The position numbers and the translations under genes were made by a program. A DNA stretch of 64,000 bases, taken from contig CAVTBU010000005.1 in the NCBI GenBank assembly GCA_963733035.1, positions 1,952,001 through 2,016,000 on the forward strand, given 5' to 3'. This document shows, piece after piece, positions 1-64,000 of this stretch (positions are counted from its first letter, which is position 1; each line of letters opens with the position of its first letter). This stretch comes from Pirellulales bacterium. GTDB lineage: Bacteria > Planctomycetota > Planctomycetia > Pirellulales > PALSA-1355. The notes beneath the pieces were generated by a model, which saw nothing but the letters and a program-made list of their open reading frames with translations, did no database searches and was not told the origin of the DNA.

Positions 1-1
1 C

Positions 2-121
2 GGCGACACGCATCAGCCGTCGGATTCGTCGCTCTATTTCACCGATCGCGAAGCTACGCACGTCTGGCGGCTACCGAGGAGCATGGAAACGGATCCGGCC
101 AAACCGGAAATCGCCTGGTAA
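2..121 (+). CDS. 3' end of a gene entering from the left edge, possibly a BNR-4 repeat-type protein
   Basis: Open frame GDTHQPSDSSLYFTDREATHVWRLPRSMETDPAKPEIAW* ends TAA at 119-121, just upstream of the co-oriented Dabb gene. Family call is from resemblance of the C-terminal tail only. Confidence 0.4.
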   Translation, partial: GDTHQPSDSSLYFTDREATHVWRLPRSMETDPAKPEIAW

Positions 122-165
122 TTTCCCAATCGCAACAGAACGCTGCAACGGAAGAGAGTTAAACG

Positions 166-558
166 ATGCAAAAGTGGATTGGACTAGTAGTCGTGGCGGC
201 CGTGCTTACGACGTCAACCGCCGTTTTGATTGCCCGAGCTGACGAGGATCCCAAAGTGATCCGCCACATTGTGCTCTACAAGTTTAAAGACGATTTGAAA
301 CCCGGCGAAGTGCAGGAGGTGATTGATACGTTTGCTGCCTTGCCCAAGAAAATCCCAACCATCATGGACTTCGAACACGGTACGAACGTCAGCCCTGAGG
401 GAAAATCAGAAGGCTTGACCCACGCATTCGTGGTCACGTTTGCCGACGAGGAGGGCCGCGACATGTACCTCAAACACCCGGCACACCTGGCTTACGTCGA
501 CGTCGTCAAGAACAGGCGTGAAAAGGTTGTCGTGTTTGACTACTGGGCCGACGAATGA
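166..558 (+). CDS. Dabb family (stress-responsive A/B barrel) protein with N-terminal signal peptide
   Basis: IRHIVLYKFK, GTNVSPEG..GLTHAFVVTF, YLKHPAH and VFDY motifs; hydrophobic N-terminus. Confidence 0.9.
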   Translation: MQKWIGLVVVAAVLTTSTAVLIARADEDPKVIRHIVLYKFKDDLKPGEVQEVIDTFAALPKKIPTIMDFEHGTNVSPEGKSEGLTHAFVVTFADEEGRDMYLKHPAHLAYVDVVKNRREKVVVFDYWADE

Positions 559-1370
559 TCGCCAGCGTTTTAAGATGGCTGACCATTCTCATCGCCTGCT
601 CCGTCGTCCTGTTGCAATACGCAGGTGGCGCATGCCTTGCCGAAATGCCTTCGGTCACACGACTGCGGGTGCTGTCATACAACATCCATCACGGCGAAGG
701 CGTTGACGGCAAGCTCGACCTGGAACGGATCGCCGCGGTCATTCGCGGCGCTGAGCCCGACCTTGTGGCTCTGCAAGAGGTCGATCGCAACACGGCGCGA
801 ACGAAGCATGTCGATCAGCCCCGGCAGCTCGGGCGATTGACAGGCATGCCGGTTGTCTTCGGCCGCAACATTCCTTACGAGGGGGGTGAGTATGGCAATG
901 CCGTGCTCTCGCGGCGGCCAATCAAACGGCACGAGAATCACCCTCTGCCCTCCCTCGGACCGGGTGAGCGGCGCGGCGTTCTGGAGGTTGAAATCGAACT
1001 TGCCGACCGTCGACCACTACTGTTCTTTGTCACGCACTTGGATCATCGAATGGCCGACCGCGAACGAATTGCATCGGCCAAGGCGATCAACGAGCAAGTG
1101 TCGAAATCCAACACTTCATTGGCGATCCTGGCGGGTGATTTGAACGACTTTCCGCAGAGCGAGACGCTACGCATCTTTGGACGGGCCTGGCGAGTCCCCC
1201 AAGAACAGCCGCTGCCAACCGTGCCGGCCGACCAACCGCGACGACAGATCGACTTTATCCTGGTACGTCCTCAGCAGGGTTGGAAGGTCGCGGACGTGCG
1301 AGTCCTTGACGAGCCAGTGGCGTCGGACCACCGCCCCCTATTGGCAACGTTCGAATTGCCGTTGCCGTAG
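555..1370 (+). CDS. Endonuclease/exonuclease/phosphatase family protein, probably exported
   Basis: SYNIHHG, LQEVD, THLDH, GDLND, IDFI and SDHRP motifs; ATGA overlap with the upstream gene. Confidence 0.92.
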   Translation: MIASVLRWLTILIACSVVLLQYAGGACLAEMPSVTRLRVLSYNIHHGEGVDGKLDLERIAAVIRGAEPDLVALQEVDRNTARTKHVDQPRQLGRLTGMPVVFGRNIPYEGGEYGNAVLSRRPIKRHENHPLPSLGPGERRGVLEVEIELADRRPLLFFVTHLDHRMADRERIASAKAINEQVSKSNTSLAILAGDLNDFPQSETLRIFGRAWRVPQEQPLPTVPADQPRRQIDFILVRPQQGWKVADVRVLDEPVASDHRPLLATFELPLP

Positions 1371-1418
1371 GCTCATCAATGCTGCTTTTCGGGTTAGAAC
1401 CTTACAATCGGGTGCTTC

Positions 1419-2081
1419 ATGCCGGCGATGATTTTTGACCTCGATGGGACGCTCATCGATACGGTCTACGGACACGTGCTAGCCTGGCAACGGGCGTTTG
1501 AGGAAGAGGGAATGGCCATCGACGGCTGGCAGGTTCATCGCCGTATTGGAATGAGCGGCGGGCTCTTTGTGCGAGCCGCCGCACGAGAGCTGAATCGGAC
1601 GCTCACGCCCGCGGAGGTCAAACACCTGCAGGACAAACACAGCAGCTATTTTCGCGAGTTTCTGCCTACGCGGCGACCGCTCCCGGGAGCGGTCGAACTC
1701 CTGGAACAGCTCGGTAAATTGAACGTCACGTATGGCATTGCCACTTCCGGCCGGCGGCCAGACATCGATGCTTCGCTGGCGGCTCTGAACATTCCGAGCC
1801 ACATCGTCGTGATCGAGCGCGGCGACGTCGAGCGGGCCAAGCCCGAGCCCGATTTGTTTCTGGCCTGTCAACGGAAGCTGGGCGTCGAGGCGTCCGATTG
1901 CTACGTCATCGGCGACGCTGTCTGGGACCTATTGGCCGCCCGCCGTGCCGGCATGCTGAGTGTTGGGCTACTCAGTGGCGGTTACGGCGAAGACGAACTC
2001 GCCCGGGCCGGCGCGTTCCGCGTCTACCGCGACGCGGCCGAGCTTCTGGCCTCGCTCGATGAATTGGGCGTACTCAGGTAG
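1419..2081 (+). CDS. HAD-superfamily hydrolase (phosphatase)
   Basis: FDLDGTL motif I, ATSG motif II, KPEPD and IGDAVWD motifs III/IV. Confidence 0.93.
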   Translation: MPAMIFDLDGTLIDTVYGHVLAWQRAFEEEGMAIDGWQVHRRIGMSGGLFVRAAARELNRTLTPAEVKHLQDKHSSYFREFLPTRRPLPGAVELLEQLGKLNVTYGIATSGRRPDIDASLAALNIPSHIVVIERGDVERAKPEPDLFLACQRKLGVEASDCYVIGDAVWDLLAARRAGMLSVGLLSGGYGEDELARAGAFRVYRDAAELLASLDELGVLR

Positions 2082-2212
2082 ATTGAAACGACTCCAATCG
2101 AAGCTGCTCGTTACTTTCGGGTTGGCTAGGCAACAACACGTTGTGTCTGAAACGACCTTGCCCTCGCGTATATTGGGCCGCAATCGCTTGCCGAAATCGA
2201 ATCTCGCATCAA

Positions 2213-3432
2213 TTACTCACCGGCGAACATCGCTCGCGGGATTTGAAATCGGATGGGCTCGCTCCCGCTAAAGCCAGACGCGGGCAACTCGAGCCGCAGA
2301 TACTCGCTCGACTCCAACGGGGGATCGAAGAGCAGTTCCCTTTGAACCGTTTTACTGGGACCGACGGCCGGGCTAGCTGACAGATCGACTTGCGCGGCCG
2401 AAAGCCGTACGGCCGGCGTCTGAGGAAAGAAGTTACCAGCCTGGTCAGTAAGCGTGGCGGTGGCCGTGGCCGATTCGAGTTGGCCGCCCAGCTCGCTCCC
2501 CTTGAGCAGATCGCTCACACCGCTGGGCAGACCGGCAACCGGTCCATTCCAGCCGGGGACCGAAATCACCTTGTCCTTCGTCAGGTTCTCGATCGAAATG
2601 CTCACGTGCAGCATCGGCTGGGGCTTGCTACGCCGCATCTGCGTCAGATCGAGGCTCTCCAAACGAACTTGCTGAATGTCGACGCGCCAATCTTAACGCG
2701 AAGTGGTCCTTGTTCGACAGCTTCGCTGGCGTCGGTCCACACCGGCTCGGGAGGTATTTCAAGTTCCGGTTCTCGTGCGTCGGATGGCGGAGCGGGAGCA
2801 GGCGCGGTTTGCACGATCGTCGGCGGTGGCGTCAATGGCGTCGCCACGGGCGTCGGACTCGAAAACATTCCGAACTTGATCCCCAGCACGACAGTGAGTG
2901 CGAGTCCCACCAGCGAACTGCTAGCCGTGGCCACATTCAGATAGAGACCAACCCCGCCATGCATGGCAGCCAATACCAAGCCCAAGATTCCCAGTAGCAG
3001 TCCAATCCCGCCGACAACAATTCCCATCCATCCCAGCAGCGAGTCGAGCAGGGGCAGCCAACAGCTTGCCAGCGCCAGGATCCCGAAGATCAAGCCCACG
3101 GCGCCGACAAGTTTGCCGGCCAGCGACGGAGTGTCCGGCGATATCTTGGCGACTTGTGAAATGGAGCCCACAGGCACTCGCGCCAGCGGCGTTGCAACGG
3201 GCGGTGGCAAGGGTGGCGCCGCGACCGGAACGACCTTTGGCGATGCCTCGCCCTGTGGCTTCGCGGGAAACAGGCCCTGCACTCGTCCCGCGGTAGTCCA
3301 ATTCCCTTCGGCGCCCAAGCGCACCTGCGATGCGGGACCGATTTTCCCTTCGCCGGCCAGTTTCTTCAGTTGGGCGGACGTCAGTGGTCCATACTGCTTG
3401 CCACCGTGTTGCAGGTACCACTGGTGTGCCAT
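2213..3432 (-). CDS. GYF_2 (DUF4339) domain membrane protein; one apparent frameshift near 2660
   Basis: N-terminal WYLQHGGKQYGPLTSAQLKKLAGEGKI...W GYF_2 pattern, three hydrophobic helices and a Pro-rich linker. The C-terminal soluble domain continues in ORF 2213..2662. Confidence 0.75.
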
Positions 3433-3546
3433 TGACCCGCCCCTCGCTTGGACCCTGTGGCGAGCAGGCGAACGCGACTGCCAACACCACCCGGCGCGTG
3501 TCAGTTTAAGCGGCCTCATATGCCGGAGCAATCGACCGCCCGCCGC

Positions 3547-4632
3547 CTAGGTCCGAGGTTCGGCCACGCTGCCGCGGTTCAAAGCGTCGATCAACTGCCG
3601 CAATCGGCCCAGACTGCGGCGGTTGAAGCGGAACACCAGGCGGGAGTACTCCGCCAGATCGGGCTCGTCCTTTTCCTCGGGGAGCGGCCCGCTGACTTTG
3701 AACTCACCGCCGTTGAGAATGTCGGCGAACTCGGTGTTGATGTCGGCCAACATGCCCTCGCTGGGCGCCGCTTGCAAACGCAGCACGAGTTTGTTCTTCA
3801 CGTACCGCATACTGTGGTAAACCTTGAAGAATTGCAGGATCTCGGCAACCGCTTCTTCGACGCTATCGGTCAGCATGTAAAGCGAGAGGTCATCGGGCGA
3901 AATCATGCCATCGGCCAGTAGTCGCTTCTCAACATAAAGCTGGAAGTCCTGCCAAAACCTGCCGCCTGGGGCGTCGAGAAAGACCACCGGCACCATGTCG
4001 CGTTTGCCGGTCTGCAAGAGCGTCAGGACTTCGAGGCCCTCGTCGAGCGTCCCGAAGCCACCCGGCAACAGGCATACGGCGTCGCATTCCTTCACGAACA
4101 TCAATTTGCGCGTGAAGAAGTATTTCATGTGCACAAGCTTCGTATCACCGGCGATGACCGGATTGGCATACTGCTCGAAGGGAAGCATGATATTGAGTCC
4201 CATCGAGTTTTCGCGTCCGGCGCCGACGTGCCCGGCCTCCATGATGCCGCTGGCGGCGCCGGTGACGACCAGCCACTTCTGGTCGGCCATCGCCCGTCCG
4301 AACTGCACGGCCTGCTGATAGGTTGCCTCGTCGGGCCGGGTGCGAGCCGAACCGAAAACGGTCACTTTTCGCCGCGAACGATAGGGCGTGAAGACCTTGA
4401 AGGCATAACGCAACTCGCGCAACGTGCGACTGAGGATCTTCAGATCACCACGCGACGTTTCGTCCACGGCCAACTTGTCGGCCGACTGCTTGATTTGATC
4501 GATCAGATCCACGACCCGAGATCGCTCGGTGGGACTGATCGCGCCATTTGCCGAAGTGATTTTATCTTTAAGATTCGAGACAGCGTCCTCGGCTGCCTGA
4601 GAAACAGCGTCATCCTTGGGAAGATCCGCCAC
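3547..4632 (-). CDS. LOG family (TIGR00730-like) nucleotide-binding protein, long form
   Basis: [24 protein letters not shown] and PGGFGTLDE motifs; GTG start at 4632 with GAGGA upstream. Confidence 0.9.
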
Positions 4633-4863
4633 GCGGTTGTCCTCACATTTCCAGAAGAGAACCAAGCGGTGCTGGCCCCGTGCCAGCACCAACGTTCATT
4701 TTGATTCGTTTCCTGCAATTATACCCCATCGTCGGCGAATGGACCGAATTTCGTGCCGTTTTCACGCCCGATCTGGGGCGGGCACGCGGCTCGGTCAGCT
4801 TGTTCCATGTAGTAGAATCCTTCGACAGATCTCGCTTACCAGGAATTCACAACGCTCCGCTCG

Positions 4864-6613
4864 ATGTTTCGCATTCGACGCATCTACGACGACGCTCTAC
4901 CGGCCAACCGCCAATCGCTTCGCCAGGTGGCTTCCATCTTTCGCGCACAATTTTCGGCGCGCGTGCCGCCGACATCGACACGCTTCCCGAGCAACTGCGT
5001 GACCCACTCAAGCGAGGTTTGCGCACCATTCTCTACGTCGCGGAAAATACATCGCGCAACGTACAGGGCTTTGCAATCGTTCTACACGAACCGCAACTAC
5101 GGTTCTGTTACCTCGACTATCTAGCCACTGCGAAAGCGATCACCGGTCGCGGCGTTGGCGGGGCGCTCTACGAGCGGCTTCGCCAGGACGCGGTTGCGCT
5201 GGGAGCGAAGGGGCTGTTTCTCGAATGCCTACCCGACGAAGCTGCCGCTTGTCCGAATGAAGCGGAACGCAAGCACAACCGGGCTCGTATCCGGTTCTAC
5301 GAGCGCTATGGTGCCCGAGTCGTCACCGGCACGCAATATGAAGCGCCTGTGCGCGAGGGGGACACCGGAATGCCGCATCTGGTCTACGACGACCTGGGAC
5401 GGGGCGAGCCGCTTTCACGTTTGTTTGCCAAATCGGCCGTTCGGGCGATTCTGCAGCGCAAATACGGTTACCTCTGCCCGCCGGAGTACGTGTCTCGCGT
5501 GGTCAGCTCGTTTCGAGACGACCCGGTGCGGACTCGGCCGGTTCCGAAAGCGACGCCGGCGCCCGTGGCGGTATCGCCTCGGCCGTCTTCACTCGAACCA
5601 ATCGCGCTGGTGGTAAACCAGAAGCACGATATCCATCATGTCCGCGAGCGAGGATACGTCGAAGCGCCCGTTCGGATCAAATCCATTCTGACGGAAATCG
5701 AGCCGACGGGACTGTTCGAGACGCGGGAAGCACGACCCTTCGGGGAGCGGTATATCACGGCCGTGCATCATCGCGATTTCGTCGACTATCTGCGGCGAGC
5801 ATGTGCCGAAGTACCACCCGGGCGGAGCGTCTACCCCTATGTATTTCCGATTCGCAACCAGGCCCGACCGCCGCGCGACTTGTCAGTGCGTGCGGGCTAC
5901 TACTGCATCGACACGTTCACGCCGCTCAACCGGAACGCGTTTTTGGCAGCCCAGGGAGCCGTGAATTCGCGCTGGCAGCGGCGGATGAAGTGGCGGGCGG
6001 CCGTCCCTTGGCTTATGCGCTGGTACGTCCGCCGGGACATCACGCCGAGGCACGCGCGTTCGGCGGATTTTGCTACTTCAATAACGCCGCGATTGCCGCG
6101 CAGTTCTTGGTGCCGCATGGCAAGGTGGCGATACTCGACATCGACTATCACCACGGCAACGGACAGCAGGACATCTTCTACGAGCGTGATGACGTATTGA
6201 CGGTTTCGATTCACGGCCATCCGAGGTTTGCCTATCCGTACTTCAGCGGCTTTGCGGACGAGCGCGGCCATGGGCGAGGGAGGGGATTTAACCTGAATTT
6301 GCCATTGAGTGAATCCGTGAACGGCCCGCAGTATCGCGTGGCGCTGGAAAGGGCGATAACCGCATGCGCACGATTCCAGCCGGCCTTTTTGGTTGTCGCA
6401 CTTGGGCTCGACACCACGAAGGGCGACCCCACAGGCAGTTGGAGCCTGACGGCTAAAGACTTGGAAGCCAACGGACGGATGATCGGCGCGATGCAACTGC
6501 CAACACTTGTCGTTCAGGAAGGCGGTTACCGAACGCGAACCCTGGGAGGCAACGCGCGCCATTTCTTCCAAGGCCTGGTGGCTGGCAGAGCGGGCTCTCG
6601 CCCCCACCGATAG
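4864..6613 (+). CDS. GNAT-like domain fused to a histone deacetylase/acetylpolyamine amidohydrolase domain; two apparent frameshifts (~4960, ~5968)
   Basis: Starts MFRIRRIYDD. GNAT-like YLDYLA..TGRGVGGALY and FYERYG. HDAC motifs RPPGHHA, GFCYFNN, DIDYHHGNGQQ, VSIHG, GLD..KGDP and QEGGY. Three consecutive ORFs join into one ~580-aa protein. Confidence 0.85.
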
Positions 6614-6650
6614 AAAAAACGACCCGTTCTCGCCAGGGAGAACGGGCCGT
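6614..6650 (-). terminator. Intrinsic terminator for the small minus-strand gene (possibly bidirectional)
   Basis: ACGACCCGTTCTC-gccagg-GAGAACGGGCCGT stem preceded on + by AAAAAA (U-tract on -), lying between convergent genes. Confidence 0.75.
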
Positions 6651-6697
6651 GTGGCTTCCATTCGTAGATCAACAGCTTCCGATTCCGGTGACGTACT

Positions 6698-6943
6698 TCA
6701 GGCTGAGGGGCGACGGTAGTGCTGGTAGGCCAGAATCACTTCGTACAGGTCGGTTGAAATCGTGACTTCGTCGTCTTCGAAGTCGCGAAGCCAAGTCCGT
6801 TCGTTTCGCACGGCATCGGCCAGCAGCGGCAGAATTTCGCCCAGCGGAACGGTTACCTGATCCTTTGTGTCCTTTGCCGTGCTGATGGTGGCACTGGCGT
6901 CGCTTTGTGGTCCGTAGTACACACGCAGTTGGCTTCGAGCCAT
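6698..6943 (-). CDS. Small hypothetical protein (81 aa)
   Basis: AAGGAA RBS, protein-like composition (VTVPLGEILPLLADAV..TWLRDFEDDEVTISTDLYEVILAY), own terminator. Confidence 0.8.
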   Translation of the reverse strand: MARSQLRVYYGPQSDASATISTAKDTKDQVTVPLGEILPLLADAVRNERTWLRDFEDDEVTISTDLYEVILAYQHYRRPSA

Positions 6944-7664
6944 AGTGACGTTTCCTTACGTCTTGGGGCCTCGTGGTTGAGAGCCGGCTCCCGAATCGCT
7001 CCGACCTCGGAGCAGTCAGTTGGGCTCCGCATGCGTGACATGCTATCGCTGCCCACCCCTGTCGCCATGGAATATCGGCAAAACGCGTGCTGAGGGTTTG
7101 ATCTAATTGTCCGAACGTGCCGTTTTTTCTCACGAGCACCTCAAACGCCGATCGAACCCAACACAGCGGTCATTCGCGCAATAGGGGTTTTCTGGGTAGT
7201 CTGGATAAATTCGGACGAGTTGCGGTCCTAGTCCTGACATCTATATCAGTCGTGTCGGCAATCGTGGCCCTGTAAGGGCTCGGCGTCATCGCTCTGAGCT
7301 GCCGGCAAGTGCTCGATGTTCGGCGCTAGTGGACGTGGCTCGGATTTTGACTGCGTTTCGGATGTCTAATGCGAAGTTTCCATCGTACTCGTGAAGCAAA
7401 TGGCGAACGACAAGCCGAAGGCAGGTTTCGGCACATGGCGATGCTTCAGGCAGGATCATGGGAGTGCAATCAAAACGATATCGTTCCATGGGACGTCCGC
7501 GAACAGGTTTCGAACTTGTTTCTTCGCGCAAAGAGGGAGATCACACTAGCGGGACAACCGATCGCAGTGGGCCGAGGAGGTATTTGATGGACGTCGCACG
7601 ACGGTGAATTTCTTCCATACGCATGTCCGATTCCGGGCAGCACGACTTCTGTAGCTCGCCGTTC

Positions 7665-7694
7665 TTGACAATTGCTCCCCTCAGCGCTTAGATT
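7665..7694 (+). promoter_or_regulatory. Putative sigma70-type promoter for tex
   Basis: TTGACA (7665-7670), 18 nt, TAGATT (7689-7694), 70 nt before the ATG. Confidence 0.5.
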
Positions 7695-7763
7695 GCCAGA
7701 TTGGCAAGTCACGATCAGTAAAAACTTTGCGCCAAAAACCGCGGATCGACGCCGAAACTCTGC

Positions 7764-10348
7764 ATGGCTAGCAACACGATCGCCATCGATTTACGACCGG
7801 TGGCCCAGGCGCTGCAGCTCTCTTTGCGCAAGTCGAGAGTGTCGTCGAGTTGCTCGACGCCGGCAACACGGTCCCTTTCATCACGCGATATCGCAAGGAC
7901 CAGACCGGCGGGCTCGACGAAGAACAGATCCGCGCCATCGAATCGCGGCTGATCAAAATGCGCCTGTTGGCCGAGCGCAAACAGACGATCTTGCGATCGA
8001 TCGATTCGCAAGGCAAGCTAACGCCCGAGCTGGCGGCGGAGATCGAAGCGGCGGCCAGCACGAAGCGGCTTGAAGATCTTTACCTGCCATACAAACCGAA
8101 GAAGCAAACCCTGGCCACGGTCGCCCGCGAACGCGGTTTGGAACCGTTGGCCGACGAAGTTCTGGCGGCGAGTGGCACATGTGCCGATCTCGATGCTCGC
8201 GCGGCTGACTTCGTGAATCCCGACAAGGGGCTGAACAGCGCGGCCGACGTGTTGTTGGGAGTGGGGCACATCCTGGCGGAACTGATCAGCGAACAGGCCG
8301 ATCTGCGGCAGAAGCTGCGGCAAATTCTCAAGCGCAGCGGCAAGTTGGTGTGCACTCGCGGTGAAGGGGACGCCAAGATTGCCCAAGGGTTCCGCGATTA
8401 TTTCGAGTTCAACGACACGATTGATCGCGTGCCGGAACATCGCGTTCTGGCGATCAACCGAGGCGAGAAGGCCAAGGCGTTGCGTGTCAAGGTCGAAGCA
8501 GATTTGGACGCCATGCAAGCGCTCGTCGACGAGATGGTCTGCGCCGGACCACCCGCACGTCGAGTTCATTCGCGGCTGTGGACACGACGCGCTGGCGCGG
8601 CTCGTCTTTCCCAGCCTCGAGCGGGAAGTTCGCCGCGAATTGACCGATTGGTCCGAAGCCCACGCCGTGGAAGTGTTCGCGAAAAACCTCCGCAATCTAT
8701 TGCTGCAGAAGCCGGTGCGCAGCCGCCGCGTGTTGGCCATCGATCCGGGCTTCAAGAGCGGCTGCAAACTGGCGGCCCTCGATGAGTTCGGCAACCTGCT
8801 TGACCAGGCGGTCATTCATCTGGTGGGCAAAGCCGAGCGCAAACAGCAGGGCCGCGAGAAGCTGGTCGAGATGATTTCCAACCACGAACTAAGCCTGGTG
8901 GCCATCGGCAACGGCACGGCCTGCCGCGAGAGCGAAGAACTCATCTCGGAACTCTTGTCGGCGGAATTGGCCGACAAGGGCGTGGCCTACGTGATCGTCA
9001 ATGAAGCCGGCGCAAGTGTCTATTCGACGAGCCCGTTCGGGCGCGAGGAGTTCCCCGACTACGACGCCACGCTTCGCGGCGCGATCTCGATTGGTCGCCG
9101 CTTGCAGGACCCGCTCAGCGAATTGGTGAAAATCGACCCGGCCAGCATCGGCGTTGGCATGTACCAGCACGACGTAAAGGCCAAGCACTTGCGGGCTTCG
9201 CTCGATGCCGTGGTGGAATCGTGCGTGAACTTCGTGGGTGTCGACTTGAACACCGCCAGCCCCGCGCTGTTGCGATACGTGTCGGGTTTGAATCAGCTCA
9301 CCGCTCGCCGGTTGTATGACTATCGCTCGCAAAACGGCCCCTTCAAGAGCCGCGAACAGTTGAAGGAAGTGCCCGGCTTTGGCGAGGCCGCATTCGTCCA
9401 AGCGGCAGGCTTTCTCAAAATTGGCGACGGCGAGAATCCGCTCGATGCCACCTGGATTCATCCGGAAAGCTACGAACTGGCGGGGCAGGTGCTCGAAAAC
9501 ATGGAGTGCACCGTTGCGGATCTGGCTCAAAAGGAAACGACCGCGCGGATCGCCGAGCGGGCCGCCCAAGTGCGACTCGAAACGTTGTCCGCGCAATTCG
9601 ATGCTGGCGCCATGCTTCTACGCGATATTCTCGCACAGCTCTCACGACCGGGACGCGACCCGCGTGAGGACTTGCCGACGCCGATTTTTAAAAAGGGGGT
9701 CATCAAGCTCGACGATCTTTCGCCCGGCATGGAACTGCAGGGGACTGTGCTGAACGTCGTCGATTTTGGTGCTTTTGTCGACATCGGCCTGCACGACACG
9801 GGACTGGTTCATATCAGTCAATTGGCAAACAAGTATGTCAAGGACCCGCACGACGTGGTGTCGGTTGGTGACATCGTGAAAGTGTGGGTTCACGAGATCG
9901 ACAAAGACCGCCGTCGTGTGTCGCTGTCGATGATTCCGCCAGGAACCGAACGGACACCTCCCAAGCATCAGCGCCGCAAGGGAGACCGCCGCGGCAAGGG
10001 AACGGCCGGCCAGACGAGTGACGCCGCCGCTCCAGCCGAAGGGCAGACGACCGAGGCGGATGCCGGATCGGTTTCGCCGGCCGTCGATCGTACGCCAGGG
10101 CGGCCGCCGCGTCGCCGCGAACAGCGCCCGGGCGCCCCCAGCGGAGCGACCAGGAAGGTCGGCCCCCCAAACCGAAATACAAAGACCGTTCGTCGGGCGG
10201 CCGCAAACCTGCGAAGCCGCTCGTCCCGTTGACGAACGAAATGAAAGCTGGAAAAGCCCCTTTGCGGACCTTCGGCGATCTGAAACAATTCTTCGAACTG
10301 AAAGAACAAGACCCGCCGGCGGACGAAACGCCCTCGACGGACACATAG
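7764..10348 (+). CDS. tex: Tex (YhgF) RNA-binding transcription accessory protein with S1 domain; apparent frameshifts near 7830, 8540 and ~10150-10215
   Basis: GNTVPFITRYRK, LEDLYLPYKPK, AIDPGFKSGCK, IGNGTACRESE, NEAGASVYS, RRLQDPLSELVKIDP, GVGMYQHD, HPESY and S1 GTVLNVVDFGAFVDIG; tail KPLVPLTNEMKAGKAPLRTFGDLKQFF ends TAG at 10346-10348. Confidence 0.92.
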
Positions 10349-10411
10349 AACCCAAGTCGGACCCGCTCACCGCCAACACGCTCGGTGAGCTTGCCCGCCC
10401 CGCGGTTGCTC

Positions 10412-10894
10412 ATGGATTTCCAAGAACGCCTCCAGCGCGCCATTCAACGCGGACACCGAGCCAGTGATGCTGACGCGCGGGCCAAGGCCGAACAAGCGAC
10501 CAGCGAAGAAGAATATCGGCGGCTCCATTCACAATTTCGACTGGAATTGTCCGAGCACATCGAGCAATGTCTTCGCGCGCTACCGCGACATTTTCCCGGC
10601 TTCCGCTTCGAAACGCTGGTGGGCGACCGAGGCTGGGGTGCGGCAATCAGCCGCGACGACCTTGAACTAGATCACGGCCGGCGCACAAATCTCTACAGCC
10701 GCCTGGAAATTGTCGTGCGGCCGTTTTCCACCTCGCACGTGCTCGACCTCAACGCCAAAGGTACGATCCGCAACAAAGAGCTCTTCAATCGCGCGCAATA
10801 CCAGTTGCTCTCGGAAGTCGATCTGACGAGTTTCACCGAAACGATCGATCGCTGGGTGCTTGAATACGCGGAACTCTATGCCGCGAAAAGCTGA
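10412..10894 (+). CDS. Conserved-looking hypothetical protein
   Basis: Clean 160-aa ORF directly after tex with normal codon usage; no family recognised. Confidence 0.75.
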   Translation: MDFQERLQRAIQRGHRASDADARAKAEQATSEEEYRRLHSQFRLELSEHIEQCLRALPRHFPGFRFETLVGDRGWGAAISRDDLELDHGRRTNLYSRLEIVVRPFSTSHVLDLNAKGTIRNKELFNRAQYQLLSEVDLTSFTETIDRWVLEYAELYAAKS

Positions 10895-10974
10895 TCCCGC
10901 CGCACGCTGGCCGCAACCGTTCCGGGCAGGTTCATCCAAGTTGGACCCAATCGAGATGGAAGCTGGCAGCGTTG

Positions 10975-11763
10975 CTAAATCTCCGCTGGCGCGAGTGCCA
11001 ACTGCTTGAGGGCCTCGAGGCTAGCCACCACGTCGTCTCGCGAGATTTCCTGCCAGCCGGCCATCTTGTGCCTGAGAATGCAGAGTTTGTAGGATTCGAA
11101 GGCATCGTTCACGTCAGGAGGCAACGGGGGCAAGCTGGCGAAAGGTCGAACGATTTCGACTGCGTCTGCCGCTTGACTGGAATAGCTCGATACGGAATCG
11201 GCCGCCTCGCGATTGCGAGTGCCAGAGTCGTCCTCGTCGCTGTCGTCGGCGTCACGTCGCTCGGGCGATTGCACGGTGCCCACGGTGCCGGTCGTCACTT
11301 CGGCTGCTTCGGCCGGTTCATCGTCCTCGTCCCAAGGCGCATCACTTGCTTGTTCTTCGCTGCTGGGCTCTTCGTCGGCGACCGCGCCGTGCGTTTCCCA
11401 ACGATTGCGGCGCATCTCGGAGATCGACCACTGGTTTTGAACGGCCCCCTCAAGCCAGAGTTCGGCGTCATCCCAATCGAGCGCTGCCTGAAAGTGGCTC
11501 CAATACAAGCCGGCGTAGTCGTCGCGGACACCGCCGAAACGCTCGAACACGCGGCGCAAACGACCCACGTGTTGCGGGGTGACATTGCCCACGCGGCGGC
11601 TCCAGGCCTCGTCAGAGTATTCGGAGGCAGGAGCATCGGCCACCACCAGGGCAGCGCGCCACTCGAAGATGATCTGGCCTTTCTCCCAGTTCGTGGTGCT
11701 GACCAGTCGTTTCCACTGGCCCAGGAATTGTTCGCTCGTCGTATCGATCAGCGCAGAATCCAT
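10975..11763 (-). CDS. Hypothetical protein with a DUF1016_N/YhcG-N-like N-terminal region and acidic linker
   Basis: NWEKGQII, HVGRLRRVFERF, LYWSHF and QWSISEMR resemble the DUF1016 N-terminal pattern; long D/E-rich tract. Confidence 0.75.
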   Translation of the reverse strand: MDSALIDTTSEQFLGQWKRLVSTTNWEKGQIIFEWRAALVVADAPASEYSDEAWSRRVGNVTPQHVGRLRRVFERFGGVRDDYAGLYWSHFQAALDWDDAELWLEGAVQNQWSISEMRRNRWETHGAVADEEPSSEEQASDAPWDEDDEPAEAAEVTTGTVGTVQSPERRDADDSDEDDSGTRNREAADSVSSYSSQAADAVEIVRPFASLPPLPPDVNDAFESYKLCILRHKMAGWQEISRDDVVASLEALKQLALAPAEI

Positions 11764-12060
11764 GCGTCGCAGTCACTACCCTGTGGAATCGGAGAATTGC
11801 CTGAACAAGCCGGCCGAAGTGTCAGCCGTCGAGCCGCGATTCTAACAGAACGCCGACGACCTACGAGCAACTTGCGAGTACGATCAAGCAATTTGCGCCG
11901 CGACGCGGCGACATAAACGGCATGCACGGCAAGGTTTCATTCGTCACTCGCCATGACTTTGCGGCGCGATGCGGTTGGGGAAAACTTGTCGATTGGCCGG
12001 CCAACCGCATCAACGTATTTCCTGGCTCGCGTCGAGCCGGCCGCAATTGGGGCACCGTGG

Positions 12061-12282
12061 TCAGGCCGACTCGGGCGCGGGAGCGGTTTCCGCCGATGTG
12101 AAGCCGCAACGATTGTGGGTTCCGTCACAGAACGGTCGCCGGCTCGATTGCCCGCAACGACACAATGCGACCGACGGCTTGTCGGGATTCACGGGAAAGA
12201 CATTCCCCTCGGCGTCGACAATCGTGACGGGACCCTCGACCAGTAAGGGCCCGTTCGGCCGAACGCGAATCGTGGTGCTCAT
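12061..12282 (-). CDS. CDGSH iron-sulfur domain protein
   Basis: NGPLLVEG and LCRCGQSSRRPFCDGTH motif; GAGGA upstream. Confidence 0.93.
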   Translation of the reverse strand: MSTTIRVRPNGPLLVEGPVTIVDAEGNVFPVNPDKPSVALCRCGQSSRRPFCDGTHNRCGFTSAETAPAPESA

Positions 12283-12408
12283 GCGAAAAGTTCCTCAACG
12301 GCTAGCGGTGGCGTGTCTAAACCGAAACGCCGCGATGCGGCGCTGGGGGAAGTGTACCGCGAATGCGGACTGAACGCCAATGCTCCGGCACATCGCGATC
12401 GCCGTTAG

Positions 12409-13581
12409 TTACCGACTCTGCCGCCCAGGAGTTTCCTGCTGCGGCGCGACGAGCAGTATTTGGACCCCTGCCTGGATCTTCGCGGCCGACTCAAGTCGAG
12501 GGGAAGCCACTCGCGGTAAAATGATCTGTTGTCCTGGACCCAAATTCGCGGGCCGTGGCACCTGCGACAGTATGTCGTCAACCTGAGAGCTGGTCGCGCG
12601 CAACAAATACAGCGACTGTAGTGGCGCGGTGCTCATCCTATCGGCAGCTTTGCCATTCCTATTCGTGGACTCGGACTCGACCGAAACCTGCTCACTTCCA
12701 CGGGGAGTCGTCAACTTCTCCCACGCGATATCATTTGCATCGAGCAATTTCTCGAATCGCTTACCGTTGAAATACTCCGCGCTTACTGAGCACACGATGG
12801 GCGATTGGGTGTCCGCCTTGACGACTCCGTTTGATTCGGAGAATAACGGCGTTGCCTTTTTTTGCAACGGCACCGTCTTAGAAGGCGAGGCATCTTGCAT
12901 CGAGCGCGCCTGGCCGCGCACAGTCGGATGACCGCCCATCTTCTCCGAATGCTGGAAAAGGTCCGCTGACGGTCGACTTGCGGGCTCTCGCGGGACTGAA
13001 CTTTCCGGCGCCGGTACCGCGCCTTTGGCATAATTGGCGACGGGTTCGCCGGAGGCCGGATGGTTGCCGAGATGGTCACGAGAGAATGCGTTAGGAGGGG
13101 ATTCAGACGCCGCACCGACGCTCGCCCCCGAACCATCTTCCCCACCGTTTTGCGAATCCAATTCGGTCGCCTCGGGCGGCGCCTGTGCGACATGCAGTTC
13201 GTCGGGGCGTTGGTTCGCGTCGTAAACTAGAATCACGAGAGCCGCGGCCACCGCCAACGCGGGCCAAATGAGCCGTCGCAGGTTCGATCTTCGTTCCCAC
13301 CAGTTGGCACTCTTGGGCACAATGGTACTATCACTGAAGTCGCCGGTTTTCGAACGCAAGACCGCCTGCTCCGCACGACGCAACACGGAAGTGGCCAGAT
13401 CTCGGTCGAGCTTGTGTTGGGGTAGCGTCTGCAAGCCAGCGCGCAGGGTCAAAAGATCATCTCGTAGCTGGCGCAATTCGGCACTTTCGGCCAGCCAACC
13501 TTCAACGCGGGTCCGCTCATCGACCGACAGCTCGTCGTCGAGATAGGCACTGAGCAGTTCTTCGCGTTCGATTTCAGTCAT
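12409..13581 (-). CDS. Membrane-anchored anti-sigma factor
   Basis: ELLSAYLDDELS..ER..VE.WL anti-sigma N-terminus, one TM helix (WPALAVAAALVILV), directly downstream of the ECF sigma gene. Confidence 0.85.
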   Translation of the reverse strand: MTEIEREELLSAYLDDELSVDERTRVEGWLAESAELRQLRDDLLTLRAGLQTLPQHKLDRDLATSVLRRAEQAVLRSKTGDFSDSTIVPKSANWWERRSNLRRLIWPALAVAAALVILVYDANQRPDELHVAQAPPEATELDSQNGGEDGSGASVGAASESPPNAFSRDHLGNHPASGEPVANYAKGAVPAPESSVPREPASRPSADLFQHSEKMGGHPTVRGQARSMQDASPSKTVPLQKKATPLFSESNGVVKADTQSPIVCSVSAEYFNGKRFEKLLDANDIAWEKLTTPRGSEQVSVESESTNRNGKAADRMSTAPLQSLYLLRATSSQVDDILSQVPRPANLGPGQQIILPRVASPRLESAAKIQAGVQILLVAPQQETPGRQSR

Positions 13582-13623
13582 GTTTTTTAGGGTCCGAGTT
13601 TTCGCCCCTGTCCCGGTAAAAGT

Positions 13624-14187
13624 TTACTTCACGTCTTCCTGCAACACGTCCTTGAGTTGTTCTCGCAACTGCAGCCGGGCGCGGTGCAGCCGGCTGCGGA
13701 TGGTTCCGACGGGCAGCCCCAGAACTTCCGCAATTTCTTCATACGTGCAGCCGTCTATTTCGCGGAGCACCAGAATTGCCCGATGCTCTTCGGAAATTCG
13801 CTCCAACCCGACCTGCACCTGAGAGGCTCGTTCCTGCCGCTCGATTCGATCACCAGGGCCCGCGCCACGATCGACCGGCTCGTGGCCAAGTTCGTCGCGG
13901 GCGTGGTCGACCGACACGGTCGGTTTTTCTCGCCGCCGCCGCGTGACGGCCATGTTGAATGCAATCCGGTAGAGCCACGTGTAAAAGGTGCTAGCCCGCT
14001 CGAATGTGTCGAGCTTGATGTAGGCCTGTACGAAGGCGTCTTGCACGGCGTCGTAGGCCAAATCGGGGGATCCCACCAAATGCACCAACGAGTTGTACAA
14101 TCGGTCCTGATATCGCGTGACCAATTGCCCAAACGCCGCACCATTGCCTGCCAGGGCGTCGTCAATGAGCTGGGCGTCGTCGTTCAC
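13624..14187 (-). CDS. ECF RNA polymerase sigma factor (RpoE-like)
   Basis: AFGQLVTRYQDRLY, D.VQDAF, FYTWLYRIAFN and LREIDGCTYEEIAEVLGLPVGTIRSRLHRAR; GTG start at 14187 with GGAG RBS. Confidence 0.93.
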   Translation of the reverse strand: MNDDAQLIDDALAGNGAAFGQLVTRYQDRLYNSLVHLVGSPDLAYDAVQDAFVQAYIKLDTFERASTFYTWLYRIAFNMAVTRRRREKPTVSVDHARDELGHEPVDRGAGPGDRIERQERASQVQVGLERISEEHRAILVLREIDGCTYEEIAEVLGLPVGTIRSRLHRARLQLREQLKDVLQEDVK

Positions 14188-14202
14188 AGCCGCTCCACCG
14201 GT

Positions 14203-14231
14203 TTGGACGCCAAGAAACCCACGAAAGTTCC
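14203..14231 (-). promoter_or_regulatory. ECF (sigmaE-type) promoter, probably autoregulatory
   Basis: Minus strand GGAACTT, 16 nt, GTCCAA, ending 15 nt before the sigma start codon. Confidence 0.7.
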
Positions 14232-14286
14232 CCGCGGGACGCCAGAAATCCGCCCGCGACGGCCAAAGAAGCGACCGTCCAACCCG

Positions 14287-14315
14287 ATTGTCGAGACCCT
14301 TGAAAGGCTTGTCAA
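14287..14315 (-). promoter_or_regulatory. Putative sigma70-type upstream promoter of the ECF operon
   Basis: Minus strand TTGACA, 17 nt, GACAAT. Confidence 0.45.
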
Positions 14316-14590
14316 ACATGGGGTCGACTGACGCCCAAGCTTTAGAGGGCGCGGTTTGGTCACTAGCGACGGTCGTGATTCCATCACCGACGACATCACA
14401 ATGAATACATTGAAATAATCACTTCAACAACAGGCCGCGAAGCCAAGCCGTCGTCCAAGAACCAAACACATTAGATAACCAGGGGAAATATCACCTAAAA
14501 TCAAAACCACGACACAGGGGCCCACGATTGGTCGCCGGAAGAACTGGCAGTGGACGCTTGGACGGTGCGATGTCCGTATCGAATCCGCGA

Positions 14591-15880
14591 CTACGGCGCC
14601 AGGGCGAGCCTTGGTTGCCAGGCAATGCCGGGGGGTTTCCGCCACAGCAGGTAGGCCCAGAGAATGATGCCCACTAGAAAAATGCCGATGCTGATGTTCT
14701 GAGAGATACTCATCCCCGTGCCAAACACGGCCGATTCGTCGATACGGATAATCTCGAGCAGAAACCGCGAGATCGGATGCAGCGTCAGGACCAGCGCGGT
14801 CAACTCGCCGTCGCGCCGCTTGAAGGGTTCATAGGCCAGAAGCAAGCCGCACAGCAAGAGTGCGTCAATGAGGCTGTAAAGTTGGGCCGGGTGCATCGGT
14901 AGGCTGCGAGGCGCTGGGCCGGCAATCACCCACTGTTTGGGTTGTGGATCCTCGGCGACGGCAACTTCGACCGTTTCGCCGTCTCCAAAGATGCTGAGCA
15001 GTCGGCCCTGGGCTTCCTGGACGCTCTTTACAGGCACGCCCCCGATTGCCACCACGTGCTCGCCTGGTAGCAAGCCCTGGCTCGCAGCGGGCGAACCGGC
15101 CTCGACGCTGGCAATTACCGGCGGAGCGTCTCCGCTGCCATCAAAGGTCAGCCCGTGTACGTACAGTGCGCCTCGCTCAACTTGGTCGATGAAGGCTGGG
15201 CTCTCCGGCGGGAACTGCACGGCCCAGGGAAGGTCGGTCAATCCGCCGTAGCAGCAGCCATTCATGAAGCAGCCGAGTCGCCCCAAACCGACTCCCAACA
15301 CGACCCCAGGGGCAATCAGATCCGAGAGAGCGAGGCCGGGCAGGTGATACTTGCGAACGAAAACAATCAGCGCCACGCCCCCGGCCAACAGCGACCCGTA
15401 AACCACCAGACCGCCTTGCGTCATGTTGATGATCGCCAGAAGCGTGCCGGCCAGCGTGGGCCGCTCAAATCGGTCCCAATACTCAATCACATAAAATGCC
15501 CGGGCGCCGATGATCCCCCAGATAAAGAACCAAGTGCCCAGCGACAGAATGATTTCCGGATTTACGCCAACTCGTTGAGCGCGAAAAACCGACAAACCCA
15601 CTCCCGCACTGACCGCAACTAGCAGCATGGCGCCATAACCGCGGATAGCCAACCCGCCGAGCCGCTCATCCATTAGGTGCGGCAGCACGAAATAGATTGC
15701 CAAGCCCACGACGAGCGCGGCGCCGATCTGGCTGCGTGTTTCACCACTCCAGCCGTGTCGTTTAAGCGACCAGCCCACCAATATGGCCGACACGACCACC
15801 CAAACGCCCAATAGCCAGCCAAAGCCAAAGACGTCGATTCCGGCCACTTGCCGCGGGATGACAAATAGTGTTTGACACAT
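14591..15880 (-). CDS. lgt: Prolipoprotein diacylglyceryl transferase with inserted PDZ-like domain
   Basis: IRGYGAML, GARAFYV, GGLVVYG, GRLGCFMNGCCYG, HPAQLY and RFLLEIIR motifs; insert V.AGSPAA.QGL.PGE.VVAIGG.PV is PDZ-like. Confidence 0.9.
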   Translation of the reverse strand: MCQTLFVIPRQVAGIDVFGFGWLLGVWVVVSAILVGWSLKRHGWSGETRSQIGAALVVGLAIYFVLPHLMDERLGGLAIRGYGAMLLVAVSAGVGLSVFRAQRVGVNPEIILSLGTWFFIWGIIGARAFYVIEYWDRFERPTLAGTLLAIINMTQGGLVVYGSLLAGGVALIVFVRKYHLPGLALSDLIAPGVVLGVGLGRLGCFMNGCCYGGLTDLPWAVQFPPESPAFIDQVERGALYVHGLTFDGSGDAPPVIASVEAGSPAASQGLLPGEHVVAIGGVPVKSVQEAQGRLLSIFGDGETVEVAVAEDPQPKQWVIAGPAPRSLPMHPAQLYSLIDALLLCGLLLAYEPFKRRDGELTALVLTLHPISRFLLEIIRIDESAVFGTGMSISQNISIGIFLVGIILWAYLLWRKPPGIAWQPRLALAP

Positions 15881-15937
15881 GGCATCTACGCTCCCAGCGT
15901 GTGAGCAGGCAAACGGGGCGTGGTCGCCCCCACTCCA

Positions 15938-16804
15938 TCAAGAAAGCATTTCGTTATCGATCAATCGCGTCGTGCCCACGCGAGCCGCCACCAGAGCCAC
16001 GGCTGGACCTTCCACTCGATCGAGTGGCGCCAGTGTGTTTGCATCACAAATCGCGACATAGTCGATTTGCATCTCGGCCGCTTGCAAGATTTCACGCATC
16101 GTTGCAAGGATGGCATCCGACGCACGAATCCCTTCGCCCACCATCTCGGCAGCCCGCTTGAGGCTTTGCGAAAGCGATCGCGCTCGGCGGCGTTCCGCCG
16201 GTGCCAGGTAGGCATTGCGCGAACTCATCGCCACGCCGTCTGGTTCGCGGATGATTGGGCAAACCGTAATTGCAATCGGTAGGTTCAGATCAGCGACCAT
16301 CCGCCGCACGACAAGCGACTGTTGATAGTCCTTGCGTCCGAAATATGCCCGATCCGGCTGAACTATGTTGAATAGCTTGAGTACGACCGTCGCCACGCCG
16401 CGAAAATGAGTCGGCCGAAATTCTCCTTCCAACGACAAGGCCGGCCCAAGCACCTCGACGCTCGTGGCGTGCTGGGAACCATACATCACGGCCGTCTCGG
16501 GTGCGAACACGACGTCGACACCGTGCTGAGCGAGCAACCGGAGATCGGCCTCGATATTCCGTGGGTATTGCGTGTAGTCCTCACCAGGACCAAACTGCGT
16601 GGGATTCACAAAAATCGTGGCGACCACGACGTCGCACTCCTCACGACAGGCATCGACCAGACTGAGGTGTCCGGCGTGCAGCGCACCCATCGTAGGCACC
16701 ACGCCAATTGTGGCGCGTTGCTCACGTGCTGCGCGAAGGTGTTCGCGCAAGGTATCGGCTGCGTGAAATAGCTGAGGGGGAGTCGTCGTTTTTGCCGTCG
16801 TCAT
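15938..16804 (-). CDS. panC: Pantoate-beta-alanine ligase
   Basis: VPTMGALHAGH, IFVNPTQF, RPTHFRGV, FGRKDYQQ, AMSSRN and RLIDN. Confidence 0.97.
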   Translation of the reverse strand: MTTAKTTTPPQLFHAADTLREHLRAAREQRATIGVVPTMGALHAGHLSLVDACREECDVVVATIFVNPTQFGPGEDYTQYPRNIEADLRLLAQHGVDVVFAPETAVMYGSQHATSVEVLGPALSLEGEFRPTHFRGVATVVLKLFNIVQPDRAYFGRKDYQQSLVVRRMVADLNLPIAITVCPIIREPDGVAMSSRNAYLAPAERRRARSLSQSLKRAAEMVGEGIRASDAILATMREILQAAEMQIDYVAICDANTLAPLDRVEGPAVALVAARVGTTRLIDNEMLS

Positions 16805-16822
16805 CAGTTGCGAAGCCGCCTG

Positions 16823-17824
16823 TTACTGCATGGCGATCATTGCCGCCGCAAGCTCGGTTAATTGTGCCTCGAAGTCGAAACTCCCTGCGCAAAGCACCGG
16901 CTGCCCGCCGCGAGCCGCCAATTGCAAGAGTTCGGGGTCAAGCGAGCGACGGAATCGACCCGGCGTGTCGCCTCGTGTGCCCACCATTGCTTCCCAGGAA
17001 TCAAGCACGACCAACAGCTTTGGCTGGGCGATTTCGTGTTGTTGTCGCCACGCCTGCTCAAACCGGGTGAAAGCATCTTTTTCCATCTCGACTCGGGCCT
17101 CCGCCAGCAATCGGTCGAGATAGAAACCGCTGATCAGCGCTCGGCCCGAGCTCCAATCGTAACCCGCCAGCATGCTTGCGGCATGGTCGAGGAATTGTAT
17201 CGGTGTCGTCGGGGCACGACCAGACGGATCGGTCCGGGACGTAACATGTTTTGCCACCGCCGTTTTCGACAGACAATCGGCCCCAACGCGAGCCGCCGCA
17301 GCTGCGGCAAGCTCCTCGGCCCGGCTGTCGAGTGATCCCAAAATGGCCACATAGGGCCGCGCACGGCGCAAGTGTTCGAGCAATCGCTCGATCGACCAGC
17401 CGACCAGCGGATGCACCATCTTCGGCGCCACCTCGGTAGCAGGTTCCAGAACAAAGCGGCGAAACGCCATCCGCGGATGCGGAATCTGCAGTTGCGGCGT
17501 GCAGATCACTTGCTCGTTGTAGAGGAGCAGGTCCAGATCGATAAGCCGGGCCTCCCATTTCTCGCCCCGCTGACGACCCAAGTCTATTTCGATCTGTTGG
17601 AGCAGCGCGTGCAACGAATCGGGAGTCAAAGACGTCTCGAAACTCGCGGCCGCGTTGAGAAACGGTGCTTGTCCGGCAGGCCCGCCGACGGGCAGGGTCT
17701 CGTGAAACGTGCTGACCGAGGGGCTGCTGATCGCGGAGTTCTGCGAGAGCCGGTCGATGGCACTCGTCAGCGCTATGTGTCGCTGGCCAAGATTTGCGCC
17801 CAGGGCAATCAGCGCTCGCGGCAT
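16823..17824 (-). CDS. folK: 2-amino-4-hydroxy-6-hydroxymethyldihydropteridine diphosphokinase with C-terminal extension
   Basis: IALGANLG, FLNAA, IE..LGR.R..KW.ARLIDLDLL and IPHPRM..RRFVLEP; about 180 extra C-terminal residues. Confidence 0.92.
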   Translation of the reverse strand: MPRALIALGANLGQRHIALTSAIDRLSQNSAISSPSVSTFHETLPVGGPAGQAPFLNAAASFETSLTPDSLHALLQQIEIDLGRQRGEKWEARLIDLDLLLYNEQVICTPQLQIPHPRMAFRRFVLEPATEVAPKMVHPLVGWSIERLLEHLRRARPYVAILGSLDSRAEELAAAAAARVGADCLSKTAVAKHVTSRTDPSGRAPTTPIQFLDHAASMLAGYDWSSGRALISGFYLDRLLAEARVEMEKDAFTRFEQAWRQQHEIAQPKLLVVLDSWEAMVGTRGDTPGRFRRSLDPELLQLAARGGQPVLCAGSFDFEAQLTELAAAMIAMQ

Positions 17825-17983
17825 GGCTGTCTATGTGGGGGGGACGATGGTGAGCGACTCGGGTCCGCATCATTGTACGGTGAGGCGGGATGCCGAAGCG
17901 AACGCTCGTTTAAACGATGGACTTGCACGTGAAGCCCAACGAGAAGCGAACAGGCGGTTGCCCCTTCGCGTAGAAAAGGATGC

Positions 17984-18120
17984 AAAAACCCAGGGGGGCT
18001 TCCGTTCCGCGACCTTTCGGCCGCCGACTGTCGATCCTTGCAGTCGTCGCCCCCAAGCTACGTTGCCTATGGGTGTTTGAGGAGCGACGGGACTTGAGCT
18101 AGCACTCAAATCGACTGCGT
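17984..18120 (-). ncRNA. Candidate structured non-coding RNA or cis-regulatory leader (family not recognised)
   Basis: Nested helices on the minus strand: ACCCA/UGGGU, GGGGGC/GCCCCC, CGACUG-loop-CAGUCG, GCGGCC-GAAA-GGUCGC and UUGAG-ugcuag-CUCAA, followed by U5. No credible ORF here. Confidence 0.5.
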
Positions 18121-18616
18121 ATCGACATATCCTGCGCAACGAAAGACCCGTTTTTTTCGAGCCAGCGCCCGCCAGATTTTATATGCCGACCTGCCGGATG
18201 AGGATTCCGCAAGGTCGTCTATGGCACCGAGAACACGATGCACTAATCGATTCACAACCGTCGCTAACCATCAAACAGAGTCACATTTTGCGTTCGTGGC
18301 GAAAAATGTCAAGCAACATTCCGTTGTGTTTTTTTTGCGCGAGATTTCCTCTTGAAACTTCGCGGTGCATGCGAACTAAACAAGTCGTCGCGCTGCCCGC
18401 ATCCGTTCAGCGATGCAGTCGATTGCGCATTGAACATCAAGCCAAGAACCTTCGTGCAGTGGAAATTCTTTCGTCAGAATTGAGAATCTCTCGATAAATT
18501 CGCGACTCCCTGCATGCGGCATGGCGACGACCGGTCCGCGCGGACTTGAACCTCGCACAAAGCGTGACTTAGGATTGCATGCTGAGTAAATTCGCTTCCT
18601 CCAGAGTGGCACGATT

Positions 18617-19468
18617 GTGGACGAACTTTCCGGCGACAAGCGCGCACAACTGCATGAAGCCCTCGCTCGCGCGCATGAGTCCTCCGCCGCCGGCTTCGCC
18701 GACGCAAACGATCCGATCGCGTTACTACAGCGGTTACTGGGACCGACACTCTGCCGCCAACTCGGCGTGTTTCATTTGCCCGAGAGCTTTTTGCTCTCGG
18801 TCGTCATTCCGGTTTACAACGAACAGCGCACAATTGAGGAAGTGATTCGACGCGTGCGCAGTTGCGGCATTCCCTGCGAATTAGTGATCGTCGACGACGG
18901 CAGCACCGATGGCACACGCGCGGTTCTGACAAAGTATCAGGACGATGCCGATGTGACGGTCGTGCTGCACGAAGTCAATGAAGGCAAAGGGGCCGCACTA
19001 AAGACGGGCTTCCTGCGAGCAACGGGCGATGTAGTCGTCGTGCAAGACGCCGACCTCGAGTACGATCCGGCCGACTACACGCGGCTGCTGCAACCGATCA
19101 TCGAAGAACAGGCCGACGTGGTGTTCGGCAGCCGGTTCATCGGCGCCAGCCACCGCGTGCTCTATTTCTGGCATTCGGCAGGCAACAAGTTCCTGACCTT
19201 GCTTTCAAACATATTCACCAACCTGAATCTAACGGACATCGAAACCTGCTATAAGATGTTTCGCCGCGAGGTCATTCAACAGATCGCCCCCACGCTCCAG
19301 GAAAAGCGATTTGGTATCGAGCCGGAACTGACGGCCAAAGTGGCTCGCATCCCTGGCGTGCGAATATACGAACGTCCAATCAGCTACTCCGGACGCACCT
19401 ACGCGCAAGGCAAAAAAATCGGCTGGCGCGACGGCTTTCGAGCCTTGTGGTGCATCCTCAAGTATTAG
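18617..19468 (+). CDS. Glycosyltransferase family 2 (DPM1-like)
   Basis: [44 protein letters not shown] and FGIEPELT. Confidence 0.94.
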
Positions 19469-19594
19469 GCAGCGAATTTCCTACGCACGGCTGTGCTGGC
19501 GCAGACCAAATTGCGCAGACCGATATAATTCCGTCAGCCAAATGTGCTCTCGCGCGTCTTGCTGACACCCTTCACCCCTGGCCGAGGATCGAAC

Positions 19595-20704
19595 GTGATC
19601 GTTGGAGTGCCCAAGGAAATCAAGCGCGACGAGTATCGTGTTGCTCTTCTCCCCGTCGGCGCCGAGGAACTGGTTCGCGCGGGTCACCGCGTGCTCGTGG
19701 AACAGGGAGCCGGGCTTGGATCCGGCCTTACCGACCAGCAATATGCTCGGGCGGGTGCGGAATTGGTTGCGTCCGCGTCCGAAGTTTTCGGGACTGCCGA
19801 CATGGTCATTAAGGTCAAAGAGCCGCTCGAATGCGAATGGCCGCTGCTACGGCCGGGACAAATCGTCTTCACTTACTTTCATTTCGCGGCCGACCGCAAG
19901 CTGACCGAGGCCGTGCTCGCGTCGGGGGCGACCGCGGTGGCCTATGAGACCCTGCGCGACGAACGTGGCCACTTGCCCTTGCTTACACCCATGAGCGAGG
20001 TGGCCGGTCGCATGAGTATTCAGGAAGGTGCGAAGTATCTTGAACGCCCGCAAATGGGACGAGGCATTCTGCTCGGCGGCGTGCCGGGCGTGGCGCCGGC
20101 ACACATCACGATCCTGGGCGGGGGCATCGTCGGAGCGAATGCCGCCAAAGTGGCCGCGGGCTTCGGTGCCGACATTGGCCTCTTGGACATCAACATGGAC
20201 CGCCTGCGCTATCTCGACGACATCATGCCCGCCAACGTCGACGTGCTGTTCAGCGACCGACATACGATTCGCGAACAGCTCGAACGGGCCGACCTGGTAA
20301 TCGGCGCGGTGCTTATTCCCGGCGCCAAGGCTCCCCGGCTGATCGAGCGCGAGGACCTGAAGAACATGAAACCCGGCAGCGTGATTATTGACGTGGCAAT
20401 CGACCAGGGGGGCTGTGTGGGCACCAGCCATCCCACGACACACAGCGAACCGACATTCATTGTTGATGAAGTCGTGCACTACTGCGTCACCAACATGCCG
20501 GGTGCCGTCGGTCGCACGAGTACGTATGCCTTATGCAACGTAACGCTGCCCTGGGCACTAGCCATTGCGAACCGTGGCATCGAGCACGCGGCGCGAGAGC
20601 TCAAGCCGGTCGCACACGCGGTGGATATCATGGCAGGCGAAGTCACGAACGCGGCCGTGGCCCAAACGTTCGATCTACCGCTCAGCAATCGCTTCGCGTC
20701 GTAA
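19595..20704 (+). CDS. ald: Alanine dehydrogenase
   Basis: IVGVPKEIK..EYRVAL, KVKEP, FTYFHFAA, LLTPMSEVAGR, LGGGIVG, DVAIDQGG and NMPGAV. Confidence 0.97.
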   Translation: MIVGVPKEIKRDEYRVALLPVGAEELVRAGHRVLVEQGAGLGSGLTDQQYARAGAELVASASEVFGTADMVIKVKEPLECEWPLLRPGQIVFTYFHFAADRKLTEAVLASGATAVAYETLRDERGHLPLLTPMSEVAGRMSIQEGAKYLERPQMGRGILLGGVPGVAPAHITILGGGIVGANAAKVAAGFGADIGLLDINMDRLRYLDDIMPANVDVLFSDRHTIREQLERADLVIGAVLIPGAKAPRLIEREDLKNMKPGSVIIDVAIDQGGCVGTSHPTTHSEPTFIVDEVVHYCVTNMPGAVGRTSTYALCNVTLPWALAIANRGIEHAARELKPVAHAVDIMAGEVTNAAVAQTFDLPLSNRFAS

Positions 20705-20723
20705 TTCGAACGCCCGACCGTGC

Positions 20724-21791
20724 CTAGAACGTTCCCTCGCTGATCGCCCTGGCCGCCTCTTGCGCCAGCGCCGCCACGTTCTTGTCGAAATGGGCGAAGC
20801 GTTCGTCCTTGGTGAAACCTTGCACGTAGCGGTAGTAGATCTGTTGCACGATCACGGCCACCTTGTACAGGCCAAAGGCGTAGTAGAACAGGACGTTCGA
20901 CGTGTCGTAACCGCTCTTCTCGCCGTAGTAGTCGGTAAGCTCGCGGCGAGTCATGCTGCCGGGAAGCTGCGTGGGACCAAACGAGTGCAGTTGCAGGGGC
21001 ATCGGATCCTTGGCTTCGACCCAGTAAGCCAACACGGTGCCAAAGTCCATCATGGGATCGCCCAGCGTGCACATTTCCCAATCGAGCACGGCCACGATCT
21101 TCGTCAGATCATTCGGGTCGAGCATGATGTTGTCGAATTTATAATCGTTGTGCACGAGTGTGCCGGCAACCTCGGGTGGCATGTGCTCGGGGAACCAGCC
21201 CATCAGGAACTCCATATCCTTCACCTGGTCGGTGCGACAGGCTTCGTAGCGCTTGTTCCACCCCCCGACTTGTCGACCGACATATCCAGCTGGTTTGCCA
21301 AGATCGCCTAGTCCGGCAGCCTGGTAGTCGATGTGGTGAAATTCCACCAGGTTGTCGATAAATGCCCGATTCAGCCTGGCGAGCGTTTGCGGATCCAGGT
21401 TTAGTCCCTCGGGAATCTTGCGACGCAGGACGACGCCATGTCGTCGCTCCATGCAGTAGAACGGCGCGCCGAGGATCGACTCGTCCTCGCAGTAAACCAG
21501 CGGACGCGGGGCGGGAGCGTATACCTGATGAAGCTTCGAGAGCACCTTGTATTCGCGACCCATGTCGTGCGCGCTTTTCACCCGGTTGCCAAACGGCGGA
21601 CGGCGGAGCACGAGTTCCGTTTCGCCAAGCTTGATTAGATAGGTCAGGTTCGACGCGCCGCCCGGGAACTGCTCGACCACGAGCGGCCCGTGCGCGTCGG
21701 GCAGCTCCTTGAGCAAATATTGCTCAAGGGCCGGCACGTTGAGTTCCTCGCCGGCCCGCACCGGCCGGGTGCTATCCAGGATCTCGCTCAT
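20724..21791 (-). CDS. APH-family phosphotransferase (ACAD10/11 kinase or LvaA-like)
   Basis: QFPGGASNLTY, LRRPP, AHDMGREY, VHNDYKFDN and LDWEM..LGDP. Confidence 0.92.
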   Translation of the reverse strand: MSEILDSTRPVRAGEELNVPALEQYLLKELPDAHGPLVVEQFPGGASNLTYLIKLGETELVLRRPPFGNRVKSAHDMGREYKVLSKLHQVYAPAPRPLVYCEDESILGAPFYCMERRHGVVLRRKIPEGLNLDPQTLARLNRAFIDNLVEFHHIDYQAAGLGDLGKPAGYVGRQVGGWNKRYEACRTDQVKDMEFLMGWFPEHMPPEVAGTLVHNDYKFDNIMLDPNDLTKIVAVLDWEMCTLGDPMMDFGTVLAYWVEAKDPMPLQLHSFGPTQLPGSMTRRELTDYYGEKSGYDTSNVLFYYAFGLYKVAVIVQQIYYRYVQGFTKDERFAHFDKNVAALAQEAARAISEGTF

Positions 21792-21861
21792 GGTTCACTC
21801 CAACTCTGCAAACAGAATCTCTTGATCCTTGCTTTCGTCGTATCGCTTCATACCTGGTGCG

Positions 21862-22581
21862 TCAACGAAACGTCCACATTTCCGGATCTTCCAAATGGGC
21901 CAGTGCGTTGAATCCTTCCAGCGTCACGCGGCCCGGGCTGAATACGAAGTCCGTCACGGAGCAGTTGCGAATTCGCCAGCCAAGGTCGAGCGATTTGGTG
22001 TCACTACAACCCAGCGCCGCCTGCAAACAAACGGTGATCGCACCCACCGAACTGAACGCCGCCACGCGACGCCCCCTTTTCTCGCGGTCGACAATCTGCC
22101 GCAGTCCGTTTCGCACGCGTTGTTGAAACTCGGCCCACGTCTCAAAACCGTCTGCGCCGATCTTGCCAGCCACCCACAGACCCACGACTTGTTCGAACAT
22201 CAACTGAAACGTGCGATGCTTGTCTTGCGGCTCCTGAGCTGCCTTGTAATCGGCTAGCAGCCCGCCAACGTGCGGAAACTCCTCGACGATCTGCCGGACG
22301 GTGGCTTTCATCAACCGGTCGACGTGATGCTCGTCTAGTTCCGGCACGATTTGCGGCTCGGGCCACTCGAGCCCCGCGCGGGCAAATGCTTCGCCGGCCA
22401 AGGCGGCGGTTTCGATCTGTCGGACGCGCGGGCCCGTGTAGATCTCATCGAAGCGCACGCCGCGTCGCAGCCAGTATTCTCCCAGCAGCCTTGCCTGCTG
22501 CTCGCCGAGCGGCGAGAGCTGATCGTAGTTGTCGGCGAAAAACGAAGCCTGCCCGTGCCTGACGAGCGCCAAACTACCCAT
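21862..22581 (-). CDS. Histidine phosphatase family protein
   Basis: LVRHGQASF..NYDQLS, RQIETA and LDEH; ATG at 22581. Confidence 0.9.
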   Translation of the reverse strand: MGSLALVRHGQASFFADNYDQLSPLGEQQARLLGEYWLRRGVRFDEIYTGPRVRQIETAALAGEAFARAGLEWPEPQIVPELDEHHVDRLMKATVRQIVEEFPHVGGLLADYKAAQEPQDKHRTFQLMFEQVVGLWVAGKIGADGFETWAEFQQRVRNGLRQIVDREKRGRRVAAFSSVGAITVCLQAALGCSDTKSLDLGWRIRNCSVTDFVFSPGRVTLEGFNALAHLEDPEMWTFR

Positions 22582-22606
22582 TGTCTTGGTGTGCCTCTTA
22601 AGTCGA

Positions 22607-23398
22607 TTACATCGTGACGTCACTGCCGGACGCGCGGATTTGGTCTTGCAAGCGCCGCATGCCACGAATCCAGCGATCATGATCCACTGCCTTGCGCTGG
22701 CAATACTCCGCCACAATGGGATGGGGCAAAATCAAGAATTTCTCCGTCGCCAATCCCTGGATCACGAACTCTGCCACTTCCTCGGGTGAGATTGCCTCGG
22801 CTCGCAAGAATTTCGTGGCTTCGCCCACATCTGGCCCCATCAGCATGTTCGTGAATACACCCTGCGGGCAAAGGCACGAAACTTTGATGGCCGGCCCATG
22901 CGTAATCGAAAGCCACTCGGCCAGCGCCACAGCGGCATGCTTTGTGACGGAGTACGGGGCGCTGCCGATCGCCGAAAGCAGTCCGGCGGCCGAAGCCGTC
23001 TGCAGTAGGTAACCGTCGCCCCGCTTTAGCATCTGCGGCAACACGGCCCGAGCAGCGTACACGTGGGCCATCAGGTTGACTTCCCAAATCCGCTGCCAGT
23101 CGGCGTCCGGTGCCTCGACACCGCCGCCGGTCGCAATGCCGGCGTTGGAACAGAACAGATCGATCTGACCGAACTGGCTGGTGGCCTCGTCGACCAAGCG
23201 GCGCATGTCGTCTTCGCGGGCGACGTCAACCACGACTGGCAAGCCACCGATTTCCTCGGCGGCCGCTTGCGTCGCGCGGGGTTCGCAATCGGCGACAACG
23301 ACACCGCGCGCCCCCTCGATGGCAAAGCGGCGACAGAGCGCCCGACCAATGCCGTTGGCACCTCCTGTGACGACGGCGACTTTGTCTTTGAGTTGCAT
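22607..23398 (-). CDS. Short-chain dehydrogenase/reductase
   Basis: [13 protein letters not shown] and YSVTK catalytic motif. Confidence 0.95.
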
Positions 23399-23499
23399 GA
23401 TGAGCCCCTACGATAGGTCAAACGAGTCAGCTTACCCAGACCGCGAGCGAACGCCGCCAACCGGGCATACGTTCGTTCGCGCCCTAGTCGAGGTTGCAC

Positions 23500-24702
23500 C
23501 TACGAGTACTTTCTCAACTCTTGTTTGGCAATCGACTCGCGGTGGACCTCATCCGGGCCGTCTGCCAAACGAAGCGTGCGGGCACTTGCCCAGGCATCCG
23601 CCAGAGGGAAATCTCCACACACGCCGGCACCGCCGTGGGCTTGAATCGCCCGGTCGATCACCCGCAAGGCCATGTTCGGCGCAATTACCTTGATCATCGC
23701 AATTTCGCTTCGTGCAACCTTGTTTCCGACCGTGTCCATCATGTAGGCGGCCTTAAGTGTCAGCAGTCTGGCTTGTTCGATTTCGATTCGCGAATCGGCG
23801 ATGTCGGCCCGAACGGTTCCCTGGGCTGCAATGGGTTTGCCGAACGCCACGCGACTCTGCACACGTTTGCACAAAAGTTCCAGCGCGCGCTCGGCCTGAC
23901 CGATCAATCGCATGCAGTGATGAATGCGCCCCGGACCGAGTCGACCTTGCGCGATCTCAAAACCGCGCCCTTCGCCCAGAAGCAGATTGGATGCCGGCAC
24001 ACGAACGTTCTCGTAAGTCACTTCGGCATGTCCATGGGGTGCGTGGTCGTAGCCGAAGACTGTCAGCATCCTGTCGATTTTCACGCCGGGCGTGTCGAAC
24101 GGCACCAGGATCATCGACTGTTGCTTGTGCGTTTCGGCCGACGGATCGGTCTTGCCCATGAAAATTGCGATCTTGCAGCGGGGATCGCCGGCTCCCGAGC
24201 TCCACCACTTGCGTCCATTGATCACATAACTATCGCCGTCGCGGCGAATGCTCGACTGGATGTTCGTGGCGTCGCTCGAAGCCACCTCGGGTTCGGTCAT
24301 GGCGAAGCAGGAACGAATTTCTCCGGCCAACAACGGTGCGAGCCATTGCTTTTGTTGCTCGGGCGTGCCGTACTGAGCCAGGACTTCCATGTTGCCGGTG
24401 TCCGGGGCCGAACAGTTGAACACTTCTGGCGCCATGTGCGAACGGCCCATGATCTCGCAGAGCGGAGCGTATTCCAGGTTGGTCGGGCCGGCGCCGTGCT
24501 CCTTGTCGGGCAGAAAAAGGTTCCAGAGGCCGGCCGCCCGAGCTTTGGGTTTTAATTCCTCGATGATCTTTGCCGGCTGCCATCGATCGCCGGTGTTGAT
24601 CTCATCGTGCCACCGCGATTCGTTGGGGTAGATGTGTTCGTCCATGAACGCGGTCAGCCGCCGCTGCAAATCCTTGACCTTGTCGGAATGCTCAAAGTGC
24701 AT
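23500..24702 (-). CDS. Acyl-CoA dehydrogenase (ACAD10/11- or LvaC-like)
   Basis: [50 protein letters not shown] and [10 protein letters not shown]. Confidence 0.95.
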
Positions 24703-24873
24703 GATGACCGCCCTTTCGCACAACCAAAATTGTGAACTCCACCGCCTGACGTGCGGTTAAAATCTCAGAAAACCACCCACATCGTCGAGTTCTCAGATGG
24801 ACGCCCGCGGGCAGGCCGCCGCTGCGTAAGGAATTGACAGAGGCCCTGATTGCCCGACCAACGCGCGTGTGGG

Positions 24874-24902
24874 TTTACATCCTACCGAACGGACGGTAGA
24901 TT
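24874..24902 (+). promoter_or_regulatory. Putative sigma70-type promoter for the ACAD-gluQ pair
   Basis: TTTACA, 17 nt, TAGATT, 50 nt upstream of ATG 24952. Confidence 0.5.
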
Positions 24903-24951
24903 CGCTATCAGGGGCCTCACTTTTCCCAACCTCCTTTCGCCAGGAACTCCC

Positions 24952-26130
24952 ATGACCTCCGACAGCCAGAAGGTGCTGGCCGACGTCGACGCCTATTGCC
25001 AGGAATTGCGGCCCATCGAGGAATTGTGCTATTTGGAGCACCGATACAACCAGGCCACGGTTGATCTGGCAAGGAAATACAACCTGTTGGGGATTCCCGT
25101 TCCAGTCGAGTATGGCGGACGCGGTGCGGATGCGCTGACTTACGCCCGAGCCCTGGCGCGAATCGGTCGCGAGGGAACCGGCGTGCGGACGTTCTTTTCT
25201 GGTCAAACGTCGATCGGCCAGTATCCGATCATGCGCTACGGCGATGTCGAGCAACACAAGCGCTATCTGCCGGCCTCGTGCCGGGGCGAGAAGATTCTGG
25301 CCTTTGGGCTCACCGAACCCGATGCCGGTTCGAACCCCTTGGAAATGACCAGCACGTATCGCCGTAGCGGCGACAAATTCTTGCTCAACGGCGTCAAGTA
25401 CTTGATCTCCAATGGCGGCATTGCCGACGCAGTGGTCTGTTTTGCGTATCCTGAGGACAAGACCGGCAAGGACCGCCGCATGAGCGCATTCATCGTCGAT
25501 ACGGCGGGCGATACGTTCGAGGCGGAGGATCTTTCGGCCAAGCCCGGGATGTACAGCGCCAACACCGGCATGTTTCAGATGACCGACCATCCGGTGCCAG
25601 CGGAAAACCTGCTCGGCGAGGAAGGCAATGGTTTCCGCGTCGCCATGGGGACCCTCGTTTCAGGCCGGCTGAGCGTGGCGGCCGGCTGCCTGGGGGTCAT
25701 TGAAGACTGCCTGACGGAGGCAATCGAGTATTCCAAGACACGAATCCAGCATGGCAAGCCGATCGGCAAGCATCAACTTGTGCAAGAACATCTGGCACTG
25801 ATTGAAATGGGGCGTGCAACCAGCGATGCTCTGATTGAGCGCGCAGCCGTTGCCAAGGGTATCAGCGACAAGGCGCCCGGCGACAAACAGCTCTTGGCCG
25901 AGGCAGACATCCGCGTGGCCCAGGCAAAGTTCTGTGCGTCGAACGCGGCGTGGGATGCGGCCGACCGGGCCGTCCAGATTTATGGCGGCCGCGGTTGGAG
26001 CGAGCTCTATCGCGTCGGGCGGCATTTGCAGGACGTACGCGTCTGCCGCATCTACGAGGGGACCGACGAGATCATGAAACTCAAGATCGCGTCGTCGCTG
26101 TTGGGCAAGGACTTTGCCGCGTTCGGCTGA
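24952..26130 (+). CDS. Acyl-CoA dehydrogenase family protein
   Basis: FGLTEPDAGSN, LNGVKYLISNG, R.QHGKPI, VQIYGGRG and IYEGTDEI. Confidence 0.93.
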   Translation: MTSDSQKVLADVDAYCQELRPIEELCYLEHRYNQATVDLARKYNLLGIPVPVEYGGRGADALTYARALARIGREGTGVRTFFSGQTSIGQYPIMRYGDVEQHKRYLPASCRGEKILAFGLTEPDAGSNPLEMTSTYRRSGDKFLLNGVKYLISNGGIADAVVCFAYPEDKTGKDRRMSAFIVDTAGDTFEAEDLSAKPGMYSANTGMFQMTDHPVPAENLLGEEGNGFRVAMGTLVSGRLSVAAGCLGVIEDCLTEAIEYSKTRIQHGKPIGKHQLVQEHLALIEMGRATSDALIERAAVAKGISDKAPGDKQLLAEADIRVAQAKFCASNAAWDAADRAVQIYGGRGWSELYRVGRHLQDVRVCRIYEGTDEIMKLKIASSLLGKDFAAFG

Positions 26131-26170
26131 TTTAGCCCTCCGCATGTCGCGAGGGGCGTGTTGCGTGACG

Positions 26171-27070
26171 ATGATGCAACCCCCGCAATTTTCTTCCTCG
26201 ACCTATCGTGGCCGCATTGCCCCCACGCCGAGCGGCCCCTTGCATCTCGGTCACGCGCTGACGTTTTGGACTGCCCAGCAACGCGCCATCGAAAGTGGCG
26301 GCATCCTGATCCTACGCAACGAAGATCTCGATCCGGACCGCTGCAAGCCGCAATACGCGGCGCAAATGTTCGACGATCTGCGATGGTTTGGCCTTCGCTG
26401 GCAGGAAGGTCCGGACGTTGGCGGTCCGTTTGCGCCCTACGTGCAGAGTGAGCGCCGCGCGCTGTACCTGGAGACCTGGCGGCTGCTCGTGGCCGTCGGC
26501 GCTATCTATCCTAGTCCGCATTCTCGCAAGGACATTGCCGAAGCGCTGCTCGCACCGCACGATGAACCGCGCGGCGCGGCGGCCTCAATGGAGCAGATCT
26601 TTCCGACCGAGTTGCGGCCGACATCGCCAGTGGTGCCTCCAAGCACACCTGGCGACGTCAACTGGCGGTTCCGCGTGCCCGACGGCGAGGTAATTGCCTT
26701 CATGGATGCTCGTCACGGACGCGTCGAGCGCACGGCTGGCGTCGATTTTGGCGACTTTCTTGTCTGGCGCAAGGACGGCTATCCATCGTATGAATTGGCC
26801 GTCGTACACGACGACCACGCCATGCGGATTAGCGAAGTCGTGCGCGGGGAGGATTTACTGACCTCGACCGCCCGGCAGCTTCTGCTTTATCGTGCGCTCG
26901 ATTGGCCACCGCCGACGTTCTATCACTGCCCGCTAGTCCGCGACGAGCGCGGTCAGCGATTGGCGAAGCGTGCCGACGCGGTATCTCTGGCGCGTTTGCG
27001 TGCTGCCGGTAAATCTCCGGAAGCATTGCGCCTCGAAACCAGGCCGCCCGATAGAGCCACGGGTTCGTAG
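26171..27070 (+). CDS. gluQ: Glutamyl-Q tRNA(Asp) synthetase
   Basis: GRIAPTPSGPLHLGH, LRNEDLD, QSER, GDF...RKDG, VVRGEDLL.ST.RQ and RLAKR; no anticodon-binding domain. Confidence 0.88.
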   Translation: MMQPPQFSSSTYRGRIAPTPSGPLHLGHALTFWTAQQRAIESGGILILRNEDLDPDRCKPQYAAQMFDDLRWFGLRWQEGPDVGGPFAPYVQSERRALYLETWRLLVAVGAIYPSPHSRKDIAEALLAPHDEPRGAAASMEQIFPTELRPTSPVVPPSTPGDVNWRFRVPDGEVIAFMDARHGRVERTAGVDFGDFLVWRKDGYPSYELAVVHDDHAMRISEVVRGEDLLTSTARQLLLYRALDWPPPTFYHCPLVRDERGQRLAKRADAVSLARLRAAGKSPEALRLETRPPDRATGS

Positions 27071-27075
27071 GCAAC

Positions 27076-27546
27076 TCAGGCCTCATTCAATTGTTTGCGC
27101 ACGGCATTCCATGCGTGTCGAATCACCTGATCGGCGGCCGCCTTGATCAGCGTGGGGCTGACCGCAGAAAGCAGTCCTTTGAGTTGTTCAACGTGCGCGG
27201 TCCAAATGAGCCGAGATCCCTCTCCCTCGGGCAAGACCTGCATTTGCGAAACGACGCTCATCCCAACGCCGATCCCTTGAGCCTCGACGTTCATCGCGGC
27301 CTTCTCGGGAGAATGGCAATCGCCAAGCGAAATCGTCAGCCGCATCGTGCCACGAAGAAAGGAGAAGCCCGGCTTGACGACACACTTCATCGACCGTTCG
27401 TCAACTTTTTCAGAAGACACGAGATCGGGAATCGTGGTCGCCATCGCATCCAGGTCGGTTAACAACGCATAGACGAGCTGCTGAGAGGCCGCGAATTGCT
27501 CCTCTCCGCCAAACTCGATTGGTTCTTTGGCCACGTGATACTCCAC
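27076..27546 (-). CDS. SRPBCC/CoxG-like ligand-binding protein
   Basis: FGGEEQF.A....VY.LLTD...M...IP and the C-terminal helix pattern of CoxG. Confidence 0.8.
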   Translation of the reverse strand: MEYHVAKEPIEFGGEEQFAASQQLVYALLTDLDAMATTIPDLVSSEKVDERSMKCVVKPGFSFLRGTMRLTISLGDCHSPEKAAMNVEAQGIGVGMSVVSQMQVLPEGEGSRLIWTAHVEQLKGLLSAVSPTLIKAAADQVIRHAWNAVRKQLNEA

Positions 27547-27578
27547 CTAGGAATCGAGCGGTGCGTATTGACTCCGCA

Positions 27579-29437
27579 CTAGGGCAACGGTGCGCCGCCT
27601 TGGAACATCTGTCCGACGGCGCCAATGAACTGGCCGATACCCGCCACGACGTCGTCGGGCAACACCAGTTCGGCGTCGAGGCCGGTTTCACTCACTCGAG
27701 CCGCGACCCCAATCGGCTCGCTGGGCGGAAACGCCGGTAATTGAAATTCGCCTCCCAGCATGGCCTTCATAAACGAGCCGATCAGTTGCACGACGCCCTG
27801 GGGATTGGCATACCCCATCCACTGGCTCCCCGCGGGCAGCATGGCTGTCGTCTTGGCGATGTCGCCGTCGGACTCGAGTCCCTTGGCCCCCGAGCGAACG
27901 TGTTCCACGCCGCGCACCAACTGTTCACGGCTATAAGCACTGACGACCACGTGGTCATTGGCCTTGGTTACGTACATGCGAATCTTGCCTTCGCGGCCAA
28001 ACATCATATCGAAGATCCCGCGGGCCTGGTTGGCACCCCCAGCGCCACCACCCTGGATCTCAGCCAGGGAGTCGAAATTCGTTACTAACTCGATGGCGTC
28101 GATTTCGCCCACCTTTAGGTCATTGACTTCATACATCGGAGCTTGCGTCTTGGGATTGCGCATCGAAAGTGCTAACAATTCGAGTGCCTCGCGGGTGAGC
28201 TTTAAATGTTCGTCGGCATTTTTCACGTGTTCAATGCTGATCGCGGTCGAGAAGAGCGAATCGCCGGGCGCATCATTCCCATCACACCTCCGGAATAAAC
28301 CTTTCCCGCCTGGAGCTGCTCGCTCAGGGCCATGTAGGCTTTGCGTCGCTCTTTGTCGAGCCCCATCATCTGCATACCGTTTGCGCTGAAGCGGCTGATC
28401 AGGGCCCAGACTTCAGGGCTGAACTGCGCCGAAACGCCGCCGTAGGCAAACACGTAGTCCCCGGGGGGAACTCCAGCCAGCAAGCCTTCGGAAGGCACCT
28501 TGATGTTCTTCGCCCAGGAGGCGAGCTTTCCGTCGGGTACGAACAACGCGCGAACCGCGACGTGCAAGGTCGCGGTGTCCTCGATGCGGACACCAGCTGC
28601 GAGATGCGTCAGTTGCTCGTCGGCGGCGATCAACAACTCTTTGAACATGCCGAACATTTGGCCGACACCCGCCAGTGCATTGGCCTCGGCCGTTACCTCG
28701 GCATCGACTTCGTCATCTTTGTCGTCCGAATCATCCTCCTCGGCGTCGCCCTTTTGGTCTTTGTCTGCATCTTCGTCGTCATCCGTGCCAGGCTTGAGAC
28801 CGGCCTCGATTTGCTTTTGCGTGGGCATCGCCGCGGCCAGCGACTGGAACAGCTTGGTTTTTCCCGACGGCGTTACCACAACCGCCAATTGCTGTTCCCC
28901 GATCCAGGATTTGAGCGGTTCGACCGTCGAAATGACCGACGTCTTGCTCGACAACACCTTTTCCAAGAGAGCTTTGTGCTGGGGGTTGACGGCAAAGACT
29001 GCGAAGTCACCCTTCCGACCCACGAGCATCGATTGGCCAAATACGGTGACCTTGGTAATCGCGGCGTCTGCGTCTTGCGGAGATAGCGTGCCGATGAACT
29101 GTTTGTAGTCGCTGACCGGCGCGAAACCGAACCAACCCAAGTCGGCGATACCTTTGTCGCCAGTTGGCAGGACGGCAATGGCCAAACCTCCCTTTTCGTC
29201 GAGCCCTTGATCAACGCCAGCCATACCCTTGACCATTTCGAGCAAGTCGGGCACCGGCAGCTGCATTTTAGCGGTCAGCTTGCCCACTCTAGCGTTCGCA
29301 TCACTCAGATCGTGGATCACCGCAAAGCCGTAGGCGTCGTCAGGAATCACTTCCAGCGGATTGGACTGGGCCAACAGTGTGGCTGTCATGGCCAAACACA
29401 CAAATGGCGCGGCCAGCAACGAGTGTGCGCGTGTCAT
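27579..29437 (-). CDS. Large secreted hypothetical protein; one apparent frameshift near 28262
   Basis: Signal peptide MTRAHSLLAAPFVCLAMTATLLAQ, PLEVIPDDAYGF start and an acidic insert; ORFs 28223..29602 and 27579..28226 join. Confidence 0.7.
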
Positions 29438-29522
29438 CGATGAGCTCCGTAAGGATGCCGGGCGAGGGGAGGTTCCGCCAAAAGCTGCCCAATTGTAACC
29501 TTCGCCGCAAATTCCGACCAGT

Positions 29523-30769
29523 TTATGCGCCGCGCGATGCCGAATCAGTTCGAGCAAACGATTGGCCATGCTCACGGCGAATGCCGAGTCGTTGATATGC
29601 AAGTCGAGCTGCCGAATGTCCAGTTGCGGGCCATTTTCTCGTATCGCGCCAAGAGCGCGCCGCGGGCGAGTGGATCGTCGAAAGGCTGATCTGCCCGGTC
29701 AATCGCCGAAACTCCTCGACTGGGTAGAAAGACAGTGACCGGCGCCGTAGCTTGCGACAACTTGCGTCCGATGTCTGCGCCGATCCGCGCGCATTCGTCC
29801 ACAGTTGTGCGCATGAGCGTCACGCTGGGATTGTGACGATAGAACTTCCGGGTCGAGAACTCCGCGGGAACCGTTTCTGGCGCATGAAAATTCACCATGT
29901 CCGTGGCACCCACCGATACGACTTGGGGTACGCCAGCCTGGGCGGCCGCCGTGAGCCGCTGGGGGCCGGCCGAAAGAACACCGCCGACTAATTCATCGGC
30001 AAGCTCGGTCGTCGTGATGTCAAGCACGCCCGCGAACATGCCATCGCGGACCAGCGACTCCATTGCCATGCCGCCGCTGCCAGTGGCATGAAACACCAGC
30101 ACTTCGTAGCCGGCTGCTTCGAGGACCTGTTTGGCTTGCTCGACGCAGGGCGTGGTGACACCAAACATCGTGGCAGCGATCAGCGGACGAGGCGCGCTTT
30201 GCGTGGCGGCTTTCTCTAGCAACACCATGCCGGCCAGCGCGAGCCGCTTCGCCGAGGACTTCGCGGGTGACGCGATTGAGCCCGGCAATGTCGACAATGG
30301 CGTTGAGCATCAGGATGTCTTTGTCACCCACGTAGTGCCGAACCTGCCCCGAGGCAAGCGTGCTGACCATGACTTTCGGGATGCCGATCGGCAAAGCGCG
30401 CATGGCGGCGGTGCCGATCGTGGTTCCGGCCGAGCCGCCCAGTCCAATGACGCCAGCGACGTTCCCATTTGCATGCGCCTTCGCAATGAACGCGGTGGCG
30501 GCACGAGCGGCAGCACTCACGGCGGCCCCGCGATCACCGGCGGTGGCCAGGCGCGCGGCGTCTTCTCCGGCCGCGGCAAAGAACTCTCTTCGGTCGACGG
30601 TCGGCGGGACGGTCGGCGGCGCCAAGCAGCCAGCGTCGACCAACTGCACTGGAATTCCATACCCTGCCAACAGACTGCGTACGAACTCCGCCTCGGCCCC
30701 CTTGGTATCCAGCGTGGCAATGACGAACACGATGCGATGCGTGGCTGGTTCGACGGAAGACGAAGACAT
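29523..30769 (-). CDS. Tm-1-like ATP-binding domain protein (UPF0261); apparent frameshifts, 3' end approximate
   Basis: ATLDTKG.E, GLGGSAGT, PKVMVSTLASG, TMFGVTTPCV, FHATGSGG.AME, DITTTELADE, HNPSVTLMRT and HIND. Confidence 0.88.
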
Positions 30770-31000
30770 GAAACGGGTCCCGTATCGACACGGCCGGCAG
30801 AAACATCCCCCGCTGGGGGCAGCCAATTAATGTATCGCCTAGTGGCTGGCAACGAAAACCGACGGCAAGAACCTGCATTTTCCCCACGGAGGTTTCTATT
30901 CTCGCCCGGTGCGGCCGCCGCTATAATTCCGCCTCGAAAAAACTGGAGCAGACGGCCATCCAGCCCATCTCTTTGCCATGGCCGTATTCGGAGAGCTTGC

Positions 31001-32362
31001 TTGAATCCCGTTGCGGAAGAAGCACCCCACCCGGCACCATCCGAACAGGGACCGCCGCCGTTGCGATTGGTGCGAGTTTGCGGCCCGCGGTATTCGCGCG
31101 CTGACTTACGAAGAATCGTGGGCGAAGGATCCGCTCACGCGATCATGGTCGGCGTGGGCGAAAGTTATCTGCCCGCGTTTGTACTGGCGATGGGCATGGG
31201 GCAGGTTGCGGCCGGTCTGATTACCACGATCCCCCTATTGGCCGGCGCGGTGCTGCAACTCATCTCGCCCGCGGCCGTGCGTTTTTTCGGTTCACATCGA
31301 CGATGGGTAGTGACTTGTGCGGCGGTGCAAGCTGGCAGTTTTGTGCCGCTGGCGATCGCCGCCTGGTACGGCCATCTGCCTGTGCTGGCAATGTTCGCGC
31401 TGGCCGCGATCTATTGGGGAGCCGGGCTCGGTACGTCCACGTCATGGAGTACCTGGGTCGAGAAGCTCATCCCACGGAATCTGCGCACGCAGTTCTTTTC
31501 ACGGCGAACGCGTCTGAACCAAATCGCGACACTGAGCGGGTTCGTGCTCGGTGGGTTTGGTCTGCAGTGGGGGGCCGCGCACGGGTGCGCGCTAACTCTA
31601 TTTGCCGTCCTGTTCGTGCTGGCGGCCGTGTCTCGGACGACGTCGACGGTCCTGCTGGCCAACCAAAGCGAACCGGAACCGATTCCCAATGGTCATCGCT
31701 CGGTTCCGATGCGGGAGTTCTTTCACCGCTTTCGCCAGTCGGGCGATGGAAGACTGCTGGTGTATCTGCTGAGCGTCCAGGCCGCGGCCCAAATTGCCGG
31801 CCCTTACTTCACCCCATTTATGATCCGCTCGCTGAAGTTTTCGTATGTCTCCTACGTGACTCTCATCGCCATTTCCTTTGCGGCCAAGGCAATCACGCTT
31901 CCGGCCATCGGCGCGTTGGCGCGGCGGCACGGCACCAGGAAGCTGCTATGGTTGGGCGGCATCGGTATCGTGCCCATCTCGGGCTTGTGGCTGGTCTCGA
32001 ATTCCTTTGCGTTCTTGTGCGTCGTGCAGTTGTTGGCTGGCATCGCCTGGGGTGCCTATGAGCTGGCGATGTTCTTACTATTCTTCGAGACGATTCGTCC
32101 GCACGAGCGGACCGGCATGCTCACGAACTTTAACTTCGCGCATTCGCTTGCCACGGCCATCGGATCGCTATTCGGCGGGGCGCTGCTATGGGGCCTGGGG
32201 AAGAACGCCGAAACCTATCTATTGCTGTTCGCCATCTCGTCGGTCGCCCGAGCGATGAGCCTGGTGCTCTTGTGGCGAGTGCCGACCGCTTCGTGCGCGG
32301 AACTGTTGCCGACGGCCGCCGCGAACGTCACGGTGCGACCGGTGCCCAGCCGCGCCGCCTAG
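31001..32362 (+). CDS. MFS transporter
   Basis: About 12 hydrophobic segments; TTG start with GGAG RBS and TATAAT near 30923. The 5' part of ORF 30131 is a shadow of the Tm-1 gene. Confidence 0.85.
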   Translation: MNPVAEEAPHPAPSEQGPPPLRLVRVCGPRYSRADLRRIVGEGSAHAIMVGVGESYLPAFVLAMGMGQVAAGLITTIPLLAGAVLQLISPAAVRFFGSHRRWVVTCAAVQAGSFVPLAIAAWYGHLPVLAMFALAAIYWGAGLGTSTSWSTWVEKLIPRNLRTQFFSRRTRLNQIATLSGFVLGGFGLQWGAAHGCALTLFAVLFVLAAVSRTTSTVLLANQSEPEPIPNGHRSVPMREFFHRFRQSGDGRLLVYLLSVQAAAQIAGPYFTPFMIRSLKFSYVSYVTLIAISFAAKAITLPAIGALARRHGTRKLLWLGGIGIVPISGLWLVSNSFAFLCVVQLLAGIAWGAYELAMFLLFFETIRPHERTGMLTNFNFAHSLATAIGSLFGGALLWGLGKNAETYLLLFAISSVARAMSLVLLWRVPTASCAELLPTAAANVTVRPVPSRAA

Positions 32363-32369
32363 CCAAGTG

Positions 32370-32813
32370 CTAGAGTGCCAAGCGGTCCATCAGTTCCGGG
32401 ACAATGGTCGTGCAGCGAACGATTTCCGACCTCGTTTCGTCAAGCGCTTGTCGCGCACCGGACAGGTCGTTCTGCCGGACAGCGTTTTCCAACGCCTCGG
32501 CCCGCGAACGCAGGCACGCCGCCGAGAGGTTTGCAGCCACGCCTTGCAGAGTATGCGCCTCGCGGGCGAGTTCCTGCATGTTGCCCGCTTCGAGTGCCCG
32601 CTCCATCGCTGCCAATTGGTCCGCCGAGCGGTTGACGAATTTGTGCAGAATCATGCCACAAAAGGTCGCGTCGTCCAGACACCTTTGCAACAGGTCTAGC
32701 AGGTCGATGACCGACTCTTCGCCGGCGACAGAGTTACGCGTGGCGGGTGGAGTTCCAAGGTTGAATTGGTCGCACACCGAGTCCTGCCGCGAAACCACGG
32801 TTCTGCTATTCAT
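32370..32813 (-). CDS. Stand-alone Hpt (histidine phosphotransfer) domain protein
   Basis: LAREAHTLQGVAANLSA Hpt motif in a helical bundle; start approximate. Confidence 0.85.
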   Translation of the reverse strand: MNSRTVVSRQDSVCDQFNLGTPPATRNSVAGEESVIDLLDLLQRCLDDATFCGMILHKFVNRSADQLAAMERALEAGNMQELAREAHTLQGVAANLSAACLRSRAEALENAVRQNDLSGARQALDETRSEIVRCTTIVPELMDRLAL

Positions 32814-33062
32814 CCTGATTCTTTCACTAGGAAGTTGCGCACTGACGATCGCGGCTTCCGGCCGTTTCGCGCCACGCACGTGCCGTTCCAATGTGAAAAC
32901 GTACCACCCCCGGAGTTGCAGTCGCACGGCTTCGAGCGATTCTGCGGGGAATGCCGCGCGGATGTGAATAAATCGCTTGCAGGACATGCGGCTTTCGCCG
33001 CCCGCAGCGAACGGATAAACTGAGTAAATTGCGATCCCATGCTGTTTTGACGCCACATCGCC

Positions 33063-33809
33063 ATGTCTTCGTCCGGCACCTGGTCTGAAGTCGAACTTTC
33101 GGGCCACGCTTGTGAATTCTACGACCCCCCCGAGCGCAATCCACACGGCTACGTCGTCATCTATCTGCACGGCGTGCATTTGAATCGCCTGTGTGACAAG
33201 CCGGCCTTCCTGCGCGAGTTCGATCGACACGGGCTACGCGTCGTCTGCCCGCGCACGGCACGAAGTTGGTGGTCGGACCGCATCTGTGAGGAGTTTGATC
33301 CCCAAATCACGGCCGAGCGGTACTTGACGGATCATGTGCTTGGGTGGATTCGGGACAACTGGCAGGTCGAACCACCGCGCGTGGCGCTGTTGGGAACCAG
33401 CATGGGCGGCCAGGGCGCGCTGCGGATCTCGTTCAAACACCCACAAACGTTTCCGGTGTTAGCGGCCATCTCACCGGCCATCGACTACCATACCCGCATG
33501 GACGAAGGCGACGAGACGTTGCCGGGCATGTATGCCGACAAGGAGGAGGCTCGGCAGGACACGGCCACACTGCACATTCACCCGCTCAATTGGCCCCGGC
33601 ATATGTATTTCGCCTGCGATCCGGCGGACGTCCGTTGGCACGAAAGTGCCGATCGGCTGCGAATGAAGCTGGCGGCACTGGGTGTCCCCTTCGAGGCGGA
33701 CTTGGAAACGAGCGGCGGCGGCCATGGCTTCGAGTACTACAGCCGCATGGCGAAGCCTGCGATTGAGTTCATCGTAAGTCGTCTGGATGGCGAGCGTTTG
33801 CGGGTCTGA
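33063..33809 (+). CDS. Alpha/beta hydrolase (esterase family)
   Basis: YLHG, GTSMGG nucleophile elbow, GGH catalytic His. Confidence 0.88.
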   Translation: MSSSGTWSEVELSGHACEFYDPPERNPHGYVVIYLHGVHLNRLCDKPAFLREFDRHGLRVVCPRTARSWWSDRICEEFDPQITAERYLTDHVLGWIRDNWQVEPPRVALLGTSMGGQGALRISFKHPQTFPVLAAISPAIDYHTRMDEGDETLPGMYADKEEARQDTATLHIHPLNWPRHMYFACDPADVRWHESADRLRMKLAALGVPFEADLETSGGGHGFEYYSRMAKPAIEFIVSRLDGERLRV

Positions 33810-33932
33810 CCTGGCACCGCGCGGCACGGTCGTCCGCCGATTCGCCGTTGATGACGTGGTCGATTCGGCCGCCCAGAGAGAACATGCTGGGCGATCGGCT
33901 GCGGTCTGGAGCAGCGATTGCGCTCGGCGGAG

Positions 33933-36778
33933 CTAACCCCTATGGCGCAAGCGAGCGTCAAGAAGCAGATTGAGCAGTTCGTGATCAATCGCCCCTTCCG
34001 CATCCCAGCCGTCGTGCCCGTGGTGGTCGTTTGCCGCGGACTTGATTGCCAGCGCGAAGGCCAGGTCGTGTTCGAATGGGCGGCGGGCGCTTGTGGCCGA
34101 TGGAGTCGCCACAAGCGAAGTGGCGGCGGGGTCGGATGGCGCGACAGAATCACCCGAGGTATTGTCAGTCGAACTGGCGGGTTGCGCCGCGGCGCGGCCG
34201 GCGTGGAAAGATCGATTCGCGTCAGAAATCCGCTATTGGTGCGGGCGATGATCTGATCACTCGCATTGACCAAACCGTTGCGATCGAAGTCGTAGCTGTT
34301 GGACAGTCCGACGCCGAAACCGGGGTTCTGACGAACCGTGATTTCGTCGGCGGCATTGGTAGTGAAAAGCGTTGGCGCCGAATTCACGCCCGTGTCTCCG
34401 ACGAGATTGCCGAAGTAAAATATGTCGGCGGTGGGCAAGCCTGTGTTCGCCGTGGCCATGAGCGTGACTTCAAGCCATTCGTCCTCAATCGCGCCGTCGG
34501 CCCACGTGATTTCGATACGGTCTCCGCCATTCGCTCCAGCACCGGCCCGCACGGACACGGCAAGAGGCGAGGGTGCGGCCGACCACGTTTCAGGTGAGTT
34601 GTTGCTGCCCACGCGGAACGTGAAATCGTTGGCGGTAATTGCGGCGTGTGAGCCCGTGATGTCGACCATCACTCCATTCAGGCCGCGCAGGTAGCTGGAA
34701 ACATTGGAGAACGAAGCAATCCCGCTACCAGCCAGGTAGGCCGTCTTGTCCGGCGCGATGGCCCCATCGTCGGCGGCATTGATTGCAACGTTGCTGCCGT
34801 CGAAGGTCGAATTGTTGTAGAACAGCATTCGCCCCAGCACACCGGCGGTCACGGTAAACGATTCCGCCGCGTTGCCCGCCACATTTCCTGCTGCATCGAT
34901 TACCGGATCGGTGGCACTGGTGAGAACCAGTTGGTAGACGCCCGACAGCGCGGTAATCCCACTCAAGTTGTTGAGCGACCAGTTCATGCCATCGACGGTC
35001 GTGATCGTTTGCGTGCCGGAGAGAAGATTCGCCCCTGCGTCGCGCGTCAGCGACAGCGCTGCGAGATTCAATCCGCTGACCACCTCGTTGAATTGAAGGG
35101 ACACCGACGAGACCGGTGTCGTGCGCGGGTCGGGGGTGACGGCCACGAAGGTGGCTACGGGCGCCGTGGTATCCACGGTAACTGGCAGCGCCGACGTGGC
35201 GTCGGAGAGTCCCTTGCTCGGCTCAACCTGCCGTGCGGTGATGTTGTGCAACCCGTCGGTGAGTGTGTAGGAGCCGCTGGTTGTCACGACGGTCGTAGCG
35301 CCCCCTGCCACCGCCGTTCCGATGAGCGTGCCATCGGCATACACGTTGACGGTGGCTCCAGCGATCGTGCCAGTCACGGTGAACTGCAGCGTCGAGCCAC
35401 CGCTACTGTTGTTGAGCCGGGTCAGATCATCCGAATTGGAAATGCCCGTATCGCTGGCAGCCACGAGGTCTACCGCGGCAGGCGCCGTACTCGCGTCGAC
35501 GAGACTCGCCACGATCAGCGCGCCCTTGGGCGATCCACGGCCGGTGACGGCATCGAAACCGACGCCCGCCGACTGCGGAATCGAGCCGCCGCTGGTTCCG
35601 CTGGTGATATCGTTGAAGTTGCTGGCGGGCATCGAATACAGCTTCGTCATCAGCGAGGTGGTGTCGAACACTGGTAGGCCGACCAGCGTGCGACCTTGGT
35701 TCGCGATGGCAACTAGGGCCGCCCAGGCGGGCGCGGAAAAACTCGTGCCGCCCACTTTGCTCCAGGGCTTATTGGAGGCATTGTTGAACGTATCGTAGAT
35801 TGGTACGCCGGTGCTCGGATTCGCGTCGAAGGCGACGTCAGGCATGACACGCTTGGTCGCACTTTGATTGGCCACGCCGTTCTGCCAGCTTGGTTTCGCT
35901 TCGTACTGGCTGATGCCCCCGCCGCTGCTATGCGTGCCGTCGTTCCAGACCGTCTCATTTAGAATGTTGTTCGAACCATCGAGCGACAGGGTGGTGCCGC
36001 CTACCGCGGTCACGTTGGGTGAGTAAGCTGGGTAGACACCTGGGCCGCCGCTATCGCCGGCCGCACCGAAAAAAGTGACGCCGGTGTGCCCTACGGGCGT
36101 CGTAAAATAGTGGTCGTAGCTGGTCTCTCCGAAGAATTCACTAACACCCCAACTCATTGTGATAACCGACACCGCCGGGACGTTCCGCGCATAGTCAACT
36201 GCGGCGGTCAGGTCCGAAAAGTTGGCACTGTTGGCCTCTACCAACAAAATGCTCGCGCCCGGAGCCAACGCGTGCGCCCACTCCACGTCAAGCGCTGTTT
36301 CGGTGGCCCAACTGCCATTCGTCCCCGTATAGTTCGTCCCGCCATTTTGATCGACTTGCGTGAAGCTGGGAGGAGCGGATAGACCAAAGTAGGCGTCGAA
36401 CGAGGCCAAGTCGGACGCGATATTGGGGTCGTGATACGCGTCAATGATGGCAATCGTTTGCCCGGTGCCATCGCCTTGAATGGTGCCGCCATCGAACGAT
36501 ATCTGGTCGAAACCATAGGCATGCCGAATTTGCGTTGGTGTAAAACCACCCGGTGACGCAGTCCCGACTAACGGTTCGACTGTATCCACCAGCGATAACG
36601 GTGCAGCGACTGGCATCGTCTCGGTCGTCGACCACAGCGCATCCAACGACGAATTGAGCGCGTCGCTGGTCAGCAATCGCCGCTCTTCGAGCGCTTCGCA
36701 GCCCAGATGTCCGTCGCGCAGACGGCGATCATGCTGCCGAGACCTCGTACCGCGACCTTTTTTGTGGGCTAAATTCAT
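33933..36778 (-). CDS. Secreted S53 (sedolisin/kumamolisin-like) peptidase with planctomycete extracellular motif, Ig-like domains and dockerin-like C-terminus; frameshift near 34190
   Basis: CEALEERRLL motif; ETALDVEW, GDSG, PDVA, GGTSFSAP and GFDAVTGRGSP; SDTGISNSDDLT Ig-like; DFDRNGLVNASD. Confidence 0.88.
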
Positions 36779-37177
36779 TCCTGGCGCGCCTACCGAGCCC
36801 ATGCGAGATTTGTCGTGAGCAGAGCCTGTTCCGGATCCGAATGGCCCGGTGGCGCGGGAGATTTCGAGCCAGGCCACAGCTCTAGGATAATGAGCGGCGC
36901 CGCCAATTTGCAAGGATTCTCCGTGCAAAAATCAACTTTCACGATGGCGGCGGGGCCTCATGACCCTCGCAGACCAGCCAAATAGTCGCCGCCAGTCCCC
37001 ACGCCCCGGTAGTTCGAGTTCGTCGCCACCAGTGCCAACTATTCCCACTTGGCGTTTCGGGAGGATACCCGAATTCCTGGCATCTTCCCCACGAAAGGGG
37101 TGCCAAGACGCCGGCAATTTGGCAAATTGGTCGGCACGAGCCGCTGCCTCTGGCGCACAGCGGGTAAGCGGCATTTA

Positions 37178-37206
37178 TTGACAACCCATTGGAGCGTCGT
37201 TAGTCT
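37178..37206 (+). promoter_or_regulatory. Sigma70-type promoter for the type IV filament locus
   Basis: TTGACA, 17 nt, TAGTCT; implies a ~270-nt leader before pilB. Confidence 0.6.
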
Positions 37207-37480
37207 CAAATTAGAACAGAGTTACCACTTTTCTTGCGCATCTGTAAGTCTCGCGCCGCGCTACCGAGTTTTCGCCGGGGGGGGCCGCGTCGCCTGTGGT
37301 CCGAAGGAAGTCGCGTCCGTGGCCCGTCGGGAATCCGGCCAATCGCGTCAAGCCCAGCGGATTGCCGTCGCGACGAACTTGGGAATGCACATCCATTGGG
37401 TAACGGTGCGGCATTGGCTAGTTACCCGCGACGGACCGGGAATCAACAAGTAGGCATTTGCTTCAACATACGGATTCGAC

Positions 37481-39196
37481 ATGGCAGCCAAGAAACTGGA
37501 TTTTGCTGAAATCCTCATCCGCCAGGGTGTTATCTCCGCCGAGCAATTGGCTGAAGCCAAACGTGTCGCCAGAACGTCCGGCAAGAAAGTGCCGGATCAA
37601 CTCGTCGTACTGGGGTATGCCACCGATGACGAAGTGATGCGTGCGATCGCCAAGGAACATGGCCTCGATTTCATCGATCTGAACGAAGTCATGATTCCGC
37701 CGTCGATCGTGGAACTGGTGCCCGAGTCGGTGGCCCGCGAAAACGCGATCTTGCCGATGGCAGAGGAAGATGGCGGACTGAAGGTGATCGTTAGCGATCC
37801 GTTTGATCTGGAAACGTTCGATAAGTTGCGGTTCATTTTGAACCGCAAAGTTGATATCGCGCTTGCGCCGCGGTCCAACATCCTGGAGGCCATCAACCGT
37901 CATTATGGCCAGATGGAGGACCAGAGCGCCGACTCGATGCTCCAGGAATTCACCGATACGGCCATCGATTTCACCGAAACCGAACAGGAAACGACTGGCG
38001 GCTCCGATGAAGTCATCGACGAGAGCAGCGCTCCAATCGTCCGGTTGGTCCAGTTGCTGATCAGCGAGGCGGTGCAACTGCGAGCCTCGGACATCCACGT
38101 CGAACCGTTCGAGGATCGTGTCCGCATCCGCTACCGTATCGACGGCGTGCTGGTCGAGCGCGACAGCCCACCACGCCGCCTGCTCGGCGCACTTCTTTCG
38201 CGCGTGAAGATTCTGGCCAATATCGATATTGCCGAACGGCGACGCCCCCAGGACGGGCGGATCAAGGTGACCCTGGGCGAAAAACAGCTCGACCTGCGAG
38301 TCAGCATCCTGCCGACCAACCATGGTCAGTCGGCGGTCATGCGGGTGCTCGACAAAGACAGCATCCGGGTGGGCGTCAGGCAGTTGGGCCTGTCGGAGAA
38401 CGATTTTCGGCAGTTCAAAAACTTGATCCGGCGACCCAACGGCATCATTCTCGTGACCGGCCCGACCGGCTCGGGCAAGACGACCACGCTGTATGCCGCA
38501 CTTAACGAGCTAAACCGGCCGGACCGGAAAATCATCACGGCCGAAGACCCGGTCGAGTACTACCTGCCGGGAATCAACCAAGTGGAGGTAAGGCACAACA
38601 TCGGGCTGGATTTCGCCAAGATCATTCGGGCCATGTTACGGCAGGCTCCAAACGTTATCCTGGTGGGAGAGATGCGCGACCAAGAGACTGCTCAGATGGG
38701 GATTCAAGCCTCTTTAACTGGACACTTGGTTTTCAGTACACTTCACACGAACAATGCGCCCGGCGCTATTACAAGAATGACCGACATGGGCGTACCTGGG
38801 TATCTGGTTGCCAGTTCCGTAATGGCCGTTTTGGCGCAGCGATTGGTCCGCGTAGTCTGCTCGAAATGCAAACAACCTTTCACGCCCAGCGACGCACAAC
38901 TGGACGCGGCAGGCATCACCCCGGAGATGGCCTCCACGGCCAAATTCATGAAAGGAAAGGGCTGCGGAAATTGCTCGAAATCGGGTTATCGGGGACGTAT
39001 GGGTATCTTCGAATTGATGATGATGACCAACAAGGTCCGCGAAATGGCATTCGCCGGCGCTCCCACTCAGGAGCTGCGCCGCGTCGCTATTTCTCAAGGC
39101 ATGGTACCACTTTACAGCGATGGCATCCGTAAAGTCATGGCCGGCACGACGACGATTGAGGAGGTCTTCCGCGTGTCCAAGCGGGAGGAGGGGTGA
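37481..39196 (+). CDS. pilB: Type IV pilus/T2SS extension ATPase (PilB/GspE), copy 1
   Basis: ASDIHVEP, DIAERRRPQDGR, GPTGSGKTTT, EDPVE, GEMRD, TLHTN and CxxC...CxxC. Confidence 0.93.
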   Translation: MAAKKLDFAEILIRQGVISAEQLAEAKRVARTSGKKVPDQLVVLGYATDDEVMRAIAKEHGLDFIDLNEVMIPPSIVELVPESVARENAILPMAEEDGGLKVIVSDPFDLETFDKLRFILNRKVDIALAPRSNILEAINRHYGQMEDQSADSMLQEFTDTAIDFTETEQETTGGSDEVIDESSAPIVRLVQLLISEAVQLRASDIHVEPFEDRVRIRYRIDGVLVERDSPPRRLLGALLSRVKILANIDIAERRRPQDGRIKVTLGEKQLDLRVSILPTNHGQSAVMRVLDKDSIRVGVRQLGLSENDFRQFKNLIRRPNGIILVTGPTGSGKTTTLYAALNELNRPDRKIITAEDPVEYYLPGINQVEVRHNIGLDFAKIIRAMLRQAPNVILVGEMRDQETAQMGIQASLTGHLVFSTLHTNNAPGAITRMTDMGVPGYLVASSVMAVLAQRLVRVVCSKCKQPFTPSDAQLDAAGITPEMASTAKFMKGKGCGNCSKSGYRGRMGIFELMMMTNKVREMAFAGAPTQELRRVAISQGMVPLYSDGIRKVMAGTTTIEEVFRVSKREEG

Positions 39197-39607
39197 GAGA
39201 TCGCCTCGCAGCGGTTACTAAGGTCACATTGGCAATTAACAACGACGCCCGGCGGGCGGCCGCTGGGAAATCAAACGAACGAAATTGGGTGGAGTTTTTC
39301 GCGCGGAAAGAGGGAGCCAACCACGACCGCAACCAGACTAATAGGGGGAACACCGTCCTTTCCTATTTCCCCCGGCTGGCGGCGCCAAGCCTTGGCGTAT
39401 CGCGGCGGGGGTCCGAATAATCACTTGGCCATTCGGGCTACCCCGTTTTCTGTGGGGGCCTCAAACGGAACAGTGTGCCTTCGGCCGGTCTGGTCTGTAG
39501 CGAAATTTTCTGACGGCGGCGCGACAACATCGCCTGCCGCCCTGAAACCGTGGAGGCATCCTTAACCGCGTCGGAAGTTCAAACGACCGGCGACAGAGGA
39601 TTTAGAA

Positions 39608-40738
39608 GTGGCTACGGAAACGGTACTCATCGACAAGCTCTTGCATGCCGTCGTGCGGCAGGGCGCTAGCGATCTTCACATTACCGTCGGGCAGCCGCCG
39701 GTGATTCGGCACGACGGTCACATGGTCAAGCTCAAGACCAAGGTGCTCGAGCCGGCCGACACACAGTCGCTGATGAAGAGTATCACGCCCGACCGCTGCC
39801 AGCAGGAACTTCAGGCGGTGGGCGGGTCGGACTTCGGCTTCGCGTTTGGCGATTTGGCCCGTTTTCGCGTGTCGATTTTCAAGCAGCGCGGCAATGTCGC
39901 CATGGTGCTGCGGCAGATTCCCAACAAGCTGCTCACGATGGAGCAGCTGGGACTGCCAGCGGCTTGCGAACGGTTGATTCAACGGCCTCGAGGGCTGTTT
40001 CTGGTCACCGGTCCAACCGGTTCCGGCAAGAGCACCTCGCTGGCCAGCATGATCAACTATCTGAACGAGAACTTCGATCATCACATCATCACGATCGAAG
40101 ACCCCATCGAGTTCTATCATCCAAATAAGAAGTCGACGGTCAACCAACGAGAGATCGGGGTCGACGTACCCAGTTTCTCGGAAGCACTGCGGCGCGCGTT
40201 GCGGCAGGATCCGGACATTATCCTGGTGGGCGAGCTGCGAGACTTGCCCACCATCGAAGCGGCGATCAGCGCCGCCGAGACGGGGCACGTCGTGTTTGGA
40301 ACGCTGCACACCACGGGCGCCCAGGGCACGGTCAACCGCATCATCGACGTGTTCCCCACGACCCAGCAGGACCAGATTCGCACGCAGCTTTCCACATCGA
40401 TCATCGGCGTGCTCTCGCAGACGCTCATCCCTCGAATTGGCGGCGGGCGCTGCGCCGCTCACGAGCTGCTGGTATGCAATTCGGCCATCGGCAACCTGAT
40501 TCGCGAGAATAAGACCTTCCGCATCACCTCGGCCATTCAAACGGGCGCCAAGCAGGGCATGATCCTGCTCGACGACGCGCTGTTTCGGCTGTGGAAAGAA
40601 CAGAAGTGCACGAAACAAGACTTGCTGGCCAAGGCCGCCTCGCCCGATGAATTGGCCGCCCGCATCGCCAATGCCGAGCGGGGCATGTTCGACGAGGAAG
40701 ACGGGGAGAAGGGAGACGGAGAGGGCAAGAAGAAATAG
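39608..40738 (+). CDS. pilT: Type IV pilus retraction ATPase
   Basis: GASDLH, RFRVS, GPTGSGKST, EDPIE, LRQDPD, GELRD, TLHT and AIGNLIRE (AIRNLIRE variant). Confidence 0.95.
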   Translation: MATETVLIDKLLHAVVRQGASDLHITVGQPPVIRHDGHMVKLKTKVLEPADTQSLMKSITPDRCQQELQAVGGSDFGFAFGDLARFRVSIFKQRGNVAMVLRQIPNKLLTMEQLGLPAACERLIQRPRGLFLVTGPTGSGKSTSLASMINYLNENFDHHIITIEDPIEFYHPNKKSTVNQREIGVDVPSFSEALRRALRQDPDIILVGELRDLPTIEAAISAAETGHVVFGTLHTTGAQGTVNRIIDVFPTTQQDQIRTQLSTSIIGVLSQTLIPRIGGGRCAAHELLVCNSAIGNLIRENKTFRITSAIQTGAKQGMILLDDALFRLWKEQKCTKQDLLAKAASPDELAARIANAERGMFDEEDGEKGDGEGKKK

Positions 40739-40821
40739 TCGGTATTCACGACCCGCGCGGCACGGCAACAAATCACGATACACAGCACCGCATAGCAACA
40801 ACTCAATAGGCGTGACTTTCC

Positions 40822-42540
40822 ATGGCAATGCGTCGTCTCGGTCAAATTCTGGTGGATCTGGGATTCATCACCGATGATCAACTCGAACAGTTGCTCGAGG
40901 ATCACCAGGCGAGCCCGGGCATCCTCATCGGCAAATTTGCCGAGAGCCAGAACCTGATCAACGAGGAGCAATTGGCCCAGGCCGTGGCCGAGCAGTGGGG
41001 CATGCAGGTGGTCAACCTGGCCGACATTGTCGTGCCGCCCAACGTGCTCTCGATGGTCACCGAAACGATGGCCCAGATGTATCGCATCGTGCCGATCGCG
41101 TTTCGCGACGACTCGCTGACGATCGCCATGTGCGACCCGCAGAATCTGTCGATTCAGGACGAGTTGCGCACCTTCCTGGGTTATGAAATCCGCTCGGTCG
41201 TAGCCACCGAACGCGACGTACTCAAGGCGCTCGATCGGTACTACGCCGCTAGCAACGAAAGCGTTGAAAGCCTCGTGCAGGACATGGATGCCGACGAGGA
41301 GCTGGCCGCCGCGGCCGCCGCCGCCGGCAAAGAGGGGCCCATCGACCTGACCAGCGTCGAGGCCCTGGCCGACAGTGCCCCGGTGCGCAAGCTGCTCAAT
41401 ATGGTTCTGCTGATCGCCATTCGCGATCACGCCAGCGACTTGCACTTTGAACCGTTCGAAGATGAATTCCGCATTCGCATCAAGGCCGACGGCGTGCTCT
41501 ACGAAATGGTGCCGCCGCCGCGCCACCTGGCCTTTGCCATCACCACCCGCATCAAAGTGATGGCCAACCTGGATATTGCCGAGCGCCGCATGCCGCAGGA
41601 CGGCCGCATCGAACTGACCGTTGGTGGCCACCCGGTCGACCTCCGCGTCAGCGTGCTGCCAACCATGTTCGGCGAGAGTGTCGTCATGCGGGTGCTCGAT
41701 CGCTCGGTGGTCTCGCTGGACCTGAACAAGGTGGGTATGGATGCGCCCACGATCAAGGGCTTTCGCGAGATCATGCACAAGCCTAACGGTATCGTCCTGG
41801 TAACCGGGCCGACCGGTTCGGGCAAGACCACCACGCTTTACTCGGCCCTGTCCGAGATGAACCAGATCACCGATAAGCTGATCACCACCGAAGACCCGAT
41901 CGAATACGACATCGACGGCATCGTGCAAGTGCCCATTGACTCATCGATCGGCAATACGTTTGCCATGTGCCTGCGGGCGATCCTGCGTCAAGATCCCGAC
42001 AAGATCCTGGTGGGCGAGATTCGCGACATTGAAACGGCCGAGATTGCCGTCCAGGCTTCGCTCACGGGTCATACCGTGTTCAGCACGCTGCACACCAACG
42101 ACGCCCCCAGCACGATCACGCGATTGCGCGACATGGGCATCCAACCGTTTTTGATCACCGCCACGGTGGAAGGCATTCTGGCCCAACGGCTCGTGCGGCG
42201 CATTTGCACGCAATGCCGCGAAGTCTCAGTCCCCAGCAGCGAGATCCTGCAGGACCTTGACTTGTCCCCTTCGGATCTGGCCGGCAAGACCTACTACAAG
42301 GGGCACGGTTGCGATGCCTGCAATAACACCGGATATAAGGGACGCGTAGGCCTGTTCGAACTGATGATCATGAACAACAACCTGCGCGACATGATCATGC
42401 AGGATGCTTCGACCGAAGAACTGCGCGACGCGGCCCGCAGCTACGGTATGATCACGCTGCGCGACAACGGCATGAGTGCCGCCAGCGACGGCCTGACCAC
42501 GCTCGAAGAAGTTGTCCGCGAAACCGTGATGGAAGCCTAG
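40822..42540 (+). CDS. pilB: Type IV pilus extension ATPase (PilB/GspE), copy 2, with MshEN-like N-terminus
   Basis: RLGQILVDLGFI motif, ASDLHFEP, PQDGR, Walker A, GEIRD and tetracysteine motif. Confidence 0.93.
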   Translation: MAMRRLGQILVDLGFITDDQLEQLLEDHQASPGILIGKFAESQNLINEEQLAQAVAEQWGMQVVNLADIVVPPNVLSMVTETMAQMYRIVPIAFRDDSLTIAMCDPQNLSIQDELRTFLGYEIRSVVATERDVLKALDRYYAASNESVESLVQDMDADEELAAAAAAAGKEGPIDLTSVEALADSAPVRKLLNMVLLIAIRDHASDLHFEPFEDEFRIRIKADGVLYEMVPPPRHLAFAITTRIKVMANLDIAERRMPQDGRIELTVGGHPVDLRVSVLPTMFGESVVMRVLDRSVVSLDLNKVGMDAPTIKGFREIMHKPNGIVLVTGPTGSGKTTTLYSALSEMNQITDKLITTEDPIEYDIDGIVQVPIDSSIGNTFAMCLRAILRQDPDKILVGEIRDIETAEIAVQASLTGHTVFSTLHTNDAPSTITRLRDMGIQPFLITATVEGILAQRLVRRICTQCREVSVPSSEILQDLDLSPSDLAGKTYYKGHGCDACNNTGYKGRVGLFELMIMNNNLRDMIMQDASTEELRDAARSYGMITLRDNGMSAASDGLTTLEEVVRETVMEA

Positions 42541-42681
42541 CGGAGACGACTGCTCACCAGAAACGACCAACACGAGATCAACATACAGCCGGCCCGTCGA
42601 TGGCCGAAACTAAAGATCGATCAATAAACGGAACCTCCGCAGTACAGTACCCTCGTAGCACAGCGAATCAGGATCACGGCC

Positions 42682-44013
42682 ATGCCTACTTATCAATTCG
42701 AGGCCATGGACTCCACGGGTCAGGAGATCAAGGACGTTATCGACGCCCCGAGCGAGGAAGAAGCCCAGGCGACCATTCGCCAGATGGGCTATTTCGTCAC
42801 CAAAATCGCGGTCAAGAAGCAAAAGAAGACCGCGGCCGAAAAAGCCAAGGGGGGCAAAAAACGTAGCTTCGCCGTCGGCGGCGTCAACTCCAAGGTTCTG
42901 ACCGCCTTCACGCGCCAACTCTCGATTCTGCAGGACGCCGGCCTGCCGATTCTGCGCAGCTTGCGAATTCTCGAGCAGCAGAGCAAGCCAGGTCGGATGA
43001 AAAACAGCCTGATGGACGTCTGCGACGAGATCGAAGGCGGCTCCACGCTCTCCGAGGGCATGGCCAAGGCGCCCAAGGCTTTCAACCGGCTCTACGTCAA
43101 CATGATCAAGGCCGGCGAGGCGGGCGGTGCGTTGGAAATCATTCTCCAGCGCCTGGCCGACTTCCAGGAACGATCGCAGTCGCTCAAACGCAAGATCAAA
43201 GGCGCCATGATCTACCCGATCGTGGTCATCTCGGTGGCGGTCGGCATCTTGACCTTCATCATGATCAAGATCGTCCCCTCGTTCGTGTCGATCTTCGAGG
43301 ACTTTGAAGTCGATCTGCCGCCGATGACCGTGTTGCTGATTGCCATCTCCAATGGCGCCGTCAACTACTGGTACCTGATTCCGGGCATTCCGATCGGCTT
43401 CTTGCTCTTCATCAAGCTGTTGCGCAAATTCAATGCCGGACGCGTCGGCTGGGATATGTTCATCCTCAAAATGCCGATCTTCGGGCCGTTGGTCGAAAAG
43501 AACATTCTGGCCCGCACCACGCGAACCCTGGGCACGCTGGTTTCCAGCGGCGTGCCGATTCTCGAGGCGCTTAACATTACCCGCGAAACCTCCGGCAACG
43601 CGGTGTTCGAATATATGTTCGCCAAGGTCTCCGAGTCGATTCGCGAGGGCGAGTCCATCTCGAAGCCGATGAAAGAATTCTCGCAGATGACGTTTCATCC
43701 CATGTGCGCGTTTTTCTGGGCCCTGTTTTGCGGCGGCCCGATCGGGCTGCTGCTGTACATGGGCCGCATGCGGTCGCGCGTGGTCGACGACCTGACGGTC
43801 AACATGGTCGACGTGGGCGAGGAAACCGGCGAATTAGACACCATGCTCTACAAGGTGGCCGACACCTACGACGAAGAAGTCTCGGTGCTCACCGAAAGCC
43901 TGGTCAGTCTGATGGAGCCGCTTTTGATTATCTTCTTGGGTGGGGCAGTCGGGTTCATCGTCATATCACTCTTTATGCCGCTGGTGGCCCTGATTACGAA
44001 CTTGAGCGGCTAG
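42682..44013 (+). CDS. pilC: Type IV pilus inner-membrane platform protein (PilC/GspF)
   Basis: FTRQLS.LQDAGLPI, AGEAGG.LE, AMIYP, GVPILEAL and VGEETGELD. Confidence 0.94.
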   Translation: MPTYQFEAMDSTGQEIKDVIDAPSEEEAQATIRQMGYFVTKIAVKKQKKTAAEKAKGGKKRSFAVGGVNSKVLTAFTRQLSILQDAGLPILRSLRILEQQSKPGRMKNSLMDVCDEIEGGSTLSEGMAKAPKAFNRLYVNMIKAGEAGGALEIILQRLADFQERSQSLKRKIKGAMIYPIVVISVAVGILTFIMIKIVPSFVSIFEDFEVDLPPMTVLLIAISNGAVNYWYLIPGIPIGFLLFIKLLRKFNAGRVGWDMFILKMPIFGPLVEKNILARTTRTLGTLVSSGVPILEALNITRETSGNAVFEYMFAKVSESIREGESISKPMKEFSQMTFHPMCAFFWALFCGGPIGLLLYMGRMRSRVVDDLTVNMVDVGEETGELDTMLYKVADTYDEEVSVLTESLVSLMEPLLIIFLGGAVGFIVISLFMPLVALITNLSG

Positions 44014-44134
44014 GGAAGTTTCGCAGCACAACCATTTCACAACTCGAACGTCCTCCTTCGCCGCGCCCGCGGGGCACGCGCGAAGGCACCGTCGGCGCCC
44101 CCGGAGACAGCAGGTCTCCTGGCGCCGGCTCGCG

Positions 44135-44280
44135 GCCTGTTGAAGAATTCAGCGGGCTGCGACATCGCATGGATGCGATGACGAAATAGACGGCGTAAGT
44201 CGTCATTTCGCGAGCGGTGCGGAGCTTGGCTCCGCACTTCGCGAGGTTGAAAAATGTCACGAAGGCATTTTTCAACAGAC
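44135..44280. mobile_element. MITE/REP-like element with imperfect terminal inverted repeats and four internal hairpins
   Basis: Left end GCCTGTTGAAGAAT; right end reverse complement GTCTGTTGAAAAAT; four internal inverted repeats; no transposase. Confidence 0.6.
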
Positions 44281-44439
44281 AGTTAAGAACGATGAACCAC
44301 CACCGGCAGCACGGCGGCCTGGCGGACCTTCCGCCGGGCGAGCCGGTCGTGTTGCCGCCAAACGACAGCCACACAGCGCGTCCACGAGGGGCGCGGCCAC
44401 GAGCGAACCACGAGAGCGAAAGTAGCAAGGAACCCAGCG

Positions 44440-45533
44440 ATGCCCGAACCCAGCCCGCACGAACCGGCCCCGTCCCCCGCGCCTCGCCGCGGATTCACCC
44501 TCACCGAGCTGCTGGTGGTGATCGCCATCATCGCCATCCTGGTGTCGCTCACCAGCGTGGCCGTGATGACGGCGATGACCAAAGCGAAGCAGACCCGCAT
44601 CAAGGTCGAGCTCGACCAGATCGACTCGGCGCTCAAAGCCTACAAAGACAAGTACGGGGCGTATCCGCCGTGCAATTTGGCATTTAATGAGACCGGGATC
44701 CCGTCGACGAGAACAGAATCGACGCCTGGCGGTTGTTCAGGCAGCACCTGGCATTGGCGTTTCCGCGATACGACACGAGTCAACCTTCAAAACTCACCTG
44801 CAGAACGACCTTACGAATGCGGGCATCGACTTATACTAACGTTCGGCCCGGACCAGGCACTGGTGTTTTGGTTGCAAGGGTTCAGCTCGAATCCGCTCAG
44901 GCCGATTTTCAGCGTGAACAGCAAACAATGTCGATGAACAACAGCGAGGTACGGAGCTTGGCGTTATCCAGCGTACCAATGCTTTCTTCGAGTTCGACAA
45001 GACGCGGCTGCTTGCGAAAGCGAGTGTCCTGCCTGCGACCAGTTATATCGCGCCTTCGTATTTTCCCAGCGGGGTGAAGACCACTCTCCGCGGACGCGGT
45101 AGCCGCTGGAGCCGGACCCTATGTCTATTGGGATTCACGGTCGTATGGCGAAACGAACCACTCCGATGGGATGCGCCGGACCACGAGTGACCATGCTGAA
45201 TACGTTCAACCCAACACGTTCAAAGCCCATAGCTGACGGTGTTTTCCAATGCCGGGGTGACCTGTCCCTATTGGCACGACCGCAATGGGAACGCGTCCAC
45301 CAATCAGCCGGCGGACTTCAACAGCCAGAGAATCGTGGTGCAATCCCGATTCGTTTCAGCTCATCGCTTGCGGGGGCGATGGCAAGTACGGCTCAGGTGA
45401 ATCCTAACCCAACGACTGACGCAGCGGCTCTACCCGACCGGCACGAACTATGATCCCTCGACGAGCATTAGCCGATGACGACAACGTGACGAACTTTACC
45501 AATGCTTCGCGGATTGGAGATGATCGGCCATGA
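44440..45533 (+). CDS. Large pilin-like protein A (class III signal peptide); multiple apparent frameshifts
   Basis: RRG|FTLTELLVVIAIIAIL; downstream fragments ALVFWLQG, FFEFD, PYVYWDSRSY, NPDSFQLIACGGDGKYG and DDNVTNF; TGA overlaps the next ATG. Confidence 0.8.
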
Positions 45534-46903
45534 TGCGTCGCAGTGGGTTGCTCACGTCCGTCGGTCGCCGCGGGTTTACGCTCGTGGAACTGCTGATCAC
45601 GGTCAGCATCGTGGCGATCATGGCCTCGATGGTGCTGTTCGCCATGTTCCAGGCCCAGGACGCCGCCCGCGCAAAAAACCCGCACGCAGATCGCGAAGCT
45701 GAACAACATCATCATGCAGCGGTACGACGAGTTCCGGACGCGGAGGGTGCCATACACATTCCCGCCGCCGAAGTTTGCCGCGACGGCTCTGCCGGCAATT
45801 AAGGCTCAGTACTACAACGAGATCTCTCGCGCCCGGCTCGATTGTCTGCGCGACCTGATGCGGATGGAAATGCCGGACCGGATGAATGACATTGTCAATC
45901 CACCCGCATCGGCTCCGGTAACTCCCTTTCCGCACTCGCTGCCTTCGACTGTCATGAACGCATATTCGGGCTACATGGCAGCCCCGGTGCTTTATCAGCA
46001 GTACTACGCGCGATACAACGCCGCCACCATCGCGAACCCATCTAAGTGGCCCAACTATGATCACGAAGGCGCGGAATGTTTGTACATGATCGTAATGGCC
46101 TCGGTCGCTCAGCAGGGGGACGCTCGCGAAGTTTTCAAGAGCAGCGACGTAGGCGACACCGACGAAGACGGCTTGCCAGAATTTCTCGACGGCTGGAATC
46201 GACCCATTGATTTCATTCGGTGGGCGCCCGGCTACCTGTCGGTTTTGCAGACGCCGATCAGGGTTACGGGCACGGTAAATGCAAACGGCCAAACGGCAAC
46301 GCTTAATGTGACGGGCAACTACGGTCAGCGGCTTTCGCAGACGCCAGGCTCGTACATTGGCGGCGCGGCGATCTTGATCGACCCGACGACGCAGATGATG
46401 GATACGAGTAAGATGGGGAGGATCACCGGTTACAACTACACGCTCTCGCCGCTGTCGGTTACGTTTAGCTTCGAAGTTCCGAGCATGAGCATGCTTCCGC
46501 CCACCGCGAATCCATTTGGTGGAAGTAGCACGTCGGGTGAGTTCGTCATCCTGCAGCCCGATCCCTTCGATTCGCGCGGTTCATATCCTTGGTACGCTGC
46601 CGCGTCGACATATCCTGCTTTGGCAAATCCCACGTTTCGCCTCTACCCGCTCATCCTCAGTGCCGGTCCGGACAAGGTCTTTGGAATCATCCATGACTGG
46701 CAGATTCCCGCGGGATCTGGCAATTATTACAACGCTGCCGCTCCGTCGGTGCGGCTGAATCCGTTTTACGTGCCGCCACCAATCTCCGAATCATTCGGTC
46801 AGGCGTTGGCTCGACGCTCTATCACGTTACCGCTCCCGAGCCAAATTGGTATCGCGGCTGCGATGTCGACAACATCTCGAACCACAATCTCAATCAGAGG
46901 TAG
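45530..46903 (+). CDS. Large pilin-like protein B; apparent frameshifts near 45675 and ~46820
   Basis: RRG|FTLVELLITVSIVAI; RMEMPDR, AECLYMIV, DTDEDGLPEFLDGW.RPI.FIRWAPG, PLILSAGPD and DNISNH. Confidence 0.82.
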
Positions 46904-46906
46904 ACC

Positions 46907-48333
46907 GTGCGCGGCGGCAGGCGGACAATTCGACGCGGGCGGCGGCGTGGGGTGACGCTGTTGGAGCTGTTGATCGTGATGGTGATCTTGCTGATGATCA
47001 CCGCGGCGGCGATTCCGATCGTCGTGCCGGCTACCCGCAACCGCCAGATGCGCGAAGCCACGCGGCTGGTCACCACCTATCTCGGCGCCGCCAAGGCCCG
47101 CGCCGTGCAAACCGGCCGACCGGCCGGAGTGATGATCGAGCGATTCAACGGCAACGCGTTCGCGCTGCAGATGTCGCAAGTCGAAGTACCGCCACCGTAC
47201 GCGGGGGACATTCAACGTACTCAACAGACGAGTGGGGCGTTACCAGATAAGGGGCAACGTGACGAGTGCAACGAACAACGGCGCGGGACAAGTTCGCATC
47301 ACGACAGCGGCCCCAATTCCACTGGCATTAGAAACGGATTCAACGTGACGATGGCTGGCGTAATGGGAACCACGAAGCAAATGGGCGATGGAAGATTACT
47401 AACAATCAGCACCCACTTCGATTTACAGGGAAGCGCGTTCACGAATACATACACGAGCGGAGGAACCTTTTCTATCGAGTGCTGGCCATGCGTATTGCAG
47501 CTAGGCGCAGCGGATACCCAGTGGCAGAGCCTACTCAGATACGGAGATCAGGTGCGTCTGGATTATCGTGGTCTGCTTTATACGCTTACATCGGTGCCGA
47601 CGCCATTGCCGGCAACGGCAATCCCCTGGAAGTGGCAGACGATCAAGCAACCGCCTCCTGGAAATCGCCACCGACGGGAACTGGTTTCTGGCGGCAACGG
47701 GTGGCAAGCAACCGTTGACGCCAATCTGTTGTCAAAGTCCCTTACAGGTCTTTCGCCAGCCGGTGCGCACAATCACGCCGCCACTGTTGTTGCCGGATGG
47801 CATCGTGGTCGACCTGGCTATTTCGGGCGTTGGAATCGGAGGAAGTTTCACCCGTGTTCCTATAGCAGGCGATGACCGTCGCCAACGCCACCGCTTCCGC
47901 CGACTGTAGTTACTCGATCCGATGATTATCTTCTCTCCCAGCGGGCGTCTCGAGTGGGTAACCAATCCGCACGGGCGACTCATTCGTCCACTCGACTCGG
48001 TCTACCTGCTGATGGGTCGCCGCGAATTGATGTATGACGTGACATCGAAGAGTAATCCAAATGCCAGCTAAACAAGACATAGTCTCACAGAATCTCAGCC
48101 CAATTTCCAAGACAGCGGGCCTAGACCAACCCCACCCGAAAACTTTTGGATCTCAATCGGCTACCAGACGGGACTAGTGACGGTTGCTGAAGTCGCGCCG
48201 CACATCCAGGACTAAATTCCAGCCCCACTACGCCGCCACTTCCAATTGTGACTTTGACGCAAGTCGATACGTAAGCCTCCCAACTGCCCGCGCGTTCGCC
48301 CAGCAATCGCAAAGCTATGTGGGAGGGCGGTAG
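46907..48333 (+). CDS. Large FimT/GspH-like minor pilin C; multiple apparent frameshifts
   Basis: RRG|VTLLELLIVMVILL, REATR.V..YL..AKARA..TGRPAGV; C-terminal IFSPSG and WISIGYQTGLVT; TAG at 48331-48333. Confidence 0.78.
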
Positions 48334-48335
48334 AC

Positions 48336-49503
48336 ATGCGGAAGTGGCAACTGGACACAACTGGCGCATGCGATCTCCCCGCGCGGCCGGCCCGGCGGCG
48401 GGGGATCAGCTTGTTGGAAGTGCTGATCTCGATGTTCGTGCTGGCGATCGGGCTGATGGGCGTGGCGGCCCTGATTCCCGCCGGCCGGCACGAAATCGTC
48501 GAAGCCATCAAGCTCGAAAACGCCGCCATGGTTGGCCGCGGCGCCTTCCGGGATATCCAAATCCGCGAGTATTTGAATCCGGAGGAACTGGATGGGATCC
48601 AACAAGACCGGAGGAGACGTGGCAATGTACCGGGACGTACGGTATACGACTCGACACCACTCCCGCGACGCCGTTCAATATCTATCAATCCCGACGAAGG
48701 AACTGTACCAGGCAACGGCTCGCAAGTTGCCTTCGCAATCGATCCGCTGGGATTGACGGCCTCGACCACCTATGGAAATGTCTTTCCCTTCACGGTCTGA
48801 GCGGCCCCACGCCTCCGCTCCGCTTCGTCGCATCCTGCCGTTCAAGCCGGCGTCGAGCGATCCCGCCAACATGCGGGCGGCGTTCGATACGATCTTTCGC
48901 GGCTCGTTCGATCAGGTCACTCAGCCGAACACTGCCAGCAAGGATCTGCCGCCAAATCAGCAGTACTTTAATAACGGCACGACCTACCTTCGCCGCGCTT
49001 CGGACGGCAACTACTCGTGGATGGCCACTGTGGTTTCCGATCCGACCAAGTCGGCACTCGACGCCGAGGTGACCGTCTCGGTGGCCGTGTTTTATAAGCG
49101 GACCTTGCTGACGACGACCGACGCCGGCGGCAGCCCTGTCGCTGTCGGTGAATACATCAGTCAACTCAATACGTTCCCGGTACTGCCGATGACCAGCGGC
49201 GGCCAGGCGATCCTTTCCCAACTGCCGAACGACACGACCGGAAAAATGGTGTCGGTCAAACCAGGGCAGTGGATCATGCTTGGCGGGCGGCAACTTGCCT
49301 CGGCCGGACCTCCTCCGACCTATTACTACCACTATCGCTGGTATCGCGTACTTTCCGCCGCTCCGGCGAACACTTCAACGCAAACCCAGCAAGTCACCCT
49401 GGCCGGCCACGACTGGAACATTTCAAACGTCAACAGCCGGGCCTGGATCTTCGACAACATCGTCAGCGTGTATGAAAAGAACTTGCCGCTGGAATTTGAA
49501 TAA
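48336..49503 (+). CDS. Large PilV/GspI-like minor pilin D; apparent frameshift near 48790
   Basis: RRG|ISLLEVLISMFVLAIGLMGVAAL; FAIDPLG, YSWMATV, VSVAVFYKR and WYRV. Confidence 0.82.
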
Positions 49504-49586
49504 GTGCCGGAACAACCGGCAGGCGGGACGAGGGGCAAACAGTGACGGCAGGCCGGGGCGACCTGCCAGATGAGGAACCGACCGTG

Positions 49587-52500
49587 ATGAGACACTTGCC
49601 AACGCGCACTCCCCAGCATGATCTCGAATTCCGGCGACCAGGCACGAGCCGTCCGCGCGCCGCCGCGCGGCCGCGCCGCGGGGTGCTGTTGCTGGTGGTG
49701 CTGAGCCTGCTGATTCTGTTTTCGCTGATCGCGGTTACGTTCGTGCTGGTGGCCGGCCGCTACTACGACACAGCCCGCAACTCCGTCCGCATGGAGCAGA
49801 CCGGCGACAACCCCCAGCGGTTGCTGGAAGATGTGCTGGCCCAGTGCGTCCGCGGCACGACCAACCCGCACAGCGTGCTCCGCGGCCACAGTTTGCTGGA
49901 AGACCTGTATGGGAATGATGGGATTACATACAGCGATACGACGAACCATCTGGAAGTCATGACGTACTCGGCGTCCAGCTGGCAACCGATCGCGCCAGAC
50001 AAAGTGGGACAAATTATCGACCTGAGGTTTCGGCCAAGTGGTAGCGGAATCAAATTCGTGTCCTACCCGGGTGTTTCGCTGCCGGTCACTTACACGCCTC
50101 CCTACCCGCTCAGCCTGCAGCAGGCTCAAACGCCGGGCTATTTCAACGGCTGTGTGTTCACGGCGCTAGGGGGCGCTGCCGAAGGCAAGAGTACTCGGAT
50201 CGTCGGGCTGGGGACTCGTGAACGATATTACGTCGTTCGGGTCTTGGCGTTCGACGGCGTCACATTTACCCAACTCAAAACAACCCTCCGACCGGTTTTG
50301 TGATCAATGGCCGGCCGTTCAATGGCACGGGATTTGGATTCAATCCGAACGATCCATCGCCAGGGACGTCCCCCACGCTGTTGAGTGCGACCGAAACGAT
50401 CAGCGGAGCAGCCCCAGCCGATCCCCTTCGCACTGCTGCCCAATCCGGTACTCGCCGATCCGGCGAATCTAAATCCGTTGGCGAGCGTATCGGGCGGTGT
50501 GACGCATTATCCACAGTTCGGAGGCATTGGTGGAGCGGACGAAGACTACGACGCCCCCGATGCACAAAATATGCTGTTGGCGCACATCCCGATGTCGGTC
50601 CCCAGTGGTGCTACCTACCCTGGCGACAATCATTCCCTCGCTGCATCGCCCGGAGACCATCCTCTACGTTACCACAAACTTCACTCCGGGCACCGACGAG
50701 AGCCACGAAACTGTTGAACCAGCAGGTCAATGCTGAGGCCGCACACCGAGCGGCTTGCGAAATTCGCCACACATCCACAATTCCCGTACATCGATATCAC
50801 CGGCGGGCCATATGACGTCGACAACGATGGCGACGGGGTTGCGGAAAGCATTTGGGTCGACGCGGGACTGCCGGTACGTACCGCACCCGACGGCCGGACC
50901 TATAAGCCGATGGTTGCCATTTTGTGCCTGGATCTGGATGGCCGGTTGAACGTAAACGCCCACGGCAACGTCGGCACAAGTGGACTCGTATTACCTGGGA
51001 GCGACTCCCACTGCGTATACCGGTCTTGACCATCAATGCGAAGCAGCTGCCAACCACCCTCACCGTCACCTCCCCCAATCTGACACGCGGCCACGGCTAC
51101 GGGCCGGCGGAGATTAGTTTGTTCCCACTGTTTGTGCCGACCGGCACAACGACCGCGCCGACGACGTATCTGCAGCTGGCAATACTTCGCAATGTTGTTG
51201 AACTCCCGTTACGGTGAACCGAACACGAGGCTGTATGATCTGGCGCACGATCCGAGGCAAAGCATATACAATGATGCCGTATAACTCGAAGTCCCACGGC
51301 CGCAGCAACTGGAAGCCAAAAGGTCCCGAATTACCCGGGAGCTACCAGCTATGCCGATCTCTTGGCGGGACTGAACTTCACGCACTACCCGTATCCGTAT
51401 CCACTCACGCCGCCGCCGCTTCATTCCTTTCAGACGCCAACGGACTTGTCGGGCCGCGCCTTCACCGTACTCGACGCACGGGGCATGCCGCTGCCGATCT
51501 ACACGGACCGGACGACCGACATTCTGGATAGCCCCTATGAGTTGAATTTGAGCCGCAAAGCCGTGCGGTCGGCTTCATCGCCCAGCTTTACTCCGACGTC
51601 GATCGCGGCGGCCATCGCCGGCACGACACCCAATCCGCTGGATACGCCGTTTTCGCCGGCGGAGTTGGAACGGATTCTGCGAATGTATGATCTTGGACTC
51701 CGCCGATCTGCCCGATCGGCTGCGGTCGTTGGTTGAGCGGGACGCGGCGGCCCGGCACTCGACTTGCTGCGGAACATCATCACGACCGATAGTTTCGATC
51801 TTCCGGTGCCGGCGATCCTGCCGACGCGCGACATGCGAAGGGCCAATGGCGCTGCGAAGCCAATCATCTCGCCGTCGATGTCGGACTTGTTGCGCGTGAG
51901 GATGAATGCGGCGGGCTTTGCTGGCTCGTTCCCGACCGAAGTTGCGAAGATGCTGGCGCCGGAACTGGTGGCCGGTCTGCGCATGGACGTCAACCGCCCG
52001 TTCGGCAATGGCCGCGACGACAACAATAACAACATTGTCGACGAACCGTTGGAAATGCCGGAGTCGGCCTATTGGAACACGACCAACATGTCGGTGCCGG
52101 CCCGGTTCACGACCTCGCCCGTTCCGACCAATCCGGTCAACGGCATCGACGTGAACAACAACAATTTGGGAGACGATAACGCCCTGGCTCGGCAACTCTA
52201 CGCGCGGCATCTGTACATCTTGATGATGCTGCTGAAGGACGAGAACTTCCAAATTGACTACAACGGAGACGGCTTCGCGGGCAGCACCGCGGATCAAGTG
52301 GAAACCGCCTATGCCATTGCGCAGTGGGCGGTGAACGTAGTCGACTTCCGCGACCGCGATTCGATCATGACGCCGTTCCAGTTCAATATCTATCCATTCA
52401 AGGACGGCTGGACGGCGACCAACGATCTGTATAACCCGCCTGCCAATACGGGGCTGGTGTGGGGCTGTGAGCGGCCTGAACTGTTGATTACCGAGACCCT

Positions 52501-54946
52501 GGCATTCCACGACCGGCGCACGGAGGACCTGAGTACCGAACCGAATGGTCATACAACCACGGACCTGATGATGCCAGATGCCGACTACGATCAACGCATC
52601 CCGCCCCGGGGATCGCTGTTCGTGGAGCTTTACAATCCGTGGGTGACGCAGAGCACGGTCACGAATGCCGGCAATTTGCCATCGGCTTACGAGGTGCCGG
52701 GGGAGTTTTATAGCGTCAATACCACGGCCAACACGGCAACCGGCGTAAATCTGAATGCCACGTCTCTTAACGGAGGCTCGCCGGTTTGGCGAATGCTGAT
52801 CACGCTCGGCAGCGCCATTCAGACCAACGGGCAACCGAAAGACCCCGACCATCCATTTCCGGCCTACGCTCCGACGCTTGCCGAAATTGAACGGAGCATC
52901 TACTTCGTGCAGCCCCCGCAGACGATCACCGGCGACGGTCAGAAGTATTTCCAAAATCGGCTGGTCGCCCCAATTCTTCCCGGGCGATATGGCGTGATTG
53001 GTTCGGCGGGTCTCGCCAACACCCTCGGCGGTACCTATACGACAACCATTGGGCGACTTGTCCAGACGGCCAGCAATACGGCCGACACAGCGCATGATGG
53101 TAATGCGCAAGTCATCAACACGCGGCGGATCGTACTTTCACCGAGCGCAAATCCCGCGACGCCCCAAGTGCAGGTACTGCTCAATGGCTCGGCTCCAAGC
53201 TTCTCCGACATTCAGCCGCCGATCGCCATCGTGATCGACCAGGCGCAGGACGCGACGGGAAATGTCACGCCGCGTTCTATTAGTGTTTCAGAACCAACCT
53301 ATGGTTATCTCGCCGGCACGACGCAGGCCTTTCCCGCGGAACCCATTGTTTACAACCCAGTGCAGGACGTACCTCTGGACAACGCGAATCCAGTGGCTCC
53401 GATGAGCAATCGGCTGTGGCGTTTCATTCACCTACAGCGGTTGGCTGATCCCACGCTGCCTTACAGCCCCAAGACAAATCCGTACCGCACGATCGACACC
53501 GCACCGATCGCACTTTCAGTTTTCAATGGACTTACGCCACCTGGTACAATCGAGGCGATTTATACACCAACCGGGGTCTGTTCCACACAACGCGGCACAC
53601 AACAATCTGGCGTGGATAAGCCCATGCCGAACCTGCTTTGGGTTTATGAGCCGCAGGTGGCAGCCATCACTTCAATCGCGGACGGCAGCAACACTCACAA
53701 CGTTCCGTTTTTCGTCAGTGAATCGCTTGGATACTTGAATCAGGGATATGGCACGGCCGGAAATGCGATGAGCACTTTCACGTCGTCTTCAACCGCGCCG
53801 AGCAGTTATAGGGGATCGCCCAACGTTCAACCATTTCCCTGGCTCAACTGGAACAACCGTCCGTACGTGGGGCAATTAGAGCTGATGATCGTGCCCAAGA
53901 GCCGTTCGTCGCGGTTGACGCTGGAATACGCCCCAGACTTGGATCTAGACGCGACAAATCCCCACCACCCGTACGCCGGCCACGTGACAAGCACCAGTCA
54001 CCTGTTTCCATTCTTCGATACGGTTGCGGCATCGCAACCCGTGCCACCTAATCTTCATCGCGTGTTTGAATACCTGACAGTTCCATCGCGATTCGTGGGA
54101 ACGGAAACCGAGCTCGACCCCCAGACGATGAACGCCTTGCCCGCGTTCGACACCACGGGCGTCGAACAGACGTTAGTGTCGTTTTTGCATCCGCCGTTCA
54201 ATCGCGTGTCGAACTACCGAGAGCCGGGACGGATCAACATCAATACGATTTCCAGTGACTATGTTGCAACTGCTGGAACGTCACAATCTACTGTCTGGAA
54301 CGGAGTGCTGAATGCATCGGCGGGCGACACGATCCTCGCGGGTACGTCGCTGAACTGGCTCGCAGTAGCGCAAAGCCGCCAAGGAAAATCGTATCCGTTC
54401 CGACCGACGACCGGCAATTTGGATTCAACGTCGATATTTGGCAACCCGTTCCGATCGGCGGCCGGTGAAGCTCTATTGCTTCCGCTTACGAAGTACTATG
54501 CGGATCGGGATGAGGTCGACGTCACGTTGTTCCGTCCTGTCAACCCGGCAACGAATGCCCCAGCCACGGACACGCCGCTTTTCGGCTACACGTCGACACA
54601 GTTGCACAACAATTCGAGCCGCAATCCGTACTTCAGGCACCAGCACTTGCAGCGGATTAGTAACGTCGTCACCACCCGCAGCAACGTCTACGCCATCTGG
54701 ATCACGGTCGGCTATTTCCAGGTGCAATCGCCGCCGCTGGATTCCACGGGAACTGCGTTGCCCTTCGGTCCCGGCACGCCCTATCCGGACGGCTATCAGT
54801 TGATGGCGGAGATGGGGAGTGATACGGGGGAGGTGGAGCGGCATCGGGGGTTCTATATTTTCGACCGCTCGATTCCGGTGGCCTTTGAGCCGGGCAAGAA
54901 CCACAACTTCGAAGAAGGCCTGCTGCTGCGGCGGTTTATCGAGTGA
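49587..54946 (+). CDS. Giant PilX/GspK-type minor pilin E (~1,790 aa); several apparent frameshifts in the 5' half
   Basis: RRG|VLLLVVLSLLILF lacks Glu5; DVDNDGDG, DLDGRLNVN, GRININT, TTRSNVYAIWITVG and HRGFYIFDRS; consecutive ORFs 49542, 50300/50385, 50730, 50924, 51362 and 51764 tile one gene. Confidence 0.78.
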
Positions 54947-54988
54947 GCGAGCGGTGAAGGCCGGCGGGCGAAGGACGAGGCTGAAGCG

Positions 54989-56674
54989 TCAGGACTTGGG
55001 CGCGGCTGCCTGCGTGCGGCAGGGGATGACCTGGTGCTCGTCGAGATACTCGGGGCCGACCGGGTAGTTGCGGAAGCGGATGGAGTTGTAGGTTTCGAAC
55101 CAGCGGGCGATGTCGGCCTCGACCTGGCGGTCGTAGTCGGGGGCCACGTGCAGCGTCTTGCCGGCGGTCGGCTCGCGCAGCTCGCCCTGGTCGACGATCA
55201 CCTGGCCCGCCTTGATCACGTGGCGGGGTAGCTCGAACATGAGCTCCTTGTTGTCGTCGGGCGTGTAGAGGGTGACGTCGGCATCGGCGCCCGGCCCGAG
55301 GTGGCCTTTGTGGGTGAGGCCGAGGATTTTGGCGGGTCCGCTGCGGGTGATGATGCAGATCTCGTAGAGCGAGTACTCGCGGTCGAGCTGGGCCAGGGTG
55401 GAGCGCTCGCGGACGCGCGGGTGGACGGTTTTGAGCACGTCCTGCCGCCAGGTACGGTCCATCAGCAGTCGAATGATCTGCGGATAGGCCAAGAACGAGC
55501 CGCCGTTGGGATGGTCGGTGCTCATGACCACGCGCCAAGGATCGTCGACCAGCAGATACCACTCGAGGCCGATCGCCCATTGCAAGGCGTTGATCAGGTT
55601 CTTTTGCTTGTACTCGATGGGCGCGATGCCGCAGCCGGCCTCCATCTCGATTTCGGCCGAGAACCATTTGGTCTTGAAGAGGTTGCTCAGGTAGTAGCCG
55701 AGCGGACCGTCGCCGGTCATGCTGGTCGTTTCGCCAAACAGCACCTGGCCGACGTCGACGGTGAGATTGGGGTGGGCGTTGACGTACTCGGCCAGCGGCA
55801 CGACCTGCGAGCCGAACGATTCCTCCTCGCCGCCGGCGCCGCCATAGCTGTGAAACTGGATGTGCGTGAGGTGCCCGCCGAAATCGGCCAGCGATTTCAT
55901 GGTTTCGAGCGTGGTGGTCCAATTGCCGGGCATGCCGAGGTTGTTGCAGTGCAAATGAACCGGATGCGGCAAGCCGAGTTCGCCCGCCGCCTGCGCGATG
56001 CCGCGAATGATTTGCCGCGGCGTGACGTCGAAGTGCTCGACGACGGAGTCCAAACCGCTGACGTTGCCAGAGGCCTGCTGTTTCCAGACTTCGACGCCGC
56101 CGGGATTGACCATCTTGGGAGCGAACCCCTTGGCGGCTGACAGCAACCAGCCGAGAAAGGCCTTCACGCGCTCGGGCTCGCCCTGGTGAATGGCCCGCAT
56201 CAGGTAGTGGTTGTTGCCGACGACGACGTAGAAGCCCTTGTCGAGGCAGGGTGTATCGGCAAACTCCTCGTGCACGTGGCGCGCGGCCAGCGGCGGGATG
56301 GCGGCGTCGAAGGCCGTGGTGTAGCCCATGCCGGCGTATTTGTAGCCGGTGGCAAACGTGCTGGGGACGCTCCCCATCGTGCCGCTATGCGTGGTGGGCG
56401 TGCGGTGGAGAGGCGGTGCGGATCGCTTTTCCTCAGGTCGCATGCGGCGGGCGATATTGACCTTAGGCCCGGCGATATGGCAATGCATGTCGATGCCGCC
56501 CGGCATGACGACCAGGCCGCGGGCGTCGATCGTGCGATCGGGGCGAACGTTCGGGTCGGTGGGCGCGGCGACGATTTTGCCGTCGCAGATCCACAGATCG
56601 CGCAGCTGGCCGTCGACGCCGTTCGTGGGGTCGTAAACCGTGCCGCCGGCAATTTTAAAATACGACCTGGCCAC
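54989..56674 (-). CDS. fhcA: Formyltransferase/hydrolase complex subunit A (formylmethanofuran dehydrogenase subunit A-like amidohydrolase)
   Basis: MPGGIDMHCHIAG, KMVNPGG, HLHCNNLG, HLTHIQFHSY and STDHPNGG. Confidence 0.95.
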   Translation of the reverse strand: MARSYFKIAGGTVYDPTNGVDGQLRDLWICDGKIVAAPTDPNVRPDRTIDARGLVVMPGGIDMHCHIAGPKVNIARRMRPEEKRSAPPLHRTPTTHSGTMGSVPSTFATGYKYAGMGYTTAFDAAIPPLAARHVHEEFADTPCLDKGFYVVVGNNHYLMRAIHQGEPERVKAFLGWLLSAAKGFAPKMVNPGGVEVWKQQASGNVSGLDSVVEHFDVTPRQIIRGIAQAAGELGLPHPVHLHCNNLGMPGNWTTTLETMKSLADFGGHLTHIQFHSYGGAGGEEESFGSQVVPLAEYVNAHPNLTVDVGQVLFGETTSMTGDGPLGYYLSNLFKTKWFSAEIEMEAGCGIAPIEYKQKNLINALQWAIGLEWYLLVDDPWRVVMSTDHPNGGSFLAYPQIIRLLMDRTWRQDVLKTVHPRVRERSTLAQLDREYSLYEICIITRSGPAKILGLTHKGHLGPGADADVTLYTPDDNKELMFELPRHVIKAGQVIVDQGELREPTAGKTLHVAPDYDRQVEADIARWFETYNSIRFRNYPVGPEYLDEHQVIPCRTQAAAPKS

Positions 56675-56677
56675 GGC

Positions 56678-58012
56678 TCAACTCGCGGTGGTTTGTTGCA
56701 GCTCGCGGACGCGAAGACCGACTCGGTGGAGGATTTCGACGTCGGTCGGCAGCGACGATGTGAGCGTCTGCCTCAACGGGAGAGGAATCTCATCCATGCG
56801 GTAGACGGTGCCGCCGGTGTGGATGCCCGCCGTGGCGGTGAGGAATTCGACGCTGGCACCACGCGTCTCCGCGGTGGGTCGGCTGTCGAGGACGATACGG
56901 GGGATCGACGCCAGATGCCGGTGGGCGGCGGAGCCAAAATCCTCGCTCACGTCGCATTGCACGATCAGTGCGGCGTCGACTTCGCCCCGGGCCAGCACGT
57001 CGTCTGCCGAGTATTCGCCCGGATTGAATCGCGGATACCCTCGCGATAGGTTCACGGCAAAAGCGAAGCCGGTGCGCCAGGCGAGCACGTTGTCGGCGCC
57101 GGTGACGTTACCCGAACCGCGCATCGATTTGCCGACGAACCGCGTATAGGCGTTCATGTCGCGAATGAGAGCCAGCATGGCCTCGGTGTTAAGGTGCTTG
57201 CCGTGGGTCATCGCCAAACCGGGACCAAAAAACATCACGCCAAACTTTGCCCGCTTCATGCGAGCGGCCAGATCCTGCCAGGCGGCCAACGGAACACCGG
57301 TGCTCTGGCACACGTGGGCATCGTCGAGCTGGCGATCGGCGGCTAGCGCGCGCAGCGTCCAGAGGGCTTCGAAGTCGCGGTCGGGTTCAACCTGTATGAA
57401 TACATCGGCAGCCTCGGCGCTGGCGGTCCGCTCGACGTCGACCACAATGACGGTGCGATCGGCACGGCCGCGCGGCACGAACATGCCCTTGGGAAAGAGG
57501 CTGTAGCGCTCGAAATGCCGAGGGTGCGTCGTCGCGGGATCGATGCCCCAAAAGATGATCAGATCGCCGCGGTTGGCTACTTCGCCCAGCGAACTGGTCA
57601 CTTCGCCCACGCCTTGAAACGAGACGCCCCAGGGCCCGTGGTGGCTGCTGGTTGGCGTGTCGATGACCGCCCCCAACCAATCGGCCAAATCGGCGGCTGC
57701 CTGTTGGGCTTCGCTGCTGGTGCCGCGCAAACCATAGATTAGCGGATAGCGGGCGTCGGCGAGAATCCGTGCGGCACGTTCGATGCCTGCGGCCAATTCG
57801 GCCGGCTGGCCCTCGATCAGGCAACTCGGCAGCGATTGTTCGCGTGGTTCCAGGAACCACGCTTGCCCCAGCGTGCAAGCACGTCGGGCCTCGATGATGC
57901 GACTGCCGTCGACGACGACGTCGATGTCGTCGCATACGCAACCGCAGGCCGTGCAAGCAACGTCAGCAACGATGTGCGGCGGATCGGAATCGACGGCTTT
58001 GTTGGTGGGCAC
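56678..58012 (-). CDS. fhcB: Formyltransferase/hydrolase complex subunit B (FwdB-like); start approximate
   Basis: CTACGCVCDD..ACTLG, PLIYGL, LGEVANRGD, HPRHFERY, MRGSGNVTG and PRFNPGEY. Confidence 0.92.
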   Translation of the reverse strand: MPTNKAVDSDPPHIVADVACTACGCVCDDIDVVVDGSRIIEARRACTLGQAWFLEPREQSLPSCLIEGQPAELAAGIERAARILADARYPLIYGLRGTSSEAQQAAADLADWLGAVIDTPTSSHHGPWGVSFQGVGEVTSSLGEVANRGDLIIFWGIDPATTHPRHFERYSLFPKGMFVPRGRADRTVIVVDVERTASAEAADVFIQVEPDRDFEALWTLRALAADRQLDDAHVCQSTGVPLAAWQDLAARMKRAKFGVMFFGPGLAMTHGKHLNTEAMLALIRDMNAYTRFVGKSMRGSGNVTGADNVLAWRTGFAFAVNLSRGYPRFNPGEYSADDVLARGEVDAALIVQCDVSEDFGSAAHRHLASIPRIVLDSRPTAETRGASVEFLTATAGIHTGGTVYRMDEIPLPLRQTLTSSLPTDVEILHRVGLRVRELQQTTAS

Positions 58013-58284
58013 GGAAAAACTCTGGCGTTTCTGTATATTCCGAGTGCGAAGCGCGAGCGGAGCTAGGGACCGCAATCGTCCATTGTCCTCGCTGGCGCTG
58101 CGGGCTAGTGCCTCAATGGCGATCGGAAATCGTGGGACTTGAGTTTGGCTCATGCCCAAGGGTCCGATTCCGCGATTAGCATGTAGGCAGGCATTACGGG
58201 CAGACTCTATATTCTGTCATCGGTCTGCAGCAAACGCCAGCGCAAAGAGCGCCCGCACCCCGCCAAAACCATCCGGAGAGACCT

Positions 58285-58653
58285 ATGCTACCCGTCGAAG
58301 AAACCTGGGTCACGCTCGTGCGCCACGAAGGCGAAACCCCGCGCGAACCGAGCACTTGCGGTGTGCGCGACCGTCTGATTAGCCATGAGGACAATGGCCG
58401 TGTCGCCGCCTGGGTTCACGCCGTGGATATTGACGGTGCACGCGAACATTATCATCGCCGCAGTGCCGAGCTATACTACGTGCTCGATGGTGAGGGGCAG
58501 GTGATTCTGGACGGGCAATTACACGACGTGCGCAAGGGTTCGATCGTGCACATTCCGCCGGGCGTCATTCACGGCGCGCGAGGACGGATGCGGGTGCTCG
58601 TGGTCGGCGTGCCCGATATCGCCGATGACGACGTCTATTTTCTGGAAGATTGA
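58285..58653 (+). CDS. Cupin domain protein
   Basis: HYH...ELYYVLDGEG and IPPGVIH; GGAG RBS. Confidence 0.9.
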   Translation: MLPVEETWVTLVRHEGETPREPSTCGVRDRLISHEDNGRVAAWVHAVDIDGAREHYHRRSAELYYVLDGEGQVILDGQLHDVRKGSIVHIPPGVIHGARGRMRVLVVGVPDIADDDVYFLED

Positions 58654-59122
58654 TCCGACGAAGTGCACAATCGGGACGGCTGGAACTGGGGGACATGCGC
58701 CAGGGCCATGTCGCGGCATCGGATCGGGTGCCCTGGACGGAACCGTCGATCGCCGTCTATCTCAACGAAGCATGCAATGCTGGCACTCACCGGCGACGCG
58801 CGAGGGTCGGTTGTCTATCTGGACCGAGCTCGATCGACATTTTCGCTGGGGAATGCCCGCTTTATATACCGATGGGCAAGTGTTTGGCGACCGACAACCG
58901 ATCATTACCGTATGACGGCTCGTAGCGGTGCCGCGCAAATTGAAACCACGGCGTTCCGCCACCTTCGTTTGACCTTGTGTTCCGATTGAGGGAGGTAGTA
59001 CGCCCCTCGGTGGCTTGCTAGCTGAGCGGCTGGCAGCCGCAATTGACGATTCGCGGCAAGGTGCGATACCTTGGTGCCCCCATTCGTTCGGCACGTTGTT
59101 CTCAGGTAAGGAGGCCTGAAGC

Positions 59123-61641
59123 ATGCACCGATGGCACATACTGCTGTCTCTCTTCATCTGCCTGGCGATGTTGCCAGTCGCGGGTGCCCAGGAGCGAGCC
59201 AATGGTCGCGCGTCGAGCCGCTTGTTGCAATCCGCCGAAACGCTCGAAAATGCATTTGAGCGAACGGCTGCGCGTCCGGGTGGACGAATCGCGCAGCCTG
59301 AGTCCATACAGCGCGCGATACGTCAGCGCGCAAAGTCCGAAAGCGACGCCAGTTCGCCAAGTGCCGCGCAAGACGCCCTCACCCGCTCTCGCGGCAACGC
59401 TCAAGGCCCTCGATGCGACGGCACCCTACAGTGTGTCGTCGAGCGGTCGATACCTGGTCGCCACACAGGGCAAATCAGGACTCGTCCTCTTCGACACTAA
59501 AACGCACCGCGCATTGCGGCAACTTCATAAGGGAGCGAGGGGATATACCCTCGTCGAAATCTCGTCAGACGCGCGATGGATCGCCGGCGTTCAGGCGGCG
59601 AACCCCGATCTGATTGACCTTTGGCGGGCAGACAACGGCCAGCTGGTGCGTACCATTCAAGCCGAAGGTGGCAGAAAGCAATCGATCTCGTTTTCGGCCG
59701 AGGGCGAACAACTTCGCGTGCTGGCCGAAGACGGTCGCGGCGTGATCTACAACATTCCGGCCGGAGTGCGGGTGGGAGGATTTCAATCCGGCAACGGCGG
59801 TTCAGGCATGAAACCGCCGACAGTGCAACTCGAACCACTCAACGTTCCGCGGACGGCAACCCCTCAGCAAAGCGCCGCCACGCCGAAGACGCAACGTCTT
59901 GAATCCTGGTCGGCCGCTCCCGAAACGGCGAGCCCGGCTCTGCCGCCCAAGGCACACGTTGCAATGCCAAAGACGGTAACGTCGGCGCCCATCACGGTAC
60001 CACTGTCGTCGGCGCCTGGGGGCTCGGGCCTGCCAACCGCCGAACCCATGATGGCAGCTCCCGCCGCGGCCGAGCCAATGGCCGCGAGTCCGTCGGCCGC
60101 CGAACCACCGACGGCTTCCCCGTTTGAAGTCGCGGCGCCAGCGGCAGAACCCATGGCTGCGACGCCTATGCCCGAGGCTGCGCCACAAGCCCGCGAGACG
60201 ACCTCTCCCCGAGCCGCGATGCGTGTCGAAGCCCCCAGCGAATCAATTGCCCCCGGCGCCGAAGAAACCGCCGTTGCGGAAACCGAACCGCGCGAGGCTG
60301 TGCCTGCTAACGAAAGCGAGCCGATCGCCGCGTCTGCGCCGTCCGGCAATGCGAATCTCGATGCGGAGGCCGTCTCGCAATTGCCGACTCCACAGCCCGA
60401 AGACCTCTCCAAGGTCACCGTGCACTACGCCACAAACCGCAATCGATTGGGGGTGGCCGACCGCACCTGGCTGGCGTATTTCAAAGGCTTCTTTTTCAGC
60501 TTACCGGCGGTCATCGTCTACGTTTTGACCGTCTTGTGCTTGTTGGTCTTTCCCTGGTTCGGCAAACGCTCCTGGGCCGCCGCCGCGCTGCTCACCGGCG
60601 TGGTCGTGCTCTGTTCGATGGCAGCGCTCGAAGCTTACGTTCGCTCTCAGTTGCGAGACGAGCTGTCAGGCGAGTTGTACGGTTCCATTCCCGGCGATTT
60701 GAACTACGGGACCTGCGAAATTTCGGTGCCGAAGCCCGAGAACCGTTCGCCGGGCGAACTGAACCGCCCCGTGTCGGTATGGATCTTCGAGGCGCCAGAG
60801 GACCCCGACAAACATTTCACGCTGCGGCAAGTTACCGAACTCGGCGGCAAGGACGCGTTTTACGAAAGCCTGTCGGCGCAGCTACGCGCGTAGCGAGGAC
60901 GGTGCCTCGCTGCTGTTTATCCACGGCTACAATGTCTCGTTCGAGGACGCGATCTTCCGCACGGCTCAGCTGGCCGTCGACTTGAAGTACCGGGGCGCGC
61001 CAATCACGTTTAGCTGGCCGTCGTATGCCGACCCGGTGAAGTACACGTTCGACGAGCAAAACGCCGAGGTTTCGATACCGGCTCTGCGCGAGTTTCTCGA
61101 AGATTTGTCGACGCGTAGCGGTGCAAAGCGTATTCACATCGTTGCACACAGTATGGGCAACCGTGTGCTCGCCGGCGCGCTGAGAGCCATGCCGCCTGAG
61201 GCGCGTGTGAAGAACAAGGCGATGTTCCGCGAGATCGTGTTGGCCGCGCCCGACATCGACAGCCGCGTATTCGAGACGCAGGTCTTACCACACCTCGAGG
61301 AGAACACGCAGCACTGCACGCTGTATGCTTCCTCGCGCGACCGGGCGCTCATGATGTCTCGCTACTTCCACAACTTCCAGCGGCTGGGCGAAACGGAACC
61401 ACAGCTGATCGTGGCCACGGGCATGGACACCATCGACGCCTCGTTGGTCGACACCAGCCTGCTGGGGCACTCCTACATTGGCGACGTGCAATCGATTGTC
61501 AGCGATTTGCACGACCTGGTCGTCAGCGGCAAGCGTCCCACCGAACGCGGCGGCCTGGAACCCGAATTGCTCGGCCAGTTGATGTACTGGGCGATCAAGC
61601 CAAGCCTGCAAACCGCGGCCGAAGCGGGCACCAGGCGGTAG
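59123..61641 (+). CDS. Secreted or membrane DUF900-type alpha/beta hydrolase with WD40-like N-terminus and Pro/Ala linker; apparent frameshifts near 59330 and 60888
   Basis: Signal peptide MHRWHILLSLFICLAMLPVAGA; WD-like S.DARWIA and SISFSAEG; VHYATNR, FIHGYNVSFEDA, FSWPS, AHSMGNR, LAAPDID and GHSY. Confidence 0.82.
60040..60178 (+). repeat. Degenerate ~10-aa coding tandem repeat (AEPMxAxPxA)
   Basis: AEPMMAAPAA / AEPMAASPSA / AEPPTASP.. / AEPMAATPMP inside the linker. Confidence 0.6.
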
Positions 61642-61682
61642 CCGTTCCACGCCAAGTAACCGGTAGGTTCAGCACCGGCGAT

Positions 61683-63302
61683 TTACGTCACGAACGCGAA
61701 CCGTTCGGCGTCGAATAGGCCCAGGTCGCTCAGCTTGAGTTTGGGGATGACCAGCAAGGCCATGAATGACAATGTCATGTACGGGGCGGAGAGCATGGAA
61801 CCGGCGGACTTGGCCAGCTTGTCGACTTGGGCGTATGCTTCGCCGATCTTTTCGGCGGGCAAGTTGCTCATCAAGCCGGCGATGGGAAGCGGCAACACGG
61901 CCTCGCTTTCTTCGTCGACGTAGCAGACTCCGCCGCGGCTGGCGACCAGCGCGTTGACGGCTTTGGCGATCAACTTGTCGTTGATGCCCACGGCGATGAT
62001 GTTGTGCGAATCGTGAGCGACTGTCGAGGCGATTGCTCCCCGCTTGAGCCCGAAGTTCCTGATAAACGCCACGCCTGGCGATGCATTTTGATAGCGATTC
62101 ACCACGGCGATCTTCAGCACGTCGTTGTCCAGGTCGGCCTGTAATTGGCCGCCGACCACCGGCAAACGGCATGGCTCGCGTTCGGTAATGATCTGCCGGT
62201 CGACTGCCACGATCGCCTCGTGAAAGCATGGCGCGTCGGTCACGGCGAAATCCTCCGACTGCTTCGGCTGGCAATCAAAATGATTGGGAGTCGCGGGAGG
62301 CGTCCAGGAAAAAGCAACTCGGCCCCGATCGTAGACACAGGCGCCGTCGATCCAGGTTTGACGCACGTGAAACGACGTCAGGTCGTCCACCACAACCAAG
62401 TCAGCCGGATCGCCAGGGCGTAACTGTCCCACGGGCAACCGGTAGTGTTCCACCGGATGCACACAGGCGGCACGAAGCACGTTCATCAACGGGAGGCCGT
62501 CGGCCACGGCTCGTCGTACCAGTCCGTCCACGTGGCCTTCGAGCAAATCGTCAGGATGCTTGTCGTCGCTGCAGAGCATGCATGACGCCGGATGGGTCGA
62601 AAGCAGGCTCTTGAGCGCTTCGTAGTTGTGCGCGGCCGAACCTTCGCGGATTAAAATCTTCATGCCGCAGGCGATTTTGTCGATTGCCTCGTCGAGCGTG
62701 AAACATTCGTGATCGGTGCTGATGCCAGCCGCGGCGTAATGCCGGGCGTCGTCGCCACGCAGACCTGGCGCATGTCCGTCGACCGGTTTACCGAGTTTCT
62801 TGGCAGCGTCGATCTTGGCAAGCACTTCCGAGTCGCCATGCAGGACGCCGGGATAGTTCATCATCTCGCTCAGATAGCCGATCTCGTTCCGAGCGAGCAA
62901 TTCGGCAACGGCGGCCGCGTCGAGCACCGCGCCGGCTGTCTCGAAGCTCGTGGCCGGTACGCAGGAAGGACAACCAAAATGGAACTTGAGCGGCACTTGG
63001 CGGGCACTGTCCAACATGTACTCGATGCCGGCGGTGCCCAACACGTTGGCAATCTCATGCGGATCGGAGACGGTCGCGACGGTTCCAAATCGCACGGCCA
63101 CCTGTGCGAAGGAAGCCGGAGGCATCATGCTGCTTTCGATGTGAATATGACTATCGATAAAGCCGGGCAGAATGTAGCCGCCACCCTCGACGGGGTGCTC
63201 GTCGATGAGCGCGATCCGCCCGTCGGCAATTGTCACCGAACCGGTGAGAATTCGCTCGGTCCGAATGTCAACGATTTGACCACTGATGCGCGCTTGGCTC
63301 AT
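61683..63302 (-). CDS. ade: Adenine deaminase
   Basis: PGFIDSHIHIESSM, DPHEIANV, EMMNYPG, DGHAPG, DHEC, REGSAA, CSDDKH and STVAHDSHN. Confidence 0.96.
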   Translation of the reverse strand: MSQARISGQIVDIRTERILTGSVTIADGRIALIDEHPVEGGGYILPGFIDSHIHIESSMMPPASFAQVAVRFGTVATVSDPHEIANVLGTAGIEYMLDSARQVPLKFHFGCPSCVPATSFETAGAVLDAAAVAELLARNEIGYLSEMMNYPGVLHGDSEVLAKIDAAKKLGKPVDGHAPGLRGDDARHYAAAGISTDHECFTLDEAIDKIACGMKILIREGSAAHNYEALKSLLSTHPASCMLCSDDKHPDDLLEGHVDGLVRRAVADGLPLMNVLRAACVHPVEHYRLPVGQLRPGDPADLVVVDDLTSFHVRQTWIDGACVYDRGRVAFSWTPPATPNHFDCQPKQSEDFAVTDAPCFHEAIVAVDRQIITEREPCRLPVVGGQLQADLDNDVLKIAVVNRYQNASPGVAFIRNFGLKRGAIASTVAHDSHNIIAVGINDKLIAKAVNALVASRGGVCYVDEESEAVLPLPIAGLMSNLPAEKIGEAYAQVDKLAKSAGSMLSAPYMTLSFMALLVIPKLKLSDLGLFDAERFAFVT

Positions 63303-64000
63303 GCGTTTTGCTCAAGCTTGGCGGCAGCCGCCTGATCCACAAGCCACGAAATTCGCCCGGTCTCAGGATGCACTCCGGCCGCCGGACGCCTGTCCGGATC
63401 GGCCTTACCCGATAGGATGTCCGCCAGGGCATCCGCCTTGTTGGTTCCCGACACAAGAAACATCACCTGACGAGCGGCGTTGAGCACCGGATAAGTCAAC
63501 GTGATTCGATCCACGGGCGGAGGCAAGACGCCCGGGGGACTCCAGGTGACAATTCGATTATCGACTCTCAGTGCCTGCGCACCTGGAAACAGCGAGGCTG
63601 TGTGACCATCGTCTCCCAGCCCGAGCAGGACTAAATCGAAGATCGGTATCGTTCCGGCAGGCTGTCCAAAGAACTTTGCCACGCGCTCGTCGTACTCATC
63701 GGCACAGGCAGCGGCGGACGGCAAGTCCGTGCGAACGGCCAATACTTGTTCGCTCACGATCGGTGCCACCGAGAGCAACGAATCGTAGGCCATGCGGTAG
63801 TTGCTCCGCTCGTCGTCGTGTGGCACATGCCGCTCGTCGCCAAAAAACAGGTAAGCCCGCGACCAGTCGACGTTATTCTCGCCTTCGCCGTCCGCCAGAA
63901 TCTCGTAGGTTTTCCGGGGCGTCGAGCCTCCCGCCAAGACTAACGTAAAGCGTCCCCGATGCCGAATGCTTTCGGTGGCCGTGCGGGCAACTGCCCTGGC
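63299..64000 (-). CDS. pgl: 6-phosphogluconolactonase (5' end beyond the window)
   Basis: LAGGSTP, FGDERHVP, SNYRM, LGLGDDGHTASLFP and RITLT; frame stays open to the window edge. Confidence 0.95.
   Translation of the reverse strand, partial: ARAVARTATESIRHRGRFTLVLAGGSTPRKTYEILADGEGENNVDWSRAYLFFGDERHVPHDDERSNYRMAYDSLLSVAPIVSEQVLAVRTDLPSAAACADEYDERVAKFFGQPAGTIPIFDLVLLGLGDDGHTASLFPGAQALRVDNRIVTWSPPGVLPPPVDRITLTYPVLNAARQVMFLVSGTNKADALADILSGKADPDRRPAAGVHPETGRISWLVDQAAAAKLEQNA

Follow-up and report, generated by a model that had tools for sequence, protein, structure and literature searches.

The CsrA dimer has two RNA-binding pockets (PMC7652899, PMC4333381), and the sites of RsmE/CsrA have been described by an ANGGAN pattern, extra loop bases reducing the affinity of RsmE (PMC7652899). 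Beyond the GGA, the specificity of CsrA homologs is reported to differ (PMC13443453). Activation by BarA-UvrY/GacS-GacA has been reported, in the relevant section of PMC4682653, as specific to Gammaproteobacteria. Two other RNAs, TwoAYGGAY (RF01731) and the reverse complement of Bacillaceae-1 (RF01690), have been proposed to bind CsrA through two sites (PMC4333381). Among the motifs described in PMC2864571, the pan motif (RF01749) is a stem with two bulged A's, often found in tandem, and the Rhodopirellula-1 motif (Weinberg 2010), which carries no Rfam number in the table of that paper, is multi-copy and also occurs in Proteobacteria.

The locus considered here lies within a window of 64,000 nucleotides (the whole stretch of Pirellulales DNA that was analysed), between a divergent GT2 gene and folK-panC-lgt:

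14591..15880, minus strand, lgt with an inserted PDZ domain (PF01790, PF17820)
15938..16804, minus strand, panC (PF02569)
16823..17824, minus strand, folK, HPPK domain (PF01288) with a C-terminal extension; the usual downstream neighbour
18617..19468, plus strand, divergent GT2 glycosyltransferase (domain match); the upstream neighbour in just 18/77 loci

The C-terminal extension of FolK comprises about 190 residues, and that of one homolog (L077:2782-3849) scores as a deoxynucleoside kinase domain. Downstream of lgt (12409-14319, minus strand), a gene for an ECF sigma factor lies ahead of a putative anti-sigma gene, in which zf-HC2 is matched weakly.

In this intergenic region, the initial annotation had proposed an unannotated structured RNA on the minus strand. 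This stretch is folded more stably than its shuffled versions on the minus strand only (z-score of -2.86, compared to -0.06 for the plus strand). All the strings on which the proposal relied were located at their positions, including GGGGGC and CGACUG/CAGUCG of the window copy (minus strand) and the following ones:

18118-18112, minus strand, GCAGUCG segment
18109-18094, minus strand, UUGAG/CUCAA 5' hairpin
18094..18118, minus strand, this 5' hairpin and GCAGUCG taken together, present in the window copy without conservation
18074-18070, minus strand, ACCCA of the outer helix
18024-18009, minus strand, GCGGCC-GAAA-GGUCGC
17988-17984, minus strand, U5

The comparison with homologues revealed that the part at 18059-17984 and the promoter are conserved, whereas the rest of the stretch is not. 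The 5' hairpin is found in one of 153 homologous leaders, an outer helix of the ACCCA/UGGGU type in five of them, the 7-nt pairing thought to give mutually exclusive folds in 3/140 (2.9 expected) and a GNRA tetraloop in the P3 loop of 6/127. Therefore, these are local features of the window copy. In contrast, the conservation of the core across Pirellulales and the covariation of its helices P1, P3 and P4, described below, bear out the proposal of a structured RNA.

A search of the window against Rfam 15 gave no match at the gathering score and, around the feature at E<=10, just two chance-level matches nearby, nothing meaningful. The tmRNA, RNase P and SRP RNAs were found elsewhere in the genome. 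Model searches ruled out 6S, RNase P, SRP and TwoAYGGAY identities (for RF01731, no match in the source genome at E<=10). A full-text literature search found no description of this RNA. The main text of PMC5737381, of PMC8632094 and of 2026 bioRxiv screens leaves Planctomycetes, CsrA and the folK gene unmentioned, their supplements being places where the RNA could be listed, and the sections available from PMC10729762 and PMC8567305 hold nothing specific to it. This RNA family is thus apparently undescribed.

At the DNA level, 21 of 61 related genomes gave matches, which fall into two blocks, the promoter region and 18070-17980. A pattern built from the second block was run on a collection of species genomes and gave at least 119 matches; among the matches listed, 98 were judged real and 21 were dropped as chance for want of the 3' half, and 15 loci were removed as duplicates ahead of counting. 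Titles accompany 80 of the matches listed; of these, 64 are real, and nearly all of the real ones name Pirellulales, Planctomycetaceae, Planctomycetia or Planctomycetota. Six records (L058, L064, L086, L099, L114 and L040), five labelled Kuenenia and one Chitinophagaceae, carry an RNA of Pirellulales type with folK-panC downstream; their titles may be mislabels. No pattern match was found in viral contigs.

The core spans about 65 nt. At E<=0.05, its covariance model has matches in 124 of the 141 Pirellulales genomes, of which 118 have a single one; the source genome has one match, at 71.2 bits. A second covariance model rescues four of the 17 negative genomes, each of them backed by folK and a promoter-like site (the weakest, G272, at E 0.12). 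In three model-negative genomes (G050, G051, G260), the region upstream of folK has neither the motif nor the promoter. Outside Pirellulales, no convincing member was detected in the genomes searched, with a limited sensitivity: the phylum-wide search, which matched five of 151 genomes (two Pirellulales and three weak matches), was limited because just 30 candidates were scored per genome. The second model matched 19 of 40 genomes from other orders or classes at E<=0.5 (best 6e-4). Of its 23 matches outside the order, seven were inspected and all seven rejected, having neither promoter nor folK and lying inside open frames of 233-915 aa, although the open-frame criterion is soft, since two true members also sit in a 271-aa frame. 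Two other weak matches to the second model, G303:C1:145937-146036 and 1304584-1304682 (L305, L309), are repeated palindromes with GTGGGAGG...CCTCCCAC ends, resembling REP or MITE elements. Overall, as far as sequence comparison can tell, the feature is a real small RNA gene, present as a single copy in most Pirellulales.

The alignment of the homologues points to a well-supported four-way junction, whose elements in the window are as follows:

17984..18059, minus strand, conserved core: four-way junction P1-P4 and U-tract (covariance model, covariation, RNAalifold)
18050..18056, minus strand, 5' strand of P1, a G-run; 6/7 pairs change on both sides and 94.9% of cells are paired
17990..17996, minus strand, 3' strand of P1, a C-run (comparison across homologues)
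18025..18049, minus strand, P2 arm of near-invariant sequence (C11-G35, G12-C34, R13-Y33, C14-G32, then a weaker inner part and the loop), in the register chosen by RNAalifold
18009..18024, minus strand, P3 hairpin, whose stem covaries (5/5 pairs change on both sides) and whose loop is free in length and sequence
17997..18008, minus strand, P4 hairpin, 3 bp with a hexaloop (3/3 pairs change on both sides, 87.7% paired); A.G replaces the inner pair in the window copy

In the 99 sequences including diverged ones, 93% of cells are paired and both sides vary in 17 of the 21 pairs. This level of covariation was not attained by any of 500 shuffles, and slid controls are 45-53% paired, figures that are not probabilities, because the alignment was fitted to the structure of the first model and the relatives are not independent. 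G.U substitutions in P1 fix the strand of the RNA. Mutual information on 124 distinct cores ranks the P1 and P3 pairs at the top and also exposed P4 (pairs 50-61 and 51-60), which RNAalifold predicts independently: from a plain MAFFT alignment of 73 sequences, it returned the four-way junction with zero or one unpaired linker base. The multi-helix junction of the initial annotation is thus real, but it is four-way and not three-way, P1 is shifted by two bases and P4 (18008-17997) had been overlooked; the GAAA in the P3 loop of the window copy is incidental. A 7-bp P1 in the register first proposed was rejected on account of its fewer compensatory changes. A long-hairpin alternative (C30-G55 with 31-54, and loop-loop pairs 20-53, 22-54 and 26-53) gave an early signal, but 31-54 and the loop-loop pairs fell to 24-46% paired after the addition of diverged sequences.

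P2 shows little true covariation. Its 11-35 to 14-32 register is broken in three of 100 ungapped rows, compared to eight for the CGAC/GUCG register initially proposed, which has the lower energy and is 82.6% paired in the diverged set. Given these competing registers and the near-invariant sequence, P2 is the least certain helix. When the window copy is folded by itself, other structures are favoured, including one in which the P4 GGA is buried; its minimum-energy fold is the alternative fold of the initial annotation and not the four-way junction, which is drawn from the comparison of genomes.

Upstream of the core, the comparison of homologous loci outlined a promoter and a transcript:

18285..18316, minus strand, sigma-70-type promoter TTGC-TTGACA-N16-CAAAAT with an A-tract ahead; 130 of the 137 homologous loci with at least 600 nt upstream fit the pattern
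17984..18278, minus strand, predicted transcript of about 295 nt, its ends inferred from promoter and U-tract
18060..18278, minus strand, variable 5' extension with some hairpins and no GGA excess, conserved just within the family (DNA comparison)
17984..17988, minus strand, U-tract and probable 3' end (terminator-like site at 18004-17983)

The TTGACA-N16-CAAAAT site at 18312-18285 had already been recognized and was recovered in the sequence (one site found, 0.4 expected), and it is conserved among homologues, where the consensus reads TTGACA-N16-(C/G)A(A/C/G)AAT and lies 42-630 nt upstream of the core. A promoter matrix scores at least 14 bits in 118 of the 137 long loci and in none of 168 reverse-complement controls, the matrix having been seeded from 71 of these sites. 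In the source genome, just three sites exceed 17 bits. The second-best site (G000:C5:834276, minus strand, L342) lies about 440 nt upstream of a 16S rRNA gene. In five relatives, the best scores of rRNA promoters range from -7.8 to 8.8 bits and TTGAC with a 16-nt spacer is found in three of them; as these scores are much lower, the likeness to rRNA promoters is partial.

The predicted homologous RNAs measure 83-673 nt (median about 298, n = 138). No conserved ORF was seen in the 5' extension, whose longest frames have a median of 26 aa and lengths that vary freely. The folding of the extension is somewhat more stable than that of shuffles (median z -1.3, with 36% of values under -2, n = 148). 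In the first 100 nt of the extension, two hairpins (18323-18180, minus strand) are shared by the family and show apparent compensatory changes, as in a family-specific add-on domain. A base-pairing sRNA with its seed in the 5' extension, for which the core would only be a stabilising 3' domain, might account for this folding and for the partial conservation within the family. However, the order as a whole shows no conservation of the extension, which is reduced to about 12 nt in L231, L216 and L193, where the core persists, making this explanation very improbable. In these three loci, the -35 box lies 42-43 nt before the core and therefore the core alone is the RNA.

At the other end, five or more U occur in the 8 nt past P1 in 95 of 160 sequences, the 65 others having no strong U-tract. 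A sequence-word look-up in 24 runs (17 of RNA) found none with half of the words. Each of the four RNA-library runs examined, all chosen for holding the core, gave one short contig from a freshwater relative, at a depth of 2-6.8. One contig ends at the U-tract, another about 5 nt beyond it, and the two others extend 77-80 nt further. Owing to the choice of the runs and because the contigs show neither strand, ends nor level, they indicate presence only. A stand-alone non-coding gene appears to be the best explanation of these sequence data.

In 77 of 78 loci, and in 41 of 44 loci of a second set, the gene that follows directly in the same orientation is folK, while the upstream gene varies. 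In the window, folK is preceded by an element of its own:

17872..17877, minus strand, separate folK -10 element TACAAT, downstream of the RNA (sequence)

The usual position of folK directly after the RNA is what would be expected from the cis-acting attenuator or riboswitch of folK-panC-lgt put forward initially. In such a scheme, a ligand, or CsrA, would stabilise the junction so that P1 and the U-tract terminate transcription, with read-through otherwise. Furthermore, 13 of 142 RNA-folK spacers are shorter than 45 nt, too short for a separate promoter, so that folK is reached by read-through there. The 65 sequences devoid of a strong U-tract and the two RNA-library contigs that run past the U-tract region (by read-through or because they come from DNA) would also fit. 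However, a TA[CGA]AAT element, with a median position 46 nt before the folK start, is present in 68 of the 142 spacers, compared to 4.7 in shuffles and eight on the other strand. The spacers range from 12 to 737 nt and no conserved expression platform was seen in them. The switch elements initially proposed occur at the chance level given above (3/140), and the RNA was never seen next to other folate or pantothenate genes. Moreover, among 135 loci (partly redundant) whose downstream sequence is long, five have no folK, and the RNA and its promoter are kept before convergent or unrelated genes: (i) a convergent EamA-like gene that ends at the edge of the core (G263), (ii) a convergent pilM-like gene (G269), (iii) a convergent phosphoesterase gene, next to a weak match with a good promoter (G301), and (iv) an MMPL gene (G013) and a cytochrome-domain gene (G248), both unrelated to folK. 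Since folK commonly has its own -10 element and the next gene is convergent in three genomes, the RNA is likely a gene in its own right. Judging from gene order, its conservation cannot in general be explained by a cis role. The attenuator is mostly unsupported, and it is unlikely that the RNA generally functions as a folK riboswitch.

Among the unpaired bases of the core, two GGAs are the most conserved; they are a median of 32 nt apart and lie in hairpin loops of the consensus fold:

18034..18039, minus strand, GGA site 1, AAGGAU (ANGGAN) in the P2 loop; ANGGA in 101/124 distinct cores, GGA in 122
18000..18005, minus strand, GGA site 2, the ACGGAA hexaloop of P4; GGA in 119/124, C-NNGGAN-G in 84, ANGGA in 30

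The P2 GGA formed part of the first search pattern, but neither the A before it nor any of the P4 loop did. Of the 124 cores, 117 have both GGAs and 110 have one ANGGA or two; in the set used for mutual information, the bases at the N positions of ANGGAN vary freely. An ANGGA hexaloop is present in P4 of all four members rescued by the second model. In single-sequence folding, the GGAs have an unpaired probability of 0.56-0.58 compared to 0.36 for the core average (n = 119). At least two csrA genes, and up to 17, were found in each of the 141 Pirellulales genomes; as csrA is also in all 17 genomes negative by the first model, its co-occurrence with the RNA is uninformative. The source genome has 14 csrA genes (loci L263-L277), all with an R-x-E near residue 44, a motif with a role in RNA binding, and one fliW. 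One of these csrA genes lies about 240 nt after fliW (C5:1429167-1429909), and the flagellin N-domain PF00669 was not found in this assembly, which is 92% complete.

A binding of CsrA through a GGA loop had been suggested in the initial annotation. The suggestion gains from the second GGA loop, the covariation of P1, P3 and P4, the conserved promoter and the presence of csrA in every Pirellulales genome tested. The most likely reading, with about even odds on these comparisons, is that the RNA is a decoy for the CsrA family with two sites for one dimer. P2 and P4 would be opposite arms whose GGA loops fill both pockets of a single dimer, the covarying P1 and P3 arms setting the geometry. Among the numerous CsrA paralogs, one or a few would be titrated by the RNA off sites overlapping Shine-Dalgarno sequences, and translational repression would be relieved. 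The link to folK-panC-lgt would then reflect gene-order inertia, with read-through in some lineages.

Several observations weigh against a CsrA decoy. The first A of the canonical site is found in P4 in just 30 of the 124 cores and, for the diverged set, in 19 of 44, a non-canonical loop that differing specificities of CsrA homologs would allow. P4 has the C-G closure of the hexaloop in 84 of 124 cores, but P2 does not have the canonical closure: its ANGGAN precedes a C, not a closing G, and mostly lies within a loop of larger size (20-27 paired in 32%). GGA is not enriched in the 5' extension, in contrast to the multi-site CsrB/RsmZ (548 GGA in 153 extensions against 564+/-14, and no excess of ANGGA either). 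The sequence of P2 is more invariant than CsrA would need, and the window copy folded alone prefers other folds, as noted above. Finally, the genome has fliW, and FliW, not sRNAs, is proposed for Planctomycetes in the section of PMC4682653 that concerns them. More tentatively, and with a lower probability than the decoy in general, the RNA may be a minimal clamp for one dimer, whose perfect four-way junction would fix the geometry of the two GGA loops, including a non-canonical one, and thereby select particular paralogs among up to 17 CsrAs; transcription from an rRNA-like promoter would couple the Csr network to growth rate.

An invariant P2 that does not covary, in an RNA that is single-copy and order-wide, would also be expected if the GGA loops and P2 formed the site of another protein, the RNA being a housekeeping one bound to RNA polymerase, as a stand-in for 6S RNA, or to a ribosome-associated factor. 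6S RNA tends to sit before a folate gene and is defined by a long rod with a central bubble. RF00013 (6S) has no match in the source genome, and Pirellula, Rhodopirellula and Thermogutta are reported to have no 6S RNA (PMC5673643). The site of the promoter matrix that precedes 16S rRNA would fit as well. However, a branched RNA of 83 nt is unable to form the long rod, the likeness to rRNA promoters is modest in the five relatives and this reading has no candidate protein; we consider it rather unlikely, yet somewhat more probable than the attenuator.

The least probable of the explanations considered is a degenerate tRNA-like molecule or a mimic of the tRNA-like domain of tmRNA, bound by SmpB or cut by RNase P. 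The topology resembles a cloverleaf with a 7-bp closing stem, and the start of the RNA, GGGGGCGA...GGAUCGAC, resembles the 5' end of the tmRNA of the source genome, GGGGGCGA...GGGUUCGAC. However, the RNA has no T-loop, CCA end, conserved G3.U70 or tag reading frame, and neither RF00023 nor ARAGORN matches it. Besides, tmRNA keeps a U after GGA, whereas the base at this position varies freely here. A permuted tmRNA formed by pairing of GUCGCUCC with GGGGCGAC in the window was also rejected: ARAGORN is negative in the window, the true tmRNA is elsewhere and no upstream half was seen among the homologs. The tmRNA gene was located at G000:C3:1-347; it is cut by the end of the contig, a truncation that probably explains why ARAGORN gave no tmRNA genome-wide.

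Whatever its partner, the RNA gene is single-copy and nearly universal in a large environmental order, and Rfam 15 has no annotation for it. Its fold is backed by covariation, and its shortest natural version, about 80 nt long, suits biochemistry. If the RNA binds CsrA, control by RNA decoys would reach well beyond Gammaproteobacteria, and it would give a handle on why planctomycetes have so many csrA paralogs. It would also answer a question raised in a 2020 review, in which joint modulation of CsrA by FliW and sRNAs is given as undetermined in any species (PMC7652899). If it binds something else, it would be a candidate for the role vacated by the missing 6S RNA.

Compared to known systems, the RNA resembles RNAs of several classes. 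Like the pan motif, the THF riboswitch and the folE/folP motifs, it lies upstream of pantothenate or folate genes; unlike them, it has no Rfam match and can stand apart from such genes. The Rhodopirellula-1 motif is likewise a find of a screen in Planctomycetes, but its sequence differs and it folds as a hairpin according to the supplement rows that concern it. With the 6S and Ms1-type RNAs that bind RNA polymerase, the RNA shares a single copy, a strong promoter and a fixed neighbour (a folate gene), but its branched 65-nt core is not a long rod with a central bubble and RF00013 is negative. Like CsrB/CsrC and RsmX/RsmY/RsmZ, it has GGA hairpin loops off a multiway junction, ANGGAN, its own promoter, a probable intrinsic 3' end and a host with CsrA. 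In contrast to these sponges, it has two sites, no GGA-rich body, a strongly conserved scaffold and no similarity to Rfam families. Its promoter is near the sigma-70 consensus, whereas Csr/Rsm sponges need BarA-UvrY/GacA, and its host also has FliW, unlike the hosts of these sponges (Gammaproteobacteria). Like TwoAYGGAY and the reverse complement of Bacillaceae-1, as these are portrayed in their description, it has exactly two GGA loops within a basal stem, a proposed binding to one CsrA dimer and an occurrence outside Gammaproteobacteria. It differs from TwoAYGGAY by its core of about 65 nt (compared to a model of 168 positions), its four-way junction with an extra arm and a P4 that is usually not AYGGAY. 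Since it matches neither the Rsm nor the TwoAYGGAY model and does not have the many sites of the sponges, it is not filed as a member of these families. Overall, this comparison suggests that, in its mode of action, the RNA would come closest to RsmX/Y/Z or to TwoAYGGAY, the proposed two-site RNAs.

What the first reader, a model, noticed from the sequence alone, without database searches (positions are those of the whole stretch)
37481..54946. Type IV filament system built from five oversized pilins, including a ~1,790-aa PilX/GspK-like subunit
Seen: pilB-pilT-pilB-pilC, then five tightly coupled genes with class III prepilin sites (G|FTLTE, G|FTLVE, G|VTLLE, G|ISLLE, G|VLLLV). Sizes are roughly 360, 460, 475, 390 and 1,790 aa. 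The last lacks Glu5 and has GspK-like GRLNVN/GRININT motifs, several Dx[DN]xDG Ca-binding-like loops and a TTRSN tail. No short major pilin, PilY1, prepilin peptidase, PilMNOP or secretin lies in the window. Established: minor pilins form the tip complex and are usually much smaller, and PilT implies retraction. The layout recalls the Verru_Chthon four-pilin cassette. Inference: a little-characterised retractile planctomycete pilus in which the adhesin or capture module is built into a giant tip pilin instead of a separate PilY1.
Basis: partly seen in the sequence, partly recalled or inferred. Interest (0 to 1): 0.8.

Follow-up and report, generated by a model that had tools for sequence, protein, structure and literature searches.

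The report
Planctomycete pilus operon, giant cap subunit
A gene cluster conserved in planctomycetes encodes a type IV pilus-like machine with four very large pilins and a roughly 1,790-residue GspK-like cap protein; this assembly's copy is broken by many frameshifts that look like sequencing errors, and a locus of the same layout was scored essential in a model planctomycete.

Summary
pilB-pilT-pilB-pilC (37481-44013) are intact. In this assembly they are cut by about 28-38 frame changes, all between 44.7 and 51.75 kb, with no nonsense codon on the aligned path. Relatives carry all five as single open frames (351/492/498/397/1786 aa in a same-genus genome).

The operon order is kept in 31 of 32 related loci. 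A second family of the same class has it with five prepilins plus a giant.

The giant protein hits no Pfam, NCBIfam or PDB sequence. Several things point to GspK:
- a Glu5-less N-terminal helix that aligns with planctomycetal GspK (hhalign probability 74-80%);
- its last place in the pilin operon.

The Verru_Chthon HMMs are not met. PilD, a PilM-PilQ cluster and a separate T2SS with an ordinary GspK lie elsewhere in the genome.

A published transposon screen of Planctopirus limnophila lists a locus of the same layout (Plim_0410-0401) among its essential genes, except the one gene in PilT's position.

Verdict: a real, widespread, uncharacterised variant of a type IV filament system. Tip location and function are inferred.

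The parts
37481..39196 (+). PilB1, extension-type ATPase with MshEN N-domain (571 aa, intact)
   Evidence: PF00437 2.2e-133 and PF05157 8.4e-25. TIGR02538 621.7 bits is below the cut-off 675.65; TIGR02533 605.3 is below 630.25.
39608..40738 (+). PilT-family retraction-type ATPase (376 aa, intact)
   Evidence: TIGR01420 446.7 bits, cut-off 319.1.
40822..42540 (+). PilB2, second extension-type ATPase with MshE-type c-di-GMP motif (572 aa, intact)
   Evidence: PF00437 4.2e-133 and PF05157. NF053729 42.8 bits, cut-off 38.
42682..44013 (+). PilC/GspF platform protein (443 aa, intact)
   Evidence: PF00482 2.2e-60 in 3 stretches. TIGR02120 373.1 bits is below the cut-off 424.
44440..45533 (+). pilin 1 (about 360 aa, RRG|FTLTE), GspG/major-pilin-like alpha1; broken by frameshifts here
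   Evidence: Orthologue P0001 (351 aa) hits PF07963. Profile A6 hits major pilins and GspG over the first ~70 residues, E 1.7e-14 to 1e-8. 7-11 frame changes. End coordinate approximate.
45530..46903 (+). pilin 2 (about 455 aa, RRG|FTLVE), paralogue of pilin 1; broken by frameshifts
   Evidence: P0002 hits PF07963. hhalign of A6 against A7 gives probability 99.5% over 172 columns. 3-5 frame changes. Start approximate.
46907..48333 (+). pilin 3 (about 475 aa, RRG|VTLLE), GspH/FimT-like N-terminus; broken by frameshifts
   Evidence: P0003 hits PF07963. TIGR01708 GspH 33.9 bits is below the cut-off 80. 5-8 frame changes.
48336..49503 (+). pilin 4 (about 389 aa, RRG|ISLLE), PilV-like N-terminus; broken by frameshifts
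   Evidence: P0004 hits PF07963. TIGR02523 PilV 28.3 bits is below the cut-off 52.2. 3 frame changes.
49587..54946 (+). giant Glu5-less GspK-like pseudopilin (about 1,786 aa; an alternative GTG start lies at 49542); 10-11 frame changes up to 51742, open from 51764
52460..53722 (+). beta-sandwich (Ig-like) insertion inside the giant protein (C-half model residues about 233-653)

Best explanation
This is the ATPase, platform and pilin operon of a type IV filament machine specific to the class Planctomycetia.

Proposed mechanism. Two PilB-type ATPases work on the PilC platform; at least PilB2 carries an MshE-type c-di-GMP motif. They assemble a filament from large GspG-like subunits (pilin 1 and/or its paralogue pilin 2). 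Assembly is primed by a complex of pilin 3 (GspH/FimT-like), pilin 4 (PilV/GspI-like) and the giant protein. The giant protein is a GspK-type cap: a Glu5-less pseudopilin whose GspK-like helical domain has been expanded by beta-sandwich and calcium-loop modules to about 1,800 residues. PilT can retract the filament. The prepilin peptidase and a PilM...PilQ envelope module are encoded elsewhere in the genome.

Shown: gene identities, conservation, operon order, the prepilin signals, the missing Glu5, and the weak but specific GspK fold match.

Inferred: which pilin is the major subunit, the cap position of the giant protein, the partnership with the distant PilM-PilQ cluster, and what the filament does.

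The frame changes in this window are most likely assembly or consensus errors, not gene decay.
For: Identities. PilB, PilT and PilC are identified.

Prepilins. Four orthologues carry PF07963. The cleavage motif G[FVIML][TS]L.E recurs across the order.

Operon order. PilB2, PilC and at least 3 pilins lie upstream of the giant gene on the same strand in 31 of 32 loci with 9 kb or more of flank. The same layout, with five prepilins plus a giant of 1896 or 1704 aa, is seen in two genomes of a second family.

Spread of the giant family:
- 753 hits among 7999 candidates scored.
- 5149 representatives at 50% identity with E<=0.001.
- 32 of 41 relatives.
- 15 of 15 sampled genomes of the second family.

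GspK likeness:
- None of 51 aligned giants has Glu at +5 (V 38, I 9, L 3, S 1).
- hhalign against a planctomycetal GspK alignment matches the signal and alpha1: 42 columns at probability 74%, 67 columns at probability 80%.
- The nearest named Atlas clusters for the last 307 aa carry T2SSK, T2SSK_1st or HHH_3, at scores 0.79-0.81, a lead only.

Pilins 1 and 2. Their profiles match major pilins and GspG over alpha1.

Partners elsewhere. An A24 peptidase of 428 aa and a PilM (724 aa)...secretin (1307 aa) cluster that has no ATPase of its own.

Artefact reading of the frameshifts:
- 28-38 frame changes but no stop codon aligned to a residue.
- Identity to orthologues is no lower in the broken part.
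- Other genes of the window are split in the same way: tex, UPF0261 and probably a deacetylase.
Against: - No HMM of GspK (PF03934, PF21687) hits the giant protein.
- hhalign beyond alpha1 is not significant (probability 1.8%).
- The N-half model is poor (pLDDT 62) and found no fold.
- No GspJ/PilW-like subunit was recognised in the Pirellulales operon.
- No subunit is shown to be the major one. At about 300-335 aa mature, pilin 1 would exceed the 42-297 aa range reported for 1,955 major pilins (passages of bioRxiv 10.1101/2023.07.22.550172).
- PilB and PilC score just below both the T4aP and the T2SS equivalog cut-offs, so the class of machine is ambiguous.
- The frame changes are about ten times denser here than in the rest of the window and stop abruptly at 51742. 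Random error does not explain that. No reads could be laid.
Confidence: 0.6

Rival explanations
1. It works as a type II secretion-like endopilus, not a surface pilus. A short periplasmic filament of GspG-like subunits, capped by the giant GspK-like protein, pushes or assembles something needed for growth through a secretin. Retraction by PilT is accessory.
For: - The gene order recalls gspG-H-I-(J)-K. Pilins 1 and 2 carry GspG-like N-termini (TIGR01710 E 5.4e-11; 5wda GspG E 1.3e-12).
- PilC's best NCBIfam hit is GspF, and PilB scores almost as well on GspE as on PilB.
- In P. limnophila, the table behind Fig. S3 lists the nine genes Plim_0410, 0408 and 0407-0401 of a locus with this layout. 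The paper describes that figure as showing the essential genes. Their insertion indices are 0 to 0.0056.
- Plim_0409, which stands in PilT's position, has index 0.022 and is not in that table.
- The authors suggest a secretion-related role.
Against: - PilT is kept in the operon in nearly all loci and in the second family.
- The same genome has a separate T2SS-like cluster with its own GspE, F, H, I, J, an ordinary 530-aa GspK and a secretin.
- GspE, GspF and GspG equivalog cut-offs are not reached.
- Orthology of the window's operon with Plim_0401-0410 rests on layout and was not tested with sequence.
Confidence: 0.25
2. In this organism the five pilin genes are true pseudogenes. The operon is decaying while pilB, pilT and pilC are kept.
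For: All 28-38 frame changes fall in 7 kb, with none in the 6.5 kb of ATPase and platform genes or in the last 3.2 kb of the giant gene. That clustering is not what uniform sequencing error gives.
Against: - No nonsense codon lies on the aligned path, and no large deletion was seen.
- Identity to orthologues is 52-58% in the broken genes, like the intact part.
- Other genes of the window are split by single frame changes, and the assembly is 92% complete in 10 contigs.
- Several related few-contig MAG loci show the same kind of fragmentation across all genes, including PilB and PilC (L046, L060, L107).
Confidence: 0.1
3. The giant protein is not a filament subunit. It is a membrane-anchored envelope or surface protein that merely shares an uncleaved N-terminal helix and is co-transcribed with the pilins.
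For: - PF07963 and TIGR02532 do not hit it.
- Most of its mass has no pilin-like match.
- One of 32 loci (L080) has the gene without the operon upstream.
Against: - The conserved RRG followed by a hydrophobic helix aligns with GspK's processed N-terminus.
- The GspK and XcpX fold matches.
- Its invariable place directly after the pilins.
- The conserved C-terminal strands TTRSNVY...WITVGYF lie colinear with GspK's last strands, though in a non-significant alignment.
Confidence: 0.1

Closest known systems
GspK / XcpX, the cap minor pseudopilin of type II secretion (PDB 3CI0 chain K, 5VTM chain X)
   Same: - Last gene of the pilin set.
- Class III-like signal without Glu5.
- The N-terminal helix aligns by hhalign.
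- The helical (helix-hairpin-helix type) domain is matched by fold.
- GR.N.N motifs are conserved: 44 and 41 of 51 sequences.
   Different: - Five to six times longer: about 1,560-1,890 aa in A1 against 280 and 259 residues in the two solved chains.
- No PF03934 or PF21687 hit.
- Large beta-sandwich and acidic-loop insertions.
- Encoded with PilT.
- The same genome keeps an ordinary 530-aa GspK in another cluster.
T4aP minor-pilin/PilY1 priming complex (FimU-PilV-PilW-PilX-PilY1)
   Same: - A set of minor pilins after the motor genes, with PilT present.
- PilM and a secretin are encoded apart.
- A large non-canonical tip protein is expected to give the filament its specificity (established knowledge; passages of PMC8179133).
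   Different: - No PilY1 (PF05567) hit; that search is inconclusive.
- No short PilA.
- The large module is part of the Glu5-less pilin itself.
- All pilins have about 300-470 aa.
Plim_0410-Plim_0401 locus of Planctopirus limnophila (Nat Commun 2023, PMC10632474)
   Same: - Four 'type II secretion' genes followed by six Planctomycetes-restricted proteins.
- The supplement labels five of these as PulG, PulG, FimT, PilV and PilW, and leaves the last unknown.
- The layout equals that of two complete genomes of the second family.
   Different: - That paper gives no pilin or cap interpretation; it suggests 'secretion'.
- It has one more prepilin than the window's operon.
- Orthology was not tested here with sequence.
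- The length of Plim_0401 (about 1,600 aa) is my arithmetic from its insertion index (3/4799), not a stated figure.
Verru_Chthon cassette (TIGR02596-TIGR02600)
   Same: Several prepilin-like genes followed by a very large protein A (model of 1296 positions). Weak N-terminal hits of pilin 3 to D and pilin 4 to B.
   Different: Every model scores far below its cut-off, and protein A gives no hit at all.
Modular pilins (Streptococcus sanguinis PilB; PMC8179133) and large major pilins (Myxococcus xanthus PilA, 208 aa; bioRxiv 10.1101/2023.07.22.550172)
   Same: A pilin module carries extra modules for presentation by the filament. Large globular domains occur in major pilins.
   Different: - The most extreme modular pilin quoted there has 860 residues.
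- The surveyed major pilins span 42-297 aa.
- Here the extra mass is inserted inside a GspK-like subunit, and none of the modules has a database signature.

Membership tests
Type IV filament superfamily | PilB/GspE-type ATPase and PilC/GspF platform protein | tested here: met
   PF00437 (2.2e-133 and 4.2e-133) and PF00482 (2.2e-60).
Type IV filament superfamily | Subunits with a class III (prepilin) signal, and a prepilin peptidase in the genome | tested here: met
   PF07963 is above its cut-off in the four orthologous pilins. PF01478 hits at C6:357003-357650 (428-aa ORF) and C5:318298.
Type IVa pilus (T4aP) | PilT-family retraction ATPase | tested here: met
   TIGR01420 446.7 bits against a cut-off of 319.1.
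Type IVa pilus (T4aP) | PilB equivalog score | tested here: not met
   TIGR02538 621.7 and 628.9 bits against a cut-off of 675.65.
Type IVa pilus (T4aP) | PilMNOPQ envelope module | tested here: inconclusive
   PilM_2 (724-aa protein) and a secretin (1307 aa) lie in one cluster at C5:1.212-1.221 Mb. The two genes between them have no Pfam hit. The link to this operon is inferred.
Type IVa pilus (T4aP) | Short PilA-type major pilin | tested here: inconclusive
   A motif scan of all six frames found 30 prepilin-like N-termini, none an obvious PilA of about 150 aa next to this system. Pilin 1 has a major-pilin-like alpha1.
Type II secretion system | GspE, GspF and GspG equivalog scores | tested here: not met
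   TIGR02533 605.3 and 598.8 bits (cut-off 630.25); TIGR02120 373.1 (cut-off 424); TIGR01710 42.7 (cut-off 88.85).
GspK (T2SSK, PF03934 / PF21687) | Match to the family HMMs | tested here: not met
   No family at E<=0.01 for P0005. None of 45 C-halves hits at E<=1. The six-frame search of the genome gives no hit in the giant gene.
GspK (T2SSK, PF03934 / PF21687) | Prepilin-like N-terminus lacking Glu5 | tested here: met
   None of 51 sequences has Glu at +5. hhalign to the GspK alignment A9 gives probability 74% and 80% over the signal and alpha1.
GspK (T2SSK, PF03934 / PF21687) | GspK fold: pilin fold with an inserted helical domain | tested here: inconclusive
Verru_Chthon cassette (TIGR02596-02600) | Protein A, B and D models above their cut-offs | tested here: not met
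   TIGR02600 gives no hit. TIGR02596 scores 29.2 bits (cut-off 70) and TIGR02598 16.8 bits (cut-off 51.4). TIGR02599 was not among the hits listed.
PilY1 (PF05567) | PilY1 C-terminal domain anywhere in the genome | tested here: inconclusive
   No hit, but the same search rang in none of the 14 control genomes.
Modular pilins as defined in PMC8179133 | N-terminal IPR012902/N_methyl signature plus an extra database domain | tested here: not met
   The giant protein hits neither PF07963 or TIGR02532 nor any other domain. It may work like a modular pilin without fitting that operational definition.

The most novel reading that the evidence does not exclude
Planctomycetia depend for growth on a lineage-specific type IV filament. 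Its roughly 1,600-1,900-residue GspK-derived cap, carried by unusually large pilins, does a job that no known T4P or T2SS does. Candidates are building or serving the crateriform/pilus apparatus proposed to pull macromolecules into the enlarged periplasm, or exporting an essential envelope component. Extension is indispensable and PilT-driven retraction is optional.
Probability: 0.3. Interest if true: 0.85.

Novelty: new variant of a known kind. Interest (0 to 1): 0.65.

Why it matters
Type IV filaments are usually accessory. Their cap subunits (GspK, PilX) are small, and the specificity module (PilY1) is a separate protein. Here a whole bacterial class keeps an operon in which every pilin is two to three times the usual size. 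The cap has grown to about 1,800 residues made of modules with no database signature.

Planctomycetes are thought to take up whole polysaccharides with pilus-like 'fishing rods' (passage of PMC12078418, which cites Boedeker et al. 2017; I did not read the latter). No pilins have been assigned to that process in the papers I could search.

A transposon screen in P. limnophila lists a locus of this layout among essential genes (PMC10632474). If it is the same system, this is a rare case of an indispensable type IV filament. It would give a concrete, genetically tractable entry to planctomycetal envelope biology.

For this particular window the practical message is that the gene calls will be wrong until the region is polished.

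Tried and rejected
- Sequencing runs for window 44000-52500: none was listed and no RNA holder was listed. The frame changes could therefore not be checked on reads, and read laying was not used.
- Long-ORF coverage along the genome did not single out the region, because the high G+C gives long spurious frames.
- Promoter and terminator scans gave no more sites than shuffles.
- PDB sequence searches:
  - Giant profile A1: no chain at E<=10.
  - Pilin 4 profile: nothing below E 0.3.
  - Pilin 1-3 profiles: the alpha1 helix only.
- Foldseek against PDB: best E 0.12 for the N-half model and 1.8 for the C-half model.
- hhalign of the giant alignment against the single 530-aa GspK sequence: probability 10%.
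- C-half against the GspK alignment: probability 1.8%.
- TIGR02600 and PF03934 in the own genome: no usable hit.
- PF05567: no hit and no control rang.
- Rfam on the intergenic repeat: only sub-threshold rows.
- ESM Atlas holds no model of the protein, so there was no search by structure.
- The representative search lists only its best 150 hits, all close relatives, so the distant end of the family could not be inspected.
- The search of earlier findings returned nothing for this place.
- Complex prediction was not used. The giant protein's pilin module is split between its two ends and exceeds the size limit.
- Literature searches found no paper that describes these pilins or the giant protein as such. 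'Verru_Chthon cassette' is in no held paper.

Full report
**What is in the window**

The plus strand from 37481 to 54946 is one co-oriented block. It is flanked by a divergent Big_13 protein gene (33737-36928, minus strand) and a convergent amidohydrolase gene (54989-56674, minus strand).

The first four genes are open and identify cleanly.
- PilB1 (571 aa) has T2SSE plus MshEN domains.
- The PilT-family ATPase (376 aa) scores 446.7 bits on TIGR01420, above the cut-off of 319.1.
- PilB2 (572 aa) scores 42.8 bits on the MshE-type c-di-GMP motif model NF053729, above its cut-off of 38. PilB1 scores 31.2.
- PilC (443 aa) has T2SSF domains.
- PilB and PilC fall just short of both the T4aP and the T2SS equivalog cut-offs.

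**The five pilin genes and their state in this assembly**

Downstream of 44440, however, no long frame exists until 51764.

I aligned the same-genus orthologues (G001: 351, 492, 498, 397 and 1786 aa, all open) to the window with a frame-aware dynamic programme.
- At a frameshift penalty of 14 the path needs 38 frame changes.
- At a penalty of 25 it needs 28.
- All lie between 44713 and 51742. A few in the leader regions may be artefacts of over-long orthologue N-termini.
- No stop codon is aligned to a residue. Two stops lie in unaligned inserted codons.
- Identity to the orthologues is 52-58% throughout.

Elsewhere in the window other genes are split between frames. The tex gene is one (Tex_N and central region in 7850-8782, YqgF/HHH/S1 in 8361-10229). 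UPF0261 is another (N-domain 30020-30823, C-domain 29572-30294). A histone-deacetylase-family gene is probably a third.

An indel-only pattern in an assembly of 10 contigs at 92% completeness points to consensus error. The tenfold local density and the sharp end at 51742 remain unexplained. No sequencing run was listed for a check.

**The genes are real and conserved**

- The 1060-aa C-terminal frame finds a match in 32 of 41 related genomes, G000 included. Single open frames of 1564-1996 aa are seen in many of them.
- The word-indexed search gave 753 proteins at E<=0.001 among 7999 candidates scored. All are 'hypothetical protein' without precomputed Pfam domains.
- A profile of the C-half found 5149 representatives at 50% identity, 2634 of them at E<=1e-30.
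The 72 loci kept bear Pirellulales, Pirellulaceae, Thermoguttaceae or Planctomycetia MAG titles.
- 44 of these 72 loci gave one frame of 1528-1923 aa.
- Of 32 loci with at least 9 kb upstream, 31 have PilB2, PilC and at least three of the four pilin homologues on the same strand. L080 has none. Pilin 1 is not detected in six loci. In L056 and L058 the gap between PilC and pilin 2 is only about 320-350 bases.
- Among the best-hit frames that carry a cleavage motif, mature lengths have medians of 305, 316, 335 and 352 aa. Frames without a motif were dropped before this count, which left 24, 26, 36 and 36 rows. Two frames were counted under both pilin 1 and pilin 2.

In an even sample of 301 genomes of the phylum, the C-half profile hit 18 at E<=1e-10. 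These were G000, the one other genome of the order, 15 of 15 genomes of a second family of the same class, and one more.

Two complete genomes of that second family show PilT-PilB-PilC, five N_methyl prepilins and a giant.
- G213: prepilins of 326, 348, 464, 460 and 721 aa, and a giant of 1896 aa.
- G135: prepilins of 309, 348, 487, 410 and 534 aa, and a giant of 1704 aa.

**What the pilins are**

All four orthologues reach the N_methyl cut-off and nothing else in Pfam.
- Profiles of pilins 1, 2 and 3 match solved major pilins and GspG only over alpha1. Pilin 1 is the strongest, at E 1.7e-14 to 1e-8 over about 70 residues.
- Pilin 4 matches nothing.
- Pilins 1 and 2 are paralogues (hhalign probability 99.5%, 172 columns).
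- Sub-threshold NCBIfam hits give the order G-like, G/H-like, H-like, PilV-like.
- I see GspG-type C-terminal motifs (…AG.DG.FG…DN.TNF) in the pilin 1 alignment. That reading rests on my recollection of GspG, not on a test.

**What the giant protein is**

It has no Pfam or NCBIfam hit. That holds for the whole protein at E<=0.01 and for 45 C-halves at E<=1. There is no PDB sequence match either.

Conserved features in 51 aligned members:
- RRG followed by a hydrophobic helix, with V, I, L or S at +5 and never Glu;
- Dx[DN]x[DN]G at P0005 positions 436/438 in 48-49 members, and weaker copies at 822 (28 members) and 865 (33 members);
- GR[LIV]N[LIV]N at position 478 (44 members) and 1570 (41 members);
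- T[TS]RSN at position 1704 (44 members).

The own genome holds a bona fide 530-aa GspK (PF21687 and PF12836 precomputed; sources name relatives GspK or PulK). It sits in a separate gspE-F-H-I-J-K…secretin cluster.
- Against an alignment of that family, the giant's signal and alpha1 align at probability 74% (42 columns) and 80% (67 columns).
- The rest does not align significantly (probability 1.8%). That non-significant alignment is nonetheless colinear for RINLNT and for the last strands.

AlphaFold2 results:
- The window's own C-half, with 45 sequences, gave pLDDT 68.7 and pTM 0.81.
- Foldseek found nothing for it.
- The GspK match spans model residues 13-815. The beta-sandwich matches fill residues 233-653. 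This is the picture of a GspK helical domain split by a large insertion.

The N-half model is poor (pLDDT 62) and gave no informative match. The protein-language-model Atlas puts T2SSK, T2SSK_1st and HHH_3 clusters nearest to the last 307 residues, at scores of 0.79-0.81. That is a lead only.

**The rest of the machine**

The genome encodes:
- a 428-aa A24 peptidase;
- a PilM (724 aa)-410 aa-537 aa-secretin (1307 aa) cluster about 740 kb away, with no ATPase of its own;
- a Tad-like cluster, the T2SS-like cluster and further GspE/F genes.

Pairing the PilM-secretin cluster with this operon is my inference.

**Literature**

I saw passages only, through term searches, unless stated otherwise.
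- PMC12078418 states the hypothesis that planctomycetal pili of pilin-like proteins act as 'fishing rods' for polysaccharides. It cites Boedeker et al. 2017, which I did not read.
- PMC8303584 describes T4P-like envelope-spanning structures in Pirellulales isolates.
- PMC11958385 reports that three pilQ-like genes of P. limnophila can be deleted.
- PMC8179133 surveys modular pilins and quotes an 860-residue extreme.
- bioRxiv 10.1101/2023.07.22.550172 gives 42-297 aa (mean 141) for 1,955 major pilins.

Most relevant is PMC10632474. [quoted passage not shown] Four 'type II secretion' genes are followed by six proteins restricted to Planctomycetes, which suggested to the authors a secretion-related function.

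Its supplementary tables add detail.
- They label Plim_0406 and Plim_0405 as PulG, Plim_0404 as FimT, Plim_0403 as PilV and Plim_0402 as PilW. Plim_0401 has no named group, and its orthologous group is found in 47.5% of Planctomycetia.
- All nine, together with Plim_0076 (labelled PilM) and Plim_0641 (labelled PulD with TPR), appear in the table behind Fig. S3. The text says that figure shows the essential genes.
- Their insertion indices are 0 to 0.0062, against manual cut-offs of 0.013 and 0.022.
- Plim_0409, the one gene of that run whose label I did not see and which stands in PilT's position, has an index of 0.0225 and is absent from that table.
- The authors caution that low indices can also come from DNA condensation.
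- From the indices I compute gene lengths of about 1,600 aa for Plim_0401 (3/4799), about 1,566 aa for the secretin and about 749 aa for PilM. This is my arithmetic, not the paper's statement.

The layout equals that of L115 and L116. I did not have the Plim sequences, so orthology is inferred.

**Verdict**

It is a planctomycete-specific type IV filament operon with oversized pilins and a giant GspK-derived subunit.
- The Verru_Chthon link fails its HMM tests.
- The tip or adhesin role is untested.
- The published essentiality pattern keeps a secretion-type or envelope role open.

Confidence in each reading:
- composite best explanation: 0.6;
- secretion-type rival: 0.25;
- true pseudogenes in this organism: 0.1;
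- giant protein not a filament subunit: 0.1.

Novelty: a new variant of a known kind.

Noticed in passing
window 44122-44286 (between pilC and pilin 1); copies in L002-L008: A dispersed intergenic repeat of about 150 bases. At least 13 further copies at 83-90% identity lie on five contigs, with unrelated flanks and four short hairpins. Rfam gives only sub-threshold rows. It looks like a REP/MITE-type element.
   Followed up: partly
window 7850-10232 (+), 29572-30826 (-), 4680-6613 (+): Other genes are split between overlapping frames. The tex gene has its N and central domains in one frame and its YqgF/HHH/S1 domains in another. UPF0261 has its N and C domains in two frames. A histone-deacetylase-family gene lacks its first 87 profile positions. 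These are signs of scattered indel errors in the assembly.
   Followed up: partly
L117 (G000:C5:150000-166000): A separate T2SS-like cluster in the same genome. It holds gspE, gspF, three small pseudopilins (196, 149 and 395 aa), a bona fide 530-aa GspK (PF21687+PF12836), a PilM-like gene and a 1047-aa secretin.
   Followed up: partly
L038 (G000:C5:1206000-1225999): A PilM (724 aa, longer than usual), two unannotated genes (410 and 537 aa) and a 1307-aa secretin with a weak HemY_N/TPR-like N-terminal hit, next to aroB. In size it resembles the PilM- and PulD-labelled genes that stand in the essential-gene table (Fig. S3) of P. limnophila.
   Followed up: partly
L080: The one locus of 32 in which the giant gene (1548-aa ORF) has none of the ATPase, platform or pilin genes within 10 kb upstream.
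   Followed up: no
L115 334-1497 (-): In a genome of the second family, a DUF1559 (SBP_bac_10) prepilin gene lies directly downstream of the giant gene. DUF1559 prepilins are the large planctomycetal paralogue family of unknown role (passages of PMC8567305 and PMC10632474).
   Followed up: no
L046, L060, L107 (related MAG loci): Several related MAG loci taken from long contigs show fragmentation of all operon genes, PilB and PilC included. Frameshift-rich assemblies are therefore common in this group.
   Followed up: no
window 33737-36928 (-): A 1062-aa protein with one bacterial Ig-like (Big_13) domain is transcribed divergently from the operon. No link to it was examined.
   Followed up: no
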